From the NCBI GenBank assembly GCA_009844085.1, contig VYCF01000007.1:1746-65745 (forward strand): a stretch of 64,000 nt of DNA, written 5' to 3'. Of this stretch, positions 1 through 64,000 are shown in pieces. Numbering within the stretch: the first letter of the stretch is position 1; each line of letters starts with the position of its first letter. The translations under genes were made by a program, and so were the position numbers. The notes below the pieces were generated by a model, which was not told the origin of the DNA, did not search any database, and saw only the letters and a program-made list of their open reading frames with translations. The stretch comes from Gammaproteobacteria bacterium. GTDB lineage: Bacteria; Pseudomonadota; Gammaproteobacteria; Pseudomonadales; Pseudohongiellaceae.

Positions 1-1
1 C

Positions 2-901
2 GTGCTTTGGCATTTGCGTATTCTGCCCGCGCTGGTGCGCGCCTTTTCCTACGTGTTGCGGCGCAGTCTAGGCGTCGGCGGCGCGGTTGGACTGTCCGCC
101 GCGGCCAACGTCTTCATGGGCATGGTGGAATCGCCGGCATTGATCCGGCCTTGCCTGCGCTCGCTCACCCGCAGCGAGCTTTTCATTGTCATGACCTGCG
201 GCATGGCGACCGTTGCCGGCAGCGTGCTCGTGCTGTATTCGGTCGTTCTGCAAGAAGTACTCGACAACGCTCTCGGCCATGTGCTCACCGCCTCGGTGAT
301 CAGCGCTCCGGCGGCCATCATGCTGGCGGCGATCATGGTGCCCGAAACCGGTAGCAGCAGTGCCGACGATGTCGAATTGCGCAGCAGCTATCAAAGCATG
401 ATGGACGCGGTCACAAAGGGGACCGGCGACGGTCTGCGCCTGATGCTCAATGTGGGCGCGATGCTGATCGTGCTCATCGCCCTCGTGGCGCTGATCAACA
501 GTCTGCTGGCGCTGCTGCCTCAGGTCGGCGGGCAGGATATCAGTTTGCAAGGGCTGTTCGGCTGGCTGTTCGCACCGCTGGTATGGCTGATGGGAATCCC
601 CTGGAGCGAAGCGCCGCTGGCGGGCAGCCTGATGGGAACCAAGACCGTATTGAACGAGTTGCTCGCCTACTTCGCGCTTGCGGAACTGCCGGCGGGAACG
701 CTGGGTGAGCGCTCCACCGTCATCCTCACTTATGCGCTTTGCGGTTTCGCCAACTTCGGCAGCCTCGGCATCATGATCGCTGGACTGAGCGGCATGTGCC
801 CCGAACGCGGCGGGGAAATCGTCGAACTCGCGATGCCGGCGCTGGTGTCGGGCACCCTTGCCACCTGCATGACCGGGGCGGTCGCGGGATTGCTCGTCTG
901 A
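2..901 (+). CDS. NupC/CNT-family nucleoside transporter, C-terminal part (5' end lies outside the window)
   Basis: The ORF is open from the window edge. It encodes a multi-pass hydrophobic protein with CNT C-terminal-domain-like stretches (GMVESPALIRP, TRSELFIVMTCGMATVAGSVL, YALCGFANFGSLGIMIAGL). Stop TGA at 899-901. Confidence 0.75.
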   Translation: MLWHLRILPALVRAFSYVLRRSLGVGGAVGLSAAANVFMGMVESPALIRPCLRSLTRSELFIVMTCGMATVAGSVLVLYSVVLQEVLDNALGHVLTASVISAPAAIMLAAIMVPETGSSSADDVELRSSYQSMMDAVTKGTGDGLRLMLNVGAMLIVLIALVALINSLLALLPQVGGQDISLQGLFGWLFAPLVWLMGIPWSEAPLAGSLMGTKTVLNELLAYFALAELPAGTLGERSTVILTYALCGFANFGSLGIMIAGLSGMCPERGGEIVELAMPALVSGTLATCMTGAVAGLLV

Positions 902-908
902 ATTCCGC

Positions 909-2978
909 TCAGTTGCGCGCGGCCGCGCTCGCGTCGCGGGTTTCCTTGAACTCGTTGCCTTCGTACCACTCGGGCCAGTTCGTTTCGTTCGCCAGGCGAT
1001 TGCCGATCTCGAAATACAGCAATACGTCTTCAGCGGCGCCGGTCAAATCCCAGTCCGGATCGTATTCGTCGCCGGGAGCGTGATAGCGGTTCGCGACGTA
1101 GTCTTCGCTCTGTTCCATGCCCCAGTCATTGCCGTTCTCCCGGCTGTCGGTACCGCCCTCGGCGTACAGCGAGGGCACTCCGGCCCGGGCGAAATTGAAA
1201 TGATCCGAGCGGTAGTAGAAACCCCGTTCGGGAGTCGGCTCCGGGACGATCGTGCGATCCTGCGAGACCACCGCGTCAGCCAGATAGTCTTCGAGTTCGC
1301 TGCTGCCATGGCCGATGACGACGATGTCGCGCACCCGGCCCCAGGTGTTCAAGGCGTCCATGTTGATGTTCGCCACGGTGGTTTCGATCGGATAGACAGG
1401 ATTTTCCACATACCACTGGGAACCGAGCAGGCCGGATTCTTCGGCTGTAACGGCCAGAAAGACGACGGTGCGTTCGGGCGGCGCGGGCTGCTCCAGATGG
1501 AGTTCGGCGAGCGCGAGCAATGCGCCGGTGCCCGTCGCGTTATCCACCGCGCCGTTCCAGATGTTGTCGCCTTCCATGTCGGCAACCATGCCGAGATGGT
1601 CCCAATGGGCGGTATAAATGATTGACTCATCGGGACGCGTCGAGCCGGGAATCGCGGCGATGACGTTCTGTGAACTCGATCCGCGCACGGCGGTTTCGAC
1701 CGACATGGAGGCGCGGATGTCGCCGAGCGGCACGGCGCTGAATCCCGGAACGGCCGCCTGGGCCTTCAGTTCCTCGTAGTCCATCCCCGCCGCGGCGAAC
1801 AAGGCGTTCGCGGTCTCAAGCGTCAACCAGCCTTCGATGGGTGCGAGATGGGAGTTGCCGTTTTCCGCCGCCAGGGTGATCTGCGGGCCGGACCAGCTAT
1901 TGTCGACCACGTCCCAGCCATAACCCGCGGGACCCGTCTCGTGAACGATGAGAATGCCGGCGGCGCCCTGACGCGCCGCTTCCTCGAACTTGTAGATCCA
2001 GCGTCCGTACCAGGTCATCGCGTTACCGTTGAAGAGTTCCGGATCCCGGGTGGCGTAGCCAGGGTCGTTTACGAGCACGATTACGGTCTTGCCTGCCGCG
2101 TCGACGTCGGCATAGTCGTTCCAGCCGCGTTCCGGGGCATTGATCCCATAGCCCACGAAAACCACCTCGCTGTCGTCCACGACGATGGGCGAGTCATGGC
2201 GGCGGCTGCCGATCACCATTTCGGTCTTGTACGCGGGACTGGCGTCGAAGCTGCCGGAAAACTGCAGCACCGGATCGGTGGTAGCGGTAATTTCCACGAC
2301 ATCGACCTGTTGCGTATAGGAATCGCCATTGCCCGGCCCGGCGCCGACGGCGGCGAACTGCTCCGTCAGATAGTCAATGGTGAGTTGCCCCCCGCGCGTG
2401 GCCGGGGCGCGGCCTTCGAACTCATCCGATGCGAGTACCTCCGTATGTTCATGTAAATCTCTGGCGACCGCGTTGCGGGCGCTTGCCGGCTCGGAGTTTC
2501 TCGGCCGCAGATTGCGTCCACGCGGACCGTCGCGGCCGGCCCGGGGCGGACCGCCGCGCCTGACGAATTCGGTCGCGGCCTGACGTTCTTCAGGGGTGAG
2601 CTGTTCGAGTATTTCGATGGTTTGCTCGTGGGACAGAGTCTGGTAGTCCATGCTGGTGCGGCGCAATTGCGCGAAAGCCTCGGCGAGCGCTTCGCGGTTG
2701 AATTCCTCGTCGTCGATGAGTTGATTGACGCGGCGCTGGGCGCGGAACATTTCCGCCCGCGCCGGACGGACGGATTCGAAACCTTCCCGTGCCGCATCCC
2801 CAAGTTCTGTGCGCCTTTCTTCAGAAAGATCCCGCAGAATCCATCCGGTATTCGGCGGGACCAGCGCTTGTGCGTAATCTCGCCTGTCCGCCATGCGCCA
2901 GCCGATGCCGCCGATCAGCAGCAGGTTCATCCCCAGAGAGGCGACTAGCAGAATGACGAGCAGATTGCGTTTATTCAT
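909..2978 (-). CDS. Membrane-anchored fusion protein: N-terminal LTXXQ/Spy-CpxP-like periplasmic domain, Arg/Pro-rich linker, then M28 aminopeptidase with PA domain
   Basis: I chose the ATG at 2976-2978 (MNKRNLLVILLVASLGMNLLLIGG is a TM anchor). It overlaps the upstream stop by 8 nt (ATGAATAA). The N-terminal helical domain has an LSHEQ/LTPEE motif. The peptidase part starts at the usual mature N-terminus (HTEVLASDEFEGR) and carries M28 metal-ligand contexts (AHWDHLG, NGAVDNATGTGALLALAE, FLAVTAEESGLLGSQ, NMD) and a PA insert (GKTVIVLVNDPGY). Confidence 0.75.
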   Translation of the reverse strand: MNKRNLLVILLVASLGMNLLLIGGIGWRMADRRDYAQALVPPNTGWILRDLSEERRTELGDAAREGFESVRPARAEMFRAQRRVNQLIDDEEFNREALAEAFAQLRRTSMDYQTLSHEQTIEILEQLTPEERQAATEFVRRGGPPRAGRDGPRGRNLRPRNSEPASARNAVARDLHEHTEVLASDEFEGRAPATRGGQLTIDYLTEQFAAVGAGPGNGDSYTQQVDVVEITATTDPVLQFSGSFDASPAYKTEMVIGSRRHDSPIVVDDSEVVFVGYGINAPERGWNDYADVDAAGKTVIVLVNDPGYATRDPELFNGNAMTWYGRWIYKFEEAARQGAAGILIVHETGPAGYGWDVVDNSWSGPQITLAAENGNSHLAPIEGWLTLETANALFAAAGMDYEELKAQAAVPGFSAVPLGDIRASMSVETAVRGSSSQNVIAAIPGSTRPDESIIYTAHWDHLGMVADMEGDNIWNGAVDNATGTGALLALAELHLEQPAPPERTVVFLAVTAEESGLLGSQWYVENPVYPIETTVANINMDALNTWGRVRDIVVIGHGSSELEDYLADAVVSQDRTIVPEPTPERGFYYRSDHFNFARAGVPSLYAEGGTDSRENGNDWGMEQSEDYVANRYHAPGDEYDPDWDLTGAAEDVLLYFEIGNRLANETNWPEWYEGNEFKETRDASAAARN

Positions 2979-3438
2979 TGCCTGTCTCCGTCCCGATTTC
3001 GGAATCGGCATACTCGTATAGCGACAGCAGGTACAACTCCTGGTCCCAATAGGCGTAGCCGGGATCCTGCGTGTCCACGCCGAAACTGAACCAGCCGGAA
3101 AGGGCGATTCCGAACGCCAGCGGCAGGCAGGCGGCGAAAGCGGGCCGCCACCATGCAAGCGGAGTATTGCCGGGCGTCAGCCAGTCGACGGTCCGATCCG
3201 CCAGCGCTCTTGTCCGGGCCGGCAACGGCTGACGCATCACCCTGGCTTCCAGGCCGGCGAATTCCGGCGCCTCGATTCGATCGAGCAGACCTTCCATTCT
3301 TTGCTGCGATTGCAACAAATCGCGCGCCTCGGCGCTTTCGCGCAACAGGACTTCGGCATGTTCGCGCTCCCGCGCCGGCCAGGCAGCGCGTTCACAGCCG
3401 CGGACATCGAGCAAATGGGTGAATTCTTCTAGATTCAT
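2971..3438 (-). CDS. Putative anti-sigma factor / single-pass membrane protein of the ECF operon
   Basis: The position between the ECF sigma gene and the downstream periplasmic protein is typical. There is one TM segment (WWRPAFAACLPLAFGIALSGWF). An alternative start is at 3462 (MKRRQAET...), directly after the sigma stop. I recognise no zf-HC2 motif. Confidence 0.5.
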   Translation of the reverse strand: MNLEEFTHLLDVRGCERAAWPAREREHAEVLLRESAEARDLLQSQQRMEGLLDRIEAPEFAGLEARVMRQPLPARTRALADRTVDWLTPGNTPLAWWRPAFAACLPLAFGIALSGWFSFGVDTQDPGYAYWDQELYLLSLYEYADSEIGTETGNE

Positions 3439-3458
3439 GGTTTCCGCCTGCCTTCGTT

Positions 3459-3992
3459 TCATTCTTCTCCGGTTTTCAATGTCTTGCGTAGCGATCGCTT
3501 CGCTCTCGCCAGCAGCGATTCCAGCGCCTGTACGGACACGTCCATGATCGCTGCGGCTTCCCTGTTGGAAAATCCCTGGTAGTGGCACAGGGAGATGGCG
3601 CTGCGCTGGGATTGGGGCAATTGCCCCAGCGCTGCGCGCAAACGCCCCATTTCGCTTTCTGCCGCTACTTCGTCGAGCGGTCCTGTATCCTGCACCGCTT
3701 CCTCTTCCCCCAATTCTTCCCGGCGCTTGCGCAAATGATCGATGCACAGATTGTGCGCAATGCGATGAATCCAGGTCGAGAGCCGGGCCTTGGCCGGCTG
3801 CCAGCTTGCCGCGTTGATCCACAGCTTGAGAAAGGCGTCCTGGGCGATGTCCTCCACGTCGCGCTGGTTGCCCAACATGCGCCAGGCGTAGTGGCTCACC
3901 GGCTTCAGATGACGCCGGACAATGGCTTCGTACGCGGAGTTGTCGCCGGCACAGATAGCAGTCATCAGTTCTTCATCGGTCATCACGCACAA
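3459..3992 (-). CDS. ECF-type RNA polymerase sigma-70 family factor
   Basis: Region 2 (DVEDIAQDAFLKLW, STWIHRIAHNLCIDHLRKR) and region 4 (LPQSQRSAISLCHYQGFSNREAAAIMDVSVQALESLLARAKRSL). A possible alternative start is at 3983 (MTDEEL). Confidence 0.85.
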   Translation of the reverse strand: MCVMTDEELMTAICAGDNSAYEAIVRRHLKPVSHYAWRMLGNQRDVEDIAQDAFLKLWINAASWQPAKARLSTWIHRIAHNLCIDHLRKRREELGEEEAVQDTGPLDEVAAESEMGRLRAALGQLPQSQRSAISLCHYQGFSNREAAAIMDVSVQALESLLARAKRSLRKTLKTGEE

Positions 3993-4160
3993 TCATAACC
4001 GCTTATACGTCAAGCCCGCGGATACCCGTCGCCGGAATTGGGTATGAGAGCCGGCGCTGGCAAGAAAACGCAGTCTGATTTCACCGACCGAATTTGTTCG
4101 CCTGCTTCGCTGAAGTCGGTGTAGACTAGAAGTCTTTCGCCCAAGAAACTGAACGGGAAC

Positions 4161-5084
4161 TTGTCGATGACAATTCATCTCGCGCGCGACCGCCGGCTGG
4201 CGGCCCTGTTGTTCCTGCTTTCGCTGGCGCCATTCGCCGGCGCGGCCGAATACGTCATGGATCCGGAATGGCCCAAGCCGCTGCCGGAAGACATTGAATG
4301 GGGACAGGTGCCCAACGTCACCATCGATCATGAAGGCTATATCTATGCCTTCCACCGCTCCGAGCCGCCGGTGCTGAAATTCGATCCCGAAGGCAATCTG
4401 GTCGACTCCTGGGGCGGCGAGTGGATACAACGGCCCCATGGCTTCCGCGTGACGCCGGACGGCAACATATGGGCGACGGATTATCACCGGCAACTGGGCA
4501 ACACGATCTCCCTGTTCGACACCAAGGGCAATCTGCTCAAGCGTCTCGGGGCGGCCGGATTTACGGGCGCGGGTCCCAATACTTTCGACGGGCCGGCCGA
4601 TGTCGTGCAAGCCGGGAACGGAGACTTCTTCGTGGCCGACGGTCACTGGAACAACCGTATAGTCAAGTTCGACAGTCAAGGCCGTTACCTCATGGAATGG
4701 GGTAAGCGGGGTTCGGGCCCCGGCGAATTCAATCTGCCGCATACCCTGGTGATCGACCAGCGCGGGCGCCTGCTCGTCGGCGACCGGGGCAATGAGCGAA
4801 TCCAGATATTCGACCAGGATGGCAACTACATCACCGAGTGGGATCAGTTCGGCTGGCCCAGCGGCATGTTCATCGACGGGAACGACATCCTTTATGTAGC
4901 CGACTACCAGAGTCTGCGTGGCGTAACCTATGGCAGCGCCGAAACCGGCGAGGTCATGGGCTTCATCGAAGGCTCCGAACCCGAGGGCGTCGTGGTCGAC
5001 GCCGACGGCAACGTCTACACCGGCGAGGTGACCGGCGGAGAAGGCGGCGACGGCATGATTATTCGCAAGTTCATCCGGCAGTAA
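4161..5084 (+). CDS. Secreted NHL-repeat beta-propeller protein (peptidylglycine-amidating-lyase-like fold)
   Basis: Signal peptide (LLFLLSLAPFAGAAE). Repeated NHL-like units (PHGFRVTPDGNIWATD, PADVVQAGNGDFFVADGHWNNRIVKFD, PHTLVIDQRGRLLVGDRGNERIQIFD, PSGMFIDGNDILYVADY). The start is TTG 4161 or ATG 4167. Confidence 0.7.
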   Translation: MSMTIHLARDRRLAALLFLLSLAPFAGAAEYVMDPEWPKPLPEDIEWGQVPNVTIDHEGYIYAFHRSEPPVLKFDPEGNLVDSWGGEWIQRPHGFRVTPDGNIWATDYHRQLGNTISLFDTKGNLLKRLGAAGFTGAGPNTFDGPADVVQAGNGDFFVADGHWNNRIVKFDSQGRYLMEWGKRGSGPGEFNLPHTLVIDQRGRLLVGDRGNERIQIFDQDGNYITEWDQFGWPSGMFIDGNDILYVADYQSLRGVTYGSAETGEVMGFIEGSEPEGVVVDADGNVYTGEVTGGEGGDGMIIRKFIRQ

Positions 5085-5102
5085 TTTTTCCGCCGGAAGG
5101 AC

Positions 5103-5130
5103 TTGCCATAAGCGGCGATGCGCGTATAAT
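5103..5130 (+). promoter_or_regulatory. Candidate sigma-70 promoter of the rRNA operon
   Basis: TTGCCA (5103-5108), a 16-nt spacer, TATAAT (5125-5130), then a GC-rich discriminator (GCGTCGCC), about 280 nt upstream of the 16S. A perfect hairpin GAGACGTT-CATTG-AACGTCTC lies at 5380-5400 in the leader. Confidence 0.4.
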
Positions 5131-5410
5131 GCGTCGCCTTGCCCGGACATATGCGCCGGGCATTGTTCTGTAACAAGTGGGTCAAGCAATAGAGGTGGGT
5201 GCTTGCCGAGCGGATCCGGACGCTAATGAGCCGGATTTTTCTGCGTCAGCAGAATTGTCCGCAAGGTAGGCAACTGCGTTAATTTTATTCGAGTCGGCGT
5301 GATCTTTCGTTCCTCGCGGAGCGAAAGGCCGGAGCGCATGAAAATCATTCAGTTGTCTGTTACCTGTTTACAGGTATCTGAGACGTTCATTGAACGTCTC
5401 TGCAAGTCAT

Positions 5411-6948
<1,538 letters not shown>

Positions 6949-7019
6949 ACGAGCAGTCCGTATCTGTCGGTAAGTGCTCACCTCTATTGCCTGATCCCTT
7001 GACAGGGACAGATCATGAC

Positions 7020-7095
7020 GGGGCCATAGCTCAGCTGGGAGAGCGTCTGGTTTGCATCCAGAAGGTCTGCGGTTCGATCCCGCATGGCTCCACCA
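7020..7095 (+). tRNA. tRNA-Ala (anticodon TGC) in the 16S-23S spacer
   Basis: 76 nt, GGGGCCATAGCTCAGCTGGGAGAGCG...GGTTCGATCCCGCATGGCTCCACCA. The anticodon loop is TTTGCAT, the G3:U70 alanine identity pair is present, and CCA is encoded. Confidence 0.95.
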
Positions 7096-7333
7096 ACTGC
7101 CCGCCGGCTCCATGCCGGCAAAGCGGTCCCGTCGTGAGTGCCTGTTCTGTAACAATTCGGTGAAAGACATGGCGTCGGCAAAGAAGACGCCTGGCTGGCA
7201 ACGGCCGGGCAGAATTATTGTCGGCGAAATGTATGCTGTAACTTAACAAGTTGTACAAGCGCAAAATCCGTATGAAATCGTTACGAGTCGCAAGCAGTTT
7301 TCCGCAAGGCCGGGATTGAGTTTCTGGTTATGC

Positions 7334-10252
<2,919 letters not shown>

Positions 10253-10406
10253 TAACCAGGGGTTTAGCCCCGGTTGCGGAACAAGCTGCGATCGTAATGT
10301 TTCATGCGGACAAGACGCATTGCGACTTGCCTGATACAGCATGCTCCATGTCTCCACCGGATTGCGCCGCGCCATATTGATTGAATGTGCGCCCGGCGAC
10401 AGTTTA

Positions 10407-10524
10407 TGCCTGACGACCTTAGCGAGTGTGAACCACCTGATCCCATCCCGAACTCAGCAGTGAAACCACTCAGCGCCGATGATAGTGTGGGGTCTCCCCA
10501 TGTGAAAGTAGGTCATCGTCAGGC
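10407..10524 (+). rRNA. rrf: 5S ribosomal RNA
   Basis: TGCCTGACGACCTTAGCGAGTGTGAACCACCTGATCCCATCCCGAACTCAGCAGTGAAAC...GTGGGGTCTCCCCATGTGAAAGTAGGTCATCGTCAGGC follows the 5S consensus. Confidence 0.9.
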
Positions 10525-10576
10525 GCCACACAAAAGGCCCCAGCGGCATTTGCCGCTGGGGCCTTTTGTGTGGCGC
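10523..10576 (+). terminator. rRNA operon terminator: perfect palindrome with 26-bp arms
   Basis: GCGCCACACAAAAGGCCCCAGCGGCA-TT-TGCCGCTGGGGCCTTTTGTGTGGCGC. I checked every position 10523-10548 for pairing with 10576-10551. It lies directly after the 5S. Confidence 0.7.
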
Positions 10577-10795
10577 CATCATGACGCGGCGCCTTCGGCG
10601 CCGGTCATGGTGACTCGGGACATCCATGTCCCTCGCCCTTCGGGCGGCGCTTCGCGCCGTCCAAAAATGCTTTCCTGCATTTTTGTCAGGCGCCATGGGG
10701 CTTCGATATTGTTTTCTCACGCCACGATTGACCGTGGGTTTTGACGTGCCGATAATCTGGAAGTGGGTGATGATTCGTGAAATCAAGGGACAGGT

Positions 10796-11494
10796 ATGCT
10801 TTTGAATATTGAAGGGATGGTGAAGAAGTTTCGTACTGAAGAGGTGGAAACCACGGCCCTTGATGAAGTTGATCTGAAAGTTGGCCGGGGTGAGTTCACT
10901 TGCATCATGGGGCCATCCGGCTGCGGCAAATCTACCCTGTTACACATTCTCGGTCTCATTGATAATCCTGACGGTGGAAAATACTGGTTTCTGGATGAAG
11001 AAGTTTCCTCCTATTCCGAACGTCAACGGGCCAGACTGCGCAAGAAGAACATTGGATTTGTTTTTCAGAGTTTCAATCTGATTGACGAACTTACCGTTTA
11101 TGAAAACGTGGAGTTGCCGCTTATCTATACCAGGATTCAATCCGCGGAACGTAAACGAAAAGTAGAAGCGGTTCTGGAAAAAATGAATATGGCCAATCGC
11201 AGGAATCACTTTCCTCAACAATTGTCCGGTGGCCAACAGCAACGAACTGCAGTCGCTCGCGCAATCATCAATCAGCCCAATCTGATTCTCGCAGACGAGC
11301 CCACGGGCAATCTGGATAGCGAACATGGCAAGGAAGTAATGAAGATCCTGACAAGATTGAATGAGGAAGGCACAACCATTGTCATGGTCACTCACTCTCA
11401 GGAAGACGCGGCCGTCGGCAAACGCATCGTGCGCATGTTGGATGGAAACATCATCAGCGAAGCCGAGAACACGGAGAGAACCGTATTTGCTTGA
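10796..11494 (+). CDS. ABC transporter ATP-binding protein (MacB/LolD-type)
   Basis: Walker A GPSGCGKST, Q-loop FVFQSFNL, signature LSGGQQQR, Walker B LILADEPTGNLD, H-loop VMVTHS. Confidence 0.9.
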   Translation: MLLNIEGMVKKFRTEEVETTALDEVDLKVGRGEFTCIMGPSGCGKSTLLHILGLIDNPDGGKYWFLDEEVSSYSERQRARLRKKNIGFVFQSFNLIDELTVYENVELPLIYTRIQSAERKRKVEAVLEKMNMANRRNHFPQQLSGGQQQRTAVARAIINQPNLILADEPTGNLDSEHGKEVMKILTRLNEEGTTIVMVTHSQEDAAVGKRIVRMLDGNIISEAENTERTVFA

Positions 11495-11524
11495 TCCTGT
11501 TGCAATTAGGTGTAACTTGTCGAT

Positions 11525-12784
11525 ATGGCAATGGACAAAGCGATAGAGAAGAAAAGACTTGCGGTCTGGCAATGGGCGCTGATCGCCATGCTGGTTGCGG
11601 CCGGCGGGTGGTATCTCTACCAGTTGCTGGCGGACGCATCCATTCGCACCTATCGTGTTCCACAGGAGCAACTCATCATATCGGACGTCGAATACGGCGC
11701 CTTCGAAGACCTGATTCCGATCCGCGGCACGATTCAGCCCTTCGAATCCGTGTTCCTCGATGCCGTGATCGGCGGCGTCGTCGAAGAAGTGTTCGTGGAA
11801 GAGGGTAGTTTCGTCGAAGCGGGCACGCCATTGGTGCAGTTGACCAACACCTCGGTTCGCCTGAACGCAGCGCAGGCCGATGCGGGAACGACCGAACAAT
11901 TGAATTTCCTGAACAACCTGACGACCGGATTCGAGTATTCCAGGCTGGACACCGAACGCCAGATAATAGACACGGAATATCGCATCATCACCTTGCAACG
12001 CCAGAAGGAGCGATATGAAAGATTGGTCGACGACAGTCTGATCTCGGAGGAAGAATACGAATCGATTACCGATGAGCTGGTTTACCAGGAAAAGGTTCTC
12101 GCAAACCTCAAGGCATTTCAGCAAGTCCAAAACGAAGAACGGGAAGTTCGAGTCAACCAGATACAGGAACAGATCGCGATGCTGGAGGAGAATCTGCAAA
12201 TTTCCCAGACCAGCTTCGATAGCCTGCTCGTGCGGGCGCCCATCTCCGGACAACTCACTTCGTTTCCGGTTGAAATCGGCGAGAGCAAACAGAACGGCCA
12301 GCGCCTGGGTCAGATCGATGTGATTGACCAGTACAAGATAGTGGCCCAGATTGATGAGTTTTACGTGTCCCGAGTGATCGCCGGTCAGGACGCAAGCTTT
12401 ACCCTGGCAGGCCTCGACTACGGCGCCAGCGTGGCCAAGGTCTATCCGGAGATCACCGAAGGAACCTTCGAGGTCGACTTGGTATTTCGAGGCATGCCGC
12501 CGGCAAACCTCCGTCGTGGTCAGACCCTGCAAATCGAACTCACCCTGGGTAACCCCTTGGAATCCCTGCTACTGCCATTGGGCGGCTTTATCCAGGACAC
12601 CGGGGGCAACTGGGTTTTCGTTCTCGATGCTGCCGGAGAATCCGCCACGCGCCGGAACGTTCGGCTAGGCCGCCGTAACAACCGTTATGTCGAAGTCAGG
12701 GAAGGTCTGCAGCAGGGGGAACGTGTCATCACCTCCAGCTACAGCCGGATGGAAGACATGGAACGCGTACAACTGACTCAATAG
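11525..12784 (+). CDS. HlyD/MacA-family periplasmic adaptor (membrane fusion protein)
   Basis: N-terminal TM segment, a lipoyl-like motif (VVEEVFVEEGSFVEAGTPLVQL), a long coiled-coil middle and a beta-barrel C-terminus. It sits between the ABC ATPase and the FtsX permease. Confidence 0.8.
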   Translation: MAMDKAIEKKRLAVWQWALIAMLVAAGGWYLYQLLADASIRTYRVPQEQLIISDVEYGAFEDLIPIRGTIQPFESVFLDAVIGGVVEEVFVEEGSFVEAGTPLVQLTNTSVRLNAAQADAGTTEQLNFLNNLTTGFEYSRLDTERQIIDTEYRIITLQRQKERYERLVDDSLISEEEYESITDELVYQEKVLANLKAFQQVQNEEREVRVNQIQEQIAMLEENLQISQTSFDSLLVRAPISGQLTSFPVEIGESKQNGQRLGQIDVIDQYKIVAQIDEFYVSRVIAGQDASFTLAGLDYGASVAKVYPEITEGTFEVDLVFRGMPPANLRRGQTLQIELTLGNPLESLLLPLGGFIQDTGGNWVFVLDAAGESATRRNVRLGRRNNRYVEVREGLQQGERVITSSYSRMEDMERVQLTQ

Positions 12785-12794
12785 ACGCAAGCAA

Positions 12795-15233
12795 TTGACT
12801 GCCTATTATTTGAGAAACGGTTTCCGGGCGCTCTTTAAGAGCAAACTTGCGTCTTTGGTTAGCATTGTCGGGCTTGGAATAGGTATAAGCGCAGCATTGC
12901 TCATCGGTATATACATTGACGATGAATTGAGCTATGACAGATGGCTGCCGGAGTACGAAAAGATATTTCGGTTGCAGGTTTCATCTGTAAACTCCGATAC
13001 TACTTTCAGATACATACAAATTCCGTCAGACACTGGACTCTGGCTTCGTCAGGATTATCCGCAAATCGAATCGGTAACTCGGGTCGATCCTTCCATAGAA
13101 ATTGTTGGCAAAGATAACGAGGCTTATTCAGAAACGATTTTCTGGGTCGACTCCAATTTTTTTGAAATATTTCAGTTTCCGACAATATCTGGATTGTTGG
13201 AAACGGCACTGGAACAGCCGAACAGCCTGGTCATCAATGAGTCGATAGCCGAAAAATATTTCGGCAGTACAGATCCGTTGGGCCAGGTGCTTGCAGTGAA
13301 TATCGAGCACCCGATGGTGGTAAGGGCAGTAATCTCCGATATTCCTTCCAACACACATATACGACCCGGAATAATTGCATCGGGCAATAGCAGGCCCTCG
13401 CCACTGTTGGAGCAGGATAGAATTCCAATTGTTGAGTCGTTCGGTCGCAAATCCTGGTCAGTTCGAACCTACCTGAAGCTACCTGATGAAATCTCTCCCA
13501 GCTCTATTGAGAGCGATCTGCCGACGATGCTGGATAGGCGCTTACCACGGGAAACCGGCCGAAAAAACAGCGAAGTCTACGGATTGGAACTCGTCCCGAT
13601 CGCCGATATACACTTGAACGGGCCGGATTCCAGCCAACGCTCTGTGGACTTGCGTAATGTCTACTCGGTCGCCGCTATAGCTCTACTCATTGTAGTGGCA
13701 GCCGCCATTAATTTTGTCAATCTGCATTCAGCGCGAAATTTAAGGAAGAATCATGAAATTGCTATTCGAAAAACACTCGGGGCTGGCAGAAAAGAACTGA
13801 CCTGGCAGTTTATTAATGAGTCATTCGCCGTTGTGCTTGTGGCTGCTGTATTGGCAGTACTGGTTGTAGCATTAATATTACCGGTTTTTAACAACTATCT
13901 GTCTAGAACTATTGGGCTATCTGGTCTTTTTAGTCCAGTTGTAATTTCTGCGTTTTTGTTAACTGTTTTAGCCGCTAGCGTACTATCAGGACTTTATCAA
14001 TCCTCTCTTCTTGCTCACACATCTCCAGCCCAGGATTTCCACAGGAATAGCCCGAAAAAGGGAGGGGGCGCGCGGAATCTGTTATCGGTGGTCCAGTTCG
14101 CTATTTTGACCGGCCTGTTGATCGGAACCATGACAATTTTCCTGCAAGTAAGATTCGCGGTCGGCGAAGCCTTACGGCAAGACACCGATCCCGTATTAGT
14201 TAGTCCTACCTTTTGTGAAAATCCATTAAGACTAGCGCTGGTAGATATACCCGATGTAATTGACGTATCGTGCACAGAGGATCTGCCGCAGCAGGGTATA
14301 GGCTCGTCTACTGGCATCGCAGTCAAAGCAGATAACAGTCGCGGGATCAGCGTTTGGTATACGTCTATAGATACGAAATTTTTTGAACTTTACGAGATTG
14401 ACTTGGTTGCGGGACGTAATTTTTCCGATGATAGACCTCGTGATAGATCCCCGGAGAATAATCAATGGCTTGTCCCCGAGCCCATAATAATCACCGAATC
14501 CACATCAAGATTGCTAGGTTTTGATTCGGCCCAGGACTCGATTGGCCAGATATTGTCGTGGGATCGCCTCTATCGGTTGCCAAGCACATTTACTGGCGTG
14601 CACGATGCCGAAGTAGTTGGAGTAGTAGAAGACTTTCAAATCGGAACAGTAAGATCTGTTCGACAGAATGCTGCATTTATGTACGACCCAGGGTTATGGT
14701 TCCAGGCCAGTATCAAGATTTCGGGCGAAAATGTACCTGAAGTATTGGAGGAAATCGATCGAATCTGGAGAAATTTCAATGGCGGTGGTCCTGCACAGAT
14801 CGTATTCTTCGATGAAATGATCGAGAGCATGTATCGCTCCGTCATCCGTCAACGAGATCTGTTGTCTGTATATGCAAGCGTGGCAGTCTTCATCGCGATT
14901 CTGGGGTTGGTAGGGCTCGCCGCTTATGTTGTTCAAGAACGGACCAAGGAAATCGGCATCCGTAAAGTGGTAGGAGCAAGCCGTACGGAGATAATAACTT
15001 TGCTTTTATGGCGATTTTCCAAACCAGTTCTGCTTTCCAACCTCCTGGCCTGGCCCGTTGCCTATTACTATCTCAATCAGTGGCTGGCGGGTTTCGCACG
15101 ACATATTGATCTTCAATGGTGGATTTTCCTGGCAGCAAGTTCCGTAACCCTGTCCATCGCTCTCCTGACCGTATTCAGTCATGCATACCTTGCTTCCGGC
15201 ACAAATCCGGTAAACGCTCTACGATACGAATAA
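12795..15233 (+). CDS. MacB-like ABC permease with duplicated FtsX domains and large periplasmic domains
   Basis: TTG start at 12795. The N-terminus (YLRNGFRALFKSKLASLVSIVGLGIGISAALLIGIYIDDELSYDRW) is typical of the long FtsX permease family. There are two FtsX-like 4-TM blocks (KTLGAGRKEL..., RKVVGASRTEII...). The segment is markedly AT-richer than its flanks. Confidence 0.85.
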   Translation: MTAYYLRNGFRALFKSKLASLVSIVGLGIGISAALLIGIYIDDELSYDRWLPEYEKIFRLQVSSVNSDTTFRYIQIPSDTGLWLRQDYPQIESVTRVDPSIEIVGKDNEAYSETIFWVDSNFFEIFQFPTISGLLETALEQPNSLVINESIAEKYFGSTDPLGQVLAVNIEHPMVVRAVISDIPSNTHIRPGIIASGNSRPSPLLEQDRIPIVESFGRKSWSVRTYLKLPDEISPSSIESDLPTMLDRRLPRETGRKNSEVYGLELVPIADIHLNGPDSSQRSVDLRNVYSVAAIALLIVVAAAINFVNLHSARNLRKNHEIAIRKTLGAGRKELTWQFINESFAVVLVAAVLAVLVVALILPVFNNYLSRTIGLSGLFSPVVISAFLLTVLAASVLSGLYQSSLLAHTSPAQDFHRNSPKKGGGARNLLSVVQFAILTGLLIGTMTIFLQVRFAVGEALRQDTDPVLVSPTFCENPLRLALVDIPDVIDVSCTEDLPQQGIGSSTGIAVKADNSRGISVWYTSIDTKFFELYEIDLVAGRNFSDDRPRDRSPENNQWLVPEPIIITESTSRLLGFDSAQDSIGQILSWDRLYRLPSTFTGVHDAEVVGVVEDFQIGTVRSVRQNAAFMYDPGLWFQASIKISGENVPEVLEEIDRIWRNFNGGGPAQIVFFDEMIESMYRSVIRQRDLLSVYASVAVFIAILGLVGLAAYVVQERTKEIGIRKVVGASRTEIITLLLWRFSKPVLLSNLLAWPVAYYYLNQWLAGFARHIDLQWWIFLAASSVTLSIALLTVFSHAYLASGTNPVNALRYE

Positions 15234-15349
15234 CGATCCGGGCCGCCACTCGTATTGCAGGGCAATGATTTGCCGCCATCCCTTCGATTGTGTAGTAGCA
15301 TTGGCGGCTCGCTTCCGGTTTTTCGTAGTCACGATTCAAGGATCCCAAA

Positions 15350-15982
15350 ATGAGAAAACTGATTAGTTGCTTGATCGCTTTCGTGTGTTTGTTCTCAGCC
15401 GGCCCTATTCTGGCCGACGAGAACGATATTCTGATATTCGTCCGCGACGATTCCCGCAATCTGGAGCTGATGCTTGAAGAGGAAGTGCTGGTAATCAAAG
15501 CCATGCTGGAAGCGGAAGGATTCGACGTGGATATTGCAACTGTTGACGGTGAGGATCTGGTTGCCGAAAGCGTAAGCGTTTCGGTGGACCACAAGATTGC
15601 AGACGTTTCCATGGACGATTATGGCGGCATCGCTCTTCCGTGTATGGCGCCGCCGCCGGGTTCCGCGCTGGAGAGCACGGTCGTCGGGTTGGTGGCTGAA
15701 GCGGCCGCAAGCGCCAAACCCGTTGCGGCTTCTCGAGGCGCTGTCGGGTTTCTTGCTGAAGCCGGCGTGCTTGAGGGCAAGCGCTTCGCCTACGCTTCGC
15801 CGGTAGACGTGGACGACCGTCCGAGCTTTCGCGGCGCGACTTTTACCGGGACTGGAACCGAACGGGATGGATTCGTTACAACCAATGGAATTTGCCCGCT
15901 GGCTTCACGTTCCCTCAATCTGCCCGACGGCACGCGGGACATGACCGTGGCGTTTATCGAATCTCTCAAGTCGCGAGACTGA
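15350..15982 (+). CDS. Secreted DJ-1/PfpI-like (class I glutamine-amidotransferase-fold) protein, nucleophile Cys apparently absent
   Basis: Signal peptide. AKPVAASRGAVGFLAEAGVLEGKRFA aligns by eye with the GKPVAAICHGP..L..AG.L.G elbow of DJ-1/PfpI proteins, but has SR in place of IC. This is a weak call. Confidence 0.4.
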   Translation: MRKLISCLIAFVCLFSAGPILADENDILIFVRDDSRNLELMLEEEVLVIKAMLEAEGFDVDIATVDGEDLVAESVSVSVDHKIADVSMDDYGGIALPCMAPPPGSALESTVVGLVAEAAASAKPVAASRGAVGFLAEAGVLEGKRFAYASPVDVDDRPSFRGATFTGTGTERDGFVTTNGICPLASRSLNLPDGTRDMTVAFIESLKSRD

Positions 15983-16023
15983 ACTTGTATCGAATGACGA
16001 TCGGCGATTGCGAGACCTGGGGC

Positions 16024-16734
16024 ATGATGCGCAGCACTATATTTCTGCTGATTTGCTTGTCTGGTTTTGGCAGCGCCCTGGGCGCGGAGGAAATGCGCCG
16101 CATCAGCGTTTCCGGAATCGGCGAGGTTCAGGTCGAACCCGACCGGGCTCGGGTGTATCTCAATGCCCATGCAGAAGCACGCAGCACGACGGAAGCGCGG
16201 CGACTCGTCGACGAACAACTGAATGGACTGGCAGCCGCGCTTGAGGCTGCCGGCCTCGAAGAGGACGATCTCATTGCCGGGCAGTTCACGCTGGCGCCGC
16301 AATACGATTACGGGGGCGTTCGACGCAGGTTTCTCGGCTATCTTGCCCGCCGCGACGTCCAGGTCGATGTGGATGATCTCGAGCGCCTGAATCCCCTGCT
16401 CGACGCCGCGCTCGGAGAAGGCATCGAGGGGTTTCAGTTCATCGAATATCGAACCAGCCGCGAAGCCGAATTGCGTGCACAGGCCAGGGAACTCGCAGTT
16501 GCGGATTCGCGGCGGCAGGCGGAAGAACTCGCCACCGCCTACGGCGCCAGCCTGGGCCCCGTCATTTCCATCAACTACCGAAATACGACCTCGACTCCCT
16601 ATCGAATCGGGCAGGAGCAGATGATGGGCATGGCGTCATTTAGTGCCCAGGAGGCGGCATCCATGCCATACGTTCCCGGCGATCTGAGCTTCATCGACCG
16701 GGTCGAAGTCGTATTCGAACTGCTCGTGGATTGA
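16024..16734 (+). CDS. SIMPL/DUF541 periplasmic protein
   Basis: Signal peptide MMRSTIFLLICLSGFGSALGA. ISVSGIGEVQVEPDRARV... and ...ELAVADSRRQAEELATAYGASLGPVISI are typical of DUF541. An alternative start is at 15994. Confidence 0.75.
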   Translation: MMRSTIFLLICLSGFGSALGAEEMRRISVSGIGEVQVEPDRARVYLNAHAEARSTTEARRLVDEQLNGLAAALEAAGLEEDDLIAGQFTLAPQYDYGGVRRRFLGYLARRDVQVDVDDLERLNPLLDAALGEGIEGFQFIEYRTSREAELRAQARELAVADSRRQAEELATAYGASLGPVISINYRNTTSTPYRIGQEQMMGMASFSAQEAASMPYVPGDLSFIDRVEVVFELLVD

Positions 16735-16748
16735 GCGCGCCGTCCATA

Positions 16749-17717
16749 TCAGCTCAGAGGGGAAAGGATCTGCCAACTCCGTTCGATGAACCAGTAGGCG
16801 GCAATGCCGCCAGCGGCGTACAGAGGGATCTGGTGCAATGCGCGAAGATGTTGCACTCGTATTATGGTCAGCAGCGCCAGCACCAGGGCGATGATGGCGA
16901 GTTGGCCCACTTCGATGCCGATGTTGAACAGGAGGAGCGCCATGAGTTGGCTGTTTTCCGGCAAGCCGATCTCGGCCAGCGCTCCGGCGAATCCCAATCC
17001 GTGCAGCAGGCCGAAAATGAAGGCGATGACGGCAGGGTATCGCCTGGTGAGCGAAGGTTTGCCCGAGAGGTTTTCGTAAGCCAGTAGCGCGATGCTGCCG
17101 GCAATCATCGCCTCTACCGGCGCCGATGAAAGCGTGAGCAGATCGAAGGCGGACAGGGCCAGCGTCAACGAGTGAGCGACCGTGAAACTGGTCACTACGA
17201 CAAGGATATCCAGCGGCTTCCGTACGATGTACAGCAACATGATCACGAACAGAACGTGATCGAATCCGAAAATCAGGTGCTCGATCCCGATGGCGAGGTA
17301 TACCGGCAAGCCCGGAGCGGCTTCGGATAACTGAATGCGAGGCTCATCGCCGTTGATCAATAATTCCCGGGTCTCGCCGTCGAGACGCTCGATACTGACC
17401 AGGGTATCGATCAGGCTTCGTTCCAGCCCGGAGATTTCGATGGTTTCCAGCGCCGACTCGCTGCAGTTCAACTCGAATACTTCGATCACCGCGCCGCTGG
17501 TCAGGCTCGCTGAGACCGGAGTCGATTCACAGTTCGTTTGCAATTGCAGCCCAAGATAGCGCCCATCGATCTGCGGCTGCCGCAATGACGCTTCGAACAG
17601 TTCCCCGCCTTCGCCTGCCTCCAGTTCGGTCAGTTTCAGAAAGGCCGGCCTGACCTCGTGGGCCTGCGCCGGCAAGGCAACCACCAGCAACAGCAGAAAC
17701 AGCGATGTTCTCGTCAT
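16749..17717 (-). CDS. HupE/UreJ-family membrane protein with an N-terminal periplasmic extension
   Basis: Signal peptide, then an approximately 130-aa soluble part, then HupE-like TM helices (GFDHVLFVIMLL, SFTVAHSLTLAL, FIFGLLHGLGFAGAL, LLFNIGIEVGQL). Confidence 0.8.
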   Translation of the reverse strand: MTRTSLFLLLLVVALPAQAHEVRPAFLKLTELEAGEGGELFEASLRQPQIDGRYLGLQLQTNCESTPVSASLTSGAVIEVFELNCSESALETIEISGLERSLIDTLVSIERLDGETRELLINGDEPRIQLSEAAPGLPVYLAIGIEHLIFGFDHVLFVIMLLYIVRKPLDILVVVTSFTVAHSLTLALSAFDLLTLSSAPVEAMIAGSIALLAYENLSGKPSLTRRYPAVIAFIFGLLHGLGFAGALAEIGLPENSQLMALLLFNIGIEVGQLAIIALVLALLTIIRVQHLRALHQIPLYAAGGIAAYWFIERSWQILSPLS

Positions 17718-18514
17718 GGCGGCTCCACGACGATGGTGTATTCCTCCAGCAGGTTTTCGACATAGGCGTCGCGCGCCTGCAATTGCCGCGCCCTTTGGAA
17801 GTCCTGCAACACCTGTGGCCGGATTCCCTCGAGCGGCGTCACCTCACTGGGATGTATCGCGTCGATCCACACGAGATGAAAACCGAAACCGCTTTGCACC
17901 GGGCCCTGCCAGCTTCCGGCCGTCAGAGTCGCCAGTTGGCCGTCAAAACTGGCCCCGAAAGTCGCGTTCAGATCCAGCGCGCTGCGATAGGCATAAGCAG
18001 GATTCAACATCGTGGGTTCGCCGAATTCCTGCGCTGCCGCGCCCTCGTTTATCCGGGCCAGCGCATTCTCGGCCGTGGCGAGTTGCTGAAAATAGAGATG
18101 CCGAAAGGAATACCTGACCGGCAGCGTGTAGTCGTCGAGGTTCTCCAGGTAGAAGGCTTCGAGTTCACCTTGTTCCGGCGTGGGAATCGTCTCCGATTCA
18201 GCGATGAAGCCCAGTTTCTGCACCAGGCGGCGGCGGACGATGGAGTCTTCCTGATCCAGACCCAGGCGCAGGGCTTCCCGGTACAGCACTTCTTCCTTCA
18301 GCCAGTTATCCAGCAGGGAATTCAACTCCGCTTCGGTTGCGACGAGGCCGGTCTGGGTCGTCCACAACGTGGCCAGCCGATCGCGAAGCGCGGGTGTTAT
18401 GACGATTTCGCCGCGGTTTTCGGGAATCCGGCTATCGGCAACAAACAGCGCCAGCCCGATTGCAAGAAACCACAAAAGCGGCTGTTTCAGCAGGCCACCG
18501 GGCGCCATGATCAA
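17714..18514 (-). CDS. Parvulin/SurA-like peptidyl-prolyl isomerase family protein
   Basis: N-terminal anchor. KEEVLYREALRLGLDQEDSIVRRRLVQKL and GPVQSGFGFHLVWI resemble the PPIC-type family that accompanies DUF3604 and HupE genes. A 4-nt overlap with the HupE start implies an operon. Confidence 0.6.
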   Translation of the reverse strand: MIMAPGGLLKQPLLWFLAIGLALFVADSRIPENRGEIVITPALRDRLATLWTTQTGLVATEAELNSLLDNWLKEEVLYREALRLGLDQEDSIVRRRLVQKLGFIAESETIPTPEQGELEAFYLENLDDYTLPVRYSFRHLYFQQLATAENALARINEGAAAQEFGEPTMLNPAYAYRSALDLNATFGASFDGQLATLTAGSWQGPVQSGFGFHLVWIDAIHPSEVTPLEGIRPQVLQDFQRARQLQARDAYVENLLEEYTIVVEPP

Positions 18515-18518
18515 GCCA

Positions 18519-20414
18519 TCAGAGTTGTGCCGGGGTCAGCCAGATCGGTGATGACCAGACGCGCTCCTGGATCGTCGGCTGCAGATCGGGGTGCGGATCG
18601 ACGCCCGCGCGAATCGCATCCCAGGTCGACCAGCGGCAGGTAGGATTTTCCAGCCCGCGAACGTAATAGAAGGCGTGTTGATCCGGATCGAAGTCGGGAT
18701 CCTGCCAGGCGGCGCGCAACTCGGCGGCGCCGACGCCTTGCGTAATGCTGCAATCGCTGATGTCGACCCGAGCGCCGTTGTCGGGGCAGCGGTGGGTCTC
18801 GGGATCGACCGATCCCTCCGAACAGGCGATGTCATACACTTCTTCCCGGGCTTCGCCGTCTTCGACCCAGCCCTTGATGATCTGCAGTCTCTCCAGGTTT
18901 GCGCTGTTGGGATCCTTGGCGACCCAGGCAATAAAGCCCGGCGATCGGTCCGTTTCAGCGAGCAGGTCGCCACCCATGGGCACTCCACCGGCATAGGCTT
19001 GCGCGAGCATGTCGGGGTCGTCGGCCGCCGGCAGCTCGTATCCGCCGAAGAAGCGCACTTTCATGCGCGTTCCCGAAGTGCCGAAAGTCTCTTTTCGCCG
19101 AAAGGCGTCATAAATGCTGCTCCGGGTGTTCTCTTCGGCCCATACGCCGGCCAGGCCCGCGGCGCTCCAGGTATCGTAATAGGTATCCCTGTAAAGCTCT
19201 CCCTCGGGCGTAGGTTCGGCCAATGGCACCGAACCCCGCAAGACGGGAGTGGCGTCGTTCAAGCCGACCTTGCTCCAATAGTCGTGCTCTTCGCCGGCGT
19301 AAGTCGCGTTATGCGTGTCGCTGGAACCGATAACGCCGAACTTGTAGGGATTGAATCCCTCCTCGGCCTGCATCTTCAGTCCGTTGAGATATGCCTGGCG
19401 CACATAGCCTCCGTTCGGTTCGCTGTAGAGATTGGTGGCTACCCGAAGCGGCATGATCTCGAAATCGGCCCATTCGTCGTTCGGCGACAAGGCCGGATGC
19501 GTGTCGGATGTGCCCTTGACCTGGCTGATCTCCACCAGGGGTTCGTTGCGCATGCGCTGATTGGCGTATGCATCGTCCAGGGGCCTGCCGGAATTATCGG
19601 TCAGCATGAACATCCTGCCGTTGGAGCCGTTGGAATTGTGCGGAATGGCCAGACTCTCGATGCCCTGGGCGCGGTTGCCGTCCATCCAGTTCCACAGGTC
19701 TTCCGGATTGCTCGAATCCAGACGCGAGAACGGCAACTCCGGCCCCACGTCTCCGCGAAAGATCACGTTGCGGTGCAGGTTGCCCCGGTCGGGTGCGCTT
19801 GCGGTGTATTCGTAACCGATGAAGGTGGTGAAGTTGCCAGGATCGTTGTGCCGGTTGGCGGCCGCGATAATGTCGTCCCAGGCCGATTTGCGGATTACGG
19901 GATCGTTGATTTCCAGCCCGTCTTCGCTGCGCATGAAGGCCAGAATCTCCTGGAATTTCGCTCCTCTCTCCACGGAGCCGCCGAGAGTGGACATTCCGGC
20001 GGCTACGGGATGCCTCGATATCTCCGAATTCGGGTTGGCCATCTCCCTGAGCACGCCGATGTAAAACGCATGGTCGGTTACCCCATAGAAATCCAGCGGA
20101 ACCTGCAATTGCATTTCGAATCCCGCAGGGTGGGTGATCGAACCGCCCTTGGCGAACTCGTATGCGTCGTCCGGCGATGAAGTCGTGCCGAATATGAAGG
20201 CGTCGAAGGAATACATGGTGTGTACATGCAAATCGCCGAAGTACGCGTTGCGCAATGCGCTGTAACCCGCGGTTCGAACCGGTGCGGCCTCGGCGGCCGG
20301 CGCCGGAGTTGCGGAAACTTCCGGTGTCTCCGGTACGGAGGAGGTATTGTCGGAGCATGCGCTCAGAAATGCCGCGCAGGCAAGGGCGGAAACCGGATAG
20401 CTCAATTTGACCAT
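18519..20414 (-). CDS. DUF3604 lipoprotein (PHP-like metal-dependent hydrolase fold)
   Basis: Lipobox LSAC. The characteristic YFGDLHVHTMYSFDAF N-terminal metal motif and the family's IGSSDTHN block are present. Confidence 0.8.
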   Translation of the reverse strand: MVKLSYPVSALACAAFLSACSDNTSSVPETPEVSATPAPAAEAAPVRTAGYSALRNAYFGDLHVHTMYSFDAFIFGTTSSPDDAYEFAKGGSITHPAGFEMQLQVPLDFYGVTDHAFYIGVLREMANPNSEISRHPVAAGMSTLGGSVERGAKFQEILAFMRSEDGLEINDPVIRKSAWDDIIAAANRHNDPGNFTTFIGYEYTASAPDRGNLHRNVIFRGDVGPELPFSRLDSSNPEDLWNWMDGNRAQGIESLAIPHNSNGSNGRMFMLTDNSGRPLDDAYANQRMRNEPLVEISQVKGTSDTHPALSPNDEWADFEIMPLRVATNLYSEPNGGYVRQAYLNGLKMQAEEGFNPYKFGVIGSSDTHNATYAGEEHDYWSKVGLNDATPVLRGSVPLAEPTPEGELYRDTYYDTWSAAGLAGVWAEENTRSSIYDAFRRKETFGTSGTRMKVRFFGGYELPAADDPDMLAQAYAGGVPMGGDLLAETDRSPGFIAWVAKDPNSANLERLQIIKGWVEDGEAREEVYDIACSEGSVDPETHRCPDNGARVDISDCSITQGVGAAELRAAWQDPDFDPDQHAFYYVRGLENPTCRWSTWDAIRAGVDPHPDLQPTIQERVWSSPIWLTPAQL

Positions 20415-20450
20415 GGACTTGTTCTCATCTTGGGTGAATGCCGTCGAGCG

Positions 20451-21515
20451 TCATTCCCGGCTGATGCCGAATTCCTCTTCGAGTTCAAGGAGGCGGGCGC
20501 CTGCGAGAGTGCCGGGCATCGAGTAATTGCCTTCGTGGCAGGCGTATTCGTATACCTGGTCCTCGGTGGCGTAGAAACTCAGCTCTGCCGTCCACGGCTG
20601 CAGATAGATATTGTCATCCTCGACCGTGAACTGGTAGAAGATTTCATTATCCGAATAGCGGCTGAAGCGTTCGACGATGCGGCCCTGCCTGTTAATGGGC
20701 ACCGAACTCTGGCTCAGTTGCAATGGATGGATATTGACGGTCTCGACCACGAGTTCGCCGTCTTCGTACCAGCCGACTGAATCTCCGAACCATTGCTCGA
20801 GCACGAGCGGCCTGCGGCCGGCCCGGGCCTCTTCGGCCGAATCGAAGATCGGAATGATGCGGGCGTCGTGCACCATCTCCACGAGAATCATGACGTAATC
20901 GTCGGTCTGCACGAACTGATAGGTGTTGTTGTAGAGCGCGCCCATCATGCCGGGGCCGGCCTTGTTGCCGAAACCAAGCAGGCAGCGCTCGGCGTTCGGA
21001 ATGGCTTCGGGACCCCTGGTGTCGCCGATCCCGGTGGCGTAGCGTGAGCCGAAATTGCGCCGCTCGAAATCGTATCGCGGATCTTCCCGGCGCGGGACGC
21101 GGCCATCGGGCGGGTCGACGACATACGAAGTGCGGAACTCGCCCTTGATCAAGGCAAGATTGGAGCCCGTGTCCACCCAGAAATTGTTATAGGCCCGCAC
21201 GCCGAAATCCGCGCCACCCTGTTCCGGCAGGTTATTGACTCCGTCGCCTTCATCGAAGCCGCCTTCGATTCCTCCGATGGGCGTCCTTGCGGCAATGACG
21301 AGCGCTTCTTCCGGCGACACGACGAGGGATTCGACGCCCTCCGGACGATTCAGGTTGGTCAGCGAGGCATTGGACCAGATGCCTTCGAGGTCGGGCCGCG
21401 AGGCGTCTTGCGCCGCTGCCGAGCCGAACAGCAATGCGCCGAGAAGCACGGCGGCAGGCTGGACAAGACGTCTCAGGGCCGGTGAACTTTCGAGTGAATC
21501 AGGAAAAAGAGTCAT
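20451..21515 (-). CDS. Secreted conserved hypothetical protein
   Basis: ATG at 21513-21515. Signal peptide (AAVLLGALLFGSAAAQD). I recognise no domain. The C-terminus contains YEYACHEGNYSMPG. Confidence 0.55.
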   Translation of the reverse strand: MTLFPDSLESSPALRRLVQPAAVLLGALLFGSAAAQDASRPDLEGIWSNASLTNLNRPEGVESLVVSPEEALVIAARTPIGGIEGGFDEGDGVNNLPEQGGADFGVRAYNNFWVDTGSNLALIKGEFRTSYVVDPPDGRVPRREDPRYDFERRNFGSRYATGIGDTRGPEAIPNAERCLLGFGNKAGPGMMGALYNNTYQFVQTDDYVMILVEMVHDARIIPIFDSAEEARAGRRPLVLEQWFGDSVGWYEDGELVVETVNIHPLQLSQSSVPINRQGRIVERFSRYSDNEIFYQFTVEDDNIYLQPWTAELSFYATEDQVYEYACHEGNYSMPGTLAGARLLELEEEFGISRE

Positions 21516-21637
21516 GGAGGCTACCCGGTAATCCGCTTGGGCATATCTTAAACCACTGGGAGCCGGACTGCGCAACCATTGCGAAAAAGCGAAGCGTGTC
21601 TCAGGAATTGCCGTTCGATTGTTGCTATTGTTCGGGC

Positions 21638-23791
21638 ATGCGGATGCGCAGACTGATTTCCAACACCCTGGTCGGAACCGGGGCCGGCACAATGCTGGCG
21701 GGTATGGCTTTCGGTCAGGAACCCCGGGTAGAAGAAATTCTGGTCGAGGGCGTGCTGCGGCGCGACAGCTATCTTCAGGACGAGAACAGCATCGGCAAAC
21801 TCACCGAATCCCTGCTCGACACGCCCCAGTCCGTTACCACGCTTTCATCGCAGATGATGCAGGACCGCAACGTCATGAGCCTGGACGATGCGCTGCGCAA
21901 CGTTCCGGGCATCACGCTCGGCGCCGGAGAATTCAGTTGGCAGGGCAATAATCCGACCGTGCGGGGATTTTCATCGCGCAATGACATGTTCCTCGACGGG
22001 ATGCGCGATACGGGCAACTATGCACGGGACCCTTTCAACATGGACTCGGTACAAGTGTTGCTGGGACCTTCCTCAGTCGTTTTTGGCCGTGGTTCGACCG
22101 GGGGCGTGATCAATCAAAGCACCAAGAAACCACAGCAGGATGAACTGCGAAGCTTGCACATCAACATGGGCAACGCCGGTATTCGCCGGATTACCGCGGA
22201 TCTGAATCAGCCATTGAATATGGGAGAGAGTTCGGCTTTTCGCGTCAACGTTCTCGCTCACCGCGCGGAAGTGCCGGGCAGGGACGTCGCCGAGTCCCGA
22301 CGTGACGGTCTGGCGCCGAGTCTCAGCCTGGGTCTGGGAAGCGCCACGAGGCTAACGCTGAGTTATATGCGTCTGGACAGCGAGAGCATTCCGGATTACG
22401 GATTTCCCTGGATCGAGGGCCGTCCCCCCAGAGTGGACAGGGAAAACTTCTACGGGTTTGAAACCGACTTCCTGGACACCCAGGCGGAAGTGGCGTCGGC
22501 GATTCTCGATCGCCGGATAAATTCCGCGGTCTCTCTCGATGCGCAAGTCCGTTATGCCGGTTACGAAAGAAAAAGCAGAATTACCGAGCCCCAGGTGGAC
22601 AGCTTCGTATCGCTCGACGACGATCCGCGCAACGTCATCGTGCACAGGATGATTTTCAGCGGGGAAAGCAAGGAAGAGATGTTCCAGGGACAACTCAACC
22701 TGCGAGCGGACTTCAGCACCGGCGCCGTGAACCATACGCTCGCCGCCGGCGTGGAAATGTCCAGCGAGACCTCGAACCCCGTTTTCGGCTTCGCCTCGCA
22801 AACGCCGTTCTTCGATTACGGGCTGCCGGTGCCGACGACGCGTCTGGGGAATCCCGGGGGATTTTTCGACGGGCCCACCGCCCGCAGGCTGCAGGCGGAA
22901 ACGACCAGCGATACGCAGGCCGCATACGTACTGGATACGCTGCAACTCAATGAGCGATGGAGTCTCAGCGCGGGAATCCGCTGGGACCGATTCGACACCG
23001 ATTACTCCGAGTATCGGTTCGACGTGAATGGCGCGGCTACCGGCAACGCTGATTTCCCCGCGATCGATATCGAAACCAGCTATCGCGCCGCCTTGATCTA
23101 CAAGCCGATCGCAGAGAGCAGCATCTATCTGGGCTGGGGCACCTCATTCAATCCCTCGGCGGAGTCGATTTCCTTCATCAGCAGCGGCAGGGGTCTGAAC
23201 ACGAGCAATGCAAGCCTGGAGCCCGAGGAAAACGAAAGTCTCGAACTGGGTCTGAAATGGATTCTGCTTGACGGGCAGATGGCGGCGGACGCCGCGTTGT
23301 TCCGCATCGACAAGAACAATGCCCGTGTGCCCGATCCCTTCAATCCCGGCTTCAATACTCTCGCGGGGGAACAGCGGATACGGGGGTTTTCCTTCAACCT
23401 GACCGGAAACATCAATGAAAGTCTGGAATTGATGACCGGCTACACCCGCCTGAATGACGAACAACTGAACAGGCTGACAGGAGCCAGCGGCGATATCGAC
23501 AATGTCGCCGCGAATACCTTTTCGTTCTGGATGAACTGGATCGCAAGCATCCGCTTCGATCTGGGGGTCGGCGCCCGATACGTCGACGAGCGAGCGGTCA
23601 ACAACAGCAAATGGGTCGATGACTACTGGGCGTTCGACGCGATGCTGGAATACGCGTATTCCGACAATCTCAGATTCAAGTTGAATCTCACGAATCTCAC
23701 GGATGAAGTATATTTCGACCAACTCCATCCCTGGCACGTCATCCCCGGCCAGGGACTGACCGCGGTATTCGCGGTCAATCTAGACTACTGA
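21638..23791 (+). CDS. TonB-dependent (catecholate-siderophore-type) outer-membrane receptor
   Basis: Signal peptide and plug motifs (DTPQSVTTLSSQMMQDRN, DALRNVPGIT, VRGFSSRNDMFLDGMRD, VQVLLGPSSVVFGRGSTGGVIN). The beta-barrel ends in an aromatic terminal residue (...VNLDY). PiuC follows. Confidence 0.9.
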   Translation: MRMRRLISNTLVGTGAGTMLAGMAFGQEPRVEEILVEGVLRRDSYLQDENSIGKLTESLLDTPQSVTTLSSQMMQDRNVMSLDDALRNVPGITLGAGEFSWQGNNPTVRGFSSRNDMFLDGMRDTGNYARDPFNMDSVQVLLGPSSVVFGRGSTGGVINQSTKKPQQDELRSLHINMGNAGIRRITADLNQPLNMGESSAFRVNVLAHRAEVPGRDVAESRRDGLAPSLSLGLGSATRLTLSYMRLDSESIPDYGFPWIEGRPPRVDRENFYGFETDFLDTQAEVASAILDRRINSAVSLDAQVRYAGYERKSRITEPQVDSFVSLDDDPRNVIVHRMIFSGESKEEMFQGQLNLRADFSTGAVNHTLAAGVEMSSETSNPVFGFASQTPFFDYGLPVPTTRLGNPGGFFDGPTARRLQAETTSDTQAAYVLDTLQLNERWSLSAGIRWDRFDTDYSEYRFDVNGAATGNADFPAIDIETSYRAALIYKPIAESSIYLGWGTSFNPSAESISFISSGRGLNTSNASLEPEENESLELGLKWILLDGQMAADAALFRIDKNNARVPDPFNPGFNTLAGEQRIRGFSFNLTGNINESLELMTGYTRLNDEQLNRLTGASGDIDNVAANTFSFWMNWIASIRFDLGVGARYVDERAVNNSKWVDDYWAFDAMLEYAYSDNLRFKLNLTNLTDEVYFDQLHPWHVIPGQGLTAVFAVNLDY

Positions 23792-23816
23792 AGAGGGCAA
23801 ACAGCCTGAATTCCCG

Positions 23817-24497
23817 ATGCTGATACATCTGAAACAGGTTCTCGATCCGGAAAGCCTGGAAAAGTGCCGCGCAACTCTTGAGCAGGCCGACTGGTCCGAC
23901 GGCCGCGGCAGCGCCGGCTATCTGTCCCGGGCGGTAAAGCGAAATCGCCAGCTTCCGGACGATCATCCGGCGGCGAGGGAACTCGGGGAGAAGATCGTCC
24001 GGATTCTCGACGGCAATCAGCAATTCACGGCCGCGGCCCTGCCGGCGAAGATCGTGCCGCCGCTGTTCAATTGTTATGAAGAAGACAATAGCTACGGCCG
24101 CCACGTGGACGGCGCGATCCGGCCGGTTTTCGGAACGCCGCATCGTGTGCGCACGGATATTTCAGCGACTCTCTTTCTCTCCGAGCCGGACAGTTATTCA
24201 GGAGGGGAGTTGATCATGGAAGATACCTATGGCCCGGTCGAAGTGAAGCTGCCCGCGGGAGACATGGTTCTTTATCCCGGCTCCAGCGTACATGCCGTCA
24301 AACCGGTTACGTCGGGGAGGCGCCTGGCCGCGTTTTTCTGGATTCAGAGCATGGTCCGCGGCGACCACCGGCGATCGATCCTGTACGAACTGGACAAGGC
24401 GATTCAGCGGATCGCCACGGAAACTCCCGAACAGGAAGCATTGGTCGACCTGGCCGGCGTATATCACAACCTGCTACGCGAATGGGCGGATCCCTGA
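23817..24497 (+). CDS. piuC: Fe(II)/2-oxoglutarate-dependent PKHD-type hydroxylase (PiuC/YbiX family)
   Basis: MLIHLKQVL..., YGRHVDGAIR (HxD), LYPGSSVHAV (distal His), and the expected size of about 226 aa. It lies immediately downstream of the TonB receptor, as piuC does in other genomes. Confidence 0.85.
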   Translation: MLIHLKQVLDPESLEKCRATLEQADWSDGRGSAGYLSRAVKRNRQLPDDHPAARELGEKIVRILDGNQQFTAAALPAKIVPPLFNCYEEDNSYGRHVDGAIRPVFGTPHRVRTDISATLFLSEPDSYSGGELIMEDTYGPVEVKLPAGDMVLYPGSSVHAVKPVTSGRRLAAFFWIQSMVRGDHRRSILYELDKAIQRIATETPEQEALVDLAGVYHNLLREWADP

Positions 24498-24504
24498 CGC
24501 CGGA

Positions 24505-25326
24505 TCAGAATGTCCAGATCGCGCCGACGACCAGTTCGCTCTGTTCGATATCGAGCGCGGTCGGCACCGTAACGCGGAGATCGGTAAAAGGCGTCACCCA
24601 GGCCTCGGTGTCGTAACGGGTCTGCCGCAACTCCGCGCGCAACACGAGAGCGCCCAGCGAACTTTCCAAACCGACCCCGATGACCGTGCCTCCAAAGCCA
24701 ATATCGCGGCTTCCCGACGACGCGGCGAAATTCGGCGTATCGGCGGCTTCAGAGCAGGGAATCGGCGACAGACAGCCAAAAGTGCTGTTCGTGAATGTTC
24801 CATTGATCCAGCGCAGGCCGGCGAGCGCATACAGATCTACGCCAAGCGGGCCGAGGAATGGCAGGTTGCCGCCGAACCTGGCCGTGGCGCCGTAGCTGGA
24901 TTCGGCGTCATATGACCAGACATCCGGCCAGAATTCGCCAAGCTGGTTGCGCCCGGGAGAATCTCCAATCCCGTCGAACTGACTGTGCACCGAGCTGTCG
25001 AGCCATGCGGCATCTGCTTCCGCGGCAACGAACAACCCGGTAGCGGGAAGCCGCAACCTCAAGCCCAATACCGGTCCTGCCCCGTACTCGGACCTGGAAC
25101 CGGAGCTGGCCTGGTTTTGCCTCAGCCCGCGGCGCGATTCCGGGACCAGCGTCCCCGGATCAGTGGTGTCCACAGTCTTGTCGATCACCCCTTCAAGCTC
25201 GCCGAGCGGCGCTATTACGCCAAAATACATTTCCTGACCCAGCGCCACGCCGCCTGACGTAAAACAGCCGGAAGCCAGGATCACGATCCAACCGAAAATC
25301 CTGCGCCTGAAAATCCATTGCATCGC
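24505..25326 (-). CDS. Outer-membrane beta-barrel protein
   Basis: Signal/lipobox-like N-terminus (WIVILASGCF), alternating beta-strand pattern, terminal ...VVGAIWTF. An alternative start is at 25344. Confidence 0.55.
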   Translation of the reverse strand, partial: AMQWIFRRRIFGWIVILASGCFTSGGVALGQEMYFGVIAPLGELEGVIDKTVDTTDPGTLVPESRRGLRQNQASSGSRSEYGAGPVLGLRLRLPATGLFVAAEADAAWLDSSVHSQFDGIGDSPGRNQLGEFWPDVWSYDAESSYGATARFGGNLPFLGPLGVDLYALAGLRWINGTFTNSTFGCLSPIPCSEAADTPNFAASSGSRDIGFGGTVIGVGLESSLGALVLRAELRQTRYDTEAWVTPFTDLRVTVPTALDIEQSELVVGAIWTF

Positions 25327-25431
25327 ATCCACCTGCCTGTCCAAATCAACTGGACAAGAAAACTAGGTCAAGCAAAAGCAAAGCGCAAGCCCGCTGACGC
25401 GGTTCGGTGGCTCAACGATGCGCCGGAAAAT

Positions 25432-26706
25432 TCAAAGTTCATTCAGAAATTCGAGTAGCAGGCGGCTGGTTTCCTGGGCCTGCTCCTGTTGCACCCAGTG
25501 GCCGGCGCCTTCGACGAGATGCACGGCGCGCATGTCGGTGCAGACAGTTTCCTGCATGCGTTCGAAACTGCCGGGATTCTGGTAGGTGCCCCAGTCGCTC
25601 GCGCCGCTGATGAACATGCTGGGCTGGTCTATGGTCTTGCCGGCGTATAGTTGGGATTCCGCGGCGCCGATGCCGGTCGCCCCCATGCGGTAGCTGTTGA
25701 GTCCGCCCTGGAATCCCGTGCGGCCGAATTCTTCGGCGTATACCGCCAGTTCCGCCTCTGTCAGCCAGGCATTAGCGGCGACTTGCTCTGGCGACGGCAT
25801 ATGGTGCGCTACGGTTTCCGCCATGCCCTCCGCCAGGTCCATGATGTAATAGGTCGGCATCTTCGCCCACTCTTCGGCCGTTCTCGCAGCCAGCCGGTAC
25901 GGCCGGTTCTCCTCCCAGTCCGCGCTCTTGTGGTGGTAGTAGGCGCGGATGAAGTCGCTCAGGCCCTGCTCCGCATGCCACATGTTCGCGTTTGCTTCCC
26001 GGGTCGTGTAATAGCGCTGGTAGTGCTTGCGGGGCCGGGACAGGTTCGCCAGATTCTCGTAGATGCTCGGGCCTTCCGGCGGCGCCGACGGCGGGTTTTC
26101 GATCGTATCGAAAGGTATCGTGGGAACGCCGCCGAAAGGCGCGCTCATCATGACGACGGCGCGGAATATGTCGGGACGGGTCAATGCGCACCAGCCCGCC
26201 AGGGGCGAGCCGAAATCATGCCCGATGACGCAGGCCACATGCTCGTAGCCATAGGCGTAGATCAGCCCGATCACATCCCGCACCTTGTTGAGCATGCGGA
26301 AGGGCGCGAGGTCGGTATCGTAGTCGCTGCTCCAGCCGGTGGTGCGGCCGTAACCCCGCAGATCGGGCACGATCACGTGGTAGCCCGCATCGGCCAGCGG
26401 TTTCATCACATTGCGCCAACTGTAGGCAAGTTCCGGGAAGCCGTGGAGCATGACCAGCGCCGGACGGTCCCCTGTCTGTAATCCAGTCTCGAATCCTGCC
26501 TCCAGCACGTGCATGCGCAGGCCGTTGACGTTTTCCACAAAGCGCGAGCGGACGCCTTCCGGCAGCCAGGCATCGGGATAGGGGCCGATGCCTGGGTTGA
26601 CGGTATCGGGTATTGAAACCTGCGCGACAAGGCGACCGGGCAATGTCAATGCCGAACCGGAAATTGCCACGTACTGGAGAAATCTGCGGCGGGAATGCTC
26701 GTTCAT
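25432..26706 (-). CDS. Tat-exported alpha/beta hydrolase (epoxide-hydrolase-like)
   Basis: Twin-arginine signal (SRRRFLQYVA). HGFPELAYSWRN oxyanion motif, nucleophile elbow GHDFGS, C-terminal GAGHWVQQE. Confidence 0.8.
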   Translation of the reverse strand: MNEHSRRRFLQYVAISGSALTLPGRLVAQVSIPDTVNPGIGPYPDAWLPEGVRSRFVENVNGLRMHVLEAGFETGLQTGDRPALVMLHGFPELAYSWRNVMKPLADAGYHVIVPDLRGYGRTTGWSSDYDTDLAPFRMLNKVRDVIGLIYAYGYEHVACVIGHDFGSPLAGWCALTRPDIFRAVVMMSAPFGGVPTIPFDTIENPPSAPPEGPSIYENLANLSRPRKHYQRYYTTREANANMWHAEQGLSDFIRAYYHHKSADWEENRPYRLAARTAEEWAKMPTYYIMDLAEGMAETVAHHMPSPEQVAANAWLTEAELAVYAEEFGRTGFQGGLNSYRMGATGIGAAESQLYAGKTIDQPSMFISGASDWGTYQNPGSFERMQETVCTDMRAVHLVEGAGHWVQQEQAQETSRLLLEFLNEL

Positions 26707-26814
26707 GGTCTGGACTCTTGTTGTCGATGGCTTCGCGTTATACTTCGATGCAGCCCGGCGCTTCGCGCGGCGGATGCCAGGTCAGCGCTCTGGCTTAACC
26801 TACCGAGAGGATAC

Positions 26815-27258
26815 ATGATGAAGTGGATTATCTGCATTCTCGTATCGCTTGCCGCGGGATACGGAATCGCTGCCGCCGCCGAGCAGCAGACCGAGCCATA
26901 CGCGGTAAACCTCGAAGAACTCGAATGGGGGCCGCCGGGCGAAGGCAACGGTCCGCCCCTCGGCACCCGAACGGCCCGCCAGGGCGTGGACCCGGTCACC
27001 GGCGGCGTAACGTATTACGCCATGTTTCCCGCCGGAGGCCACTTCGACCTGCATTGGCACACTCATGACGAATTCGTCGTGGTCGTGAGCGGGTCGGTCA
27101 TACTTGAACTCGGCGATGAGACGCATGAGTTGCACGCCGGCGCCTATGTCGTGATACCCGGCGGCATGAACCATTCCTGGGACGTGCCGGAATCCGGCGA
27201 CGTCGTCATTCTCGTGCGACGCGCCGGACCCGCAGACTTCAACTACGTCGCGCGATAA
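26815..27258 (+). CDS. Secreted cupin-domain protein
   Basis: ATG 26815 preceded by GAGAGG. Signal peptide. Cupin motifs (GGHFDLHWHTHDEFVVVVSG, VIPGGMNHSW). Confidence 0.7.
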   Translation: MMKWIICILVSLAAGYGIAAAAEQQTEPYAVNLEELEWGPPGEGNGPPLGTRTARQGVDPVTGGVTYYAMFPAGGHFDLHWHTHDEFVVVVSGSVILELGDETHELHAGAYVVIPGGMNHSWDVPESGDVVILVRRAGPADFNYVAR

Positions 27259-27394
27259 CGATTCGCTCCACCACGCAATTGTTTCAAATCGTAGTGAAGC
27301 CTTCGCTTTTCTTGCGCGGGCATGTTGGATTGCTTATTCTTGCCTGCTGTTTCGGCCCTGCCAGTACTTCAAAAAGCAATCTGGAGAAACCTGG

Positions 27395-29320
27395 ATGAAG
27401 AGAGCAATGCGTTTGATTTCGACTTTCGCCGCGGGCGCCTGGGTTCTGACCATGATTCCGGCCGCATCGGGCCAGACCGGTACCGACGTCTACGCGGGAG
27501 ATTGGCCGACTCATCACGGCAACGAGCTCGCCCAACGCTATTCGCCGCTCGACCAGATCAACGCCGACAACGTCGGCTCGCTGGAACTCGCCTGGCGCTA
27601 TTCGACGGCAAACATCGGCCCCCAGCCTGAATTCAACGCCACCTTCACACCGCTTGAAGTCGACGGCGTCATGTACACCACCATGGGAGCCACGCGCAAC
27701 GTCGCGGCGCTCGACGCCACCAACGGACAATTGCTCTGGCTGTGGCGGCCGCAGGAAGGCGAGAGATTCGACGCCGCCCCGCGCAAGGGCTCGGGCCGCG
27801 GAATTTCCTATTACCGCTTCGGCGACGAGAGGCGCATCATTACCGTCACACCGGGCTTTTTCCTCGTCTCCCTCGACGCCGAAACCGGCATTCCCGACCC
27901 GAATTTCGGCGACAACGGCTGGGTCGACATGTTTGAGGGCTTGCGTCTCGGCCAGGGCCGCGATGACGTCGATATTGGCTCATCCATGCCGCCGTTCATC
28001 ATGAACGACGTGGTCGTGGTCGGTCCGGCGCATCGGGTTTCCATGCGTCCGCCGTCAATGTACAACGTCAAGGGCGACGTGCGCGGCTTCGACGCGCGGA
28101 CCGGCGAATTGCTCTGGACATTCCACACCATCCCCGAACCCGGCGAGGTCGGCATCGAGACCTGGCTCGGCGACGGTGCCGAGATTTCCGGCAACGCCGG
28201 CGTCTGGGCCACGATGTCGGGCGATCCTGAACTTGGACATGTTTACCTGCCCACCGAATCCGCCACCGGCGATCGTTTCGGCGGCGACCGTCCGGGCGAC
28301 AACCTGTTCTCCAACAGCGTGGTCGCGCTCGATATCCAGACCGGCGAGCGGCAATGGCATTATCAACTGATTCATCACGACATCTGGGACTGGGACAATC
28401 CCTCAGCGGCGGTGCTGGCCGATCTGCCCAATGGCCGCAAGATCCTCGCCCAGGTCACCAAGCAGGCCTTCGTCTACACCTTCGACCGCACGAACGGCGA
28501 GCCGATCTGGCCCATAGAGGAACTGCCGGTTCCCGCCGGCGACGTGCCTCGCGAGTGGTATTCGCCGACGCAGCCTTTCCCGACCCGTCCGCCCGCTGTC
28601 GACCGCCAGGGCTTCACCGAAGACGACCTGATCGACTTCACTCCCGAATTGCGCGCCGAGGCGCTGGCCTCGCTGGAAGGATTCCGTCTCAGCCCGAATC
28701 TGTACTCACCGCCATCCCTGGCCGAAGCCGCCGATGGCACAAGAGGGACATTGAGCCTGCCTTCGGCCATTGGCGGCCCCAATTGGGAAGCCAGCGTGTT
28801 GGACCCGGAAACCGGTATTCTTTACGTGCCTTCCCGAACCGTGATCTCGGTGCTTTCCGTGGAGAAGGATCCGAATTCCGATGTCGATTTCAGCATGGCG
28901 TTCGGCGTTCGCGTTCCCCGGGTGCAAGGCCTTCCCATCGTGCAGCCGCCTTATGGCCGCATTACCGCGCTCGATATGAACGAAGGCGAAATGCTCTGGC
29001 AGATCGCCAATGCCGATACGCCGGCAAACATCGCCAACAATCCGGCCCTGGAAGGCGTCGACCTGCCGCGAACCGGCGTCGAGACCAAGTCGGGTCTGCT
29101 GGTGACCAGGACCTTGTTGTTCGCCGGTGAAGGCGTCGGCGGCGGCAACATGTTCCGCGCCCATGACAAGGCGACCGGCGAAATCCTGTTCGAAATGGAA
29201 CTGCCGGCGACCCAGACCGGGGTGCCGATGACTTATGAACACGACGGCAAGCAATACATCGCCATGGTTGTCAGCGGCGGCGGCACGCCTGCCGAAATCG
29301 TGGCCTACGCATTGCCTTAA
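27395..29320 (+). CDS. PQQ-dependent dehydrogenase (quinoprotein beta-propeller)
   Basis: Signal peptide. GDWPTHHGNELAQRYSPLDQINADNVGSLELAWRY is the classic quinoprotein N-terminus. Propeller W-motifs recur throughout. Confidence 0.8.
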   Translation: MKRAMRLISTFAAGAWVLTMIPAASGQTGTDVYAGDWPTHHGNELAQRYSPLDQINADNVGSLELAWRYSTANIGPQPEFNATFTPLEVDGVMYTTMGATRNVAALDATNGQLLWLWRPQEGERFDAAPRKGSGRGISYYRFGDERRIITVTPGFFLVSLDAETGIPDPNFGDNGWVDMFEGLRLGQGRDDVDIGSSMPPFIMNDVVVVGPAHRVSMRPPSMYNVKGDVRGFDARTGELLWTFHTIPEPGEVGIETWLGDGAEISGNAGVWATMSGDPELGHVYLPTESATGDRFGGDRPGDNLFSNSVVALDIQTGERQWHYQLIHHDIWDWDNPSAAVLADLPNGRKILAQVTKQAFVYTFDRTNGEPIWPIEELPVPAGDVPREWYSPTQPFPTRPPAVDRQGFTEDDLIDFTPELRAEALASLEGFRLSPNLYSPPSLAEAADGTRGTLSLPSAIGGPNWEASVLDPETGILYVPSRTVISVLSVEKDPNSDVDFSMAFGVRVPRVQGLPIVQPPYGRITALDMNEGEMLWQIANADTPANIANNPALEGVDLPRTGVETKSGLLVTRTLLFAGEGVGGGNMFRAHDKATGEILFEMELPATQTGVPMTYEHDGKQYIAMVVSGGGTPAEIVAYALP

Positions 29321-29340
29321 CCGTCTGGAGGAAAGACATC

Positions 29341-29913
29341 ATGCGAAATCTTTTTCTCGCGGCGCTCTCGCCGCTGCTGTTGCTGATCGGACTGCCGGCC
29401 CTGGCCCAATCCTGGGTGATCGACAAGGAGCAATCGAAGGTCATCTTCCACTACACCTATACCGGCGACCCATACCAGGGCGAGTTCAGAAACGTCGACG
29501 CGGTGTTCGAGATCGACCCGATGAATCCGGGCTCGTGCAATTTCACCGTAACGATCCCCATCGGCGAAATTTGGGTCGATTCTCCCGAGGCGATCGACTA
29601 CCTGCTCGACATCGAACTGTTCGACGTCGACCAGTTTCCCACCGCGACCTTCGAAGCCGTGGAATGCCGTTTGACGTCGATGGATTCCTTCACGTCCAAC
29701 GGTAGCCTGACGATCCGCAACGTGACCCGCCCCATGAGCTTTCCGTTCACCCTCAGCGTCGAGAACAACGACGGTCGGATCGGCTTTCGCCTGAACAGCA
29801 ACGTGACGATCAGGCGGCTCGAATTCGGCGTCGGCCAGGGCTACTGGGCGAGCACCGCCGAGATTCCCAACGACATCGGTATCGAAGTCGACGTCTTCGC
29901 GTACCGGCAATAG
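29341..29913 (+). CDS. YceI-family periplasmic protein
   Basis: Signal peptide. YceI-like pattern (W.ID...S.V.F, FDVDQFPTATF, GSLTIRNVTRP). Confidence 0.7.
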   Translation: MRNLFLAALSPLLLLIGLPALAQSWVIDKEQSKVIFHYTYTGDPYQGEFRNVDAVFEIDPMNPGSCNFTVTIPIGEIWVDSPEAIDYLLDIELFDVDQFPTATFEAVECRLTSMDSFTSNGSLTIRNVTRPMSFPFTLSVENNDGRIGFRLNSNVTIRRLEFGVGQGYWASTAEIPNDIGIEVDVFAYRQ

Positions 29914-29932
29914 CGGGAGTGGTCAAACCAAA

Positions 29933-30580
29933 ATGAACTCAATTTCACGTATCGGGCGCGTTGCGCCGCTGCTCGCAGCCCCGCTGCTCCTAGCCGGCTG
30001 CGACAGCAGCGTTCTGACACCCGATGTCGAGACCGAGATCGCCGAAATCCGCTCGGGGCAGTACAGCCTCGACCGGGATCACGCGACTCTGATCTGGAAG
30101 GTCGATCATCTGGGATTTTCGACTTACATCGGCCGCTTCAACGATTTCGACGCCAGCCTCGATTTCGACCCGGAAAACATCGGAAACTCAAGCCTCGAAG
30201 TCATCGTCAATACCGCCAGCCTTGACGTGAACCTGCCCGAGTTCGAGGACGAACTGCGCGCCGACTGGTTCAATGTCGAACAATTTCCGCAAGCCGTCTA
30301 CCGCACGACTTCTCTCGCCGAAACCATCGACGAAAACACTTTTGTCTTCAATGGTGAATTGACCTTCATGGGAGTGACGGCGCCGGTCGCGCTCGAAGTC
30401 GATTTCCATAGAGGAGCGCGGGACATCAGCAGGAGGCTTCAATACGTTATCGGGTTCTCCGCAAGCGCCAGCGTTCAGCGCTCGGCCTTCGGTCTGGACA
30501 ATCTCGTGAACATCGGCATCGGCGACGAGGTCGAACTCGAAATCCACGTAGAATTTATCAATACAGCCGGCGAATCCTAA
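29933..30580 (+). CDS. YceI-family lipoprotein
   Basis: Lipobox LLLAGC. YSLDRDHATLIWKVDHLGFSTYIGRF, VEQFPQAVYRTTS, GELTFMGVTAPV. Confidence 0.75.
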   Translation: MNSISRIGRVAPLLAAPLLLAGCDSSVLTPDVETEIAEIRSGQYSLDRDHATLIWKVDHLGFSTYIGRFNDFDASLDFDPENIGNSSLEVIVNTASLDVNLPEFEDELRADWFNVEQFPQAVYRTTSLAETIDENTFVFNGELTFMGVTAPVALEVDFHRGARDISRRLQYVIGFSASASVQRSAFGLDNLVNIGIGDEVELEIHVEFINTAGES

Positions 30581-31572
30581 CCCGACATCAGCCCGAGCAC
30601 GTCGCAGACCCGCTGCGAATAGCCCCATTCATTGTCGTACCAACTCAGGGCCTTCAGGTAGCGCCCCCCGCCGACCTGGGTGAAGCTGGCGTCGAAGATC
30701 GAGGAATGGGGATTGCCGATGATGTCCGATGACACCACGGGCTCTTCGGTGTATTCGAGCACGTTCCGCATGCGCTCGGATCTCGCCGCCGAACGCACCG
30801 CCTCGTTGACCTGCTCGACCGTGACTTCCTGTTCGAGTTCGGCAAACAGGTCCACCACCGAGCCGTCGGGCACGGGAACGCGCGAGGCGATGCCGTCGAG
30901 GCGTCCGTTCAGTTCGGGCAGCACTTCGCCCACGGCCTTGGCGGCCCCGGTGGACGTGGGGATGATGTTCTCCGCCGCGGCGCGCGAACGGCGCCAGTCG
31001 GAATGGGGCACGTCGGCCAGGCTCTGGTCGTTGGTATAAGCGTGGACCGTATTGATGATGCCTTCGCGAATGCCGAAGGCGTCGTGCAATACCTTGGCGA
31101 CCGGGGCGAGACAATTGGTCGTGCAGCTCGCGTTCGAAACGATGCGATGTTCGGGCGCAAGGCCTTCCTCGTTCACTCCCATGACGACGGTGTAATCGAT
31201 CTCGTCCTTCGCCGGCACCGTCAGCAGTGCGCGCCCGGCGCCCGCTTCGAGATGCCTCGAGACCTGGGCCTTGCTGCGGAAGACGCCGGTCGATTCGACC
31301 ACGACATCGACTTCGAGTTCTTTCCATGGCAATTGCGTCGGGTCGCGTTCCTGCAACATTCTGGCCCGGGTCCTGGGGGTGACCATTTCCGAATCTTCGA
31401 TGCTGACCTTGCCGGGAAAACGTCCCATGACCGTGTCGTAGTTGAGCAGATAACGCAGGGCCTCGTTGTCGAACAGGTCATTGATGGCGACGATCTCGAT
31501 TTCCGGCAGTGACTCGGCGATTCTGAACACCGCCCGGCCGATTCTGCCGAATCCATTGATTGCAACTCTCAT
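30577..31572 (-). CDS. gap: Type I glyceraldehyde-3-phosphate dehydrogenase
   Basis: INGFGRIGR, catalytic SNASCTTNCLAP, TVHAYTNDQ, IPTSTGAAKAV, WYDNEWGYS. Confidence 0.95.
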   Translation of the reverse strand: MRVAINGFGRIGRAVFRIAESLPEIEIVAINDLFDNEALRYLLNYDTVMGRFPGKVSIEDSEMVTPRTRARMLQERDPTQLPWKELEVDVVVESTGVFRSKAQVSRHLEAGAGRALLTVPAKDEIDYTVVMGVNEEGLAPEHRIVSNASCTTNCLAPVAKVLHDAFGIREGIINTVHAYTNDQSLADVPHSDWRRSRAAAENIIPTSTGAAKAVGEVLPELNGRLDGIASRVPVPDGSVVDLFAELEQEVTVEQVNEAVRSAARSERMRNVLEYTEEPVVSSDIIGNPHSSIFDASFTQVGGGRYLKALSWYDNEWGYSQRVCDVLGLMSG

Positions 31573-32591
31573 TACGCAGCCTCCCGGTCGGTTCTTTCAT
31601 CGAGTTTCGAATACGCCCGGATCACGTCGAGTATTCTGCGGGCGTGGCCGAGAGATTCGTGCCAGGCCAGAATCTTCAGCATGCGCGCGCCCGCCGGCAT
31701 GCAGCCTTTCAGATCGACGAGCAAGGATTTGCCGCAGCCGCGCACGTCGGACGAAACGATCGGGTCGCCCGTCGTTTCGATCAGTTCCGGCTGCGCCTGG
31801 GCGGCTTCGATGAACAATTTGCGCACGCTGTCGATATCCGCTTCGCGGTCTTTCAGCGACACGGTGATGTCGAGCATGGAGCCGGTCTGCACGGGAACGT
31901 TCAAGGCATAGGCGGTCATTCGGCCTTGCAATTGCGGCATCAGTTCCTGGATCCAGCGCAGGGCCGGGGTATCGTTCGGAATGATGTTCCTGGCGCCCGA
32001 ACGGCTGCGGCGATAATCCGCTCCCGCGTAGTCCTGCAGGCTCTGGTCGCTGGTATAGGCATGCACCGAAGTCATCGAAGCGTGTTCGATCGGATAGCGT
32101 TCCGACAGGATCTTCAGGGCGAGGGCGGTTGCAGTCGTCGAAGCGGAGCCTGCCGAGACGATGCGGTCCCCGCTTTCGATCTCCTCGTGATTGACGCCGA
32201 ACAGGATCACGCGATCGATCTCGTCCACCGGCAACATCGATGTGACGACTCTCGCCGCCCCGGCATCGAGATGAGGCGCGAGGTCGGCGCAAGAGCGAAA
32301 GCGTCCTGTCGCGTCGATGACGAAATCGACCTCGAACACGTCCCAGGGGATTTCACCGGGCTTTTCGGCGGACAACAGCCGGGTGCGCGAACCGGCGCTG
32401 ACAAGATTGTTGTCTTCCAGTTGCACTTCGCCGCTGCGGCCCATTTCCTTGTCGAGCAGATGCCGTAGAATATCGGGCCGGCCGATATCCGAAACCGCGA
32501 CGACCTCGAAGTTCTCGTCCTTGAGCGCGAGTTTGTAAATCTGTCGGCCGACGTGGCCCAGCCCCATCATGCCAATGCGAATCCGGCTCAT
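31572..32591 (-). CDS. GAPDH-family paralog lacking the catalytic cysteine
   Basis: ATG at 32589-32591 preceded by GGAGG. Rossmann motif GMMGLGHVGRQI. Collinear with gap by eye, but the SNASCTTNC position reads SAGSASTTA. VHAYTSDQ and RRSRSGARNIIP are retained. Its TAA stop overlaps the gap ATG (TAATG at 31570-31574). Confidence 0.8.
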   Translation of the reverse strand: MSRIRIGMMGLGHVGRQIYKLALKDENFEVVAVSDIGRPDILRHLLDKEMGRSGEVQLEDNNLVSAGSRTRLLSAEKPGEIPWDVFEVDFVIDATGRFRSCADLAPHLDAGAARVVTSMLPVDEIDRVILFGVNHEEIESGDRIVSAGSASTTATALALKILSERYPIEHASMTSVHAYTSDQSLQDYAGADYRRSRSGARNIIPNDTPALRWIQELMPQLQGRMTAYALNVPVQTGSMLDITVSLKDREADIDSVRKLFIEAAQAQPELIETTGDPIVSSDVRGCGKSLLVDLKGCMPAGARMLKILAWHESLGHARRILDVIRAYSKLDERTDREAA

Positions 32592-32717
32592 GCACACCTC
32601 CAGAGCGTTCCCGCGAAAGCGGGCATTGTAGAACGAATACAAGAAAAGACAAGGTTGTCAACGAGCATATTCGCACGCGCATTGTAGTATCACTGAAATT
32701 GAAAGCAAGGTGGTTTC

Positions 32718-33581
32718 ATGAAGAAATCGTATGCAATGCGGGAACTGACGCCGCAGACAAGCTGGGACGATACGCCGGCTCAGGCGCCCGCCGCAGAAGG
32801 AAGGCTCGATGTCGGCGGCGCCCGCATCTGGTATTGGGATACCGGCGGCGCGGGCGAAGCGGCAGTGCTCGTTCATCCTTATAGCGGCAGCGCTTTGAAC
32901 TGGGGTTATCAGCAGCCCGCTCTCGTTGCCGCCGGCTATCGCGTTGTCGCGTATTCCCGGCGCGGGCATCATGGTTCGGATGCCGGTTCGCCGGAGAATC
33001 CCGGCACGGGGGCCGGAGACCTGTACCAGCTTGTCGAGCATCTCGGCATCGGCCGGATGCATCTCGTCGGGCTTGCCGCAGGCGCCGACATCCTGCCTGA
33101 CTTCGCCATTTCCTGGCCGGAACGCTTGCTGAGTCTTGCTATCGGCTGCACGATCGGAAAGCCGGGCGACCCGGCCTGGTCCGCCTGCCAATCCGAATTG
33201 CTGCCGCCGGAAGTAAGGAATCTGCCGCGCTGGATCAGCGAACTCGGGCCGTCCTATCGCGCTGCCTGTCCCGAAGGCGTAAAGCGCTGGCGCGAACTCG
33301 AAGCCAGGTCCAGAACGCAGCAGGAACGTGTGCCTGTACCAGCCGAAAACGAAGTTACTCCGGAACTGATAGGGCAAATCGAGGCGCCCACGCTGCTATT
33401 CACCGGCGATGCGGATCTGTACATGCCGCCTTCGCGGCTGCGCGACTATGCCGCATATTGGACCGATCCCGAAGTCGTGCTGTTCACTGAGGCGGGGCAT
33501 TCGGTCTATTGGGAACAATACGAGGCCTTCAATGCGGTCCTGCTCGATTTCTTCCGGCGTCATCCAGGAGGCGATTCATGA
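32718..33581 (+). CDS. Alpha/beta hydrolase
   Basis: VLVHPYSGSALNW and the nucleophile-elbow context HLVGLAAGA. C-terminal EAGHSVYWEQ. Confidence 0.7.
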   Translation: MKKSYAMRELTPQTSWDDTPAQAPAAEGRLDVGGARIWYWDTGGAGEAAVLVHPYSGSALNWGYQQPALVAAGYRVVAYSRRGHHGSDAGSPENPGTGAGDLYQLVEHLGIGRMHLVGLAAGADILPDFAISWPERLLSLAIGCTIGKPGDPAWSACQSELLPPEVRNLPRWISELGPSYRAACPEGVKRWRELEARSRTQQERVPVPAENEVTPELIGQIEAPTLLFTGDADLYMPPSRLRDYAAYWTDPEVVLFTEAGHSVYWEQYEAFNAVLLDFFRRHPGGDS

Positions 33582-34213
33582 CGAACAGCGATTACTCCCG
33601 CATTCCGATGGTGGATACCGGCGACTTGAGTCCGGCTCAACAGAAGGTTTATGAGAAGATTGTCGGCGGCAAGCGGGGCAGGCTTGCGGGTCCCTTGCAT
33701 GTCGCCCTGCATGTGCCTGAACTTGCCGAGCGCTGGAGCGCTTTCGGAGAATACGTGCGATTCGAGGGCGAATTGCCCCAGCGGGTCAGGGAACTCGCCA
33801 TCATTTCCGTGGCGCGATTCTGGAACTCGCAAGTCGAATGGGCGATCCATTCCCGCATCGCCGCGAGTGAAGGACTCAAACCGGAAGTCATCGAAGCGAT
33901 CCGCCGCGGCGATGTTCCGGAGTTCGACGATGAGTTGCAGGCGCTGGTCTATGAATTCATGCGCCAGTTGCTCGAATTCGGCCAGGTTGCCGATGGCGCC
34001 TACCGGGCATTGCATGAACGCATCGGCACGGCGGCCCTCGTCGAACTTACCGGCGTGGCCGGCTATTACAGCCTCGTCGCCATGACCCTGAACGTTCACA
34101 AGGTGCCCGCGCCTGAAGACGCAGGTGCTGCCTTGCTCGACCATCCCGACGGAACAACCACCCGGCATCCCACCAGGCTGCCGCCTTGCAGAATCAGAAG
34201 GAGAAATTCGTAA
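33578..34213 (+). CDS. Carboxymuconolactone decarboxylase (AhpD-like) family protein
   Basis: ATGA overlap with the upstream stop. RELAIISVARFWNSQVEWAIHSRIA is typical of CMD-family helices. Confidence 0.65.
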   Translation: MTNSDYSRIPMVDTGDLSPAQQKVYEKIVGGKRGRLAGPLHVALHVPELAERWSAFGEYVRFEGELPQRVRELAIISVARFWNSQVEWAIHSRIAASEGLKPEVIEAIRRGDVPEFDDELQALVYEFMRQLLEFGQVADGAYRALHERIGTAALVELTGVAGYYSLVAMTLNVHKVPAPEDAGAALLDHPDGTTTRHPTRLPPCRIRRRNS

Positions 34214-34539
34214 TGGCTTACCTGTATCTCGCGGGAGCGATCGTCTTCGAAGTAACCGGCACCATGCTGTTGCCCGTTTCGCAGAATTTCACGCGCCTCC
34301 TGCCGAGCGTAGTGCTGATCGCGGCCTACAGCACCTCGTTTTACTTCCTCACCTTCGCGATCAGGGATATACCCATCGCCATCGTCTATGCGAGTTGGGC
34401 GGGACTCGGCGTTTTCCTGGTGGCGCTGCTGAGCCTGATGTTCTACGACCAGGCCCTGCCATGGCAGGCGATCATCGGCCTCGTTCTCATTGTCAGCGGC
34501 GTGGTGCTGGTGAACAGCTACAGCGGCGCACATCCATAG
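34213..34539 (+). CDS. SMR-family small multidrug-resistance transporter
   Basis: 108 aa with four TM helices and a conserved membrane Glu (AGAIVFEVTGT). AAGGAG lies upstream, and the start overlaps the upstream stop (TAATG). Confidence 0.85.
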   Translation: MAYLYLAGAIVFEVTGTMLLPVSQNFTRLLPSVVLIAAYSTSFYFLTFAIRDIPIAIVYASWAGLGVFLVALLSLMFYDQALPWQAIIGLVLIVSGVVLVNSYSGAHP

Positions 34540-34552
34540 CGCGACGGCCGCT

Positions 34553-35824
34553 TCAGAATCGGTCCGGCCGGAACGGCCGCAAGTCGATGGGCGGCGTCCG
34601 CCCGGCGGCCAGTTCGGATACGACGTCCGCGGTGATTGCCGACAAGCTCAAGCCGAGATGCTGGTGTCCGAAGGCGAAGATCGCATTGGGGTTGGCGGGC
34701 GAGGCGCCGATCACCGGCAACATGTCCGGCAGCGAAGGCCGGAATCCCATCCATTCGGAAAGCCTGCCCAATTCCAGCTCGGGCGCCAGTTCCCGCAGAT
34801 GCCGTTTCAGATCCTCGTGGCGCCTGGGATTCGGCGGCAGATCGAGACCGCCGAATTCGACGAGTCCGGCGATTCTCAAGCCGCAATCCATCGGCGTCAT
34901 GATGATTCTGCGTTCGTGGGATTCGATGGCGATGCCGCCGAGATTCGGCGCGCCTTCGGCGGTGACGTGGTAGCCGCGTTCGGTGTCGAGCGGAACGGCA
35001 TGACCGAGTTGCCGGGCGAGCGGCGCGGACCAGGCGCCGGCCGCCAGGATCAGTTTGCCGGCCTCGATTGCACCGGCTTCATGCCGCAGGACGAAGCCGC
35101 CATCGCCGGAGGATTCGATGTTCTCGATGCGCGCGCGCAACGTCAGCCCGCCGGCCTCGCTGTAGCGCTCGTGCAGTCCGGTACAAAGGCGATGCGGATT
35201 CAGCACATGGCCGGTGCGCGGCAATAACAAGGCGCCGGCGATTCCGCGCTTCAGAAACGGCGATTTCGACGCCGCCTCATCCGGTGCGAGCGATACGGAT
35301 TCGATGCCATGCCGCTCGAGCAGAAGCCGCTTGGCGTCGAGCGCGCGCAGTGATCTTCCCGATTCGGCGACGACCATGTGGCCTTGCACGCACAACAGGT
35401 CCGAAAGCCCCTCATCCCCGCAAAGCGCCTGCATCGAATCGAGCGATCCTTGCTGCAGGGACTTCATGGCTTCAATGCCGCGCCGAAACGCCGAAGGCCG
35501 CGAAGCCCAGGCGAACCTGAGCAGCCAGGGGGCGATCTTCAGCGCGTATTCCAGGCGGATATGCATGGGCGAGTTCCTGCCGAACAGCAGGCGGGGTGCC
35601 GCGAGCATCGTCTCGGGCGACGCCAGCGGGAAGATCTGTTCGGTGGCGATGTGGCCGGCATTGCCGAAGGATGTCGCCGACCCGGGAGCGAGCGGATCGA
35701 CGAGCAGCACCTGTTCGTGCTCGCGAACCAGGCGGCAGGCGATGGAGACGCCGATGATCCCGGCGCCGACGATCACGATCGTCTGTTTGCCGCCGCTCAG
35801 GTTCTGCTCTTCCGTTTCAGGCAT
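34553..35824 (-). CDS. FAD-dependent oxidoreductase (DAO/DadA family); candidate D-hydroxyproline dehydrogenase
   Basis: GxGxxG dinucleotide fold (IVIVGAGIIGVSIA...LLVD). DAO-family length. Operon context with the 4-hydroxyproline epimerase. Confidence 0.8.
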   Translation of the reverse strand: MPETEEQNLSGGKQTIVIVGAGIIGVSIACRLVREHEQVLLVDPLAPGSATSFGNAGHIATEQIFPLASPETMLAAPRLLFGRNSPMHIRLEYALKIAPWLLRFAWASRPSAFRRGIEAMKSLQQGSLDSMQALCGDEGLSDLLCVQGHMVVAESGRSLRALDAKRLLLERHGIESVSLAPDEAASKSPFLKRGIAGALLLPRTGHVLNPHRLCTGLHERYSEAGGLTLRARIENIESSGDGGFVLRHEAGAIEAGKLILAAGAWSAPLARQLGHAVPLDTERGYHVTAEGAPNLGGIAIESHERRIIMTPMDCGLRIAGLVEFGGLDLPPNPRRHEDLKRHLRELAPELELGRLSEWMGFRPSLPDMLPVIGASPANPNAIFAFGHQHLGLSLSAITADVVSELAAGRTPPIDLRPFRPDRF

Positions 35825-35845
35825 TCGGGGTTGCTTGCGAACGAC

Positions 35846-37648
35846 TTATCGCCCGGCCCCGGCGTTCTCGATGTATCGCTCGATCTCCTGCTCAAGCATG
35901 TCCATCGTCAGCCCTCCGCTCAGCAGCACTGCATCGTGGAAGTCCCTGATGTCGAAGTTCTCGCCGAGTTCGCTTTCGGCACGGCCGCGAAGTTCGAGTA
36001 TGGTCAATTCGCCGATCTTGTAGGCCAGCGCCTGGCCGGGCCAGGCAATATAGCGGTCGATCTCGGTGCGCACGTTGTGCAGCGACAACGCCGAGTTTTC
36101 AGCCAGATAGTCCTGCGCCTGTTCCCGGCTCCAGCCCTGGTAATGAATGCCGGTGTCGACGACTAGGCGAACCGCGCGCCACATCTCGTAACTCAGGCGC
36201 CCGAAATGATCGTAGGGCGTTTCGTAGATGTTCATCTCGATGCCGAGTTTTTCGGCGTACAGGCCCCAGCCTTCGCCGAACGCGTGCGGATAGAACGCGC
36301 GACGGAAATCGGGCAAGTCCTCGATCTCGTTACGAATCGACCCCTGGTGGTGGTGGCCGGGCACGCCTTCATGGGCCGTCAATGCGGCCAGGGTATAGAG
36401 CGGGCGTATGTCGAGCGCGTAGGTGTTGACCATGTAATAACCGCCGCGGCGGCCGCCGGCGGGTGCGCCCCAGTAACGGCCGGTGGTGTAATTCGGCGCG
36501 ATCTCGTCGGGAACGGGTTCGACGCCATAAGGCATTCTCGGCAAGGTGCGGAAGAATGCGGGCATCTGGCCGTCGATTTTCTTGGCGATCCAGGAGGCTT
36601 CCTTGAGCAATTGCTCCGGCTCCTCGACGTAGAATTGCGGATCGGTGCGCAGAAATTCGATGAAGTCCGCAAAACTGCCGTCGAACTCCAGTTGCGTGAT
36701 GATGTTCTCCATCTCGGCGCGAATTCGCGCGACTTCACGCAGCCCCAGTTCGTGGATCGCATCCGGCGTTGCATCCTCCCGCGTGGTGAAGAATCGCGTC
36801 AGTTCCTCGTAGTAGGCGCGGCCGTTTTCCAGTGCCGACGTCCCCAGGGTTTCCCGCGCGCCGGGAATGTACTCTTCGGCGAAAAAGTTCAGGAACCGCC
36901 GGTAGGCGGGAACGACCGTCCCGGCGATCGCCTGCCGGCCCGCCTCCCGCAATCGTTCGGCGGTGGCATCGTCGAATTGACCGGGCAAGCTTAAAAACGG
37001 CGTAAAGAAGACGCTCTCCTCGGGATCTTCGACGATCGAACCCGAAATCGAAGGCAGGATTCCCTCAAGGATCGCCCGCGGCTGGGTGAACCCATCGGCT
37101 ATCCCCTGGCGCATATTGGCGATGTTCTGGTCGAAATAGTCCCCTGTAGCCTGCAACCGCGCCAGATATCGCTCGTAGTCTTCAACGGAATCGAGCGGCG
37201 CCGATTCATACATGCGCTGCACGCTCATGTGGAATCCGTCGTCGCTGAGGATGGGGATGCGCCAGGGCCGATATTCAGCCAATTTCACGCGGTTTCCGAC
37301 GATGAATTCGAACAATTCATGGTTTGTGCTGTCTGCCGCGGACAAGGCTTCCCGGTCGATTCTCGCCAGCCGTTCGAGAAATCTCCTGTCCTCTTCCAGA
37401 TAGCGCTCTTGCGCGGCAGGCGAGACATCCGGCAGGAGCCCGTTGTAGTCCGTAACTCCCTGGTAGCTGGCGAACAGCGGGTCGCGCGCAAGCCGGCTGC
37501 GCCATTCGTCTTCGAACAGCGCGTGCAACTCCGCCGATGTCGTATCGGCCGCGGCGGCTTCGTTCGGGACTGCCGGCTCCCGGCTCTCAGGCGGCGCGCA
37601 GGAGAGCAACAGGATCGGGACGAGAACGAGCGGAAATAGCTGTTTCAT
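35846..37648 (-). CDS. DUF885-family lipoprotein (predicted metallopeptidase)
   Basis: ATG 37646-37648 overlaps the upstream stop (ATGA). Lipobox LLLSC. The family's HEGVPGHH motif is present. Confidence 0.8.
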   Translation of the reverse strand: MKQLFPLVLVPILLLSCAPPESREPAVPNEAAAADTTSAELHALFEDEWRSRLARDPLFASYQGVTDYNGLLPDVSPAAQERYLEEDRRFLERLARIDREALSAADSTNHELFEFIVGNRVKLAEYRPWRIPILSDDGFHMSVQRMYESAPLDSVEDYERYLARLQATGDYFDQNIANMRQGIADGFTQPRAILEGILPSISGSIVEDPEESVFFTPFLSLPGQFDDATAERLREAGRQAIAGTVVPAYRRFLNFFAEEYIPGARETLGTSALENGRAYYEELTRFFTTREDATPDAIHELGLREVARIRAEMENIITQLEFDGSFADFIEFLRTDPQFYVEEPEQLLKEASWIAKKIDGQMPAFFRTLPRMPYGVEPVPDEIAPNYTTGRYWGAPAGGRRGGYYMVNTYALDIRPLYTLAALTAHEGVPGHHHQGSIRNEIEDLPDFRRAFYPHAFGEGWGLYAEKLGIEMNIYETPYDHFGRLSYEMWRAVRLVVDTGIHYQGWSREQAQDYLAENSALSLHNVRTEIDRYIAWPGQALAYKIGELTILELRGRAESELGENFDIRDFHDAVLLSGGLTMDMLEQEIERYIENAGAGR

Positions 37649-38664
37649 ATCGATGAGCCTATTCCAAAGCGGAAAGGGTCCGAGGCATCGAGCCAAAGCG
37701 TACTTTGCCCGGTGATATAAGCGCTGCCGGTGAACTCCGGAATGATTCGCCCCTCGTGCAGGATAGCACGCGCCTCGAAAATCGACCCGGTAATGCTCTC
37801 CTGCCGCCAGACCTCGCCCGGGCCGATTTCGCCGTCCTCGATCAGGCAGGCCAGCTTGGCGCTCGTGCCCGTGCCGCAAGGCGAGCGGTCGTAGACGCCG
37901 CCGGGGCACAGGACGAAATTGCGGCTGTCGGCGCCCGAGTCTTCGGATGCGGGCCCGAACAATTCGACGTGATCGATCAATTCGCCTTGCGGGCCCCGAA
38001 TGCCCTGGCCGTCGAGTTCCCGGCGGACGATGCGGGTGAATTCGGTCAGGGTATCGACATTGTCGTACTCCAGCCGCTGGCCGTGTTCGGAAACGAGGAA
38101 GAACCAGTTGCCGCCCCAGGCGATGTCGCCGCGTATCTCTCCGAACTCGGGCGTATGCAGCGATTGCGCGCGGCGGTAGCGATAGCTGGGAACGTTGCCG
38201 ACGGTCACCCGGTTGCTGTCATGCAAGGTCACGCTTACTTCGCCGGGAGGCGTTTCGAGGCGATGCGTTCCCGGGCCGATGCGGTCGAGGAAGGCGAGCG
38301 TGACGGCGAGTCCGATCGTGCCGTGGCCGCACATGCCGATATAACCGACGTTGTTGAAAAAGACCACGCCGCCTATGTTAGCGGGATTCTCGGGAGGGCA
38401 AAGCAGGGCGCCTACCAGCACATCGGACCCCCGCGGTTCGTTCACGGTCGAGGATCGCAGCCAGTCGTGCCGGTCGCGAAGTTGCGCAAGCCGTTCCGCC
38501 ATCGCGCCTTCGCCCAGTTCCGGGCCGCCGGCGACGATCACACGCGTCGGCTCGCCGCCGGTATGCGAGTCGACTACCTCGAGGCTATGCTTTGCGGGAA
38601 TGTCCAGTGCGTTCAATTTCCGGGCCTGTGTAGCTGGTCTTTTATATCTGGGCGGAATATACAA
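37645..38664 (-). CDS. Proline racemase-family enzyme, probably 4-hydroxyproline 2-epimerase
   Basis: VVDSHTGGEPTRVIV, and the two catalytic Cys contexts MCGHGTIG and DRSPCGTGTSA. Confidence 0.85.
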   Translation of the reverse strand: MYIPPRYKRPATQARKLNALDIPAKHSLEVVDSHTGGEPTRVIVAGGPELGEGAMAERLAQLRDRHDWLRSSTVNEPRGSDVLVGALLCPPENPANIGGVVFFNNVGYIGMCGHGTIGLAVTLAFLDRIGPGTHRLETPPGEVSVTLHDSNRVTVGNVPSYRYRRAQSLHTPEFGEIRGDIAWGGNWFFLVSEHGQRLEYDNVDTLTEFTRIVRRELDGQGIRGPQGELIDHVELFGPASEDSGADSRNFVLCPGGVYDRSPCGTGTSAKLACLIEDGEIGPGEVWRQESITGSIFEARAILHEGRIIPEFTGSAYITGQSTLWLDASDPFRFGIGSSI

Positions 38665-38744
38665 TGTATGATCTGTTGTCGCGATGTGCGATCAATGACT
38701 GCCCGATGCCGTCCCCGGCGTTCGGCATGACAGGAGGGGGTTCA

Positions 38745-40379
38745 ATGAGATTCACGATCGGATTGCAAACCGCGCTCGCCGGCGCAGCCCTGGCCCTGCT
38801 TGCGGCGGGCGCCGGATTCGCCCAGGACGGGTTGCCCGACATTCCGGAACGCGACGAAGGCGAAGGTCCGTTCGAACGCCTGATTCTGCGCGGCGCCTAC
38901 ATGATCGACGGCACCGGCGCCCCCACCCAGGGACCGGTCGACATCGTCGTCGAAAACGACCGCATAGCCGAAATAGATGTCGTCGGCTTTCCCCGGCTCG
39001 AGATTGATCCCGACGACCGTCCGCCATTGGACGGCGGCCGGGAGATCGATGTTTCGGGCATGTACCTGCTGCCCGGCTTCATCGACACCCATCTGCACAT
39101 CCACTCGGAGCAGACCGGCCAGAACGTGCCGCCGGACTATATCCTCAAGCTCTGGCTGGCCCATGGCGTCACCACCGGCCGCACGGTCAGCGGCAGCCAT
39201 GGCACGCCCTGGGAAGTCGACGTGGCCGAAAGGCTCGCCGCAAACGAGATCACCGGCCCTCGCATCGAAGTGTATCCTGCTTTCAATGCCCGCGAAGCAG
39301 GGTCCATCAATACTACGGAGCAGGCCAGGGAACGGATTCGCCGGATCCAGGAGATGGGCGCTACCGGGGTCAAATTTTTCGGCGCGCCCGAGGAGATCAT
39401 GATCGCGGCACTCGACGAGGCAAGAGAGATCGGCCTCAACTCGACCATGCACCACGCCCAACTCGCGGTAAAACACGCCAACGTGCTGGACACGTCGGGC
39501 TGGGGCCTGCGCTCGATGGAGCATTGGTACGGTCTGCCCGAGGCGCTGTTCGAAGATCGCACGATACAGCACTACCCGGACGACTACGTCTATCAGAACG
39601 AGCAGCATCGATTCGGCGAGGCCGGCCGCCTGTGGGAGCAGGCGGCGAGACCGGGCAGCGACAGATGGAACGAGGTCATGCAGACCCTGCTCGACCGCGA
39701 CTTCGCATTGTCGCCGACCTTCACGGCGTATCTGACGAGCCGCGACTTCATGCGCACGAGCCGGGCGATCTGGCACGAGAAATACACCATGCCCGAGTTA
39801 TGGGAATTCTATCGTCCGAATCGCGACGCCCACGGCTCCTACTGGTTCTACTGGACGCTCGAGGACGAAATCGCCTGGCAGGAGAACTATCGCCTGTGGA
39901 TGGCCTTCATCAACGAGTACAAGAACCGCGGCGGCAAGGTTTCGGTCGGTTCCGATTCCGGCTACATCTACAATCTCTACGGGTTCGGCTACATCACCGA
40001 GATGCATCTGCTGCGCGAGGCCGGATTCACGCCGCTGGAAGTCATCCATGCGGCGACCATGGTGGGAGCCCAGGTAATCGGCATCGAGGACGAGGTCGGC
40101 ACGATCAGGGTCGGCAAGAAAGCGGATTTCGTCGTGGTCGAGGAAAATCCGCTGGCCAATCTGCACGTGCTGCATGGCACCGGCGCGATCAGGCTGAACG
40201 ACGACAACCGCGAAGTCGAACGGGTAGGCGGCATTCGCTATACGATCAAGGACGGCATCGTCTACGACGTTCCTGAACTGCTCGCCGGGATTCGCGCCAT
40301 GGTTCGCGCCAGGAAGGACGAATACGGCATTCCCGAGGGCCCCATGCCGATCGAAACCGTGCCCGCGCCAAACTGGTAG
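38745..40379 (+). CDS. Secreted amidohydrolase-superfamily protein
   Basis: ATG 38745 preceded by AGGAGGGGG. Signal peptide. Metal motif GFIDTHLHIH. C-terminal GSDSGY and KKADFVVVEENPL are typical of the amidohydrolase fold. Confidence 0.8.
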   Translation: MRFTIGLQTALAGAALALLAAGAGFAQDGLPDIPERDEGEGPFERLILRGAYMIDGTGAPTQGPVDIVVENDRIAEIDVVGFPRLEIDPDDRPPLDGGREIDVSGMYLLPGFIDTHLHIHSEQTGQNVPPDYILKLWLAHGVTTGRTVSGSHGTPWEVDVAERLAANEITGPRIEVYPAFNAREAGSINTTEQARERIRRIQEMGATGVKFFGAPEEIMIAALDEAREIGLNSTMHHAQLAVKHANVLDTSGWGLRSMEHWYGLPEALFEDRTIQHYPDDYVYQNEQHRFGEAGRLWEQAARPGSDRWNEVMQTLLDRDFALSPTFTAYLTSRDFMRTSRAIWHEKYTMPELWEFYRPNRDAHGSYWFYWTLEDEIAWQENYRLWMAFINEYKNRGGKVSVGSDSGYIYNLYGFGYITEMHLLREAGFTPLEVIHAATMVGAQVIGIEDEVGTIRVGKKADFVVVEENPLANLHVLHGTGAIRLNDDNREVERVGGIRYTIKDGIVYDVPELLAGIRAMVRARKDEYGIPEGPMPIETVPAPNW

Positions 40380-40391
40380 CGGGCCGGGCGT

Positions 40392-41756
40392 TTATCCGAG
40401 AACGCCGCCGACGAAGATCGCCGCGACAGCGAGCGGCACGACATAGCGAATCAGCGCGCGCCATACCTGGAAGGCAGGGCCGTCCGCAAGCCCGAGTTCC
40501 TCCCGGATTCCCTCCCGGCCGGCAATCCAGCCGATGAAGATCGACGTCAGGAAGGCGCCCGCGGGCAGCAGCACGTTGGACATGATGAAATCCAGGCTTT
40601 CGTAAATCGTCCTTTCCGCGAAGAGGCCGATGAACGAAAGCGGATGAAATCCGGCAAGCAGGTTGAACGAGAACACCGTTCCCAATCCAAGCGCCCACAT
40701 GGCAACTCCGGCCGCCAGCGCCGCCGTGGTATGGCTCACATCGAACCGGTCCCTCGTCCAGGCGACGATCGGAGCGAAATTGCTGATGCACGAGGTCATC
40801 GCGGCGGCGATCAGCAACAGGAAGAAAACGCTGCCGAAGAGCCTGCCTCCCGGCAGATCGCCGAAAGCGATGGGAAGCGTTTCGAATACGAGCCCTTCGC
40901 CCGAATTCAGCGGCAGGCCATGGGCGAACACGATCGGAAAGATCGCAAATCCGGCGAGCAGGGCAACCAGCGAATCGGCGCCTACCACGATGAAAGCGTT
41001 GCGCGGGATCGATGTCCGCCTGTCTAGAAATGAGCCGTAAGTGATGTGGACGGCCATCGCGATGCCCACGGAAAAGAAGGCCTGACCGAGCGCCGTGAGC
41101 ACCGCCTCGCCCGTAAGGCGGCTGAAGTCCGGTTCCAGCAGGAATCTCGCGGCGGCGCCGAAATCCCCCACCGCCGCCGCATAACCGACCATGACGACCA
41201 TGCAGGCGAACAGGGCCGGCATCAGCAGCTTCACGGCGCGTTCAATGCCGGCGTGCAGTCCGCGCGAGTTGATATAAACCGTCAGTACGCAAACCACGGT
41301 GTGCCAGAAAGCCAGTCTGGCGGGATTTCCCGTCAGTCCCGCGAATATCGCCTGCGATTCCGCCGCCGTAATGCGACTGAATCCGCCGGCCGCCCCTCGT
41401 GCGAAATAGTCCATGGTCCAGCCGGTGACCGTGGTATAGAAAAGCATCAGCATGAAAACCGCGAGCACGGCGATGCCGCCGACGCTTCCCCAGGCTCTGC
41501 CCGCGCCGGCCTGCGCCGCCACCTCGGCCAGGCTGCCCGAAGCCGAAGCGGTGCCGCTCCCGCGCCGGCCGATCGCCCACTCCGACATGACCAGCGGCAT
41601 GCCGATGCCGAAGGCGAACAGCAGATAGACCAGCACGAACGCCGAGCCGCCGTTTTCTCCGGCGAGATAGGGGAAGCGCCAGATGTTGCCGAGACCGACC
41701 GCGAATCCGACCGAGGCGAGCAGGAAGCTCAGCCGGGAAGACCAGTTTTGCGGCAT
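40392..41756 (-). CDS. Sodium-dependent transporter of the NSS/SNF family
   Basis: The hallmark N-terminus is present (SRLSFLLASVGFAVGLGNIWRFPYLAGENGG). About 11-12 TM segments. Confidence 0.9.
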   Translation of the reverse strand: MPQNWSSRLSFLLASVGFAVGLGNIWRFPYLAGENGGSAFVLVYLLFAFGIGMPLVMSEWAIGRRGSGTASASGSLAEVAAQAGAGRAWGSVGGIAVLAVFMLMLFYTTVTGWTMDYFARGAAGGFSRITAAESQAIFAGLTGNPARLAFWHTVVCVLTVYINSRGLHAGIERAVKLLMPALFACMVVMVGYAAAVGDFGAAARFLLEPDFSRLTGEAVLTALGQAFFSVGIAMAVHITYGSFLDRRTSIPRNAFIVVGADSLVALLAGFAIFPIVFAHGLPLNSGEGLVFETLPIAFGDLPGGRLFGSVFFLLLIAAAMTSCISNFAPIVAWTRDRFDVSHTTAALAAGVAMWALGLGTVFSFNLLAGFHPLSFIGLFAERTIYESLDFIMSNVLLPAGAFLTSIFIGWIAGREGIREELGLADGPAFQVWRALIRYVVPLAVAAIFVGGVLG

Positions 41757-41759
41757 GAT

Positions 41760-42668
41760 CTACTTGTCTTCCTCGAGTATTTCCCGAAGAGAAGTATCCG
41801 CCGCCTCGACGATGCGGGACAATTCGCCGCGAAGTCCTTCATCCATCGGCTGGAAGGGAGGTCTGACCGGCCCGCCTGGACGGCCGAACAATTCACAGGC
41901 GTACTTGACGCTTTGCAGGAACTTGCCGCCTTTCTCAAGGCAGATCATGAGCGGCAGCAAGGCGGAAGTCATTCTGCGGCCTTTATCGAAATCTCCTTCC
42001 AGCACGCAGGTCTCGTAAAGGCGCACGGCCTCGCGGGGAAAGAAGTTGGCCACCACCGACACCCAACTGCGCGCGCCCCAGGCGAAAAACTCGAGCACAA
42101 GGTCTTCCGAGCCGGCGCTGAGCTGGAGTTCGGGATACTCGCGCGCCAGCATCTGGATGCGCTCGACCTCGCCGCTCGATTCCTTGATCGCCTGGAAATT
42201 GGCGCTTCCGGCGATGCGGTCGAGGAAGTCCCGCTCCATGTTGACGCCGGTCCGGCCGGGATAGTTGTAGAGGATGATCGGCAAGCCGGCGGCGCGGTCG
42301 ATCTGCAGGCAATGCCAGGCGAGTTCTTCCTGGCCCGGCAGTCCGTAAGGCGGCGCCGCGACAAGCAGCGCATCGGCGCCTGCGTCCCGCGCCGCCGCCG
42401 CCAACTCGTAGCAGCGTTCGACGAGCAGGTCATTGACGCCGGCGACCACGGGGAGCCGTCCCGCGGCGCGCTCCACCGCGAATCTGAACTGCTCGATCCG
42501 CTCTTCCTGCGTCAGGGAGAAGAATTCGCCCGTCGAGCCGCCGACGATTATGGCGTGAACGCCATTTTCCGCCTGCCAGTCTATGATTCGCCCGTAAGCA
42601 TCGAAGTCGATCGACAGATCGTCCCTGAACGGCGTGATGATTGGCGTGTAGATCCCTTCGAATTGCAT
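41760..42668 (-). CDS. Dihydrodipicolinate synthase/N-acetylneuraminate lyase family protein; candidate pyrroline-4-hydroxy-2-carboxylate deaminase
   Basis: ATG 42666-42668 preceded by GAGGGGG. GIYTPIITPF, VGGSTGEFFSLT, LYNYPGRTG. The Schiff-base Lys context AIKESSG is present. Confidence 0.8.
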   Translation of the reverse strand: MQFEGIYTPIITPFRDDLSIDFDAYGRIIDWQAENGVHAIIVGGSTGEFFSLTQEERIEQFRFAVERAAGRLPVVAGVNDLLVERCYELAAAARDAGADALLVAAPPYGLPGQEELAWHCLQIDRAAGLPIILYNYPGRTGVNMERDFLDRIAGSANFQAIKESSGEVERIQMLAREYPELQLSAGSEDLVLEFFAWGARSWVSVVANFFPREAVRLYETCVLEGDFDKGRRMTSALLPLMICLEKGGKFLQSVKYACELFGRPGGPVRPPFQPMDEGLRGELSRIVEAADTSLREILEEDK

Positions 42669-42822
42669 GATTCCCCCTCGGCGGCGGGCAATTCCCGCCA
42701 AGGTCGAAGTATAAGATTTATTGCATCCATTGGCAGCGCTGCTTGACCGGATTGGGACCTGGCCGCATAATGAACCGTTGACTTGGCGGGCTCGTCCGCG
42801 TTGGGCGGCTGGCATAGAGCAT

Positions 42823-43125
42823 ATGCGAAACGAAATCAGTGTAGCAGCCAGAGACCGGTTCCGGTCATTGCCGCTGACTGCCGTTATTTGCCTGCTGCTG
42901 CTGTTCGTGCAAGGCGCGGCGCTTGCCCACAGCCACGAAAACGATCCGCAAGTTCGCTACGACTGCGACATCTGCCTCAAAATCGGTTCAAGCACCGACG
43001 TCATCGCGACGGGCCATGTCGACACTTCTGTTTCCCCGGTTCGGCATGAATGGCTCGACGTCAGAGTTGAGTTGCCGTTCCTGCCGCTGCTCGACATTCG
43101 CTCCAGAGCGCCTCCCCAGGCCTGA
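42823..43125 (+). CDS. Small membrane-anchored CxxC protein (DUF2946-like), copy 1
   Basis: 100 aa, with one N-terminal TM segment followed by His residues (LLLLFVQGAALAHSHEN), a CDIC motif and a C-terminal RAPPQA. A paralog with the same layout precedes the second receptor. Confidence 0.55.
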   Translation: MRNEISVAARDRFRSLPLTAVICLLLLFVQGAALAHSHENDPQVRYDCDICLKIGSSTDVIATGHVDTSVSPVRHEWLDVRVELPFLPLLDIRSRAPPQA

Positions 43126-43241
43126 TAAACAGTTTTCAGAACCCGTCCCGGCGTGTCCCGCCGCGCCCAGTTGCGACAGGCCCCGGCAACCTGACCGAGA
43201 CGGCACACCGGTTTATCAGTTATCAATCCCTGGGGAATGCA

Positions 43242-45545
43242 ATGAACAGTCAACGCAAGAAACTATCAGCCGCCATCAGTCTGGCGCTGGCCGTCGGCTA
43301 TACCGGCGGCGCGCTCGCGCAAGAAGAAGCCGACCACGTTGAAGATCAGATCGTGGAAATCGTGGTAACCGCGGCGTTCCAGGAATCGGAGGCGGATACG
43401 GCAATGCCAGTGGGCGTACTGTCCGGCGAGGCGTTGCGGGAAAAAATCGGCAACAGTCTCGGGGATACGCTGAAGAACGAAATCGGCATTGCAAATGCCT
43501 CTTTCGGACCCGGAGTGGGGCATCCCGTTATTCGCGGTCAATCCGGGAACCGCGTGAAAATCCTGCAAAATGGAGTCGGTGTTACCGATGCGTCTAGCAT
43601 CAGCGCCGACCATCCCATCGCTGTCAGCACGTCGCTGGCAGAACGATTGGAAGTTATTCGCGGCCCCTCGTCCCTGCTTTATGGCAGCGGCGCCATCGGC
43701 GGCGTCGTCAATGTCATCGACAACCGGATTCCCGAGAGCTTGCCGGAAGAGCCGGCTTTCGTCGTACAGCAAAGCCACAACACCGTAGGTTCCCAGGACG
43801 ATACCCTGATCCGGGTCGACGGCTCGACGGGCAACGTGGCTTTCCATCTCGACGCGTTCAGGAGCAGCAACGACAAAGTTGAGATCAGCGGCTACGCCAT
43901 CGACGAGGAAGCCGTCGAAGTGCTTGAGGAACTCATTCACGAACACCTTGAAGAACATCATGACGAAGAAGATCACCACGACGAAGAAGATCACCACGAC
44001 GAAGACGAACATCACGACGAAGACGAGCACGGACACGAAGAAGAGGAACTGGAAAACACCAATGGCTTCATAGGAAATTCCGATGCCGAGTCCAACGGCG
44101 GCAGTTTCGGATTTTCGTTCGTCGGCGATCGCGGATTCATCGGCTTTTCGGCAAGCGAGGTCGAGGACAATTTCGGCATCCCTCTCGGTGCGCATGTCCA
44201 TGCGCATGAAGAAGAGGAACATCACGACGAAGAAGAGGAGCATCACGACGAGGAAGAGCACCACGACGAAGAGGAACACGAAGACGAGGAGAGCCACGGC
44301 CACGCGGAAGAAGTTGAATTCATCCGCGCCGACTCGAAAAAGACTCGCTACGACATAAAGGGCGAACTACGGTTCGACGAAGGTTGGATCGAGAGCGTTC
44401 GGGCCACGGCGGGATTCAGCGACTACTTGCTTAACGAAGTCGAAGTGTTCGAAGACGGCGACCGTGCGGTGGGAACGAGTTTTTCCAACGAAGGCTCCGA
44501 AGGCCGCATCACCTTGACGCATGTTCCGGTCGGAAACTGGACCGGCGTTTGGGGTTTGCAATACACGGATACGGTATTCAGCGCAACCGGCGAGGAGGCA
44601 TTTATTCCGCAGTCCGACATCAATGCGCTGGGAATCTTCGGCGTGGAGCGATACTCGGGCGCGAACTGGACCGGCGAAATCGGTATTCGATTCGAGGACA
44701 ACAGCGTCGACCCGAACGGCCGCTGCGAGCAAAGCGGAAATACCGCGAGCGTCAGCGGCAGTGTGCTCTACGATGTGGGCAACGACGCGAATCTGTTGTT
44801 CTCGGCGGCCCGCTCGGAACGGGCGCCCACGGTCGAAGAACTCTTTTCCAACGTATCCTCGGACACCTGCGCTAGCTATGTCGATTACGAAGATCTGGTG
44901 CTGCATGCATCGAGTTCCTTGCTTGAGATTGGCAATCCATTGCTGGAAGAAGAGACTTCCAGCAATCTGGAGTTCGGGTATCGCCGTTTCGGGGGCAACT
45001 TCACCGGCGAGTTCAGCGCCTACCACAACCAGATCAATAATTACATTTATCTCGATCTCACGGGCGAGGAATTCGAAGGGCAGCGGCTTGCCTCCTATCT
45101 CGCCAGAGATGCAAGCTTTACTGGTATTGAAGGCGAGGTTTCCTTCAACGTCATGGAAGGCGAGGATTCGTCTCTGGCCCTCGGCGTATTCGGCGATATG
45201 GTGAACGCCGAATTCGATTCCGGCGGTTACGTCCCGCGCATCCCGGCTTCCAAGATCGGCGCCGAACTGCGCTGGTTCGGGGATAACTGGAGCATTCACC
45301 TGCACGCCACTCGCGTAAACGAGCAGGAAGACGTGGCCGAACTCGAGTTGCCCACCGACGGTTACACCTTGCTTTCGCTTTACGCCGACTACCATTTCGA
45401 CGTAGGCGAGGACAGCAGCCTTGAGGTGTTCCTACGCGGAGAAAATCTGCTCGATGAGGAAATCCGCAATCACGCGTCCTTCCTGAAGAACTACGCGCCC
45501 GAACCGGGCCGCGGCTTGATGGTCGGAGTCCGATTTGAGTACTGA
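43242..45545 (+). CDS. TonB-dependent receptor with two His/Asp/Glu-rich inserts (ZnuD-like), copy 1
   Basis: Signal peptide and plug (PVIRGQSGNRVKILQNGVGVTD, LEVIRGPSSLLYGSGAIGGVVNVI). Inserts HEHLEEHHDEEDHHDEEDHHDEDEHHDEDEHGHEEEE and HVHAHEEEEHHDEEEEHHDEEEHHDEEEHEDEESHGH. The barrel ends in ...GVRFEY. Confidence 0.9.
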   Translation: MNSQRKKLSAAISLALAVGYTGGALAQEEADHVEDQIVEIVVTAAFQESEADTAMPVGVLSGEALREKIGNSLGDTLKNEIGIANASFGPGVGHPVIRGQSGNRVKILQNGVGVTDASSISADHPIAVSTSLAERLEVIRGPSSLLYGSGAIGGVVNVIDNRIPESLPEEPAFVVQQSHNTVGSQDDTLIRVDGSTGNVAFHLDAFRSSNDKVEISGYAIDEEAVEVLEELIHEHLEEHHDEEDHHDEEDHHDEDEHHDEDEHGHEEEELENTNGFIGNSDAESNGGSFGFSFVGDRGFIGFSASEVEDNFGIPLGAHVHAHEEEEHHDEEEEHHDEEEHHDEEEHEDEESHGHAEEVEFIRADSKKTRYDIKGELRFDEGWIESVRATAGFSDYLLNEVEVFEDGDRAVGTSFSNEGSEGRITLTHVPVGNWTGVWGLQYTDTVFSATGEEAFIPQSDINALGIFGVERYSGANWTGEIGIRFEDNSVDPNGRCEQSGNTASVSGSVLYDVGNDANLLFSAARSERAPTVEELFSNVSSDTCASYVDYEDLVLHASSSLLEIGNPLLEEETSSNLEFGYRRFGGNFTGEFSAYHNQINNYIYLDLTGEEFEGQRLASYLARDASFTGIEGEVSFNVMEGEDSSLALGVFGDMVNAEFDSGGYVPRIPASKIGAELRWFGDNWSIHLHATRVNEQEDVAELELPTDGYTLLSLYADYHFDVGEDSSLEVFLRGENLLDEEIRNHASFLKNYAPEPGRGLMVGVRFEY

Positions 45546-45569
45546 TTCGGCAAGCTTTAGAGCCTTTGA

Positions 45570-45601
45570 GGAACAGTCCCGCCGTGCGGCGGGACTGTTC
45601 C
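45570..45601 (+). terminator. GC-rich hairpin after receptor copy 1 (no clear T-tract)
   Basis: GGAACAGTCCCGCC-GTGC-GGCGGGACTGTTCC. Its core is homologous to the hairpin after copy 2. Confidence 0.45.
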
Positions 45602-45611
45602 TGAGTCTGGC

Positions 45612-45902
45612 ATGACGATTGATCAATTTCTAGCCCCGGCGCGCGTAGTCCGCGTCTGCCTGCTGCTGATTGTCGCCCAGGTCTCCCTGCTGGGGCACAT
45701 TGACGAAATTGACGAATCGGAATCGGTTGAGGAGTGCGAACTTTGCCTGCTGCTCAACGCTTGTGACGATTTCATCGAGGCCGGGTCCGCAAGAAAACCC
45801 ATTCCTGCTGCGTCGCCTCAACAGCTTGAACATTCGATTGAATCTCCTTCCCTTTCATTGCCTGTCCCGCAGGCGAGAGGCCCTCCCCAGGCCCGAACTT
45901 GA
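45612..45902 (+). CDS. Small membrane-anchored CxxC protein (DUF2946-like), copy 2
   Basis: 96 aa, with an N-terminal TM segment followed by His (LLLIVAQVSLLGHIDE), a CELC motif and a C-terminal RGPPQA. Confidence 0.55.
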   Translation: MTIDQFLAPARVVRVCLLLIVAQVSLLGHIDEIDESESVEECELCLLLNACDDFIEAGSARKPIPAASPQQLEHSIESPSLSLPVPQARGPPQART

Positions 45903-46025
45903 CAAGCAGTTTACAGTTTTAAGATTACCCGTCCCGGCATCCCGCCAGACGCCGGTTGCCGGCGTCGGCAGCCGGACCGAGACGGCAAATTCCTGTTAGT
46001 CAGTTATCAAATTCTGGGGAATGCA

Positions 46026-48350
46026 ATGAACATCAAGTGCAAGATTCCGGCAATACAACGGAAGAAATTACCAGCCGCCATCGGTTTGGCGCTGGCGGTC
46101 GGCTGTGCCGGCGGCGCGTTCGCGCAAGAAAGTGCCGGCCAAAATGAAGATCGAATTACAGAAATCGTAGTCACCTCGCTGTTCCAGGAATCGGAGGCGG
46201 AAACGGCAATGCCGGTTGGCGTTCTCGCCGGAGATGCGTTGCGGGAGCATATCGGCAACAGTCTCGGCGATACGCTCAAGAACGAAATCGGCGTTGCGAG
46301 CGCCTCGTTCGGCACTGGGGTCGGACTTCCGGTGATCCGCGGTCAGTCCGCCAACCGCGTCAAGGTCCTGCAAAACGGCGTCGGCGTTACCGATGTTTCC
46401 AATGCCAGTCCCGACCATGCCAATGCCGTGAACGTGGCGCTGGCGGAACGGCTGGAAGTCATTCGCGGGCCGTCGACCCTGCTGTATGGCAGCAGCGCTA
46501 TCGGCGGCGTCGTCAACGTCATCGACAACCGGATTCCGGAAAGTCTGCCGGAAGACATGGGCTTCGTAGTCCAGCAAATGCACAATACCGTGAATTCCCA
46601 GGACGAAACCCTGATCCACATCGATGGTGCGGTGGGCAACGTGGCTTTTCATCTCGATGCTTACCGGAGCCGCAACGAAAATGTGGAGATCGGCGGCTAC
46701 GCCATGGACGAGGAAGCCATGGAGGCCCTTGAGGAACTGTTTCACGAACACTTCGAAGAAGGGCATCACGACGACGACCACGACGACCACGACGACCACG
46801 ACGACCACGATGATCATGACCATCATGACGACCATGACGAGCGCGAAGGACCAGAAAACACCTTCGGCTACATCGGCAATTCCGATGGCGAGTCTAGCGG
46901 CGGCAGTTTCGGCTTTTCCTTCATTGGCGACAACGGCTTTTTCGGTGTTTCCGCAAGCGAGGTCGAAAAGAACTACGGTCTCCCGCTCGGCGTCCATGCC
47001 CATGTCCATGACCATGGCGAAGAGGAGCATGAAGGGGAGCACGACGAGCACGAGCACGAGGACGAACACGATCACGAGGAAGATGACCACGAGGACGAAC
47101 ACGGCCATGGGGGGGAAGCGGTTGAATTCGTTCGCCTCGACATGAAAAAGAGCCGCTACGATTTCAAGAGCGAATATCGGTTCGACAACGGCTTCATCGA
47201 GAGCGTGCGCGCCACGATGGGCATCACCGATTACGTTCACGACGAGATCGAGTTCTTCGAAGACGGCGACACCCATGTGGGCACCCGCTATAGTAACGAA
47301 GGCAACGAGGGCCGCATAACCTTGACTCATGCCCCCGTGGGCAACTGGACCGGAGTCTGGGGCATGCAGTTCGCGGATACCGTCTTCAGCGCCATCGGCG
47401 AAGAAGCCTTCGTTCCGCAATCCGACCTCAACTCCATCGGTCTTTTCGCGGTCGAGCGCTATAGCGCGGGCAACTGGACCGGCGAAGTCGGCATTCACAT
47501 GGAAGACAACAGGGTCGATCCCAATGGCCGCTGCGAGTTCAACACCAACGCCACGAGCCTGAGCGGCATGGTGCTGTACGATGTGGGCGATGACGCCAAT
47601 CTGTTGTTCGGCGCCGCCCGGTCCCAAAGGGCGCCGGCGGTTGAAGAACTCTATTCCAACGTTTCCGAGCTAACTTGCGCGCCCGAGGACGACTATGAAA
47701 ATCTCGTCTTCCACGCCGGCACGAACACGCTGGATATCGGTAATCCGCTGCTTGAAGCGGAGACTTCCAACAACCTGGAGTTCGGCTATCGTCGACATGG
47801 CGGCAGCTTCACCGGCGAGTTCAACGCCTATTACAATCAGATCGACGACTACATTTTTCTCGATCTGACGGGGGAGTTTGAAGAACAGACTCTCGCCCGG
47901 TATCTGCAGCGGGATGCGCGCTTTACCGGCATCGAAGGCGAGGTTTTCTTCAATGTCATGGAAGGCGGGGATTCGTCCCTGTCGCTCGGCGTGTTCGGCG
48001 ATATGGTGAATGCCGAATTCGATACCGGCGGCTATGTCCCGCGCATCCCGGCATCAAGGCTCGGCGCCGAACTGCGCTGGTCCGGAAATGACTGGAGCGT
48101 CAATCTGCGCGCCACTCGGGTAAACGAGCAGGAAGACGTGGCCGAACTCGAGTTGCCCACCGACGGATACACCCTGCTTTCTCTCTATGCCGACTATCGT
48201 ATCGACGTAGGCGAGGACAGCAGCCTCGAGGTGTTCCTGCGCGGAGAAAATCTGCTCGATGAGGAAATCCGCAATCACGTGTCCCTGTTAAAGAACTACG
48301 CGCCCGAGCCGGGCCGCGGCGTGATTGCTGGAGTTCGTTTCGAATATTGA
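46026..48350 (+). CDS. TonB-dependent receptor with two His/Asp/Glu-rich inserts (ZnuD-like), copy 2
   Basis: Paralog of 43242-45545, sharing long identical blocks. Inserts HEHFEEGHHDDDHDDHDDHDDHDDHDHHDDHDE and HAHVHDHGEEEHEGEHDEHEHEDEHDHEEDDHEDEHGHG. Confidence 0.9.
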   Translation: MNIKCKIPAIQRKKLPAAIGLALAVGCAGGAFAQESAGQNEDRITEIVVTSLFQESEAETAMPVGVLAGDALREHIGNSLGDTLKNEIGVASASFGTGVGLPVIRGQSANRVKVLQNGVGVTDVSNASPDHANAVNVALAERLEVIRGPSTLLYGSSAIGGVVNVIDNRIPESLPEDMGFVVQQMHNTVNSQDETLIHIDGAVGNVAFHLDAYRSRNENVEIGGYAMDEEAMEALEELFHEHFEEGHHDDDHDDHDDHDDHDDHDHHDDHDEREGPENTFGYIGNSDGESSGGSFGFSFIGDNGFFGVSASEVEKNYGLPLGVHAHVHDHGEEEHEGEHDEHEHEDEHDHEEDDHEDEHGHGGEAVEFVRLDMKKSRYDFKSEYRFDNGFIESVRATMGITDYVHDEIEFFEDGDTHVGTRYSNEGNEGRITLTHAPVGNWTGVWGMQFADTVFSAIGEEAFVPQSDLNSIGLFAVERYSAGNWTGEVGIHMEDNRVDPNGRCEFNTNATSLSGMVLYDVGDDANLLFGAARSQRAPAVEELYSNVSELTCAPEDDYENLVFHAGTNTLDIGNPLLEAETSNNLEFGYRRHGGSFTGEFNAYYNQIDDYIFLDLTGEFEEQTLARYLQRDARFTGIEGEVFFNVMEGGDSSLSLGVFGDMVNAEFDTGGYVPRIPASRLGAELRWSGNDWSVNLRATRVNEQEDVAELELPTDGYTLLSLYADYRIDVGEDSSLEVFLRGENLLDEEIRNHVSLLKNYAPEPGRGVIAGVRFEY

Positions 48351-48386
48351 TCCCGTCCAAGCCCATGGACGGCTCAGCGGTATGAG

Positions 48387-48420
48387 AAAAGTCCCGCTTG
48401 ACGGCGGGACTTTTCATTTG
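48387..48420 (+). terminator. Rho-independent terminator after receptor copy 2
   Basis: AAAAGTCCCGC-TTGACG-GCGGGACTTTT followed by CATTT. Confidence 0.65.
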
Positions 48421-48434
48421 GGCTTGAGGCCAAA

Positions 48435-49304
48435 ATGCAGTATGTTTCCCCCGACATGATTTCTCTGTTCGCGCTCAAGATCATCGCCGCGCTTTCGATT
48501 CTCGCGGTGGGTATTCTCGGCGGCATCATTCCCCTGCTGGCCGCGCGGCTGCGGGCAAGCCAGCGGTTCTTTTCCCTCGGCAATGCCCTGGCCGGGGGAA
48601 TATTCCTCGGCGTCGGCTTTACTCATCTGCTGCCCGAAGCCGGGGAAATGCTCGCCGAATTTACCGATTATCCACTGGCTCCGCTATTGGCCGCGGCGGG
48701 GATTGCGATTCTATTATGGATCGACCGGGTCTATTTCGAGTCGATGGGGCCCGCGGAAGGGGAAGAATCCGGCGAACAGCGGCGGCCCCTGTATCCCATG
48801 ATCATGCTCGCCGCGCTGTCGATTCATTCGGTCATCACCGGAATCGCCCTCGGCCTGGAGCCGGAAGTAGCCGCTTCGCTGCTGGTAATGACGGGAATTC
48901 TGGCGCACAAGGGTTCGGCTTCCTTCGCGCTGATGGTCAGCGCCCACGCCGCCGGCCTGAATGCTCCCAATCTGCGCCTGATCCTCGCTGTATTCGTGCT
49001 GATGACTCCGCTCGGAATCCTGTTCGGCACGACGGTGTCCAGCCTGATGCAAGGGGAAAGCGCCGAACTCGTGGAAGGCGTTTTCAATGCCCTGGCCGCG
49101 GGAACTTTCATCTATATCGCCATCATGGACGTGATCGGCGGAGAGATGGGGCGCATCGAAGACCGCATGGCGCGTTTCGTCAGCAGCGCGCTGGTGGGAA
49201 GCGACGATGTCGACATGCCGGTTCGGGACCGCGACCGCCCGCTCAAGTTCCTGCTCGTTCTGATCGGCCTCGGCAGCATGGCGGTACTGGGAATTTGGGT
49301 CTAG
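48435..49304 (+). CDS. ZIP-family divalent-metal (zinc) transporter
   Basis: Eight TM helices. ZIP signature helices (SIHSVITGIALG, ILAHKGSASFAL). Confidence 0.8.
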   Translation: MQYVSPDMISLFALKIIAALSILAVGILGGIIPLLAARLRASQRFFSLGNALAGGIFLGVGFTHLLPEAGEMLAEFTDYPLAPLLAAAGIAILLWIDRVYFESMGPAEGEESGEQRRPLYPMIMLAALSIHSVITGIALGLEPEVAASLLVMTGILAHKGSASFALMVSAHAAGLNAPNLRLILAVFVLMTPLGILFGTTVSSLMQGESAELVEGVFNALAAGTFIYIAIMDVIGGEMGRIEDRMARFVSSALVGSDDVDMPVRDRDRPLKFLLVLIGLGSMAVLGIWV

Positions 49305-49334
49305 GCCGACAGGCGATTCAAGGGGGATTGGCGC

Positions 49335-49865
49335 ATGCTTTACAAACTCGGCGATGCCGAAGTCGAACTTGCCGGCGATGACTGGTTCGTCGCAGAGACT
49401 GCCATTGTTCTGGGCAGAGTGCGGCTCGAAAACAACGCCAGCGTCTGGTATGGCGCGGTGCTTCGCGGCGATAACGATCTGATCACCGTCGGCGAAAATT
49501 CCAACGTACAGGATTTGTCGGTATTGCATACCGACCCGGGCATTCCACTGACCATCGGCCGCAACGTAACCGTGGGGCACAAGGTGATGTTGCATGGCTG
49601 CACGATCGGCGACAATTCCCTCATCGGCATCAATTCGGTCGTGCTCAACGGCGCGAAAATCGGCAGCGACTGCCTGATCGGCGCCAACAGCCTGGTAACC
49701 GAAGGCAAACAGATTCCCGACGGCTCGCTCGCCCTCGGCTCGCCGGTGCGGGTAGTGCGGCAATTAACCGACGAAGAAAAGGCCATGCTGCGCGAAAGCG
49801 CCGACATCTACGTTCGCAACTTCAAGCGCTTCAAACGGGACCTGAAACCCGATCCCCGGACCTGA
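49335..49865 (+). CDS. Gamma-class carbonic anhydrase-like hexapeptide-repeat protein (YrdA/PaaY family)
   Basis: Left-handed beta-helix repeats. Zn-ligand His contexts ([21 protein letters not shown]). Confidence 0.85.
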
Positions 49866-49880
49866 TTCCCCGGCCGCCGC

Positions 49881-50867
49881 TCAGGGCGCGACTTCCATGC
49901 CGTCGCGGCCGACGATGATCGGGCCGTCAAAGTAATCGCTCATGCCCTGGATGAAAGCCGCTTCCGCGGCATCGGTCGGTGCAATCGAAGGGAACAGGTG
50001 GGTGAGCGCCAGCTTTTTCACGCCGGCTTCCTGGGCCATCCGCGCCAGTGCGAGCGTTTCGGCGTGGTATTCCATGCCTTCCTCGATCATTTCGAGTTGC
50101 CGCGTATTGCCCGCGGCTCTAGCCAGCGCTAACGCCGGACTGAACATGGCGGCGTTTTCTGCCTCGCTGACGAGCAGATCGGCGCCTTCGGCGCCGGCAG
50201 CGTAGTCCGGGCAGACCCGCGTGTCGCCCGAGATGACTACGATCTGGTCCAGATACTCGAAGCGATAACCTACGGCGGGCTCGATGGGTTCGTGGCAGAC
50301 CGGAAACATCGTTACCGTCAGGCCGTCTTCATCGAGCACGACCCCGGGTTCGTGCTCGGTCACCGTGGGATTCATCACCGCTTCGCTGAATTTCTCGCCG
50401 TGGTGGGTGATTCGATATTCGAGATCGAGCCGGTAGGTGGAGGCGATTCCAGCCACGATTTCAACCGCGCCTGGCGGCCCATGCACGGGAATGGAACGAT
50501 CGACGCCGGCAACGCCGAAATTGAGCAATATCTCGCCGAGCCCGATGAAGTGGTCGGAATGGTAATGTGTGTAGAAAATGGCGTTGAGATCGAAAATGCC
50601 GGCCTGATCGAGCGTAACGACGCAATTGCGGCCGGTATCGACGAGGAACACGCGGTCTCCCGCGATAACCGCAGTGCAGGCAGTGCCTCGCTGCGGATTC
50701 GGAATCGGCACGCCGGTGCCAAGCAAAATCACGGAAAGGCCTGCTTCCGGGTCCAGGCTGCGCGCCTGCGGCCGCCCCTGGGCGACGGCGATTCCCATCG
50801 ACACGACCAGGACGATTGCGACGAATGCCAGGACGGTTTTTCTCCTCACTCCAGGTTCTCCAGTCAT
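49881..50867 (-). CDS. Secreted MBL-fold metallo-hydrolase
   Basis: ATG 50865-50867 preceded by GGAGG. Signal peptide. HYHSDH zinc motif, plus downstream His/Asp ligands. Confidence 0.8.
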   Translation of the reverse strand: MTGEPGVRRKTVLAFVAIVLVVSMGIAVAQGRPQARSLDPEAGLSVILLGTGVPIPNPQRGTACTAVIAGDRVFLVDTGRNCVVTLDQAGIFDLNAIFYTHYHSDHFIGLGEILLNFGVAGVDRSIPVHGPPGAVEIVAGIASTYRLDLEYRITHHGEKFSEAVMNPTVTEHEPGVVLDEDGLTVTMFPVCHEPIEPAVGYRFEYLDQIVVISGDTRVCPDYAAGAEGADLLVSEAENAAMFSPALALARAAGNTRQLEMIEEGMEYHAETLALARMAQEAGVKKLALTHLFPSIAPTDAAEAAFIQGMSDYFDGPIIVGRDGMEVAP

Positions 50868-50880
50868 GGGGCCTCCACGC

Positions 50881-52353
50881 TCAACTGAGCCGCAAGGCGC
50901 CATCATCGATCGGGGATTCCTCGATCAGTTTGCGGTCCAGCAGGTAGTCCTGGGTGTTGCGCCAGGGAGCCTGGATCTTCTGTTTCGGGAACAGGTGCAT
51001 GGCGCGCTGCATGTAGCCGGGATTGAAGTCGTCGATCCAGTCGAGTTCGGGCAGGTCCGATTCTTCCTCGCGCAACACGGGTTCGCATTGCCTGGCGCCC
51101 CTGGCGTCCATGGTATTGAGCAACTTGCAGAACCAGCGTGAATTCAGGTCGGCGCGCAAGGTCCAGGAGGCGTTGACGTAGCCGAAGGTGTAAGCCAAAT
51201 TCGGCACGCCCGACAGCATCATGCCGTGGTAATTGAACGAGCGCGTCGGCTCGATCTTCTCGCCGTCGCGGTAGAGGCTGACGCCGCCGAACATCTGCAA
51301 GTTCAGGCCGGTGGCGGTGACGAGTATGTCGGCATCAACGGTTTCGCCGTCTCGCATCCTCACGCCCGTTTCGGTGATGCTTTCGATCCGGCCGGTGACG
51401 ACATCGGCCTTGCCTTCCCGGATCGCCAGGAACAGGTCGTTGTCGGGCACCAGGCACAGGCGCTGGGTCCAGGGTTCGTAATTCGGCGTGAAATGTTTCT
51501 CCACGTCATAATCTTCGCCGAGCACCTTGCGTACGCGCTTGATCAGGTAGTCCCTGATCTTCTCGGGCTTCTCCCGCGAGCGCCGGTACACCATGTCCTG
51601 CAGGCGCACGAAGCGCCAGCGATTGATCTTGCCGGCCCAGCGCGCAGGCAGCAGCGCATTGAGCAGGGCCGCGATGCGGTCCTTGCCGGGACGGGAAATG
51701 ATGTAGCTCGGCGAGCGCTGGATCATGGTCACCTTCGCGGCCTTTTGCACCAGTGCCGGAATGAGCGTAACCGCGGTGGCGCCGCTGCCGATGACCGCCA
51801 TGCGCTTGCCCGAATAATCCAGCTCTTCCGGCCAATGTTGCGGATGAACGATCGAACCGCCGAATTGCTCAAGGCCGGGAAGATCGGGCGTATAGCCTTT
51901 TTCGTAGTCGTAATAGCCGCAGCACATGAACAGGAAGCGCGCCCTGATTTCAGACTCGCGGTCCTCGCCGTCAAGCACCGATGCGGTCCAGACGGCGGAT
52001 TCGCTGTCCCAGGCAGCCGAGGTCACTCGGTGTCCGAATCGGATACGATCGCGAACGCCATATTCGTCGACCGTTTCCTGTAAGTAGTCGCGAATGGCGT
52101 CAGCGTCGGAAATCACTTTCGGATTGGTCCAGGGCTTGAAACTGAACCCGAAGGTGTACATGTCGCTGTCGGAGCGAATTCCCGGAAAGCGGAACAGATC
52201 CCAGGTGCCGCCGATCTCGTCCCGGGCTTCGAGAATGGCGTAACTCTTGCCAGGGCATTCGAGCTCAAGATGGCAAGCGGCGCTGATGCCGGAAATCCCG
52301 GCGCCGACAATCAGGACTTCAAGCAGGGAGGAGTCAGGTGCAGCAGCGTTCAT
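50881..52353 (-). CDS. Flavin-containing / Baeyer-Villiger-type monooxygenase
   Basis: FAD fold VLIVGAGISGISAA, GGTW, the FxGxxxHxxxW-type motif FGGSIVHPQHWP, and the NADP fold VIGSGATAV. Confidence 0.85.
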   Translation of the reverse strand: MNAAAPDSSLLEVLIVGAGISGISAACHLELECPGKSYAILEARDEIGGTWDLFRFPGIRSDSDMYTFGFSFKPWTNPKVISDADAIRDYLQETVDEYGVRDRIRFGHRVTSAAWDSESAVWTASVLDGEDRESEIRARFLFMCCGYYDYEKGYTPDLPGLEQFGGSIVHPQHWPEELDYSGKRMAVIGSGATAVTLIPALVQKAAKVTMIQRSPSYIISRPGKDRIAALLNALLPARWAGKINRWRFVRLQDMVYRRSREKPEKIRDYLIKRVRKVLGEDYDVEKHFTPNYEPWTQRLCLVPDNDLFLAIREGKADVVTGRIESITETGVRMRDGETVDADILVTATGLNLQMFGGVSLYRDGEKIEPTRSFNYHGMMLSGVPNLAYTFGYVNASWTLRADLNSRWFCKLLNTMDARGARQCEPVLREEESDLPELDWIDDFNPGYMQRAMHLFPKQKIQAPWRNTQDYLLDRKLIEESPIDDGALRLS

Positions 52354-52362
52354 GTTAAATCC

Positions 52363-53340
52363 TCAGGCGGCCAGAAACCCTTCCAGCCGGCCGCGAATGA
52401 TCTCGTCGGCTTCGTTCATGATGCGGTCGATGAGTTCCTTGACCGTGGGAATGTCGTGGATGAGGCCGACCACCATGCCGCAGGACCAGGCGCCGGCGTC
52501 CATTTCGCCTTCGAGCATGACTCGCGGGTAGACGCCGACGACTTCTTCCATGATGTCCTCGAAACTGATCTCGCTGCCGAGATCCTTTTCCTTTTCGAGC
52601 AGCTTTTCCACCGCGGCATTGGACAGCACGCGTTCGGTATTGCGCAGGGGGCGCATGATCAGCCGCGTCTGCAATTCGTTGGCCTCGACGATGGCCTGCT
52701 TGACGTTTTCGTGGATCGGCGCCTCCTTCGTGGCCATGAAGCGGGTGCCCATGTTCATGCCGTCGGCGCCCATGGCGAGCGAAGCGACGAGGGAGCGGGC
52801 GTCGGCCTGGCCGCCGGAGGAGACGAAGGGGATTTCGAGTTCGTCCGCGGCGCGGGGCAGCAGGATCATGTTCGGCACGTCGTCTTCGCCCGGGTGGCCG
52901 CCGCATTCGAAGCCGTCGATGCTCGCGGCGTCGCAGCCGATGCGCTGGGCCTTGAGCGCGTGGCGCACGGAAGTGCATTTGTGGATCACCTTGATGCCTG
53001 CGTCTTTCAGGTAGGGCAGAACCTGTTGCGGGTTGTTGCCCGCGGTCTCCACGACCTTCACGCCGCTGTCGATTATGACTTTGACGATGGCCGGATAATC
53101 GACCGATTTTACGGTTGGCAGAAAGGTCAGATTGACGCCGATGGGCTTGTCGGTCATGTCCTGGGCGCGGGCGATCTCGTTGGCGAGATCGGCGGGGGTT
53201 TTCTGGGTCAGCGCGGTTATGATGCCGAGTCCGCCGGCCTCTGAAACCGCCGCGGCAAGTTCGGCGAAACCGACGTAATGCATGCCGCCCTGGATGATGG
53301 GATGCTCGATTCCGAGCAATTCGGTGATTCGTGTCTTCAT
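52363..53340 (-). CDS. Nitronate monooxygenase / FabK-like FMN-dependent oxidoreductase
   Basis: ATG 53338-53340. LGIEHPIIQGGM, TAGNNP, DGFECGGHPGE, SGGQADA. Confidence 0.85.
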   Translation of the reverse strand: MKTRITELLGIEHPIIQGGMHYVGFAELAAAVSEAGGLGIITALTQKTPADLANEIARAQDMTDKPIGVNLTFLPTVKSVDYPAIVKVIIDSGVKVVETAGNNPQQVLPYLKDAGIKVIHKCTSVRHALKAQRIGCDAASIDGFECGGHPGEDDVPNMILLPRAADELEIPFVSSGGQADARSLVASLAMGADGMNMGTRFMATKEAPIHENVKQAIVEANELQTRLIMRPLRNTERVLSNAAVEKLLEKEKDLGSEISFEDIMEEVVGVYPRVMLEGEMDAGAWSCGMVVGLIHDIPTVKELIDRIMNEADEIIRGRLEGFLAA

Positions 53341-53367
53341 GGCGCTCTCTTTAATACTCCGCGAGCT

Positions 53368-53487
53368 CAATGCTCCACAAGCCGGTGCGAATGCTCGCAC
53401 AAGTCCTTGTCGACTGGCAATTTCGGAATATGTCGATATAATTCGATTTTGTCGACACGTTTCGGCGAAATGTCGATGGCATCGACA
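53368..53487. promoter_or_regulatory. Repeat-rich intergenic region: phased TGTCGA(C/T) motifs and a terminal palindrome
   Basis: TGTCGAC 53408-53414, TGTCGAT 53431-53437, TGTCGAC 53450-53456. TGTCGAT-GGC-ATCGACA 53471-53487 is a perfect inverted repeat. Spacings are 23, 19 and 21 nt. AATGCTC(C/G)CACAAG occurs twice at about 53369 and 53390. Confidence 0.45.
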
Positions 53488-53528
53488 TATCCGGCGGGCG
53501 CATCCGCATCAGAGGGGTACGAAACTGC

Positions 53529-54620
53529 ATGGCCCGATCTTTCGACCTAAGTCGTCCGTACAACGAATTGCCGGACCTGCCGCCCGCCGCGGAAACCGAA
53601 ACGAAGGCAATTCTCAAGAGTTGCATTGCGGCGCGCGCGGCGCTGGCGGAGCTCCGGGCGTCCGGGAAACTCATCCCGAACCAGGCCATGTTGATCAACT
53701 CGATCCCGCTGCTTGAAGCCCAGGCGAGTTCCGAGATCGAAAACATCGTCACGACTGCGGATCGACTGTTCCGCCATGCCAACGATGCGACGGGCCGGGC
53801 GGACCCCGCCACCAAAGAGGCGCTGCGCTATCGCACCGCCCTCAACCGCGGCTTCGAGATGCTGAAAAGGAGGCCGGTTGCGACTGCCATGGCTGTCGAG
53901 GTGTGCAGAACGATCAAGGGTGTGGATCTGGATATTCGCAAAGTGCCGGGCACGGCCTTGCTCAATGATGCAACCAACAAACTGATTTACACGCCGCCCG
54001 TCGGTGAGGACGTGATTCGAATCAAATTGGCCAATTGGGAGCGCTATATTCACGAGGCCGAGAAAATCGACCCCTTGATCCGGCTCGCGGTCATGCACTA
54101 TCAATTCGAGGCGATCCACCCGTTCGTGGATGGAAACGGTCGAACCGGGCGGGTGTTGAACCTGCTTTTCCTGGTCGACAAGGGGCTGCTTGATATTCCC
54201 GTCCTCTACCTAAGTCGATACATCATCGGGAACAAGGCGCTCTACTATCGGCATCTTCTCGCGGTGACGACCGAACAGGATTGGGAAACGTGGATTCTGT
54301 TCATGCTAGAGGCCGTCAAGACAACAGCCGAATGGACCACGGCGAAGATTCAGGCAATCCGCGAGCTTCTGGACGAGACAGCCTCGGAGATTCGGAGGAA
54401 ACTGCCGAAAATCTATTCCCGTGAACTGGTGGAACTGATCTTCGTGAATCCCTATTGCCGGGTAAACGATGTGGTCAAGGCCGGCATCGGGCGGCGTCAA
54501 ACGGCCGCTGTCTATCTGAATGCCCTGGCGGCCGAGGACATTCTGGAGAAAGTAAAGGCGGGACGCGAAAACCTTTACATCAACCCGCCGCTGTTGGCGC
54601 TCTTGTCAGAGCGCACCTGA
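53529..54620 (+). CDS. Fic-family protein (class II, N-terminal inhibitory helix, C-terminal wHTH-like domain)
   Basis: Fic active-site motif HPFVDGNGRTGR. The inhibitory motif [ST]xxxE[GN] is present as SSEIEN upstream. Length is 363 aa. Confidence 0.9.
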   Translation: MARSFDLSRPYNELPDLPPAAETETKAILKSCIAARAALAELRASGKLIPNQAMLINSIPLLEAQASSEIENIVTTADRLFRHANDATGRADPATKEALRYRTALNRGFEMLKRRPVATAMAVEVCRTIKGVDLDIRKVPGTALLNDATNKLIYTPPVGEDVIRIKLANWERYIHEAEKIDPLIRLAVMHYQFEAIHPFVDGNGRTGRVLNLLFLVDKGLLDIPVLYLSRYIIGNKALYYRHLLAVTTEQDWETWILFMLEAVKTTAEWTTAKIQAIRELLDETASEIRRKLPKIYSRELVELIFVNPYCRVNDVVKAGIGRRQTAAVYLNALAAEDILEKVKAGRENLYINPPLLALLSERT

Positions 54621-54728
54621 TTTCCGGGAGAAGGGTTCGTCTTTTGTACAATCAGTGCCTCGGCTTGCAGCACAAGGGGCGACCCAACATGATAGCTTTG
54701 TGCCTCAAATTGTTTGTGAGAGTCAACA

Positions 54729-57700
54729 ATGATCGCAGGATCTCGTCGTCTTCCAGTTAGGCACCTCTCCATTCGTGTGCCGTGGCACGACGCGGGCTGG
54801 GCGGGAAGCGTCTGCGATAAGCCGTCGGCCAATACGTCATGTCGGGTATTGCCGAGAATCGCTGAGAGCAAGGACGATGCCGCGGAAGAGTGCGTCAAGA
54901 GTCGCTCCTTTGCAGATCTGCCACCTAGTGACCTCCCGCCATGCTTAGCCGAGCGTGCGAGCTTCATGGCGCCATTTCCGATTACGCTCCGCAAGACGCA
55001 TCCTTACACTAAACGCAACCCGGAATCTCACGGACACTTCCTCCCCACACGCTACACAATGCGCCCGTACACTGCCGCCTGTGTACCCTTTCGTTGGATG
55101 CTGATCGAGGAAAGCGCGGAGTTGGTGAATTTATACGACTTGGGTTACCAGCCAGATCGCGAACCTGATCTTGGGTTCGGAACTGACTGGATTCAAGATC
55201 GTTCAAACCAACTGGTAATGCTCGATACTTTTTTTGGGGCGGTTCGCCCTGAGGAATCGCTCTGTTTCTTCTACGCTAAGGACACGCCCCTGTCGGCATC
55301 GGCTAGGCGGGTGATTGTCGGTGTGGGGCTAGTTCTAACAGTTGATGCCCCTGTCGAATATCAATATTCGATAGAAAATCCTCCGCATCGCAGCGTTCTA
55401 TGGGAACGTAACGTCGAGCACTCCATCCGACCTGGCTTCAAGGAGGGATTTCTGTTTCCATATCGAGAATTGATCGAGATCGCGAATGAGCAGGGACTCG
55501 ACCCACAACAGTTCCTGGCGTTCGCCCCGGACGAAGCGTTTTGGAGCTTTTCCCACGGCTCGGAACACGTCTCGCACGACGAAGCCATCGCATCAGTGCT
55601 GAGTTGCTTGAGGGCACTGGAGCGAATACAGGATGTGCATTCCGGGCCGTGGGGTCGGGCAATGGACTGGCTGGATAGGCAACTCAATCGTTTGTGGCGC
55701 ATGCGTGGCCCCTTTCCGGGATTCGGTTCAGCCCTTGCGGCGTTTCTTGGCGATGGCGGCAATCTTGTTGCGTATGAAATCGCCGAGGAGAGCGCGAAGA
55801 GCAGTTCCGACGGAAACATAGATCCATGGCCAGCGTTCGAACGGATCATACAAGCCCCAGGGACCGCTTCAGATTCGGTCAAGGAACAGATCGGCGAAGG
55901 GTTCGCCCGAGCATGGAGCAGCATGACGGCGCAACGAAAAGAGTTGCTCAGATTGCTCAGCCGGTTCTCGCTGACATCCGATCAGGCGAAACGATTCTTT
56001 AACCGCGATGGCCGACCCGTCAGTCTCGATGATGCCTCGCTGATTGAGAATCCATACCTACTGTACGAACTCGACCGGATGTCGCTAGATTCCATTTCCG
56101 TCATGAACATTGATCGCGGAATGCTGCCTGGCAACGCTGTGCTGAAGGCGCATCCTCTGCCTGAATCCTCGCGGCTCACCGACAAAGTCGACCCGCGCCG
56201 TGTGCGTGCGCTTGTCGTCGCGGCACTTGAGCAAGGCGCTGAACAGGGCCACACGCTGCTGCCTCGCGCTCTGCTGTCAACCTTCATCGACAGTATGCCG
56301 CTAGAGTCAGATTGCCCAATAGGGCCCGTAGTGCTTGCCGGAGTGAGTAACTCACTCGAAGGGGTCGTCGCGACAGCGAAAATGGCGAAAGACACAGTTG
56401 GTTTTCAGCTGCGTCGTTTTGTTGATACGGGCGAAATGATACGTCGCACCGTGAAAAAACGTGTCGGTCCAAAGAGCCAACGCCATCACGGTGGTAACGA
56501 TTTCGAGTCCGCGGTCAATGATTCTCTTGGCGACCTCCCTGAGGATAGCGAAGATGCGGAGATCGAAATTAAAGCGCGTGCCGAAAAGGCCGCGGCGCTC
56601 GAAGAAATATACGCATCAAGGCTATCTGTGCTGGTCGGTGCCGCCGGAACCGGGAAGACAACACTGCTCAAGATGCTCTGTGAACTGGAAGAGGTCGAAG
56701 GAGGCGGCATACTGCTATTGGCACCCACGGGTAAGGCTCGCGTCCAACTCGAAACTAGGACAGGCGTCACAGGAGGGCTAACGATTGCCCAGTTCCTGTC
56801 GCGCTACGGCGACCGATACGATACTTCAACTCACCAGTATTTGGTGACCGGCAGCCCGGATCGTTGTCGGGATTACCGAACCGTGATCGTGGACGAGTGC
56901 TCGATGCTCACCGAAGAGCAGCTCGCAGCTCTGCTGGATGCTCTGAGTGGCGTGGATCGTTTGGTCCTTGTTGGCGACCCGCGCCAGCTGCCGCCCATCG
57001 GAAGCGGTCGACCGTTTGTGGACATCGTGCGGGAACTCGAACCAGAGGAAATCGAGCATCGAATTCTGCAGGTCGACCGCGGCTATGCAAAGCTCACCAT
57101 TCCACGTCGGCAACGCGGAGCGACGCGCGCCGACTTGTTGCTCGCGGGCTGGTTCGGGGGTATCCAGGATCCTGCGGCAGACGAAATCTGGAACCGCCTC
57201 GAAAACGAAGAAATCAACGAAATCAGTTTCGAGTCTTGGAGCGACTGGGAGGATCTTCGAACGAAACTTCTTGAGTTGATCGTCAGGGAACTTGACCTTG
57301 CCAGCTTGGACGACGAAGTGGGCTTTGAATGCAGTCTCGGAGCAACCACGCACAATGGTGGGACCTTCTTCTGGCGTAGCCGCGCTCCGGATGCGCCGAT
57401 AAAGGCCGAGCGCTGGCAAATCCTGTCGCCGGTGCGCGGAGCGGATCATGGAGTGGCAAATCTAAACCGTCTGGTGCAACAGACGTTCCGTAAGTCTTGG
57501 CTATCGAAAGCAATGTCTCATTCGCAATACCGCAAGATTCATCTCCCGGTTGGTCCCCAAGGGATCATTTACGGCGACAAGGTCATCAATCTGAAGAACA
57601 GTGGAGATCGACAAGTATTTCCTAAGCGACTGTCATATGTTGCAAACGGCGATGTTGGCATCGTTGTTGGCAACTACAAGACGAAGAATCAGAAGAAGCT

Positions 57701-58472
57701 GTTTCCGTTCGTGGAAGTCGAGTTTACCTCTCAACCCGGTCATGACTATGACTTCAAGCTTGGGGAGTTCGGTGGCGAAGAAGGAACGCCTCCCTTAGAA
57801 CTTGCTTACGCTCTTACGGTCCACAAGTCGCAGGGCAGCGAGTTTGGGATTACATTCGTCGTGCTGCCCGATCCGTGTTGGCCTCTTTCTCGAGAATTGC
57901 TCTACACCGCATTGACCCGCCAGCAGAACCGGGTCGTCGTTTTGCATCAAGGCGACTTGCGGAATTTGCGCCGCTATGCGAGCGACAAGCACTCGGACAT
58001 CGCCCGCAGGTTGACCAACCTGTTCTCTCCTCCCAATCCAGTCTCGTTCGAGGTCGAAGGTGTCGAGAAATTTCTGGAGGAAGGACTCATCCATCGCACC
58101 AAGCGTGGCGATCTTGTCCGTTCCAAATCCGAGGCAATCATTGCGAACGAACTCCTAGCGCAAGGAGTAGACCGGTACGAATACGAAGCGGCGCTTTCGC
58201 TATCCGACGGGAGAACACGGTATCCAGACTTCACAGTTGTGGATGATGACACGGGAGAGCGTTTCTACTGGGAGCATTTAGGGCTGCTTCATAACCCAGA
58301 ATATGAGGCCCGCTGGAACCGGAAATTGGAAGAATACCGCGCAGCATCTATCCTTCCGCATCAGGAAGGCGGCGGCAAGGCGGGCACATTGATTGTCACC
58401 CGCGACGACGAGCGAGGCGGAATCGACACCCAAGCTATCGCCGACTTGATTCGTGATGTGTTGGTCGGATAA
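54729..58472 (+). CDS. 1247-aa multidomain protein: Cys-rich N-terminal region of unknown function, RecD-like SF1 helicase, C-terminal PD-(D/E)xK-like nuclease domain
   Basis: N-terminus IRVPWHDAGWAGSVCDKPSANTSC. Walker A GAAGTGKTT, Walker B VIVDECSML, LVLVGDPRQLPPIG, ALTVHKSQGSEF, YTALTRQQNRVVVL. The C-terminus reads VRSKSEAIIANELLAQGVDRYEYE...YPDFTVVDD...FYWEHLG. Confidence 0.8.
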   Translation: MIAGSRRLPVRHLSIRVPWHDAGWAGSVCDKPSANTSCRVLPRIAESKDDAAEECVKSRSFADLPPSDLPPCLAERASFMAPFPITLRKTHPYTKRNPESHGHFLPTRYTMRPYTAACVPFRWMLIEESAELVNLYDLGYQPDREPDLGFGTDWIQDRSNQLVMLDTFFGAVRPEESLCFFYAKDTPLSASARRVIVGVGLVLTVDAPVEYQYSIENPPHRSVLWERNVEHSIRPGFKEGFLFPYRELIEIANEQGLDPQQFLAFAPDEAFWSFSHGSEHVSHDEAIASVLSCLRALERIQDVHSGPWGRAMDWLDRQLNRLWRMRGPFPGFGSALAAFLGDGGNLVAYEIAEESAKSSSDGNIDPWPAFERIIQAPGTASDSVKEQIGEGFARAWSSMTAQRKELLRLLSRFSLTSDQAKRFFNRDGRPVSLDDASLIENPYLLYELDRMSLDSISVMNIDRGMLPGNAVLKAHPLPESSRLTDKVDPRRVRALVVAALEQGAEQGHTLLPRALLSTFIDSMPLESDCPIGPVVLAGVSNSLEGVVATAKMAKDTVGFQLRRFVDTGEMIRRTVKKRVGPKSQRHHGGNDFESAVNDSLGDLPEDSEDAEIEIKARAEKAAALEEIYASRLSVLVGAAGTGKTTLLKMLCELEEVEGGGILLLAPTGKARVQLETRTGVTGGLTIAQFLSRYGDRYDTSTHQYLVTGSPDRCRDYRTVIVDECSMLTEEQLAALLDALSGVDRLVLVGDPRQLPPIGSGRPFVDIVRELEPEEIEHRILQVDRGYAKLTIPRRQRGATRADLLLAGWFGGIQDPAADEIWNRLENEEINEISFESWSDWEDLRTKLLELIVRELDLASLDDEVGFECSLGATTHNGGTFFWRSRAPDAPIKAERWQILSPVRGADHGVANLNRLVQQTFRKSWLSKAMSHSQYRKIHLPVGPQGIIYGDKVINLKNSGDRQVFPKRLSYVANGDVGIVVGNYKTKNQKKLFPFVEVEFTSQPGHDYDFKLGEFGGEEGTPPLELAYALTVHKSQGSEFGITFVVLPDPCWPLSRELLYTALTRQQNRVVVLHQGDLRNLRRYASDKHSDIARRLTNLFSPPNPVSFEVEGVEKFLEEGLIHRTKRGDLVRSKSEAIIANELLAQGVDRYEYEAALSLSDGRTRYPDFTVVDDDTGERFYWEHLGLLHNPEYEARWNRKLEEYRAASILPHQEGGGKAGTLIVTRDDERGGIDTQAIADLIRDVLVG

Positions 58473-58523
58473 AGATCGGAAGTGAAGCTGGCAATTCGCC
58501 GGTCACAGGGATCATCAGCTTAC

Positions 58524-61500
58524 TCAACCGGTGTTTTCGGCTTCGATTACCGCCCGCAAATCGGCAACATGAGTTTCGGTCAAGTACAATGTTACCGATT
58601 CCCCGGCGAGCGTGATGTCCAAGTCGTTTCCGTCCAGAGCGAGAAACCTGCCCTTTACTTCGTCCTTAGAGTTGTTGGCGTGTTTGAACATGGCCGCGTG
58701 ATTGGGGCACAGCGCAAGATAGTTCTGGTGGTGATGTCTCTCCAAGTCCGGGAAAAACTCCACCGCTTCAAAGTAGTAGTTCCCGTCATCGAGTTGAAAA
58801 GGCAGGCTGTCCCGGCACGCCTGACAGATCGTAACTTGATCGGTGTTGGTGTAGAGACTCCGAAGATAAGGTTTGGTCTTCTCCTCCTTGATCTGATCGC
58901 GGTTTTTTGAAATGGAACGTTGACGCATTTCGGTTTCGCGTTTGGGCGCTTGTTTAGCTTCCGCCCGAACCTTATTGGTTCTTCGATCCAGATCAGCGGA
59001 TTCGCGAGTGGGCAGTTCCACAGGCGATTGGAATTGTTCCAAGACTTTTCGTCTAGTTTCTGCCGACAAGGCTGCGAACTGTCGAACATCGTCAAGAGCG
59101 CCTAGGTCGCTAATTCCGAGTTCGGCAGCGATTTCCCGAGTCCTGCGAAGTTTTTCGGCACGCTCTTCAGTTTCAATTCCGAAGTCTATGGCCTTGAGCC
59201 AGTCCCAACCCGGATCGAAAGCGAATCCATCCGGCAGCAGGTCCTTTTGCGCATCTGGGGGGCGAACGAATTCGCCGGCATTTTGGGGGATCCAGGCGGA
59301 ATTTTTCAACTGGTGTACGAGTCGAGAATTAGCAGTATGCTCGTTGTTAGCCAAATTCTTCTTGAAAGTGGCTTTCAAGATGCTTTCGTTGAGATGCAGG
59401 TTGCTGAGCGTATTCCAGACAAGGCGGGAGAGCGCCATGCTCGGGGTTTCAAACATAACGTCGAGGTCGGGAATTACGAAGTCTTCGTCGATCCCGTAAT
59501 CTGTAAATCTCTCTCCCGGTGCGTTATGCAGGTGCTCCCTGTTTGGATTCGCATCGCAATTTACGGTGGCGATTTCGAGCCGGTCGGCCACACCGCAAGA
59601 CTGCGCGAATGGGATAAGCTGCTTCAGAGGGTCGAATTTCTGGTAGTTGGGAGACAACGCAATTCGCTCTGTTTCAATTTCCGGGTGGCCGTAATAGGAA
59701 TCTAATCCAGTTTTGAGATATGGACTGTCGAGATAAAGCAAACCAGGGCAATGCCAACCGCTGTCGGCCCCTTGGAATATGAAATACTTCTCAAAAAGTT
59801 TGATTGCACTTCTGTCTGTATTCGCCAAAGAAGTAAACCGATTCAAGTCGGATTCATGGATTGTCCACGGATGTTCTTGGTCGGAGTTGGCATATCGCTG
59901 CTTGAGGATGGCCTCAATTTGCTCGAATTCTCCGATTTCCTTGACCCCGATGCCTTCTAGGAAAGCTCTGGAATGTTTTTGCTCTGTATCCGTGCCCCCG
60001 CCAGCATAAGTATTTTTAGCAACTCGGGGGTGGATAGGGTCTTCGTGAATTTCCGGTGTAGGAAAATAGCATTCATGGCCTGTTCCGAATTCTCCGTCCG
60101 AGCGCCTGACGATACTGAGATTGTTGAAACGGTATAAATGGTCTCCCAGTTGCCGATGGAGGAAAGCATACAATTTTCGGTGCCACTCCTCTGGTTTCCG
60201 CCTCATCCAGTCGAGGAACGATTGGTCTGGCCCCTGCTTCCAAGTGTGGGTCAGATGACAAAAACCATTCGTCGTGGAGCAACGGTCCTTAAGTGTTTCC
60301 ATAAATTGCTCGACACCCCATTGCCCAACATCGAGATCATGTAGAAAGCGATCCACCCGGCTGTTCCGCTGCGTTGCGGCGACAGCCCAGTCCGGATCTC
60401 CATCGCAGTTATCGACAAGGAAGCGGAGATCATCGCGATCAAGCAAATCCTTCAGGCCAGCTTCTGCTTGTAGCAGTCGGCTGGCTGGCGCGTGGCCAAT
60501 GGCATGCGTTGGGGTAAGCGGTCGCTCGTTCATCGCTTTGACGATGGCAGTGCGTATGGGCTCGTAATTTTCAGGGACATCGTCATTGCTGTTTGGCAGC
60601 ACGGCAAGAAAATCCCGATCAAGCAGGCCGAAGTCACGGACAACTGTGAGTGACTGCGCCGCAAGTCGAGCGATCTGCTCGAAAAGAGGCTCGTTTGCGT
60701 CTGTCTTCTTGATGCTGGAGCGACTGAGTTCAGGGACGAAGGGTGCGTGGATATGGAAACGCATGTTCGAGGTTTCTTTCGCGGCCGTAAAATAGACTGC
60801 GACGCATCCTCGCTCTGCTGGGATGATGCGGAACCGGTTGGTCACGGAGCCGTGTTCAGCATGTCGCTGTTTTTCGGGCCTCGGTTCAAGCTCAAAGGCG
60901 ATGGCAACGTTCTGCCTTTCGAGATCTTCCACCTGTTCGCGGAAACTGAGGAAATGGGAAGTTTCGGTCGATCCACCGTCTATCTCGCGGAGAACTTCCA
61001 AGTGTTGATCGGAATTCGCAACTCTGAGCAAACGAACTTTTTTGTTTCCTTCAACCCGCCAATTGATCTCTTCGATGTTGGAAAGGAACAGCAGGGTTCT
61101 GTCGGAAATTTCCTCAAGACAGTCCCGTACTTCTGAAAAGGCTTGGGTCTTCGGCTTCTTTTCAGAATCGAACGGAAATTCGAATCGAGTGCAGCCGTGG
61201 AGCTTTGGGCAGGAGTGCAGCGCCGACGGGAGAACCATCTCGGAAATTTTGAATGAGTAACTCGGGGACCAGATATGCGGGGTCTCCGTGTATGCAAACA
61301 CAGCCTTGAATCCGATGCCGAAACGGCCGATCTGCTCGTCGTACTCTGCCTTGGTGCCTTCTCCGATATCGGTAATGGCTCGGATATCGGCTTCGTCGAA
61401 CTCGCGGCCGTTATGCTCGAACACAAGCTTATTTTCGGAAAGGCGAAAAGTGGTCTCCGAAGCACCGGTGTCCTCCGCATTCTGGAGCAGTTCGTATATG

Positions 61501-61613
61501 AAATGTGCGGAATCGGGATAGAGGTCCTCGACGATCCTTCGGATGCCGGCATGCTTCTTCAATACTCGGGCAAGATCCTCGCGATCTCGGCGAATGCGTT
61601 CGATAACACTCAC
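58524..61613 (-). CDS. 1029-aa GHKL (sacsin/MORC-like) ATPase with a C-terminal Cys/His HNH-like module
   Basis: GTG start overlapping the upstream TGA (GTGA at 61610-61613). Bergerat N-box ELLQNAEDT, then DIGEGTK, then GRFGIGFKAVF. The C-terminus reads CQAC...HHHQNYLALCPNH. Confidence 0.75.
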   Translation of the reverse strand: MSVIERIRRDREDLARVLKKHAGIRRIVEDLYPDSAHFIYELLQNAEDTGASETTFRLSENKLVFEHNGREFDEADIRAITDIGEGTKAEYDEQIGRFGIGFKAVFAYTETPHIWSPSYSFKISEMVLPSALHSCPKLHGCTRFEFPFDSEKKPKTQAFSEVRDCLEEISDRTLLFLSNIEEINWRVEGNKKVRLLRVANSDQHLEVLREIDGGSTETSHFLSFREQVEDLERQNVAIAFELEPRPEKQRHAEHGSVTNRFRIIPAERGCVAVYFTAAKETSNMRFHIHAPFVPELSRSSIKKTDANEPLFEQIARLAAQSLTVVRDFGLLDRDFLAVLPNSNDDVPENYEPIRTAIVKAMNERPLTPTHAIGHAPASRLLQAEAGLKDLLDRDDLRFLVDNCDGDPDWAVAATQRNSRVDRFLHDLDVGQWGVEQFMETLKDRCSTTNGFCHLTHTWKQGPDQSFLDWMRRKPEEWHRKLYAFLHRQLGDHLYRFNNLSIVRRSDGEFGTGHECYFPTPEIHEDPIHPRVAKNTYAGGGTDTEQKHSRAFLEGIGVKEIGEFEQIEAILKQRYANSDQEHPWTIHESDLNRFTSLANTDRSAIKLFEKYFIFQGADSGWHCPGLLYLDSPYLKTGLDSYYGHPEIETERIALSPNYQKFDPLKQLIPFAQSCGVADRLEIATVNCDANPNREHLHNAPGERFTDYGIDEDFVIPDLDVMFETPSMALSRLVWNTLSNLHLNESILKATFKKNLANNEHTANSRLVHQLKNSAWIPQNAGEFVRPPDAQKDLLPDGFAFDPGWDWLKAIDFGIETEERAEKLRRTREIAAELGISDLGALDDVRQFAALSAETRRKVLEQFQSPVELPTRESADLDRRTNKVRAEAKQAPKRETEMRQRSISKNRDQIKEEKTKPYLRSLYTNTDQVTICQACRDSLPFQLDDGNYYFEAVEFFPDLERHHHQNYLALCPNHAAMFKHANNSKDEVKGRFLALDGNDLDITLAGESVTLYLTETHVADLRAVIEAENTG

Positions 61614-64000
61614 GTCACGTCGTCCCGTGTGATGCGCAGCATGCCTTTGACAACCATGGTGGCGTGAATATCTGCGCTTTCTGACAACCTCTCCAACTCC
61701 GCAACCCGGCTCTCGTATTCGTAGTTGGCGCGCACCAATTCGCTTTGCCTCATACGACGAATCTTATAGTTGATCGCACCGCTGATTTGGTCTTCCAGCA
61801 ATTTGCATCGCGCTCGGTGACTGATTTCCAAACTATGCCGTCTATGTTCAAGGGCTTCCCGGTTGTTCGCAATATGATCCGCGCACGCGGAGCGCCATTC
61901 TCTGTGATGGTGGGTGTCGAGTTGATTCATCTCATCCTCGTCCGGCTGATTTCCGGCAGATACGTCCGCAGCGGTTTCCAGCAGGGTCAGCAAAACACTG
62001 TTCAAATTCGGATTTGGAGTGATGGCCACGAGAATGTCGTCCGACCGAACGCCGACCTTGCGCCAATGGTAGACAGCGAATGGGTATTCGCCTGGGGGGA
62101 CCGCTTCACTTTCGATACTTAGGCTGGCACGCACCACTCCTGAGGATTCCAAGAACCGCGCTGCCTGACGGACTAATGGGTGCAGAACATGCATGTAGAT
62201 GACTTCGGGTTTGTCAGCTGCGGTTTTCTGGTCAAACGTGACTTGCAACATGGGGTCTGCGCCTTTGAGCCACTTTTCCCACTGTCGGGAGACTGGGTCT
62301 ATTGGCCGAGGGTAGTCGTGCAAATCTTCAAGTAGACTCAATCGAATTTCCTTGCTGAGTCGAAGCGTCTTGAGGGCTCCATCACCTAGAAAAAAACTGC
62401 CGTCCATCTTCTTGGACAAGCTCGAAAGATAAGAGACGATACAACTTTGCAATGCATTCGGGGATAGCCAGAAGTTCTCGGCTTCCTCGATTTCCTCACG
62501 CCAGGATTGGTTGGGAACCGAAAGGCCAAACAGTTCCGAATGTTTCTCTTCAAGCGCGATTTCTTCCTGAACTTGGCGTATTTTATTGTCGCCGAGTTGC
62601 TGGAGACGTTCTTTGCGCTGCTCTGAGGTAAGAGTGAAGCTGTCGGCGATGTTATGTATCTCCCGGGTGATTTCTCCGAGAATCTCCTCGCTGCCGCCAA
62701 CGGCGTGATGAAACACGCCGATGCGTAAGAGGCAGCGCTGGTAGATTTCCGCGTCCACCGTGCCGGGTGTCACCAAATTAATGATTGCAACGCTGTCGCT
62801 TTGCTGACCGTAGCGGTCGATGCGGCCGATCCGCTGTTCGATGCGCATAGGGTTCCATGGCAGATCGTAGTTGATCAGCAGATCGCAGAACTGGAAGTCA
62901 AGTCCTTCGCAGCCGACTTCGGAGGACAGCAGAACATCAATCGCCTCCGGGTCATCCTTCGGAAGAGCGAAACGCCGACGCAAAGTTGAACGGTGGTCGT
63001 CAGGAACGCCGCCATGCACAAGGCCGTAGCGGATTCCGGCATCGGAAATGTATCGCTCAACATAAGCAAGTGTGTGGCGGAAGGTGCTGAAGACCAACGC
63101 TTTGTTGTTTTCCATTTGATCCTTGTCCCGCAGAACCTTAATAAATTCCAGCACCTTTGGGTCGAAAGGGTCGAGAGCCTTTGCCTGATCCAGCAATGCC
63201 TCAATATCCGCCTCGATCTCATTGAGGAACGCGGCATCTACGGGGGTCTCTCCATCAGGCCCATCCATGGCCTCAAGGCCGTCAAGTTTCACCGCCAGCA
63301 TGTCGCGCAAGAGGGGGGCGAGGCCGAAAATGCAACTTGCCGCCTGGCGACGTAGTGTGGACATCATGAATTTGACATTCTGCTCGCCGTGGGCATGCGC
63401 CAGAATACGGCTTACCACTTCAAGCAAGCCGTCATGCAATTGGCGCTGGCTCGGAGTGAACTCAGTCGTCAGCGTTTCCGGCTGACGTGTGGTGAAATCT
63501 CCGATGTCCCGGCGGCGCGTACGGTTGATCATCGGGCTGAAGGTATAAAGTTCCTCCAATGTACGGATTATGTGTATGCGGTTGGCATCGTCTATGTTTT
63601 GCTCGGCCATGCGATCATAGACATCTTGAAACGCTGGCGATTCTCGAAGAAACAAGCGCCCCCACTCGGTTCGCGCCGCATCGTCCAAGCATGCGCGGGC
63701 TTCGATGGACCAGCGAACCCCGCCTGTGCGGCAATGGCCGACGGCTGTGTTGATGAATCGGTTGGGCGCAGCCATCTGCTCGAAACTCGGTCGGTCGATG
63801 ATGAGGTCCGGTCGCAGAACATTTAGCAGAGTGAATAGATCTTGGCTTCCAAGTTGCACCGGCGTGGCGGTCAGGAAGACCGCGGCTTGGGAGTTGTCGC
63901 AAAAATACCGCACCGCTTGGTGGAGATAGGTGTCCGCGTTGCGTATATGGTGTGCCTCGTCGACAATCACCAGATCGAACCTTGGAGGTGGGTCGAGAGC
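61610..64000 (-). CDS. SNF2-family (SF2) helicase with a roughly 350-aa C-terminal extension; the N-terminus lies beyond the window
   Basis: The frame stays open to position 64000 (...LDPPPRFDLVIVDEAHHIRN, the DEAH box). FLTATPVQ, helicase-C motifs (LLSSEVGCEGLDFQ, DLPWNPMRIEQRIGRIDRYGQ). Confidence 0.85.
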   Translation of the reverse strand, partial: ALDPPPRFDLVIVDEAHHIRNADTYLHQAVRYFCDNSQAAVFLTATPVQLGSQDLFTLLNVLRPDLIIDRPSFEQMAAPNRFINTAVGHCRTGGVRWSIEARACLDDAARTEWGRLFLRESPAFQDVYDRMAEQNIDDANRIHIIRTLEELYTFSPMINRTRRRDIGDFTTRQPETLTTEFTPSQRQLHDGLLEVVSRILAHAHGEQNVKFMMSTLRRQAASCIFGLAPLLRDMLAVKLDGLEAMDGPDGETPVDAAFLNEIEADIEALLDQAKALDPFDPKVLEFIKVLRDKDQMENNKALVFSTFRHTLAYVERYISDAGIRYGLVHGGVPDDHRSTLRRRFALPKDDPEAIDVLLSSEVGCEGLDFQFCDLLINYDLPWNPMRIEQRIGRIDRYGQQSDSVAIINLVTPGTVDAEIYQRCLLRIGVFHHAVGGSEEILGEITREIHNIADSFTLTSEQRKERLQQLGDNKIRQVQEEIALEEKHSELFGLSVPNQSWREEIEEAENFWLSPNALQSCIVSYLSSLSKKMDGSFFLGDGALKTLRLSKEIRLSLLEDLHDYPRPIDPVSRQWEKWLKGADPMLQVTFDQKTAADKPEVIYMHVLHPLVRQAARFLESSGVVRASLSIESEAVPPGEYPFAVYHWRKVGVRSDDILVAITPNPNLNSVLLTLLETAADVSAGNQPDEDEMNQLDTHHHREWRSACADHIANNREALEHRRHSLEISHRARCKLLEDQISGAINYKIRRMRQSELVRANYEYESRVAELERLSESADIHATMVVKGMLRITRDDVT

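Follow-up and report, generated by a model that had tools for sequence, protein, structure and literature searches.

Two short open reading frames in a metal-uptake locus, uORF1 and uORF2, probably encode ribosome-stalling leader peptides of the CruR/CutF type, which would sense metal and each switch on the receptor gene that follows. If this is true, the locus holds a zinc-linked counterpart of a known copper leader switch, in a bacterium without a detected Zur. It lies in a 64,000-nucleotide window (the whole stretch of DNA analysed), and its core is a pair of consecutive ~2.8-kb units, each with an ORF of about 100 codons and a gene for a TonB-dependent receptor of ZnuD-like type that bears two loops rich in His, Asp and Glu. 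An initial annotation of the window had described both units as we find them, including the transmembrane segment, CDIC or CELC motif and R(A/G)PPQA tail of the small proteins, and the ZIP transporter and gamma-carbonic-anhydrase-like genes 3' of the units.

The two units, both on the forward strand, have the same order of parts. uORF1 (42823..43125, 100 aa, ...AHSHENDPQVRYDCDIC...RSRAPPQA) encodes an N-terminal signal/transmembrane segment ending in ALA, then HSHEND, CDIC (C48 and C51), a 43-residue spacer, RAPP (codons 43105-43116), Gln-Ala and the stop. It is followed by leader 1 (43126..43241, 116 nt), with a long predicted hairpin, and by receptor A (43242..45545, 767 aa). Beyond receptor A is a GC-rich hairpin without a T-run (45569..45602), probably an RNA-stabilising or partial-stop element; uORF2 begins 10 nt downstream, leaving no space for a promoter. 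uORF2 (45612..45902, 96 aa, ...GHIDEIDESESVEECELC...ARGPPQART) encodes a transmembrane/signal segment, GHIDEIDE, CELC, a 43-residue spacer, RGPP (codons 45876-45887), Gln-Ala-Arg-Thr and the stop. Leader 2 (45903..46025, 123 nt) is predicted to fold as leader 1 does and precedes receptor B (46026..48350, 774 aa).

Downstream, a terminator-like hairpin with a T-run (48386..48419), read by eye and absent from the list of the automated scan, ends 16 nt ahead of the start codon of a ZIP-family (ZupT-like) inner-membrane divalent-metal importer (48435..49304, forward strand; PF02535, 124.5 bits). A gamma-carbonic-anhydrase-like hexapeptide protein (49335..49865, forward strand) follows 30 nt past ZIP. 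In relatives, ZIP always lies 3' of the last receptor of the locus, and both genes are syntenic with it; by analogy, the gamma-carbonic anhydrase PA5540 of P. aeruginosa is induced by zinc limitation (PMC4542158). The synteny and the receptor type bear out the earlier reading of a divalent-metal, probably zinc, uptake locus, except that the MBL-fold gene (49881-50906) counted in it is convergent on the opposite strand and has no tie to the operon. The block appears to be one transcription unit, uORF1-znuD_A-uORF2-znuD_B-(ZIP-gammaCA), in which each receptor would have its own leader switch. Ahead of the whole block, a promoter scan gave one good match, the sigma-70-like candidate TTGACC-17 nt-CATAAT (42743..42771, forward strand, 10/12 matches). 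Its TTGACC and GATAAT/CATAAT hexamers are kept in 12 relatives; the DNA farther upstream varies.

The receptors are ZnuD-type, as initially annotated. ZnuD is the best NCBIfam match of both (364 and 377 bits), and ZnuD of Neisseria meningitidis (PDB 4RDR) is their sole full-length PDB relative (E 2.5e-55), although the bit scores are far under the NCBIfam ZnuD cut-off of 950. ZnuD has a His/Asp-rich extracellular loop at the same site, L3; the receptors here differ in that two of their loops are H/D/E-rich and very long, with short tandem repeats in the coding DNA. These inserts sit between barrel strands 3/4 and 5/6, corresponding to extracellular loops L2 and L3 (~43917-44036 and ~44187-44297 in receptor A; ~46722-46841 and ~46989-47123 in receptor B). 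Both are present in each receptor, and the chemistry of the first has diverged, HDEE-type in A and HDD-type in B, just as had been noted.

A Zur/Fur-operator regulon had been expected. However, the genome, a 77-contig draft that is 97% complete so that a Zur gene could lie in the missing part, has a single Fur-family gene, which is Fur-like, as in most of the genus. With up to 3 mismatches allowed, neither the 3.43-Mb genome nor a set of 57 uORF loci contains a Zur-box-like 17-mer, and the promoter region has neither a palindromic operator nor a Zur box. In a congeneric genome, a ZnuD-like receptor that has no uORF stands behind a canonical Zur box (ATGTTATAATGTAACAT) and adjoins a gene that matches Zur best; in P. 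aeruginosa, PA0781 is a Zur-regulated ZnuD homologue (PMC4542158). Whereas Zur-regulated ZnuD has a Zur box, the receptors here have none and would be controlled by a leader-peptide switch instead.

The small ORFs belong to a family with a regular architecture. CxxC and RxPP are separated by 43 aa in 62 of 69 members and by 44 in the remaining 7, yet little of the spacer sequence is conserved. Nine residues are invariant (Q30, H36, C48, C51, L52, D59, R95, P97 and P98 in uORF1 numbering), and a cleavable-looking signal peptide is kept across the family. The putative arrest motif is RAPP in 37, RSPP in 11, RGPP in 8 and RDPP in 4, with a tail of 2 aa in 43/60; the intergenic region has a median length of 117 nt, and in 60/69 the ORF downstream is of receptor size (mostly about 600-810 aa). 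Experiments show RAPP and RGPP to be robust cores for arrest; motifs of this type are otherwise avoided in proteomes, and uORFs carrying them are over-represented ahead of TonB receptors (PMC12992588). It is a leader role that the small ORFs fit, not a role as stable partners, because they have the CruR/CutF layout: export signal, CxxC, 43-residue spacer, R(A/G)PP plus 2-4 residues, and a structured leader of ~120 nt. The resemblance to DUF2946 proposed earlier is upheld by hhalign against 23 true DUF2946 proteins (probability 93%, E 3.5e-7, resting largely on two short motifs and their spacing) and by the shared architecture, but not by the Pfam DUF2946 model, which misses the small ORFs even at E<=10; uORF1 has no Pfam match of any kind. 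Nor is the role of DUF2946 proteins unknown, as had been stated: CruR and CutF are characterised as RAPP arrest-peptide leaders (PMC9426467; PMC9973294; bioRxiv 10.1101/2025.02.05.636593; PMC12992588).

The end of each uORF is predicted to be coupled to the next gene through RNA structure. In leader 1, UCCCCAGG (43113-43120), at the Pro-Pro-Gln codons, pairs with CCUGGGGA (43229-43236), the receptor Shine-Dalgarno sequence (SD); in leader 2, 45884-45891 pairs with the receptor SD at 46013-46020. For both leaders, this helix, P1, appears in the centroid as well as the minimum-free-energy fold, and RNAalifold recovered it from 12 leaders together with inner helices P2 and P3, which covary. In this set, 91.7% of cells are paired versus 37-50% with slid partners, and the covariation score is 0.253 versus 0.18 in shuffles (0/500 reach it; 17 double-change cells). 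Duplexes between a uORF end and its own SD are more stable than those with a non-cognate SD (-11.2 versus -9.7 kcal/mol; 0/5000 permutations reach this). With 350-390 nt of context, 6.4-9.5 of the ~12 SD pairs are made with the arrest zone in each of the genome's three units; family-wide, the median fraction is 0.35 versus 0.08 expected. The predicted pairing is near nil in 15/49 units, however, and in a control that ranked windows the arrest window is the single best SD partner in just 11/49. Fold z-scores are modest (-1.3 for leader 1, -2.8 for leader 2), 4/8 P1 pairs are invariant in the close set, and no Rfam family matches leader 1. A purine-rich SD is by nature complementary to Pro-Pro codons (CCN CCN), so part of P1 could be incidental.

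We propose the following switch. At arrest, the P site would hold the first Pro codon and the A site the second, placing the sensor, H-x-H-[DE]-x-D...D-C-x-x-C, 43 residues back and just out of the ribosome tunnel, where it would sense cytoplasmic metal. Since the codons under the stalled ribosome and the receptor SD form the 5' and 3' arms, respectively, of one helix, a ribosome stalled at RAPP would expose the SD and allow the ZnuD-like receptor to be translated. Metal binding to the nascent peptide would relieve stalling, as proposed for CruR; termination 2-4 codons on would let the helix re-form and turn receptor synthesis off. Rho-dependent termination in the untranslated leader may contribute.

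The closest known system is CruR (Bp2923, DUF2946/PF11162) of Bordetella pertussis, whose gene precedes that of the copper receptor CrtA/BfrG (PMC9426467; PMC12992588; PMC12914433). CruR likewise has an export signal, CxxC, a fixed spacer (~45 residues versus 43 here) and RAPP a few residues before the stop, and is encoded by the first gene of an operon, followed by a long intergenic region and a TonB-dependent receptor; the uptake logic, expected to be on with the ribosome stalled at low metal, is also alike. By contrast, the uORFs here are ~30-45 residues shorter, and their sensor carries an extra block, H-x-H-[DE]-x-D, and is without Met. The partners are a ZnuD-type receptor and ZIP rather than CrtA and PepSY_TM, two leader-receptor units stand in tandem in one transcription unit, zinc is the probable metal, and the predicted output is SD unmasking, instead of or besides Rho termination. 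The DUF2946-like CutF, upstream of cutO in Rhodobacter capsulatus, stalls ribosomes at a C-terminal proline motif, and the stalled ribosome melts a stem-loop shielding the following gene's ribosome-binding site (PMC9973294; bioRxiv 10.1101/2025.02.05.636593). CutF differs in having CxxxC and PPP, and there copper induces stalling to turn on a detoxifying oxidase; the target here is an importer, and metal should therefore relieve stalling. A further difference is that the 5' arm here would be the arrest codons themselves. Regulation runs in different directions in CruR and in CutF, and sequence does not reveal which way it goes. SecM-secA, MifM-yidC2 and ApdA/ApdP also combine a small exported protein, a RAPP/RAGP-type motif near its C-terminus and a stalled ribosome that opens an SD-sequestering stem (PMC7897499; PMC10951233), but they regulate Sec/YidC machinery rather than a metal receptor, and respond to translocon pulling where metal binding is the likely release signal here.

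A less probable though still serious alternative keeps the arrest peptides and changes their output (mainly Rho termination, the SD helix being secondary) or their input (periplasmic metal or pulling by the Sec translocon). CruR works via Rho, and leader 1 is C-rich (C 0.34 versus G 0.26), but this skew is not family-wide (mean C 0.24 versus G 0.25) and the SD pairing is conserved with covariation. CutF requires its signal peptide and senses periplasmic copper, and the signal peptide is conserved in the uORFs here; yet at a distance of 43 residues from CxxC to the arrest, tunnel length suggests that the sensor would hardly be past SecYEG.

The metal sensed by the leader peptides is most likely Zn(II), at slightly better than even odds; copper is improbable, and other metals, or several, share the remainder. 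The uORF family also precedes a receptor-CobN-ExbB-DUF2149 cluster in this genome, whose gene set resembles the Zur-regulated PA1922-25 cluster, and receptor-ABC-2 clusters in relatives, which the Zur-regulated znuK/znuGHI of Caulobacter resembles. Zinc is favoured over copper because the receptors are ZnuD-type and the leader family stands on clusters that Zur controls in other bacteria, and because the genome has one Fur-like gene and no Zur box while the congener's receptor lies behind a Zur box without a leader ORF. It is unlikely that the leaders are ordinary copper-sensing CruR orthologues in a locus for the import of copper or a copper chelate, where the His-rich receptor loops would take Cu(II). 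In favour of that reading, CxxC, a classic copper ligand, is the motif with which CruR senses copper, the family has a remote relationship to DUF2946, its only tested relatives sense copper, and His-rich peptides in general bind Cu(II) and Ni(II) too. However, the receptors are not OprC-type (TIGR01778, just 55 bits) and are dissimilar to those adjoining true DUF2946 genes; their neighbours are ZIP, CobN-like and ABC-2 genes, with no PepSY_TM, PCuAC, Sco, YcnI or CopC; the congeneric orthologue has its Zur box; and the sensor region, rich in His, Asp and Glu, is almost without Met (0.4% versus 3.9% in a DUF2946 sample).

That the small ORFs encode stable proteins acting together with the receptor, partner proteins as in the initial annotation, is very unlikely. 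Such a protein could be a membrane-anchored or periplasmic metallochaperone, a plug/TonB-box partner or a thiol-disulfide protein, with the RxPP tail and leader fold incidental: their export signal and His/Cys ligands are conserved and they always adjoin a receptor, but there are only nine invariant positions and a spacer conserved in length alone, uORF1 and uORF2 are just 29% identical versus 72% for receptors A and B, R-x-P-P is invariant 2-4 residues before the stop, covariation ties the uORF end codons to the next SD, and in vivo no protein is detected for either CruR or CutF.

DNA homology between 43129-45546 and 45913-48351 (76.7%) takes in both leaders and not the small ORFs. Third-codon-position identity between the receptor genes is ~0.8-0.88 in the last ~130 and first ~50 codons, and ~0.45-0.6 between. 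The last 80 codons, previously called almost identical, share 88.9% identity, and their longest stretches without a difference measure 47 and 40 nt. These tracts support gene conversion, by which the paralogues exchanged 3' ends (most of the gene in some relatives), though not the claim that it is ongoing, as 12% divergence has since accumulated in the converted tract. The duplication itself predates the species. The post-receptor hairpins share a core (GTCCCGC...GGCGGGAC), as reported initially, and a T-run follows the second but not the first.

Two small CxxC open reading frames, uORF1 and uORF2, each head a module with a TonB-dependent receptor, and from their sequences they are best explained as arrest-peptide leaders of the CruR/CutF type. 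All four genes are on the forward strand: uORF1 (42823-43125, 100 aa) precedes receptor A (43242-45545, 767 aa), and uORF2 (45612-45902, 96 aa) precedes receptor B (46026-48350, 774 aa). Downstream on the same strand are a ZIP transporter gene (48435-49304; Pfam ZIP PF02535, 124.5 bits versus a gathering score of 35.1) and, 30 nt 3′ of it, a hexapeptide/gamma-carbonic-anhydrase-like gene (49335-49865); the opposite strand carries an MBL-fold gene (49881-50906). On re-checking, this gene layout and the His/Asp/Glu inserts of the receptors are as the initial annotation described them.

The block has one evident promoter. A strong sigma-70-like match, TTGACC-17-CATAAT, lies 5′ of uORF1 on the forward strand (42743-42771), and its hexamers are kept in relatives, even in those with a different upstream neighbour. 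We found no palindrome overlapping it, and no promoter match 5′ of uORF2 or 5′ of ZIP. A GC hairpin without a T-run is placed 10 nt before the uORF2 start, and a hairpin with a T-run 16 nt before the ZIP start. Most simply, this layout is read as a single transcript that carries two internal leader switches and may or may not reach ZIP by read-through. On this reading uORF2 is internal to the transcription unit, yet it is the first gene of its own module. The start of uORF1 differs from that of its relatives, which begin ATG-GAG-CAT-ATG (MEHM...): here the first ATG has become ATA, and the start is shifted three codons downstream, to 42823 (site 42814-42825).

Neither small ORF has a match in Pfam or NCBIfam, and the HMM of DUF2946 (PF11162), the domain of CruR and CutF, finds none at E<=10 (gathering score 23.7 bits). 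Searched in six frames against the whole genome at E<=10, the same model misses all three uORFs that this genome carries and returns only two noise matches elsewhere. Homologues form a few dozen clusters among billions of proteins, with no domain assignment or informative name. Nine positions are invariant in an alignment of the family: Q30 (in the hydrophobic segment), H36, C48, C51, L52, D59, R95, P97 and P98. This genome, its Pseudohongiella relatives and a few other marine Gammaproteobacteria together supplied 69 copies for comparison. The N-terminus is R/K-rich and continues into about 20 hydrophobic residues that end in A-L-A or L-L-G before the His motif, so its predicted role is that of an export signal or an N-in transmembrane segment. 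The CxxC and R-x-P-P motifs, both invariant in the family, are separated by 43 residues in 62 of the 69 copies and by 44 in 7, and the sequence of this spacer is poorly conserved. The second motif reads RAPP in 37 copies, RSPP in 11, RGPP in 8 and RDPP in 4; two residues (43 of 60 copies), or else one to four, separate it from the stop. A large downstream ORF, mostly receptor-sized (about 600-810 aa), is present in 60 of the 69 units, across an intergenic region with a family median of 117 nt.

The architecture is that of a known leader peptide. CruR (Bordetella pertussis, upstream of CrtA/BfrG) and other DUF2946 proteins are defined by an export signal, a CXXC motif and a RAPP motif three residues from the end, with 45 +/- 2 residues between the motifs; they come first in an operon, followed by a long intergenic region and a TonB receptor (Roy et al. 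2022, PMC9426467). True DUF2946 proteins collected from 200 Pseudomonadota genomes have a spacing of 43-48 and the same tail. Alignment of 61 family members with 23 true DUF2946 proteins by hhalign gave 93% probability (E 3.5e-7) over the 56 columns from CxxC to RAPP, a match that the two motifs dominate. Because the layout fits the published definition, yet Pfam misses all three copies, we treat the small ORFs as a short, unrecognised sister branch of DUF2946 that lies outside Pfam membership and is probably CruR-like in its working. The initial annotation noted the right family resemblance, to DUF2946: the architecture agrees and hhalign suggests remote homology, though the Pfam HMM gives no match. 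The same annotation took the ORFs for partner proteins of the receptors, of unknown role; since their layout is that of the CruR/DUF2946 definition, they are better read as leaders. Their downstream genes are TonB-dependent receptors and not the Sec/YidC components that are a trait of RAPP-type ApdA/ApdP/SecM-like peptides. Weaker members, with CxxC, 43-45 residues and RAPP or RGPP, occur in 12 of 321 sampled genera from other gammaproteobacterial families, and one of seven inspected has a ZnuD-like receptor behind it.

The RNA from the end of each uORF to its receptor is predicted to fold back on the receptor's Shine-Dalgarno (SD) sequence. Leader 1 (116 nt) and leader 2 (123 nt) are conserved between the two units, and RNAalifold of 12 Pseudohongiella leaders predicts three helices, an outer P1 and inner P2 and P3. 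P1 pairs UCCCCAGG with CCUGGGGA. Its 5′ arm (43113-43120 in leader 1, 45884-45891 in leader 2, forward strand) begins at the third base of the first Pro codon, runs through the second Pro codon and the Gln codon, and takes in one base beyond them; its 3′ arm is the receptor SD region (43229-43236 and 46013-46020, forward strand). P1 is present in both the MFE and the centroid structures of the two leaders. Across the 12 leaders, 91.7% of alignment cells are paired, compared with 37-50% when the partners are slid, and the covariation score of 0.253 exceeds the 0.18 of shuffled alignments (0 of 500 reach it). Double-sided changes number 17 cells, mostly in P2 and P3; two, both A-U to G-C, fall in P1. 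The tail codons and the SD region stay complementary even in distant members, where both have changed in sequence. Rfam has no family at E<=1 in 42000-51000.

Pro-Pro codons are inherently anti-SD-like, and part of P1 could be incidental. Cognate duplexes average -11.2 kcal/mol and non-cognate ones -9.7 kcal/mol, a difference that 0 of 5000 permutations reach. A fragment that ends at both arms inflates the signal, and we recomputed the SD-pairing statistic with flanks of 200 nt and 40 nt. Folded in a wide context, the SD gives a median 0.35 of its pairing to the arrest zone, where 0.08 is expected, with values near zero in 15 of 49 units; a window-rank control puts the arrest window first among SD partners in just 11 of 49 units. 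In the three units of this genome 6.4, 8.0 and 9.5 of about 12 SD pairs go to the arrest zone. Flanked folding and the window-rank control thus weaken the signal but leave it standing. In silico, then, the predicted P1 stem would sequester the SD and would be melted by a ribosome stalled at the motif, though not family-wide.

How would such a leader work? For CruR, arrest with the two Pro codons in the P and A sites has been shown in vitro, and the regions preceding TonB receptor genes are enriched in RAPP/RGPP uORFs (Fujiwara et al. 2025, PMC12992588). In the present leaders, a ribosome halted at RAPP would mask the 5′ arm of P1 and leave the SD free. The proposed switch resembles SecM and MifM, in which a stalled ribosome unmasks a downstream SD, and it follows the same logic as the DUF2946 member CutF (Rhodobacter capsulatus, upstream of cutO), for which SD unmasking has been demonstrated (bioRxiv 10.1101/2025.02.05.636593). 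CruR offers a different precedent: at low copper the ribosome stalls at RAPP and Rho is kept off the mRNA, and copper sensed through CXXC lifts the stall (PMC9426467). A C-rich, G-poor rut site was rejected as a feature of our leader family, in which mean C is 0.24 and mean G 0.25, and Rho control, which may still act, is left without support. We infer all mechanistic steps here: the arrest, the metal, the direction of the response, and the unmasking of the SD in preference to Rho control.

The receptors are of the ZnuD type. Receptors A and B share 72% protein identity, whereas the small ORFs share 29%; the DNA homology of the two units (76.7%) spans leaders and receptors and excludes the small ORFs. 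For both receptors the best NCBIfam model is ZnuD (NF038289), at 363.9 and 377.5 bits with the next model at about 120 bits, and neither reaches the curated cut-off of 950 bits. Among solved structures, Neisseria ZnuD (PDB 4RDR, E 2.5e-55) alone is related over the full length. Each receptor has two long His/Asp/Glu runs, and insert 2 aligns over the HDDDNAHAHTH stretch of ZnuD 4RDR. An AlphaFold2 model of receptor B, built from a 16-row alignment and lacking the plug, has low confidence (mean pLDDT 56), and we used its strand order alone; it places the inserts between barrel strands 3/4 and 5/6, which by standard TonB-receptor topology would make them extracellular loops L2 and L3. The loop DNA consists of imperfect tandem repeats of 9, 18, 21 and 33-36 nt (43917-44297; 46722-47123), and the loops of relatives vary in length and in His count (4 to 14 per 40 residues), a pattern suggestive of slippage that lengthens and shortens them. 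Receptors A and B are dissimilar to those behind true DUF2946 genes (30 sampled loci), and the gene behind them is ZIP, where the copper receptor CrtA/BfrG typically has a PepSY_TM partner. ZIP and the gamma-carbonic-anhydrase-like gene trail the last receptor wherever the fetched sequence extends that far, in single-unit and tandem genomes alike. A gamma-carbonic anhydrase is among the paralogues induced by zinc limitation in P. aeruginosa (PMC4542158); by analogy with PA5540, the gene here may encode a paralogue that spares zinc, not a ‘zinc enzyme’.

Several independent observations favour zinc as the metal: the ZnuD-type receptors, the gene cluster behind a third leader, the sensor residues, the lack of Zur, and a Zur box in a related genome. 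The third leader of this genome, on contig C69, reads ...HSHGSHDSHD...CNIC...RSRSPPRS*. It heads a reverse-strand cluster (about 27373-17000) encoding a TonB receptor, a CobN-like protein (1319 aa), a membrane protein, an ExbB-like protein and DUF2149, with a MerC-family gene just upstream on the same strand. The receptor-CobN-ExbB-DUF2149 set resembles PA1922-25, a Zur-regulated cluster induced more than 100-fold under zinc depletion (PMC4542158). In relatives the leader family also heads clusters of a receptor with an ABC-2 ATPase and permease, resembling the Zur-regulated znuK/znuGHI of Caulobacter (PMC4176598). The sensor region, H-S-H-[DE]-x-D-x5-D-C-[ED]-I-C, is rich in His, Asp and Glu; Met makes up 0.4% of it, versus 3.9% in the DUF2946 sample, where copper-type MxM/HxM stretches occur. 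Published surveys of CruR/CutF-like proteins describe copper contexts and, for some, nickel/cobalt or Czc-type efflux, and in their accessible parts do not mention zinc, ZnuD or Zur.

A Zur or Fur regulon was the expected control of such a locus, and an operator search spoke against it. The genome (97% complete) has one Fur-family gene, clearly Fur-like, as does most of the genus. No Zur-box-like 17-mer (<=3 mismatches) was found in the 3.43 Mb genome or in 57 leader-bearing loci, and the AT-rich stretch upstream of the promoter fits the Fur-box consensus at 8 of 19 positions. We dropped the regulon: with neither a Zur gene nor a Zur box, the locus appears Zur-free.

The Pseudohongiella genome G006, which lacks the leader family, carries the converse arrangement. 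Its ZnuD-like receptor (361 bits to the ZnuD model) stands behind ATGTTATAATGTAACAT, in a locus (L110, 820-5060) with two Zur boxes (828 and 846) and no leader ORF. About 1.3 kb downstream of the receptor is a gene whose best NCBIfam match is Zur (L110 4563-5060), with a box of its own at 4455. Set beside the leader-bearing species, G006 looks like a natural swap of the control device on the same receptor type within one genus. Genus-wide, absence of the uORF and presence of a second Fur-family gene are associated in a suggestive but not significant way (3 of 8 genomes versus 5 of 29). For most of the genus, and likewise for other marine Gammaproteobacteria (L009-L011, L036, L038, L052-L055), the site of the single leader-receptor unit is the conserved smpB...bamE-fur neighbourhood, at a distance of 3-5 kb from fur; at three of these loci a DUF7990 gene and a gene for an ArsA/ParA-like ATPase precede it. 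The tandem locus beside ZIP occupies a distinct genomic site.

We rate the system as a zinc-linked version of a known leader switch, undetected by Pfam. A bolder claim, which we advance tentatively and at somewhat under even confidence, is that these are the first zinc-responsive arrest peptides, and that in Zur-less Pseudohongiella the nascent H-x-H...CxxC peptide acts at the tunnel exit as the cell's zinc sensor for uptake across the outer membrane, one for each zinc receptor cluster (ZnuD-, CobN- and ABC-2-type). If true, a set of cis-acting translational switches has taken the place of a transcription-factor regulon. Copper has until now been the only metal for which sensing by arrest peptides was shown (CruR, CutF); with a zinc-linked branch, the principle would reach a metal whose uptake is classically credited to Zur. 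It would also give a natural pair of close species with the same receptor type, one under a Zur box and one under a leader peptide. The whole system, leader ORF plus leader RNA, takes about 420 nt and is relevant to the question of how a RAPP arrest can be released once a nascent chain binds metal at the tunnel exit. Because the leader ORFs are unannotated or ‘hypothetical’ and missed by Pfam, the zinc regulons of marine Gammaproteobacteria are under-called.

The two modules arose by an old duplication, since at least six related genomes carry them as tandem pairs. A and B copies separate into two clades when the barrel core (codons 361-630) is compared; for the final 137 codons, the B clade also takes in the A copies from this genome and from its closest relatives. 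The within-genome A-B distance of this 3′ segment is 0.12 here and 0.24-0.26 in three relatives. Third-position divergence of the segment in those three is 0.47-0.50, as high as in the rest of the gene, so the low divergence here does not come from constraint. Two relatives have an A copy that resembles B along most of the gene. Together these patterns support recurrent gene conversion between the receptor paralogs. Conversion had been proposed from the start as ongoing; the 3′ placement of the A copies upholds conversion itself, but the tract has diverged since then, to 88.9% identity over the last 80 codons, and ‘ongoing’ is unsupported. In the relative G026 (L015/L030), receptor A, read from the first ATG beyond the leader ORF, stays open for only 234 codons, and B is intact; receptor A could be a pseudogene there, or an assembly error in the repeat-coding region. 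A leader can also be duplicated in tandem by itself: an uncultured Pseudohongiella (L022, OZ220475.1, 5520-6310) has two leader-type ORFs 480 nt apart, both ending RAPPRA, and the interval between them holds no receptor.

What the first reader, a model, noticed from the sequence alone, without database searches (positions are those of the whole stretch)
54729..58472. 1247-aa helicase-nuclease with an unassigned Cys-rich N-terminal half
One polypeptide combines three parts:

- **N-terminal region (about 600 aa):** it starts with a distinctive IRVPWHD.GW.G.VC..P..N..C motif and contains no catalytic motif I can name.
- **RecD-like SF1 helicase core:** GAAGTGKTT, DECSML, GDPRQLPP, VHKSQGSEF, TALTRQQNRVVVL.
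- **C-terminal module (about 150 aa):** the pattern SKSE..IA..L...G..YEYE...YPDF.V.D.....FYWEH fits a PD-(D/E)xK-type nuclease.

Single-chain SF1 helicase-nuclease proteins are known to act as stand-alone anti-phage effectors (Nhi-like proteins). In those the nuclease is usually arranged differently, and this N-terminal domain is not part of what I know of them. The N-terminal half could be a sensor domain.
Basis: partly seen in the sequence, partly recalled or inferred. Interest (0 to 1): 0.7.

Follow-up and report, generated by a model that had tools for sequence, protein, structure and literature searches.

The report
Untested RecD-type helicase-nuclease defence candidate (PDC-S68)
This 1247-residue protein joins an orphan N-terminal domain, a RecD2-type DNA motor and a restriction-endonuclease-fold domain; it sits in a phage-defence island and belongs to a widespread family already listed as the untested defence candidate PDC-S68.

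Summary
The ORF (54729-58472, +, 1247 aa) and every quoted motif are real.

- **Family:** it matches the PADLOC model PDC-S68 end to end (1509 bits). PDC systems are 145 untested "phage defence candidates", and no paper in the library mentions PDC-S68.
- **Helicase:** the core is an intact RecD2-like SF1B helicase, but it scores below the RecD and RecD2 family cut-offs.
- **C-terminus (about aa 1122-1247):** it models confidently as a restriction-endonuclease fold. Best structural matches are Bax1, the R2 endonuclease, Can2 and Hjc. E1135, D1167, E1182 and H1183 are family-invariant, but the canonical Lys is Leu.
- **N-terminal half:** only about aa 1-282 is truly unassigned. Residues about 300-610 are a RecD2-like helical, HhH and winged-helix region. 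The orphan domain models at pLDDT about 90, yet matches nothing in Pfam, NCBIfam, PDB sequences or Foldseek PDB. It has three invariant Cys, not four, and is not notably Cys-rich.
- **Context:** the gene lies in a low-GC island between SoFic and a sacsin-HATPase/SNF2 pair. Across 81 loci the recurrent neighbours are all defence genes, with SNF2 helicase the commonest (22 of 81). No partner is universal, and SoFic is adjacent only here.

Most likely this is an autonomous ATP-driven helicase-nuclease defence effector. Its function is unproven.

The parts
54729..58472 (+). Whole gene: 1247-aa PDC-S68-family helicase-nuclease. It is identical to NCBI MYA68433.1, named 'MAG: AAA family ATPase [Gammaproteobacteria bacterium]'.
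   Evidence: ORF and translation. PADLOC PDLC05065 PDC-S68 scores 1509.6 bits, covering protein aa 9-1244 and profile positions 4-1218 of 1221. Identity look-up.
54729..55574 (+). Orphan N-terminal alpha/beta domain, aa 1-282. Family-invariant residues: R16, W19, D21, C29, N35, C38, C72, E75, H91, W123, W154, Q161, S177, Y182, K184, W225, H231, E279.
   Evidence: AF2 model has mean pLDDT 90 and pTM 0.88. No Pfam hit, no NCBIfam hit and no PDB sequence hit. Foldseek PDB returned no match at E<=1e-3. Among PADLOC models it matches only PDC-S68. Conservation.
54771..54842 (+). Signature motif IRVPWHDxGWxGxVCxxPxxNxxC, aa 15-38.
   Evidence: R16, W19, D21, C29, N35 and C38 are present in every one of 68 diverse homologues that keeps its N-terminus. 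H20 is present in 54 of 61.
55575..56558 (+). All-helical region, aa 283-610. It contains a RecD2-like N-terminal / HhH segment and a winged helix at about aa 513-580.
   Evidence: Secondary structure. The TIGR01448 RecD2 alignment starts at aa 485. There is a weak HHH_RecD2 hit at aa 485-509. Foldseek matches winged helix 2co5 (prob 0.99) and RecD2 3gpl (prob 0.99). The BFVD top hit is a 'RecD2 DNA helicase-like helix-hairpin-helix domain' protein, E 2.7e-4.
56580..57038 (+). Helicase domain 1A, aa 618-770: Walker A G637-T645, motif Ia LAPTGKAR, motif II D722/E723, motif III GDPRQLPP.
   Evidence: Pfam AAA_30 2.6e-29 and AAA_19 6.8e-22. PDB RecD2 3e1s 8.6e-26. The motif residues are >=93% conserved in 68 diverse homologues.
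57507..57683 (+). RecD-type SH3-like insertion, aa 927-985.
   Evidence: Pfam SH3_13 E 2.4e-4, below the curated cut-off. D950, K951, N973 and G974 are conserved.
57801..57941 (+). Helicase domain 2A C-terminal motifs, aa 1025-1071: VHKSQGSEF and TALTRQ.
   Evidence: Pfam UvrD_C_2 8.3e-13. H1032, Q1035, G1036, S1037 and T1060-R1064 are invariant.
58092..58469 (+). C-terminal restriction-endonuclease-fold domain, aa 1122-1247. Candidate active site: K1133, E1135, E1153, D1167, E1182, H1183, K1199.
   Evidence: AF2 pLDDT is about 90-97 over the core. The leading recurrent Foldseek PDB matches are REase-fold nucleases: Bax1 6p4w_B at E 5.6e-4 and prob 0.99, R2 endonuclease 8gh6, Can2, Card1, DrdV, Hjc. 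Invariance. Weak PADLOC hits to HEAT_CxxC_PD-DEXK and PDC-S69.
53529..54620 (+). Upstream neighbour, a SoFic-type Fic protein (363 aa). It is a separate defence gene, not a conserved partner.
   Evidence: PADLOC SoFic 3.5e-117. Pfam Fic_N, Fic and SoFic-like_C. No SoFic homologue is found in the 80 other loci.
58524..61613 (-). Convergent downstream neighbour: sacsin-like HATPase protein (1029 aa), TmtA/Tiamat-like.
   Evidence: Pfam SACS 5.3e-19. PADLOC TmtA 4.1e-54.
61610..64000 (-). SNF2 helicase (DrmD-like) overlapping the sacsin gene's start. The gene runs off the window end.
   Evidence: PADLOC DrmD 3.7e-84. The reading frame is open to base 64000. It is 70% identical to residues 415-1198 of a 1199-aa HEPN_Swt1-SNF2 protein in the same arrangement in locus L002.

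Best explanation
The gene encodes a self-contained, ATP-driven helicase-nuclease that most likely acts as an anti-phage or anti-mobile-DNA effector. It is a member of the PADLOC candidate family PDC-S68.

**Shown by sequence and models**
- An intact RecD2-type SF1B motor with all ATPase and translocation motifs.
- A RecD2-like helical, HhH and winged-helix DNA-binding region in front of the motor.
- An Hjc/Bax1-like restriction-endonuclease-fold domain behind it, with invariant E1135, D1167, E1182 and H1183.
- A family-specific 280-aa alpha/beta domain at the N-terminus, with many invariant polar residues and three invariant Cys.

**Inferred mechanism**
1. The motor loads on a DNA end or ssDNA region and translocates 5'->3', as RecD2 does.
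2. The C-terminal nuclease degrades the DNA it is fed.
3. The N-terminal domain holds the enzyme inactive, or directs it, until it meets a foreign-DNA feature or a phage factor. That domain is possibly stabilised by a Cys3(+His) metal site.

No obligatory partner gene exists. The family does have a marked habit of sitting next to SNF2-helicase and methyltransferase modules.
For: **Family membership:** full-length match to PDC-S68. PDCs are candidates derived from genes embedded in BREX, DISARM and type I R-M systems.

**Motor**
- Pfam AAA_30 and UvrD_C_2.
- RecD2 is the best solved relative.
- Motif residues are invariant in 68 diverse homologues.

**Nuclease:** REase-fold matches and conserved acidic residues.

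**N-terminal domain**
- High-confidence model.
- Among the best 150 of the 1467 representative matches, it sits at the N-terminus of proteins of about 1240 aa or of shorter partial sequences, with few exceptions.

**Island context in the window**
- GC drops from 0.61 to 0.53.
- SoFic lies upstream and a sacsin/SNF2 pair downstream.

**Context elsewhere**
- In 81 loci, nine of the ten largest neighbour clusters are defence-type; the tenth (537 aa) matched nothing. They are SNF2 (22 loci), type IIG/ISP methylase (8), sacsin/TmtA (7, plus 4 of a larger form), DRT1a (6), type III methylase (5), UvrD-PDDEXK (4), type I methylase (4) and PDC-S01 (3).
- At least 40 of 81 loci carry one of these clusters.
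- Neighbours in the other 41 loci hit 161 further PADLOC models, including DrmA, DrmC, DrmMI, PglZ, HEC-06 and PD-T4-4.

**Distribution**
- Patchy: at least 558 loci across many phyla.
- 24 plasmid records. One B. cereus megaplasmid copy lies between an integrase and DISARM. A Bartonella plasmid copy lies beside a type I R-M system.

**Analogy, from the literature:** single-chain helicase-nucleases such as Hna are validated defence proteins in which ATPase and nuclease activities are partitioned and a phage SSB triggers the nuclease (PMC13381803). Hachiman works in a similar way (PMC12278908).
Against: - No experiment exists for any PDC-S68 member. The source paper calls the PDCs untested, and no paper mentions PDC-S68.
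- Guilt by association is the only functional evidence.
- The canonical (D/E)xK lysine is Leu1184, so nuclease competence depends on a relocated Lys (K1133 or K1199) or on H1183.
- Foldseek E-values for the C-terminal domain are modest (best 5.6e-4).
- Translocation polarity, substrate and trigger are inferred from RecD2 and from other systems.
- My neighbour analysis used crude ORF calling.
Confidence: 0.6

Rival explanations
1. It is not autonomous. It works as an accessory or effector of SNF2-helicase-centred multi-gene systems (DISARM-like, split type ISP-like, sacsin-SNF2). For example, it might degrade DNA that those systems mark or remodel, and rely on their methyltransferase for self/non-self discrimination.
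For: - An SNF2 helicase lies within +-4 genes in 22 of 81 loci. It is usually on the same strand and directly adjacent, or separated by one module partner.
- In L001 the two genes overlap.
- The window triad (S68, sacsin, SNF2) recurs in L002/L024.
- The B. cereus copy abuts DISARM.
- PDCs were defined by being embedded in BREX, DISARM or R-M systems.
Against: - 59 of 81 loci have no SNF2 nearby.
- The SNF2 partners differ (sacsin, type IIG methylase, unknown proteins), and order and orientation vary.
- The Vibrio IncC plasmid copy has no annotated defence partner.
- The protein already contains a motor, DNA-binding domains and a nuclease.
Confidence: 0.15
2. It is a modification-dependent (type IV-like) restriction enzyme. 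The N-terminal domain would be a divergent PUA/EVE-like reader of modified bases that licenses the helicase-nuclease.
For: - The segment NQLVMLDTFF...LCFFYAK...RVIVGVG (aa 160-200) resembles the helix-strand-strand core of EVE domains.
- hhalign against a THYN1 EVE profile aligns exactly this segment, aa 123-204.
- Many invariant aromatic residues (W19, W24, W123, W154, Y182, W225) could form a base-binding cage.
- A weak Foldseek hit to 2p5d (E 0.48). From memory I believe 2p5d is an EVE-family protein.
Against: - The hhalign result is not significant: probability 0.8%, P 0.07.
- No YTH, EVE, ASCH or SRA structure appears among the top 50 Foldseek hits, although the model is confident and many such structures are in the PDB.
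- Pfam EVE did not match any of 22 family members, even at E<=10.
- AF2 predicts a helix where the EVE first strand would align.
- The EVE profile I built was shallow, using vertebrate THYN1 only.
Confidence: 0.12
3. It serves the mobile elements that carry it rather than host immunity. Possible roles are plasmid or ICE replication, recombination, conjugative DNA processing or inter-element competition, as a TraA/TraI-like or RecD2/AddAB-like helicase-nuclease.
For: - The helicase core gives sub-threshold hits to Ti-type TraA and TraI relaxase-helicases and to RecD/RecD2.
- Copies lie on plasmids and beside integrases or ArdC.
Against: - There is no relaxase domain, and all such scores are far below cut-offs (77.8 vs 590 for TraA; 191.5 vs 500 for RecD2).
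- Neighbours are defence genes, not type IV secretion or replication genes.
- 22 of 24 plasmid records are typed non-mobilizable.
- Distribution is patchy rather than core.
Confidence: 0.08

Closest known systems
PADLOC PDC-S68, a single-gene 'phage defence candidate' (naming scheme of Payne et al., bioRxiv 10.1101/2024.01.29.577857)
   Same: End-to-end profile match: 1509.6 bits, protein aa 9-1244 against profile positions 4-1218 of 1221. The N-terminal, middle and C-terminal thirds each match on their own. This is the family the protein belongs to.
   Different: None in architecture. The family is only a bioinformatic candidate. The paper states that the 145 PDCs are untested. I could not see the S68 row in the truncated supplement.
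RecD2 (Deinococcus radiodurans, PDB 3e1s/3gpl) and the RecD subunit of RecBCD
   Same: SF1B helicase core with the same motifs, an SH3-like insertion and an HhH/helical N-terminal region. RecD2 is the best solved-structure relative (8.6e-26; TIGR01448 2.1e-56; Foldseek 3gpl).
   Different: - It scores far below the equivalog cut-offs: 191.5 vs 500, and 134.5 vs 310.
- It has an extra 280-aa orphan N-terminal domain and a C-terminal REase-fold nuclease that RecD2 and RecD lack.
- It sits in islands and on plasmids and is not a core gene.
Hna, a single-protein helicase-nuclease abortive-infection system (PMC13381803)
   Same: One polypeptide combines an ATPase/helicase and a nuclease. It is a plausible working model: ATP-dependent autoinhibition relieved by a phage factor.
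   Different: From my own knowledge, not tested here, Hna is built on a superfamily-2 helicase with a different nuclease arrangement. It was not among the 23 PADLOC families matching at E<=1; I do not know whether that release contains an Hna model. There is no shared N-terminal domain.
Nhi/AbiO (nuclease-helicase immunity) and Hhe (helicase + Vsr-like endonuclease)
   Same: Single-chain SF1 helicase plus nuclease defence proteins. Hhe also carries its REase-fold nuclease C-terminal to the helicase (my own knowledge).
   Different: The PADLOC Nhi and AbiO models hit only the P-loop (13.9 and 10.6 bits). No Hhe model matched at E<=1. From my own knowledge, those helicases are Upf1/DNA2-like (AAA_11/AAA_12), not RecD-like. 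The N-terminal domains are unrelated.
Bax1, Hjc and the R2 endonuclease-like domain (restriction-endonuclease fold)
   Same: Best structural matches of the C-terminal domain. From my own knowledge of Hjc, the sequence pattern helix-E...PD...E(x) in strand 3 parallels Hjc's E...D...ExK.
   Different: Sequence identity is only 12-19%. The canonical Lys is replaced by Leu1184, with invariant H1183, K1133 and K1199 nearby. No Pfam or NCBIfam model covers the domain.

Membership tests
PADLOC PDC-S68 | Full-length match to the family HMM | tested here: met
   PDLC05065 scores 1509.6 bits and E=0, covering aa 9-1244 against profile positions 4-1218 of 1221. The sister models PDLC05066 and PDLC05064 also match full length.
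PADLOC PDC-S68 | Demonstrated anti-phage activity | not testable with these tools
   The source paper calls the PDCs 'untested'. There is no literature on PDC-S68.
SF1B RecD-like helicases | Walker A, motif II (DE), motif III (GDxxQLPP), and motifs V and VI conserved | tested here: met
   Motifs located and >=93% conserved in 68 diverse homologues. Pfam AAA_30 and UvrD_C_2 are above cut-off.
RecD2 / RecD equivalogs (TIGR01448, TIGR01447) | Score above the curated whole-protein cut-off | tested here: not met
   191.5 vs 500 bits for RecD2 and 134.5 vs 310 bits for RecD.
PD-(D/E)xK (restriction-endonuclease fold) nucleases | alpha-beta-beta-beta-alpha-beta core fold | tested here: met
   The AF2 model shows helix, three strands, helix, strand. 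The leading recurrent Foldseek matches are REase-fold nucleases with prob up to 0.99 and best E 5.6e-4.
PD-(D/E)xK (restriction-endonuclease fold) nucleases | Catalytic D ... (D/E)xK motif | tested here: inconclusive
   P1166-D1167 and E1182 are invariant, but the 'K' position is Leu1184. H1183, K1133 and K1199 are invariant and could substitute.
Nhi / AbiO | Match to the family HMM beyond the P-loop | tested here: not met
   Nhi gives 13.9 bits (E 0.0039) and AbiO 10.6 bits, both only over aa 626-753.
Conjugative relaxase-helicases (TraA_Ti, TraI) | Relaxase domain plus a score above cut-off | tested here: not met
   Only the helicase core aligns: 77.8 vs 590 bits and 22.5 vs 2212 bits. There is no relaxase Pfam hit.
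EVE / PUA-like modified-base readers (for the N-terminal domain) | Significant profile or structural match to the EVE, YTH or ASCH fold | tested here: not met
   Pfam gave no EVE hit in 22 members at E<=10. hhalign against a THYN1 EVE profile gave prob 0.8% and P 0.07. No PUA-like structure appears among the top Foldseek hits except the weak 2p5d. The test is of limited power: the EVE profile was shallow and the model could not be cropped.

The most novel reading that the evidence does not exclude
The first about 280 residues are a previously undescribed fold. The domain would be metal-stabilised (Cys29/Cys38/Cys72 plus a His), and among the homologues I could inspect it is found essentially only in this family. 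It would act as the trigger or sensor, or as a second catalytic site, that gates a RecD2-type motor feeding an Hjc-like nuclease. That would make PDC-S68 a mechanistically new single-protein immune enzyme, possibly cooperating with neighbouring SNF2/methylase modules.
Probability: 0.3. Interest if true: 0.6.

Novelty: new member of a known kind. Interest (0 to 1): 0.4.

Why it matters
- **Scale:** the family is large. There are 1467 clusters at 50% identity, and at least 558 loci across the one-genome-per-species collection, spanning many phyla plus Bacillus cereus, Rhizobium and Vibrio plasmids. Public annotation still calls it only 'AAA family ATPase'.
- **If it is an immune effector:** it would add a RecD2-type motor to the set of single-chain helicase-nuclease defences.
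- **The orphan domain:** its N-terminal domain is confidently modelled, packed with invariant polar and aromatic residues, and has no relative in Pfam, NCBIfam or PDB. It is a clear target for finding out what such enzymes sense.
- **Limit on novelty:** the family is already in PADLOC as a candidate, so the value lies in characterisation, not discovery.

Tried and rejected
1. **Sequence searches of the terminal domains.**
   - Pfam on aa 1-480 and 1079-1247 at E<=10 gave nothing credible.
   - NCBIfam on aa 1-300, 301-615 and 1079-1247 gave nothing.
   - Pfam on 22 family members gave nothing.
   - PDB sequence and profile searches gave only noise: PfEMP1 at E 0.11 and 2'-5' ligase at E 0.28.
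2. **Foldseek of the 615-aa N-terminal model.** Against PDB and BFVD only the winged-helix and RecD2-HhH parts matched.
3. **EVE/PUA hypothesis.** I retrieved THYN1 EVE proteins and ran hhalign. The result was not significant. No EVE proteins were found in the fetched loci to deepen the profile. The THYN1 search returned only vertebrate sequences at >=79% identity, so this test is weak.
4. **Fic partnership.** Rejected: SoFic is adjacent only in the window.
5. **His-Me-finger (HNH-like) reading of WHD...N...** Considered and not adopted. The model shows one strand plus an isolated bridge, not a hairpin-helix unit, and no supporting hit exists.
6. **Cys4 cluster.** Rejected, because C118 is mostly Ala in the family.
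7. **PDB 9kwf as a possible characterised relative.** It comes from a paper on acidophile helicases as DNA-unwinding motors for nanopore sensing and is not relevant.
8. **Literature.** Searches for PDC-S68, and for RecD-like helicase plus anti-phage, found nothing on this family.
9. **Promoter and terminator scan around the gene.** Not above shuffled expectation.

Full report
**1.

The + strand carries one uninterrupted ORF, 54729..58472, of 1247 aa. The N-terminus agrees residue for residue with the consensus of homologues, so the start is correct.

Pfam recognises only the SF1 helicase core: AAA_30 at aa 618-770, UvrD_C_2 at aa 1025-1071, and a sub-threshold RecD-type SH3 at aa 927-985. The best solved relative by sequence is Deinococcus RecD2 (3e1s, 8.6e-26), followed by E. 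coli RecD.

The protein is identical to NCBI MYA68433.1, 'MAG: AAA family ATPase [Gammaproteobacteria bacterium]'.

Two details need correcting.
- The N-terminal half is not notably Cys-rich: 8 Cys in 600 residues.
- Only three Cys (C29, C38, C72) are invariant. C118 is Ala in most of the wider family.

**2. It belongs to a catalogued but untested family**

Against PADLOC-DB the protein matches model PDLC05065, 'PDC-S68', end to end. The score is 1509.6 bits, covering protein aa 9-1244 and profile positions 4-1218 of 1221. The N-terminal, middle and C-terminal pieces each match only PDC-S68 models.

'PDC' stands for 'phage defence candidate'. It denotes 145 single- and multi-gene candidates derived from genes embedded in BREX, DISARM and type I R-M systems and added to PADLOC. 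The authors explicitly describe them as untested. No paper in the library mentions PDC-S68. NCBIfam (June 2026) has no model for either terminal domain.

The family is large.
- 2302 proteins match at E<=1e-10 among the scored candidates, mostly full length at about 1245 aa.
- The first 480 residues alone find 1467 cluster representatives at 50% identity.
- At least 558 loci occur across the one-genome-per-species collection. They span Pseudomonadota, Acidobacteriota, Gemmatimonadota, Myxococcota, Chloroflexota, Planctomycetota, Bacillota and Actinomycetota, plus one Methanobacterium MAG.

**3. Anatomy**

*(a) Residues 1-282.* This is an alpha/beta domain. AlphaFold2 with a 36-sequence alignment gives mean pLDDT 90 and pTM 0.88 for aa 1-615. 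The domain has no match in:
- Pfam;
- NCBIfam;
- PDB sequences or profiles;
- Foldseek PDB, which returned no match at E<=1e-3.

In 68 diverse full-length homologues, down to about 33% identity, a dense set of polar and aromatic residues is invariant: R16, W19, D21, C29, N35, C38, C72, E75, H91, W123, W154, Q161, S177, Y182, K184, W225, H231 and E279. That pattern looks like a ligand-binding or catalytic site plus a Cys3(+His) metal site. This is inference, because I had no access to the model coordinates.

Among the best 150 representative matches, the domain sits at the N-terminus of proteins of about 1240 aa or of shorter partial sequences, with a few longer or offset exceptions. So it is not a promiscuous module.

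*(b) Residues about 283-610.* This region is all-helical.
- The RecD2 equivalog model aligns from aa 485.
- Foldseek finds winged-helix proteins and RecD2 itself with probability 0.99.
- The best BFVD hit is a 'RecD2 helicase-like helix-hairpin-helix domain' protein, E 2.7e-4.

*(c) Residues 618-1072.* This is the SF1B motor, with all motif residues conserved.

*(d) Residues about 1122-1247.* The AF2 model has pLDDT 90-97 over the core. The topology is helix, three strands, helix, strand. The leading, recurrent Foldseek PDB matches are restriction-endonuclease-fold nucleases:
- Bax1 (6p4w_B, E 5.6e-4, prob 0.99);
- the R2 retrotransposon endonuclease;
- Can2 and Card1;
- DrdV;
- Hjc.

Invariant residues fall where the fold's catalytic residues are expected: E1135 in helix 1 (SKSE), P1166-D1167 at strand 2, and E1182-H1183 in strand 3. 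The canonical Lys of (D/E)xK is Leu1184. K1133 and K1199 are invariant and could substitute.

**4. Context**

In the window, GC falls from about 0.61 to about 0.53 from 53 kb onward. Upstream of that point are ordinary genes: two TonB-dependent receptors, a ZIP transporter, a metallo-beta-lactamase-fold protein and a flavin monooxygenase. The low-GC stretch holds four genes:
- SoFic (PADLOC 3.5e-117);
- the target;
- on the opposite strand, a sacsin-like HATPase (TmtA-like, 4.1e-54);
- a DrmD-like SNF2 helicase (3.7e-84) that runs off the window end.

I fetched 80 loci from other genomes. I called ORFs crudely and clustered the +-4 neighbours. Nine of the ten largest neighbour clusters are defence-type; the tenth, a 537-aa protein, matched nothing:

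| Neighbour cluster | Loci (of 81) |
|---|---|
| SNF2 helicase | 22 |
| Type IIG/ISP-like methylase | 8 |
| Sacsin/TmtA-like | 7, plus 4 of a larger form |
| DRT1a reverse transcriptase | 6 |
| Type III methylase | 5 |
| UvrD-PDDEXK | 4 |
| Type I methylase | 4 |
| PDC-S01 | 3 |

At least 40 of 81 loci carry one of these clusters. Neighbours in the remaining 41 loci hit another 161 PADLOC models at E<=1e-10, including DrmA, DrmC, DrmMI, PglZ, HEC-06 and PD-T4-4.

No neighbour is universal. SoFic is adjacent only in the window.

In cultured strains the gene lies on plasmids (24 records).
- In B. cereus megaplasmids it sits between an integrase and a DISARM operon.
- On a 23-kb Bartonella plasmid it sits beside a type I R-M system with an embedded DUF4868 gene.
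- On a Vibrio fluvialis IncC plasmid it has no annotated defence partner.
- It is essentially absent from phage genomes.

This is the signature of an accessory, horizontally moving defence-island gene, not a housekeeping or conjugation gene.

**5. Mechanism**

*Shown:* the protein has an intact ATPase/translocase of the RecD2 type, RecD2-like DNA-binding domains, a conserved REase-fold domain and a conserved orphan domain.

*Inferred:* it loads on ssDNA or DNA ends and moves 5'->3' as RecD2 does. The C-terminal nuclease degrades the substrate. The N-terminal domain restrains or targets this activity until a foreign cue appears.

The nearest worked-out analogies are two systems.
- **Hna:** ATPase and nuclease activities are kinetically partitioned, and a phage SSB releases an autoinhibited dimer (PMC13381803).
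- **Hachiman:** a helicase restrains a nuclease until DNA damage is sensed (PMC12278908).

I put about 0.6 on 'autonomous helicase-nuclease defence effector'. Confidence in any specific trigger is much lower.

**6. Rivals**

*(i) Accessory of SNF2-centred systems.* The SNF2 association is striking: 27% of loci, usually same strand and adjacent, with overlapping genes in L001. But the partner modules differ, their order varies, and 59 of 81 loci lack SNF2.

*(ii) Type IV-like restriction through a PUA/EVE-like N-domain.* The helix-strand-strand segment at aa 160-200 looks EVE-like, and hhalign aligns exactly that segment to THYN1. The result is not significant, however (probability 0.8%, P 0.07). 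Foldseek shows no YTH, EVE or ASCH hits and Pfam EVE never matches.

*(iii) Mobile-element DNA processing or repair.* Only the helicase core resembles TraA, TraI or RecD, all far below cut-offs. There is no relaxase domain, and the neighbours are not transfer or replication genes.

**7. Comparison and novelty**

*Membership:*
- It is a PDC-S68 member.
- It is an SF1B RecD-like helicase, but not a RecD or RecD2 equivalog.
- Its C-terminus has the PD-(D/E)xK fold with a non-canonical motif.
- It is not Nhi or AbiO, which hit the P-loop only.
- It is not a relaxase.

*What it works like:* single-chain helicase-nuclease defences (Hna, Nhi, Hhe).

*What is particular:* the RecD2-type motor, the Hjc/Bax1-like C-terminal domain with Leu at the Lys position, and above all the orphan N-terminal domain.

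The family is already catalogued as a candidate. I therefore rate this protein a new member of a known (candidate) kind, with interest 0.4. It is a good target for experiments rather than a discovery. The most novel reading not excluded is that the N-terminal domain is a new metal-stabilised fold serving as the sensor or gate of a new single-protein immune enzyme (probability about 0.3).

**8. Limits**
- There are no experimental data.
- The N-domain could not be searched alone by structure.
- The EVE profile was shallow.
- Neighbour analysis relied on simple ORF calling and on 80 of at least 558 loci.
- The PDC-S68 row of the source table was not visible in the truncated supplement.

Noticed in passing
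window 58524-64000 (- strand); also L002 13954-20630: A two-gene module with overlapping stop and start: a sacsin-like HATPase (1029 aa, partial TmtA/Tiamat match) plus an SNF2 helicase. In the Arenicellales MAG locus the SNF2 protein is 1199 aa with an N-terminal HEPN_Swt1 domain and is 70% identical to the window's copy. SNF2 helicases paired with a sacsin-like protein recur next to PDC-S68 in several other loci (L046, L048, L068, L076, L079). This may be a distinct, undescribed two-gene defence system.
   Followed up: partly
window 53529-54620 (+): A complete SoFic-type Fic protein (PADLOC SoFic 3.5e-117; Pfam Fic_N, Fic, SoFic-like_C) lies 108 bp upstream of the target. A sigma-70-like promoter match (10 of 12) lies at 53414-53442. 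SoFic is not found beside PDC-S68 in any of 80 other loci.
   Followed up: yes
window about 53000: GC content steps down from about 0.61 to 0.53-0.56 and stays low to the window end. This marks the left edge of a horizontally acquired island. No tRNA or integrase was seen at the edge; the only tRNA is at 7020-7095. The right edge lies beyond the window.
   Followed up: partly
L031 and L047 (L020, L061 and L078 are related): A recurring same-strand array: SNF2 helicase, then a type IIG/ISP-like methylase (with Type_ISP_C and a Peptidase_S24 tail), then (DRT1a reverse transcriptase), then PDC-S68. It looks like a split type ISP-like restriction system with defence genes appended or embedded.
   Followed up: no
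L001 10001-18289; L073, L077: In a 3.7-Mb genome PDC-S68 overlaps the start of an SNF2 helicase gene, which is followed by a 473-537-aa protein with no Pfam or PADLOC match. That protein recurs in three loci. It may be a conserved SNF2 partner of unknown function.
   Followed up: no
L028 (Methanobacterium sp. MAG contig, 4.5 kb): A 44%-identical homologue sits on a short contig binned as an archaeon. This is either cross-domain transfer or a binning artefact.
   Followed up: no
window 43242-49304: Two tandem TonB-dependent receptor genes (767 and 774 aa) are followed by a ZIP-family metal transporter. This is an ordinary metal-uptake cluster just outside the island.
   Followed up: no
L003/L004/L015 (Deltaproteobacteria MAG): PDC-S68 sits directly after an MmeI-like type IIG enzyme. 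The wider row contains an SNF2 helicase, an LRAT-domain protein and two dynamin-like GTPases, followed by ArdC and an integrase. This is a dense defence region on an apparent integrative element.
   Followed up: no

What the first reader, a model, noticed from the sequence alone, without database searches (positions are those of the whole stretch)
58524..64000. Translationally coupled SNF2 helicase plus GHKL-ATPase/HNH-like giant protein: candidate uncharacterised defence module
Two large minus-strand genes are fused at the translational level: the TGA of the SNF2 gene overlaps the GTG of the next gene (GTGA, 61610-61613).

- **Upstream protein:** it has the full SNF2 motif set (DEAH, LTATP, DLPWNP...[11 protein letters not shown]) and a long C-terminal extension with no motif I recognise.
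- **Downstream 1029-aa protein:** it opens with a Bergerat-fold ATPase of the sacsin/MORC type (ELLQNAEDT, DIGEG, GRFGIGFKAVF). About 800 aa of unassigned sequence follow. It ends in a CxxC...HHH.N...CPNH cluster that looks like an HNH or zinc-ribbon nuclease.

ATPase plus SF2 helicase plus nuclease is the logic of restriction-like or abortive conflict systems. Comparative genomics has noted GHKL/MORC-like ATPases linked to helicases in R-M-like contexts. This pair does not fit the gene content of the named systems I can recall (Zorya, Druantia, DISARM, Hachiman, Gabija, Septu, Lamassu, Wadjet, BREX). No methyltransferase is visible, but the window ends inside the SNF2 gene, so partners may lie beyond it.
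Basis: partly seen in the sequence, partly recalled or inferred. Interest (0 to 1): 0.85.

Follow-up and report, generated by a model that had tools for sequence, protein, structure and literature searches.

The report
Conserved two-gene HEPN-SNF2 / sacsin-ATPase defence candidate
The two overlapping genes are real and form a widespread, self-contained, horizontally mobile gene pair found near anti-phage genes, whose halves resemble the known Tiamat and DISARM defence systems but whose combination is unnamed and untested.

Summary
Minus-strand ORFs 58524-61613 (1029 aa) and 61610->64000 overlap by GTGA and carry all the quoted motifs.

Recovering the source contig completes the picture. The upstream protein is 1193 aa: an N-terminal Swt1-type HEPN RNase domain, then a DrmD-like SNF2 core. 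The operon stops there, and no methyltransferase is present.

The 1029-aa protein has three parts:
- a sacsin-clade GHKL ATPase;
- about 650 aa shared with Tiamat TmtA;
- a C-terminal Zn module homologous to the McrA HNH domain.

All four McrA catalytic or metal histidines are replaced (V951, E952, A973, K977). A canonical HNH nuclease is therefore unlikely, and HEPN is the probable effector.

Relatives occur in 539 species genomes across many phyla. In 75 of 78 informative loci the SNF2 gene lies directly upstream. Only these two genes are conserved in +/-10 kb, and a 4-nt start/stop overlap is kept in 52 of 72 pairs. Flanks vary and repeatedly hold defence genes; here they hold PDC-S68 and SoFic.

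Verdict: a genuine, untested two-gene candidate defence module, best filed as a new variant of GHKL + SF2-helicase conflict systems. It is neither canonical Tiamat nor DISARM. Mechanism is inferred only.

The parts
58524..61613 (-). Gene B: 1029-aa protein made of a sacsin-clade GHKL ATPase, a TmtA-like middle region and an HNH-fold Zn module (GTG start, TGA stop).
   Evidence: ORF. Pfam SACS 5.3e-19. NCBIfam P_loop_sacsin 96 bits against a cut-off of 50. PADLOC TmtA PDLC03972 4.1e-54. AF2 model with mean pLDDT 83.6. 1513 representatives at 50% identity reach E<=1e-30.
60624..61613 (-). GHKL (Bergerat-fold) ATPase plus transducer-like region, about aa 1-330. The N-box ELLQNAEDT lies at 61467-61493.
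   Evidence: Foldseek hits: Hsp90 1.5e-8, sacsin SR1 5v44 3.9e-7 (20% identity), GyrB, MutL, MORC2. E41, N45, D48, H67, G69, G96, G99, G101 and K103 are invariant in 66 of 66 homologs.
58917..60623 (-). Middle region, about aa 331-899: mixed alpha/beta, no Pfam family. The part up to about aa 785 is shared with Tiamat TmtA profiles.
   Evidence: PADLOC TmtA alignment covers aa 3-785 against profile positions 6-801 of 1302. Pfam finds nothing at E<=10. PDB sequence search finds nothing significant. Confidently folded in AF2.
58527..58916 (-). C-terminal module, aa 900-1029: an McrA-like HNH (beta-beta-alpha) fold with a C930/C933/C969/H972 zinc site (58698-58826) but no canonical catalytic histidines. 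A beta-hairpin and a helix follow, carrying the invariant H1015 and D1018.
   Evidence: Profile against PDB: 6ghc_A McrA, 4.9e-8. PADLOC mREase_IV 7.8e-5. AF2 domain model pLDDT 91.9. Foldseek top hits 6ghc_A/B with probability 1.00. Residue mapping and conservation.
61610..64000 (-). Gene A, 3' two thirds (aa 398-1193 of 1193): DrmD-like SNF2 translocase. The window cuts the gene, so the N-terminal HEPN_Swt1 domain and helicase motif I lie outside.
   Evidence: Translation. Pfam SNF2-rel_dom and Helicase_C. Full gene recovered at L001:6423-10004 with HEPN_Swt1 2.3e-16. PADLOC DrmD PDLC02623 5.3e-117. NCBIfam DISARM_DrmD 318 bits, below the 610 cut-off. RapA is the closest solved structure, 2e-33.
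61613..62650 (-). C-terminal extension of the SNF2 protein, about 346 aa. It has no Pfam family but aligns with the C-terminal part of DrmD profiles.
   Evidence: Pfam finds nothing. The PADLOC DrmD alignment runs to profile position 969 of 1040 and the NCBIfam DrmD alignment to 952 of 1021. Conserved positions are scattered through it.
61610..61613 (-). GTGA: stop of gene A overlapping the start of gene B, implying translational coupling.
   Evidence: Sequence. A 4-nt overlap is found in 52 of 72 homologous pairs.
54729..58472 (+). Neighbour: 1247-aa PDC-S68 candidate defence protein (RecD-like SF1 helicase), convergent with gene B across a 51-bp gap.
   Evidence: PADLOC PDC-S68 1509.6 bits over the full length. 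A homolog lies next to the pair in 10 of 80 loci.
53529..54620 (+). Neighbour: SoFic (Fic AMPylase defence protein). It marks the far edge of the low-GC island.
   Evidence: NCBIfam ProtAdlyltaseSoFic 586.5 bits against a cut-off of 550. PADLOC SoFic 3.5e-117. GC profile.

Best explanation
This is a self-contained two-gene candidate anti-phage/anti-plasmid module made as a stoichiometric complex.

**Gene A.** It encodes a DrmD-like SNF2 dsDNA translocase. Its N-terminus carries a swappable module, and in most members that module is a Swt1-type HEPN RNase with an intact RNxxxH motif.

**Gene B.** It encodes a sacsin-clade GHKL ATPase related to Tiamat TmtA. The PD-(D/E)XK nuclease end of TmtA is replaced by an McrA-derived HNH-fold zinc module that has lost the catalytic histidines.

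**Proposed working (inferred, not shown).**
1. The GHKL protein dimerises on ATP binding and acts as a clamp or sensor on DNA. Its degenerate HNH/Zn module and middle region serve as the DNA-binding surface.
2. The SNF2 motor translocates on the bound DNA.
3. Recognition of foreign DNA or a foreign DNA structure brings two HEPN domains together. They cleave RNA, arresting the infected cell or the invader's expression.

There is no methyltransferase, so self/non-self discrimination is not by cognate methylation.

**Shown versus inferred.** Shown are the domain identities, the conservation of catalytic residues in the GHKL, SNF2 and HEPN domains, the loss of the HNH catalytic residues, the obligate pairing and coupling, and the mobility and defence-island context. 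Inferred are the defence function, complex formation, the order of events and the target.
For: **Domains.**
- Gene B: SACS/P_loop_sacsin above cut-offs. Its fold matches sacsin SR1, Hsp90, GyrB, MutL and MORC2. TmtA profile 4e-54 over aa 3-785.
- Gene A: HEPN_Swt1 + SNF2-rel_dom + Helicase_C, and DrmD-like at 5e-117.

**Catalytic residues.**
- The GHKL residues E41, N45 and the G-boxes are invariant in 66 of 66 homologs.
- The SNF2 motifs are >=95% conserved.
- The HEPN motif R-N-[RK]-W-A-H is present in 57-58 of 62.

**HNH-fold module.**
- McrA is the best hit by profile (4.9e-8) and by structure (probability 1.00).
- McrA H228, H229, H252 and H256, each needed for activity (PMC6182155), align to V951, E952, A973 and K977. 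The Zn ligands and the structural Asn are kept.

**Pairing.**
- SNF2 lies directly upstream in 75 of 78 informative loci.
- These are the only two gene families conserved in +/-10 kb.
- A 4-nt overlap occurs in 52 of 72 pairs.
- The pairing also holds on a Rhizobium plasmid and on two IMG/VR contigs.

**Mobility and context.**
- 539 species genomes across many bacterial phyla and one archaeon carry a relative.
- Flanks share no synteny.
- GC is 0.505-0.55 in the pair against 0.60-0.615 in the flanks.
- Neighbours include SoFic and PDC-S68, a PDC-S01-like gene and Cap4-nuclease/SMC genes. Others are ResIII, HNH, AAA_15/21, BrxL and transposases.
- N-terminal module swapping on the SNF2 protein is typical of conflict systems.

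**Precedent.**
- GHKL + SWI2/SNF2 + nuclease operons were predicted to be R-M-like systems (PMC2292703).
- A GHKL-nuclease fusion, VcSduA, is a validated defence protein (PMC12137116).
Against: - No experiment exists for this pair. I found no paper on it.
- Immediate neighbours are heterogeneous and many are housekeeping genes. The island context is suggestive but was not quantified.
- About 10 of 72 SNF2 partners lack HEPN, and some have no N-terminal module at all. HEPN therefore cannot be the universal effector.
- In this very locus the HEPN Arg is replaced by His (HNRWAH), unique among 62 sequences. This copy may be impaired.
- E949, E952, H1015 and D1018 are invariant or nearly so in the HNH-fold module. 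They could form a non-canonical active site, so DNA cleavage is not excluded.
- Complex formation and GHKL dimerisation were not modelled.
Confidence: 0.6

Rival explanations
1. It is simply Tiamat, a known single-gene system. Gene B is a TmtA subtype that defends on its own, and the SNF2 gene is an accessory or an unrelated neighbour.
For: Nine PADLOC TmtA profiles hit gene B, the best at 4.1e-54 over 785 residues. The GHKL clade is shared: plasmid relatives annotated as DUF3883 proteins match the first ~320-385 aa.
Against: - The best TmtA profile is covered only from position 6 to 801 of 1302.
- The PD-(D/E)XK end attributed to Tiamat (bioRxiv 10.1101/2024.10.26.620412) is absent. An HNH-fold module replaces it.
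- The SNF2 partner is present in 75 of 78 loci, with conserved 4-nt start/stop overlap. This argues for an obligate two-protein unit.
Confidence: 0.12
2. One reading: a restriction-like DNA-degrading system. The C-terminal HNH of gene B would be the active DNase, driven by the GHKL ATPase and the SNF2 motor.
For: The HNH fold is homologous to the McrA nuclease domain. There is a PADLOC mREase_IV hit. E949, H1015 and D1018 are invariant and E952 nearly so. MORC + SNF2 + HNH operons were predicted to be R-M systems.
Against: All four histidines required for McrA activity are replaced at the aligned positions. The HHH run is not conserved. No methyltransferase is present for self-protection. A conserved HEPN RNase is available as effector.
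Confidence: 0.13
3. It is a housekeeping or stress function, not defence: a RapA-like remodeller of transcription or repair complexes working with an Hsp90/sacsin-like chaperone.
For: RapA is the closest solved relative of the SNF2 core (2e-33; NCBIfam RapA 199 bits). Sacsin and Hsp90 are chaperones and are the top structural matches of gene B. Many neighbours are metabolic genes.
Against: - The RapA score is far below its cut-off (199 against 576).
- Distribution is sporadic: 539 of about 185,579 species genomes, scattered over phyla.
- Insertion sites vary and GC is low.
- A toxin-type HEPN domain and swappable N-terminal modules are present.
- The pair is repeatedly adjacent to defence genes.
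Confidence: 0.07
4. It is a remnant of a DISARM system: an orphan DrmD next to an unrelated gene.
For: DrmD is the best PADLOC and NCBIfam match of the helicase, including its C-terminal extension.
Against: The score of 318 bits is below the equivalog cut-off of 610. No DrmA, DrmB, DrmC or methylase lies within +/-10 kb here or as a conserved neighbour in 80 loci. The HEPN fusion and the coupled GHKL partner are not DISARM features.
Confidence: 0.02

Closest known systems
Tiamat (TmtA), a single-gene anti-phage system
   Same: Both have an N-terminal sacsin-type GHKL ATPase and several hundred residues of downstream region. PADLOC TmtA reaches 4e-54 over aa 3-785. Both are large proteins of 1000 aa or more found in defence islands.
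   Different: Tiamat is described as a single gene with a PD-(D/E)XK nuclease. Plasmid relatives sharing the GHKL clade are annotated DUF3883. Here the C-terminus is an McrA-like HNH fold without catalytic histidines, and the protein is coupled to a HEPN-SNF2 partner in 75 of 78 loci.
DISARM class 1 helicase DrmD
   Same: Both are SNF2 translocases sharing the DrmD-type C-terminal extension. DrmD is the best HMM match.
   Different: The score is below the equivalog cut-off (318 against 610). DrmA, DrmB, DrmC and DrmMI are absent. The N-terminal HEPN fusion is not a DISARM feature.
Prokaryotic MORC/paraMORC + SF2 helicase R-M-like operons (Iyer, Abhiman, Aravind 2008)
   Same: Both link a GHKL + S5-type ATPase to a SWI2/SNF2 helicase and to HNH-type modules. 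Both are laterally mobile and are predicted to act in DNA looping or clamping.
   Different: The GHKL here belongs to the sacsin clade, which that paper does not mention. Methylases are absent, the HNH is degenerate, and an RNase (HEPN) is the conserved nuclease.
EcoKMcrA (type IV restriction enzyme), HNH domain
   Same: It is the closest homolog of the C-terminal module by sequence profile (4.9e-8) and by structure. The Zn site and the structural Asn are conserved.
   Different: McrA H228, H229, H252 and H256 are replaced by V, E, A and K/Q. No NEco modified-cytosine reader domain is present.
HEPN-fused helicase/ATPase defence proteins (HEPN-DUF499 of Hma/BREX-related systems; HEPN-SNF2 fusions noted in Anantharaman et al. 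2013)
   Same: A Swt1/Abi2-clade HEPN sits at the N-terminus of an NTPase in an R-M-like operon and is proposed as a suicide or back-up RNase effector.
   Different: Those systems carry a methyltransferase and a helicase-REase. This pair has neither, and its partner is a sacsin-type GHKL protein.
Eukaryotic sacsin
   Same: The GHKL clade is the same: Pfam SACS, and sacsin SR1 5v44 is a top structural match at 20% identity. Both associate functionally with a HEPN domain.
   Different: Sacsin is one giant protein with three SRR repeats, a DnaJ domain and a HEPN of a different family that lacks the RNase motif in human. It has no SNF2 and no HNH fold.

Membership tests
GHKL ATPase, sacsin clade | Family HMM above the curated cut-off. 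| tested here: met
   Pfam SACS 69.4 bits against 32.8. NCBIfam P_loop_sacsin 96 bits against 50.
GHKL ATPase, sacsin clade | Bergerat-fold catalytic motifs (N-box Glu/Asn, Gly-rich boxes) and the fold itself. | tested here: met
   E41, N45, D48, H67, G69, G96, G99, G101 and K103 are invariant in 66 of 66. Foldseek finds sacsin SR1, Hsp90, GyrB, MutL and MORC2.
SNF2 family translocase | SNF2-rel_dom + Helicase_C above cut-offs with helicase motifs I-VI. | tested here: met
   67.4 bits against 24.9 and 71.8 bits against 23.5. GVGKT, DEAH, TATP and [11 protein letters not shown] are >=95% conserved.
Tiamat (TmtA) | Full-length match to a TmtA profile. | tested here: inconclusive
   The best PADLOC TmtA profile scores 4.1e-54 but covers only profile positions 6-801 of 1302 and protein residues 3-785 of 1029. 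PADLOC's own system-calling thresholds could not be run.
Tiamat (TmtA) | C-terminal PD-(D/E)XK (DUF3883-type) nuclease. | tested here: not met
   Pfam finds nothing in aa 832-1029 at E<=10. The module is an HNH fold. Tiamat is described as a PD-(D/E)XK single-gene system.
Tiamat (TmtA) | Functions as a single gene. | tested here: not met
   Genomic proxy only. An SNF2 partner lies directly upstream in 75 of 78 loci, with a 4-nt overlap in 52 of 72 pairs. Functional autonomy cannot be tested here.
DISARM | DrmD equivalog score. | tested here: not met
   NF038317 scores 318 bits against a cut-off of 610, and NF038318 scores 140 against 950.
DISARM | DrmA, DrmB (DUF1998), DrmC (PLD) and a methyltransferase in the same locus. 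| tested here: not met
   None lies in +/-10 kb of the source contig. No third conserved gene family appears across 80 loci.
HNH (His-Me finger) nuclease | Beta-beta-alpha fold built on a CxxC...CxxC/H structural zinc site, with the structural Asn. | tested here: met
   AF2 pLDDT 91.9 with beta 949-952, beta 965-968 and helix 970-978. C930, C933 and C969 are invariant, H972 is H57/C8 and N964 is 57 of 66. McrA is the top hit.
HNH (His-Me finger) nuclease | Nucleophile-activating His at the end of beta1, and metal-ligand His/Asp residues. | tested here: not met
   McrA H228, H229, H252 and H256 align to V951, E952, A973 and K977. Family consensus at those positions is V, E/Q, A/S and variable.
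HEPN RNase (Swt1-like) | Family HMM above the cut-off. | tested here: met
   PF18731 scores 60.5 bits against 27.5, over aa 11-123 of the full SNF2 protein. This domain lies outside the window.
HEPN RNase (Swt1-like) | Rx4-6H catalytic motif. | tested here: inconclusive
   The family has R(58/62)-N-[RK]-W-A-H(57/62). This locus reads H-N-R-W-A-H, with the Arg lost.
MORC/paraMORC R-M-like systems | GHKL + S5 ATPase linked to an SF2 helicase and a nuclease, usually with a DNA methylase. | tested here: inconclusive
   The GHKL-SNF2 linkage is met. A methylase is absent in the core pair and appears only in the L054 variant operon. The GHKL clade is sacsin, not MORC.
Validated anti-phage defence system | Protection against phage or plasmid in a heterologous host. 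| not testable with these tools
   Requires experiment.

The most novel reading that the evidence does not exclude
The pair is a distinct, still unnamed two-protein immune system. A sacsin-type GHKL clamp uses an inactivated McrA-like HNH domain purely as a DNA sensor. It licenses a DNA-translocating SNF2 motor to switch on a fused HEPN RNase. DNA surveillance would thus be coupled to RNA-level abortive defence without any methylation mark. If true, it would also give the first tractable prokaryotic model of a sacsin-clade ATPase working with a HEPN domain, the same domain partnership found in human sacsin.
Probability: 0.3. Interest if true: 0.75.

Novelty: new variant of a known kind. Interest (0 to 1): 0.58.

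Why it matters
- **Tiamat has no mechanism yet.** In the papers I could reach it is described only as a single-gene PD-(D/E)XK system.
- **This family is large.** It has about 1500 representatives at 50% identity (E<=1e-30) and occurs in 539 species genomes. It keeps the Tiamat-type ATPase but swaps the nuclease for a dead HNH and adds a HEPN-SNF2 partner.
- **It separates roles.** It works as a natural dissection of sensor, motor and effector functions in GHKL-based immunity.
- **Annotation consequence.** Pipelines may be labelling it 'Tiamat' plus 'incomplete DISARM'. Recognising it as one unit would correct such annotations.
- **Link to sacsin.** The sacsin-GHKL/HEPN pairing is a possible handle on the biochemistry of the sacsin ATPase clade.

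Tried and rejected
- **Pfam on unassigned regions.** The C-terminal 198 aa, the middle 710 aa and the SNF2 C-terminal 346 aa gave no hits at E<=10.
- **PDB sequence searches.** The middle region and the extra C-tail of the ~1200-aa variants gave nothing significant.
- **Third conserved gene.** All-versus-all clustering of ORFs in 81 loci found none. Every other large 'cluster' was an alternative-frame ORF inside the two genes.
- **Nearest neighbours.** Scanning 117 of them found no family in more than 4 members.
- **Small upstream gene on the Rhizobium plasmid.** I tested whether this 176-aa gene is a split-off HEPN. There was no similarity and no Pfam hit.
- **Promoter and terminator scans.** Nothing appeared at either operon end.
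- **Literature.** Searches for Tiamat/TmtA mechanism, Swt1-HEPN + SNF2 + sacsin, and GHKL + anti-phage found no description of this pair. The original Tiamat paper was not in the library.
- **DISARM remnant.** Rejected.
- **Phage-encoded element.** Rejected: only 6 IMG/VR hits, 2 of them full length.


Full report
**1. Observation**

The window carries a minus-strand ORF at 58524..61613 (1029 aa, GTG start). A second minus-strand reading frame ends with TGA at 61610-61612 and stays open to the last base of the window. The sequence around 61610 reads ACG-TGA overlapping GTG-AGT, so the stop of the upstream gene and the start of the downstream gene share GTGA.

- DEAH, TATP and [11 protein letters not shown] in the upstream protein.
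- ELLQNAEDT, DIGEG and GRFGIGFKAVF in the downstream protein.
- CQAC...HHH..QN...CPNH at the C-terminus of the downstream protein.

The upstream gene is truncated by the window, so helicase motif I is not visible there.

**2. What lies beyond the window**

An exact-sequence look-up of the 1029-aa protein found the source contig. It is a Gammaproteobacteria MAG (GCA_009846445.1, VXXQ01000004.1), and +/-10 kb was fetched as L001.

The upstream gene encodes 1193 aa. Pfam finds three domains:
- HEPN_Swt1 at aa 11-123 (60.5 bits, cut-off 27.5).
- SNF2-rel_dom.
- Helicase_C.

Upstream of it lies a divergently transcribed acyl-CoA dehydrogenase gene. Downstream of the 1029-aa gene, convergent with it, lies a 1247-aa PDC-S68 protein (1509 bits), followed by SoFic (NCBIfam 586 bits against a cut-off of 550). 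No methyltransferase and no DISARM gene lie within 10 kb.

GC is 0.505-0.55 in the pair and up to 0.577 across the adjacent PDC-S68/SoFic stretch, against 0.60-0.615 in the flanking metabolic genes.

**3. The 1029-aa protein (gene B)**

*N-terminus.*
- Pfam SACS and NCBIfam P_loop_sacsin both pass their cut-offs.
- An AlphaFold2 model built on 67 homologs has mean pLDDT 83.6.
- Foldseek against the PDB returns Hsp90, the human sacsin SR1 domain (5v44, 20% identity), GyrB, MutL, Topo VI-B and MORC2.
- The Bergerat-fold residues E41, N45, D48, H67, G69, G96, G99, G101 and K103 are invariant in 66 homologs spanning 34-68% identity. ATP binding and hydrolysis are therefore under selection.

*Middle region.*
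- PADLOC's Tiamat (TmtA) profiles hit the protein. The best scores 4.1e-54 and aligns residues 3-785 to profile positions 6-801 of 1302.
- The GHKL domain and much of the 'unassigned' middle are thus shared with Tiamat.
- The middle region has no Pfam family and no PDB sequence match.

*C-terminus.* A profile of the last 150 residues from 55 homologs hits one PDB protein significantly: the HNH domain of E. coli McrA (6ghc, E = 4.9e-8).
- PADLOC also gives an mREase_IV hit for aa 925-987.
- A separate AF2 model of aa 900-1029 (pLDDT 91.9) again retrieves McrA as its top two structural matches, with probability 1.00.
- The model shows the beta-beta-alpha core: beta 949-952, beta 965-968 and helix 970-978.

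The fold assignment 'HNH' is therefore right, but the active site is not there. According to the EcoKMcrA structure paper (PMC6182155):
- H229 activates the nucleophile.
- H228, H252 and H256 bind the catalytic metal. Each of these four H-to-A variants is inactive.
- N243 is structural, and two CxxC pairs bind the structural zinc.

In the HMM alignment these residues map as follows:

| McrA residue | Role | This protein |
|---|---|---|
| H228 | metal ligand | V951 |
| H229 | nucleophile activator | E952 |
| N243 | structural | N964 |
| C248 | zinc ligand | C969 |
| C251 | zinc ligand | H972 |
| H252 | metal ligand | A973 |
| H256 | metal ligand | K977 |

Conservation across 66 homologs:
- The zinc ligands are invariant; position 972 is H in 57 and C in 8, the classic behaviour of a structural zinc ligand.
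- N964 is kept in 57.
- The 'catalytic' positions are V, E/Q, A/S and variable.

This is an McrA-derived HNH fold that has lost the canonical His-Me chemistry. E949, H1015 and D1018 are invariant, and E952 is kept in 51 of 66. A non-canonical site therefore cannot be excluded.

**4. The SNF2 protein (gene A)**

*Family assignment.*
- Its best family match is DISARM DrmD: PADLOC PDLC02623 at 5.3e-117 over residues 236-1149, which includes the C-terminal extension.
- The NCBIfam equivalog score is 318 bits against a cut-off of 610.
- RapA is the closest solved structure.
- Helicase motifs are >=95% conserved in 62 homologs.

*HEPN motif.*
- The motif is R-N-[RK]-W-A-H in the family, with R in 58 of 62 and H in 57 of 62.
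- The copy in this MAG reads H-N-R-W-A-H, the only such case.

*Swappable N-terminal module.* Most members carry HEPN, but other arrangements occur:
- DUF2283 + HTH_17 in L036 and L058.
- A weak M78-peptidase match in L041.
- A CopG-like segment in L081.
- An unknown 180-aa domain in L030 and L074.
- Nothing in L077 and L079.

**5. Is the pair a unit?**

*Distribution.*
- A scan of one genome per species (185,579 species) found relatives of gene B in 539 genomes.
- The best 80 come from Alpha-, Beta- and Gammaproteobacteria, Planctomycetota, Acidobacteriota, Chloroflexota, Verrucomicrobiota, Binatia, Actinomycetota, Bacillota and a Methanoperedens archaeon.

*Linkage.*
- In 75 of the 78 loci with enough upstream DNA, an SNF2 homolog ends right at the start of gene B on the same strand.
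- All-versus-all clustering of every ORF of at least 120 aa in +/-10 kb shows these two are the only conserved gene families.
- Insertion sites are not syntenic.
- The stop/start overlap of 4 nt is kept in 52 of 72 pairs.

*Other collections.*
- The pairing holds on a Rhizobium plasmid, where the pair sits beside Cap4-nuclease and SMC-like (Lamassu-like) genes.
- It also holds on the only two IMG/VR contigs with a near-full-length copy.

*Exceptions.*
- L064 carries a fragmented pseudogene.
- L063 has a second divergent paralog.
- In L054 (Nitrosospira) the sacsin-like gene closes a five-gene operon: HTH-SNF2, Abi_C (a HEPN-type domain, by my own recollection rather than a tool result), an N6/N4 DNA methylase and a ResIII helicase.

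*Family size.* An exhaustive HMMER search of 1.84 billion cluster representatives finds 1513 proteins at E<=1e-30. Most of the best 150 are full-length matches of about 1020-1070 aa; a minority are fragments or longer variants of up to about 1250 aa.

**6. Context**

- Immediate neighbours are heterogeneous, and no family occurs in more than 4 of 117.
- They include ResIII, HNH, AAA_15/AAA_21, BrxL, type III REase, PDC-S01, transposases and integrases, alongside ordinary metabolic genes.
- A PDC-S68 homolog lies within 10 kb of the pair in 10 of 80 loci, usually directly adjacent.

**7. Most likely mechanism**

*Shown.*
- Two enzymatically intact NTPases (GHKL and SNF2).
- A usually intact HEPN RNase.
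- A degenerate HNH/Zn module.
- Strict genetic coupling.
- Lateral mobility.
- No methylase.

*From established knowledge of the families.*
- GHKL ATPases dimerise on ATP binding and clamp or reorganise DNA or client proteins.
- SNF2 enzymes translocate on dsDNA.
- HEPN RNases are active as dimers.

*Inferred.* The two proteins form a complex in which:
1. The GHKL protein senses or clamps invader DNA through its middle region and dead-HNH module.
2. The SNF2 motor translocates on that DNA.
3. HEPN dimerisation triggers RNA cleavage, giving an abortive-infection or growth-arrest outcome.

The members without HEPN, and the R92H change in this copy, show the effector step is not uniform.

**8. 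Comparison with what is known**

- The general logic (GHKL ATPase + SWI2/SNF2 helicase + HNH-type module in mobile R-M-like operons) was predicted in 2008 for MORC/paraMORC families. Sacsin-type proteins were not mentioned there.
- HEPN fusions to SWI2/SNF2 helicases were noted generically in 2013.
- A GHKL-nuclease fusion, VcSduA, has been validated as a defence protein.
- Tiamat is a validated single-gene relative whose mechanism I could not find described.
- I found no description of this specific pair.
- It fails defining features of Tiamat (C-terminal PD-(D/E)XK, single gene), of DISARM (equivalog score, DrmABC and a methylase) and of active HNH nucleases (catalytic histidines).

**9. Verdict**

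This is a real and statistically robust feature: a conserved, mobile two-gene module that is very probably a conflict or defence system. It is best filed as a new variant of GHKL-ATPase/SF2-helicase defence systems, related to Tiamat on one side and to DrmD-type helicases on the other.

The 'HNH nuclease' should be read as a degenerate HNH-fold zinc module. The 'unseen partners' turn out to be a HEPN RNase domain rather than a methyltransferase.

Interest is moderate to good. The module is widespread, untested and mechanistically informative, but it is not outside known categories.

Noticed in passing
window 54729-58472 (+); also L005, L017, L023, L025, L027, L032, L039, L053, L082: A ~1250-aa PDC-S68 candidate defence protein (RecD-like SF1 helicase with long N- and C-terminal regions) lies within 10 kb of the pair in 10 of 80 loci. 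It is often directly downstream on the same strand, with 64-nt gaps in L025 and L027. This is too frequent for chance. It may be a recurrent co-travelling module or a functional third partner.
   Followed up: partly
L001:6696-6698 (outside the window; aa 92 of the full SNF2 protein): The HEPN catalytic motif is RN[RK]WAH in 58 of 62 homologs but HNRWAH in this MAG. The Arg is replaced by His, the only such case, so this copy's RNase may be impaired or altered.
   Followed up: partly
L036, L058, L041, L081, L030, L074, L077, L079 (5' ends of the SNF2 genes): The N-terminal module of the SNF2 partner is swappable. Alternatives to HEPN_Swt1 are DUF2283 + HTH_17, a weak M78 (ImmA/IrrE-like) peptidase match, a CopG-like segment, an unknown 180-aa domain, or nothing.
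   Followed up: partly
L054:1558-13090 (Nitrosospira sp. Nsp11): A variant five-gene operon reads HTH-SNF2, Abi_C protein, N6/N4 DNA methylase, ResIII helicase, sacsin-like protein. The same component types are combined here with a type III-like R-M pair.
   Followed up: partly
L083:1373-12036 (Rhizobium sp. BT03 plasmid pRspBT03e): A distant copy of the pair (about 31% identity) sits directly after Cap4-nuclease, small wHTH and SMC-like genes (Lamassu-like). A 176-aa ORF of unknown family overlaps the SNF2 start by 4 nt.
   Followed up: partly
window 53529-54620 (+): A SoFic (Fic AMPylase) defence gene marks the other end of a ~12.5-kb low-GC island. The island runs from SoFic through PDC-S68 and the pair to the 5' end of the SNF2 gene just beyond the window, between the NMO/FMO genes and an acyl-CoA dehydrogenase gene.
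   Followed up: partly
window ~49881-50906 (-) (= L001:20708-21733): An MBL-fold hydrolase gene has precomputed Pfam hits that include Anti-Pycsar_Apyc1 as well as Lactamase_B. It lies 2.6 kb from the island. It is probably an ordinary MBL enzyme, but this was not examined.
   Followed up: no
L001:2687-3820 (beyond the window): An AAA_14/DUF4143 ATPase matching PADLOC PDC-S01 (1.1e-60) lies 2.6 kb beyond the SNF2 gene. In L015 two homologs of this gene (22-27% identity), not themselves scanned against PADLOC, flank the pair on both sides.
   Followed up: no
full SNF2 protein aa ~178-225 (L001:6954-7097), conserved even in HEPN-less members: A small conserved beta-rich segment (GDLVxLRS...VxPVxxV...RYxVFxxxxxxTYYESQL) precedes the helicase core. 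By eye it resembles the Tudor/SH3-like N-terminal domains of RapA. No tool test was made.
   Followed up: no
L080:13073-13594, and P0192, P0204, P0226 (proteins of ~1190-1215 aa): Some family members carry an extra ~170-aa C-terminal tail after the HNH-fold module. In L080 the tail ends in a CPKC...CRHC motif. It has no PDB match.
   Followed up: partly
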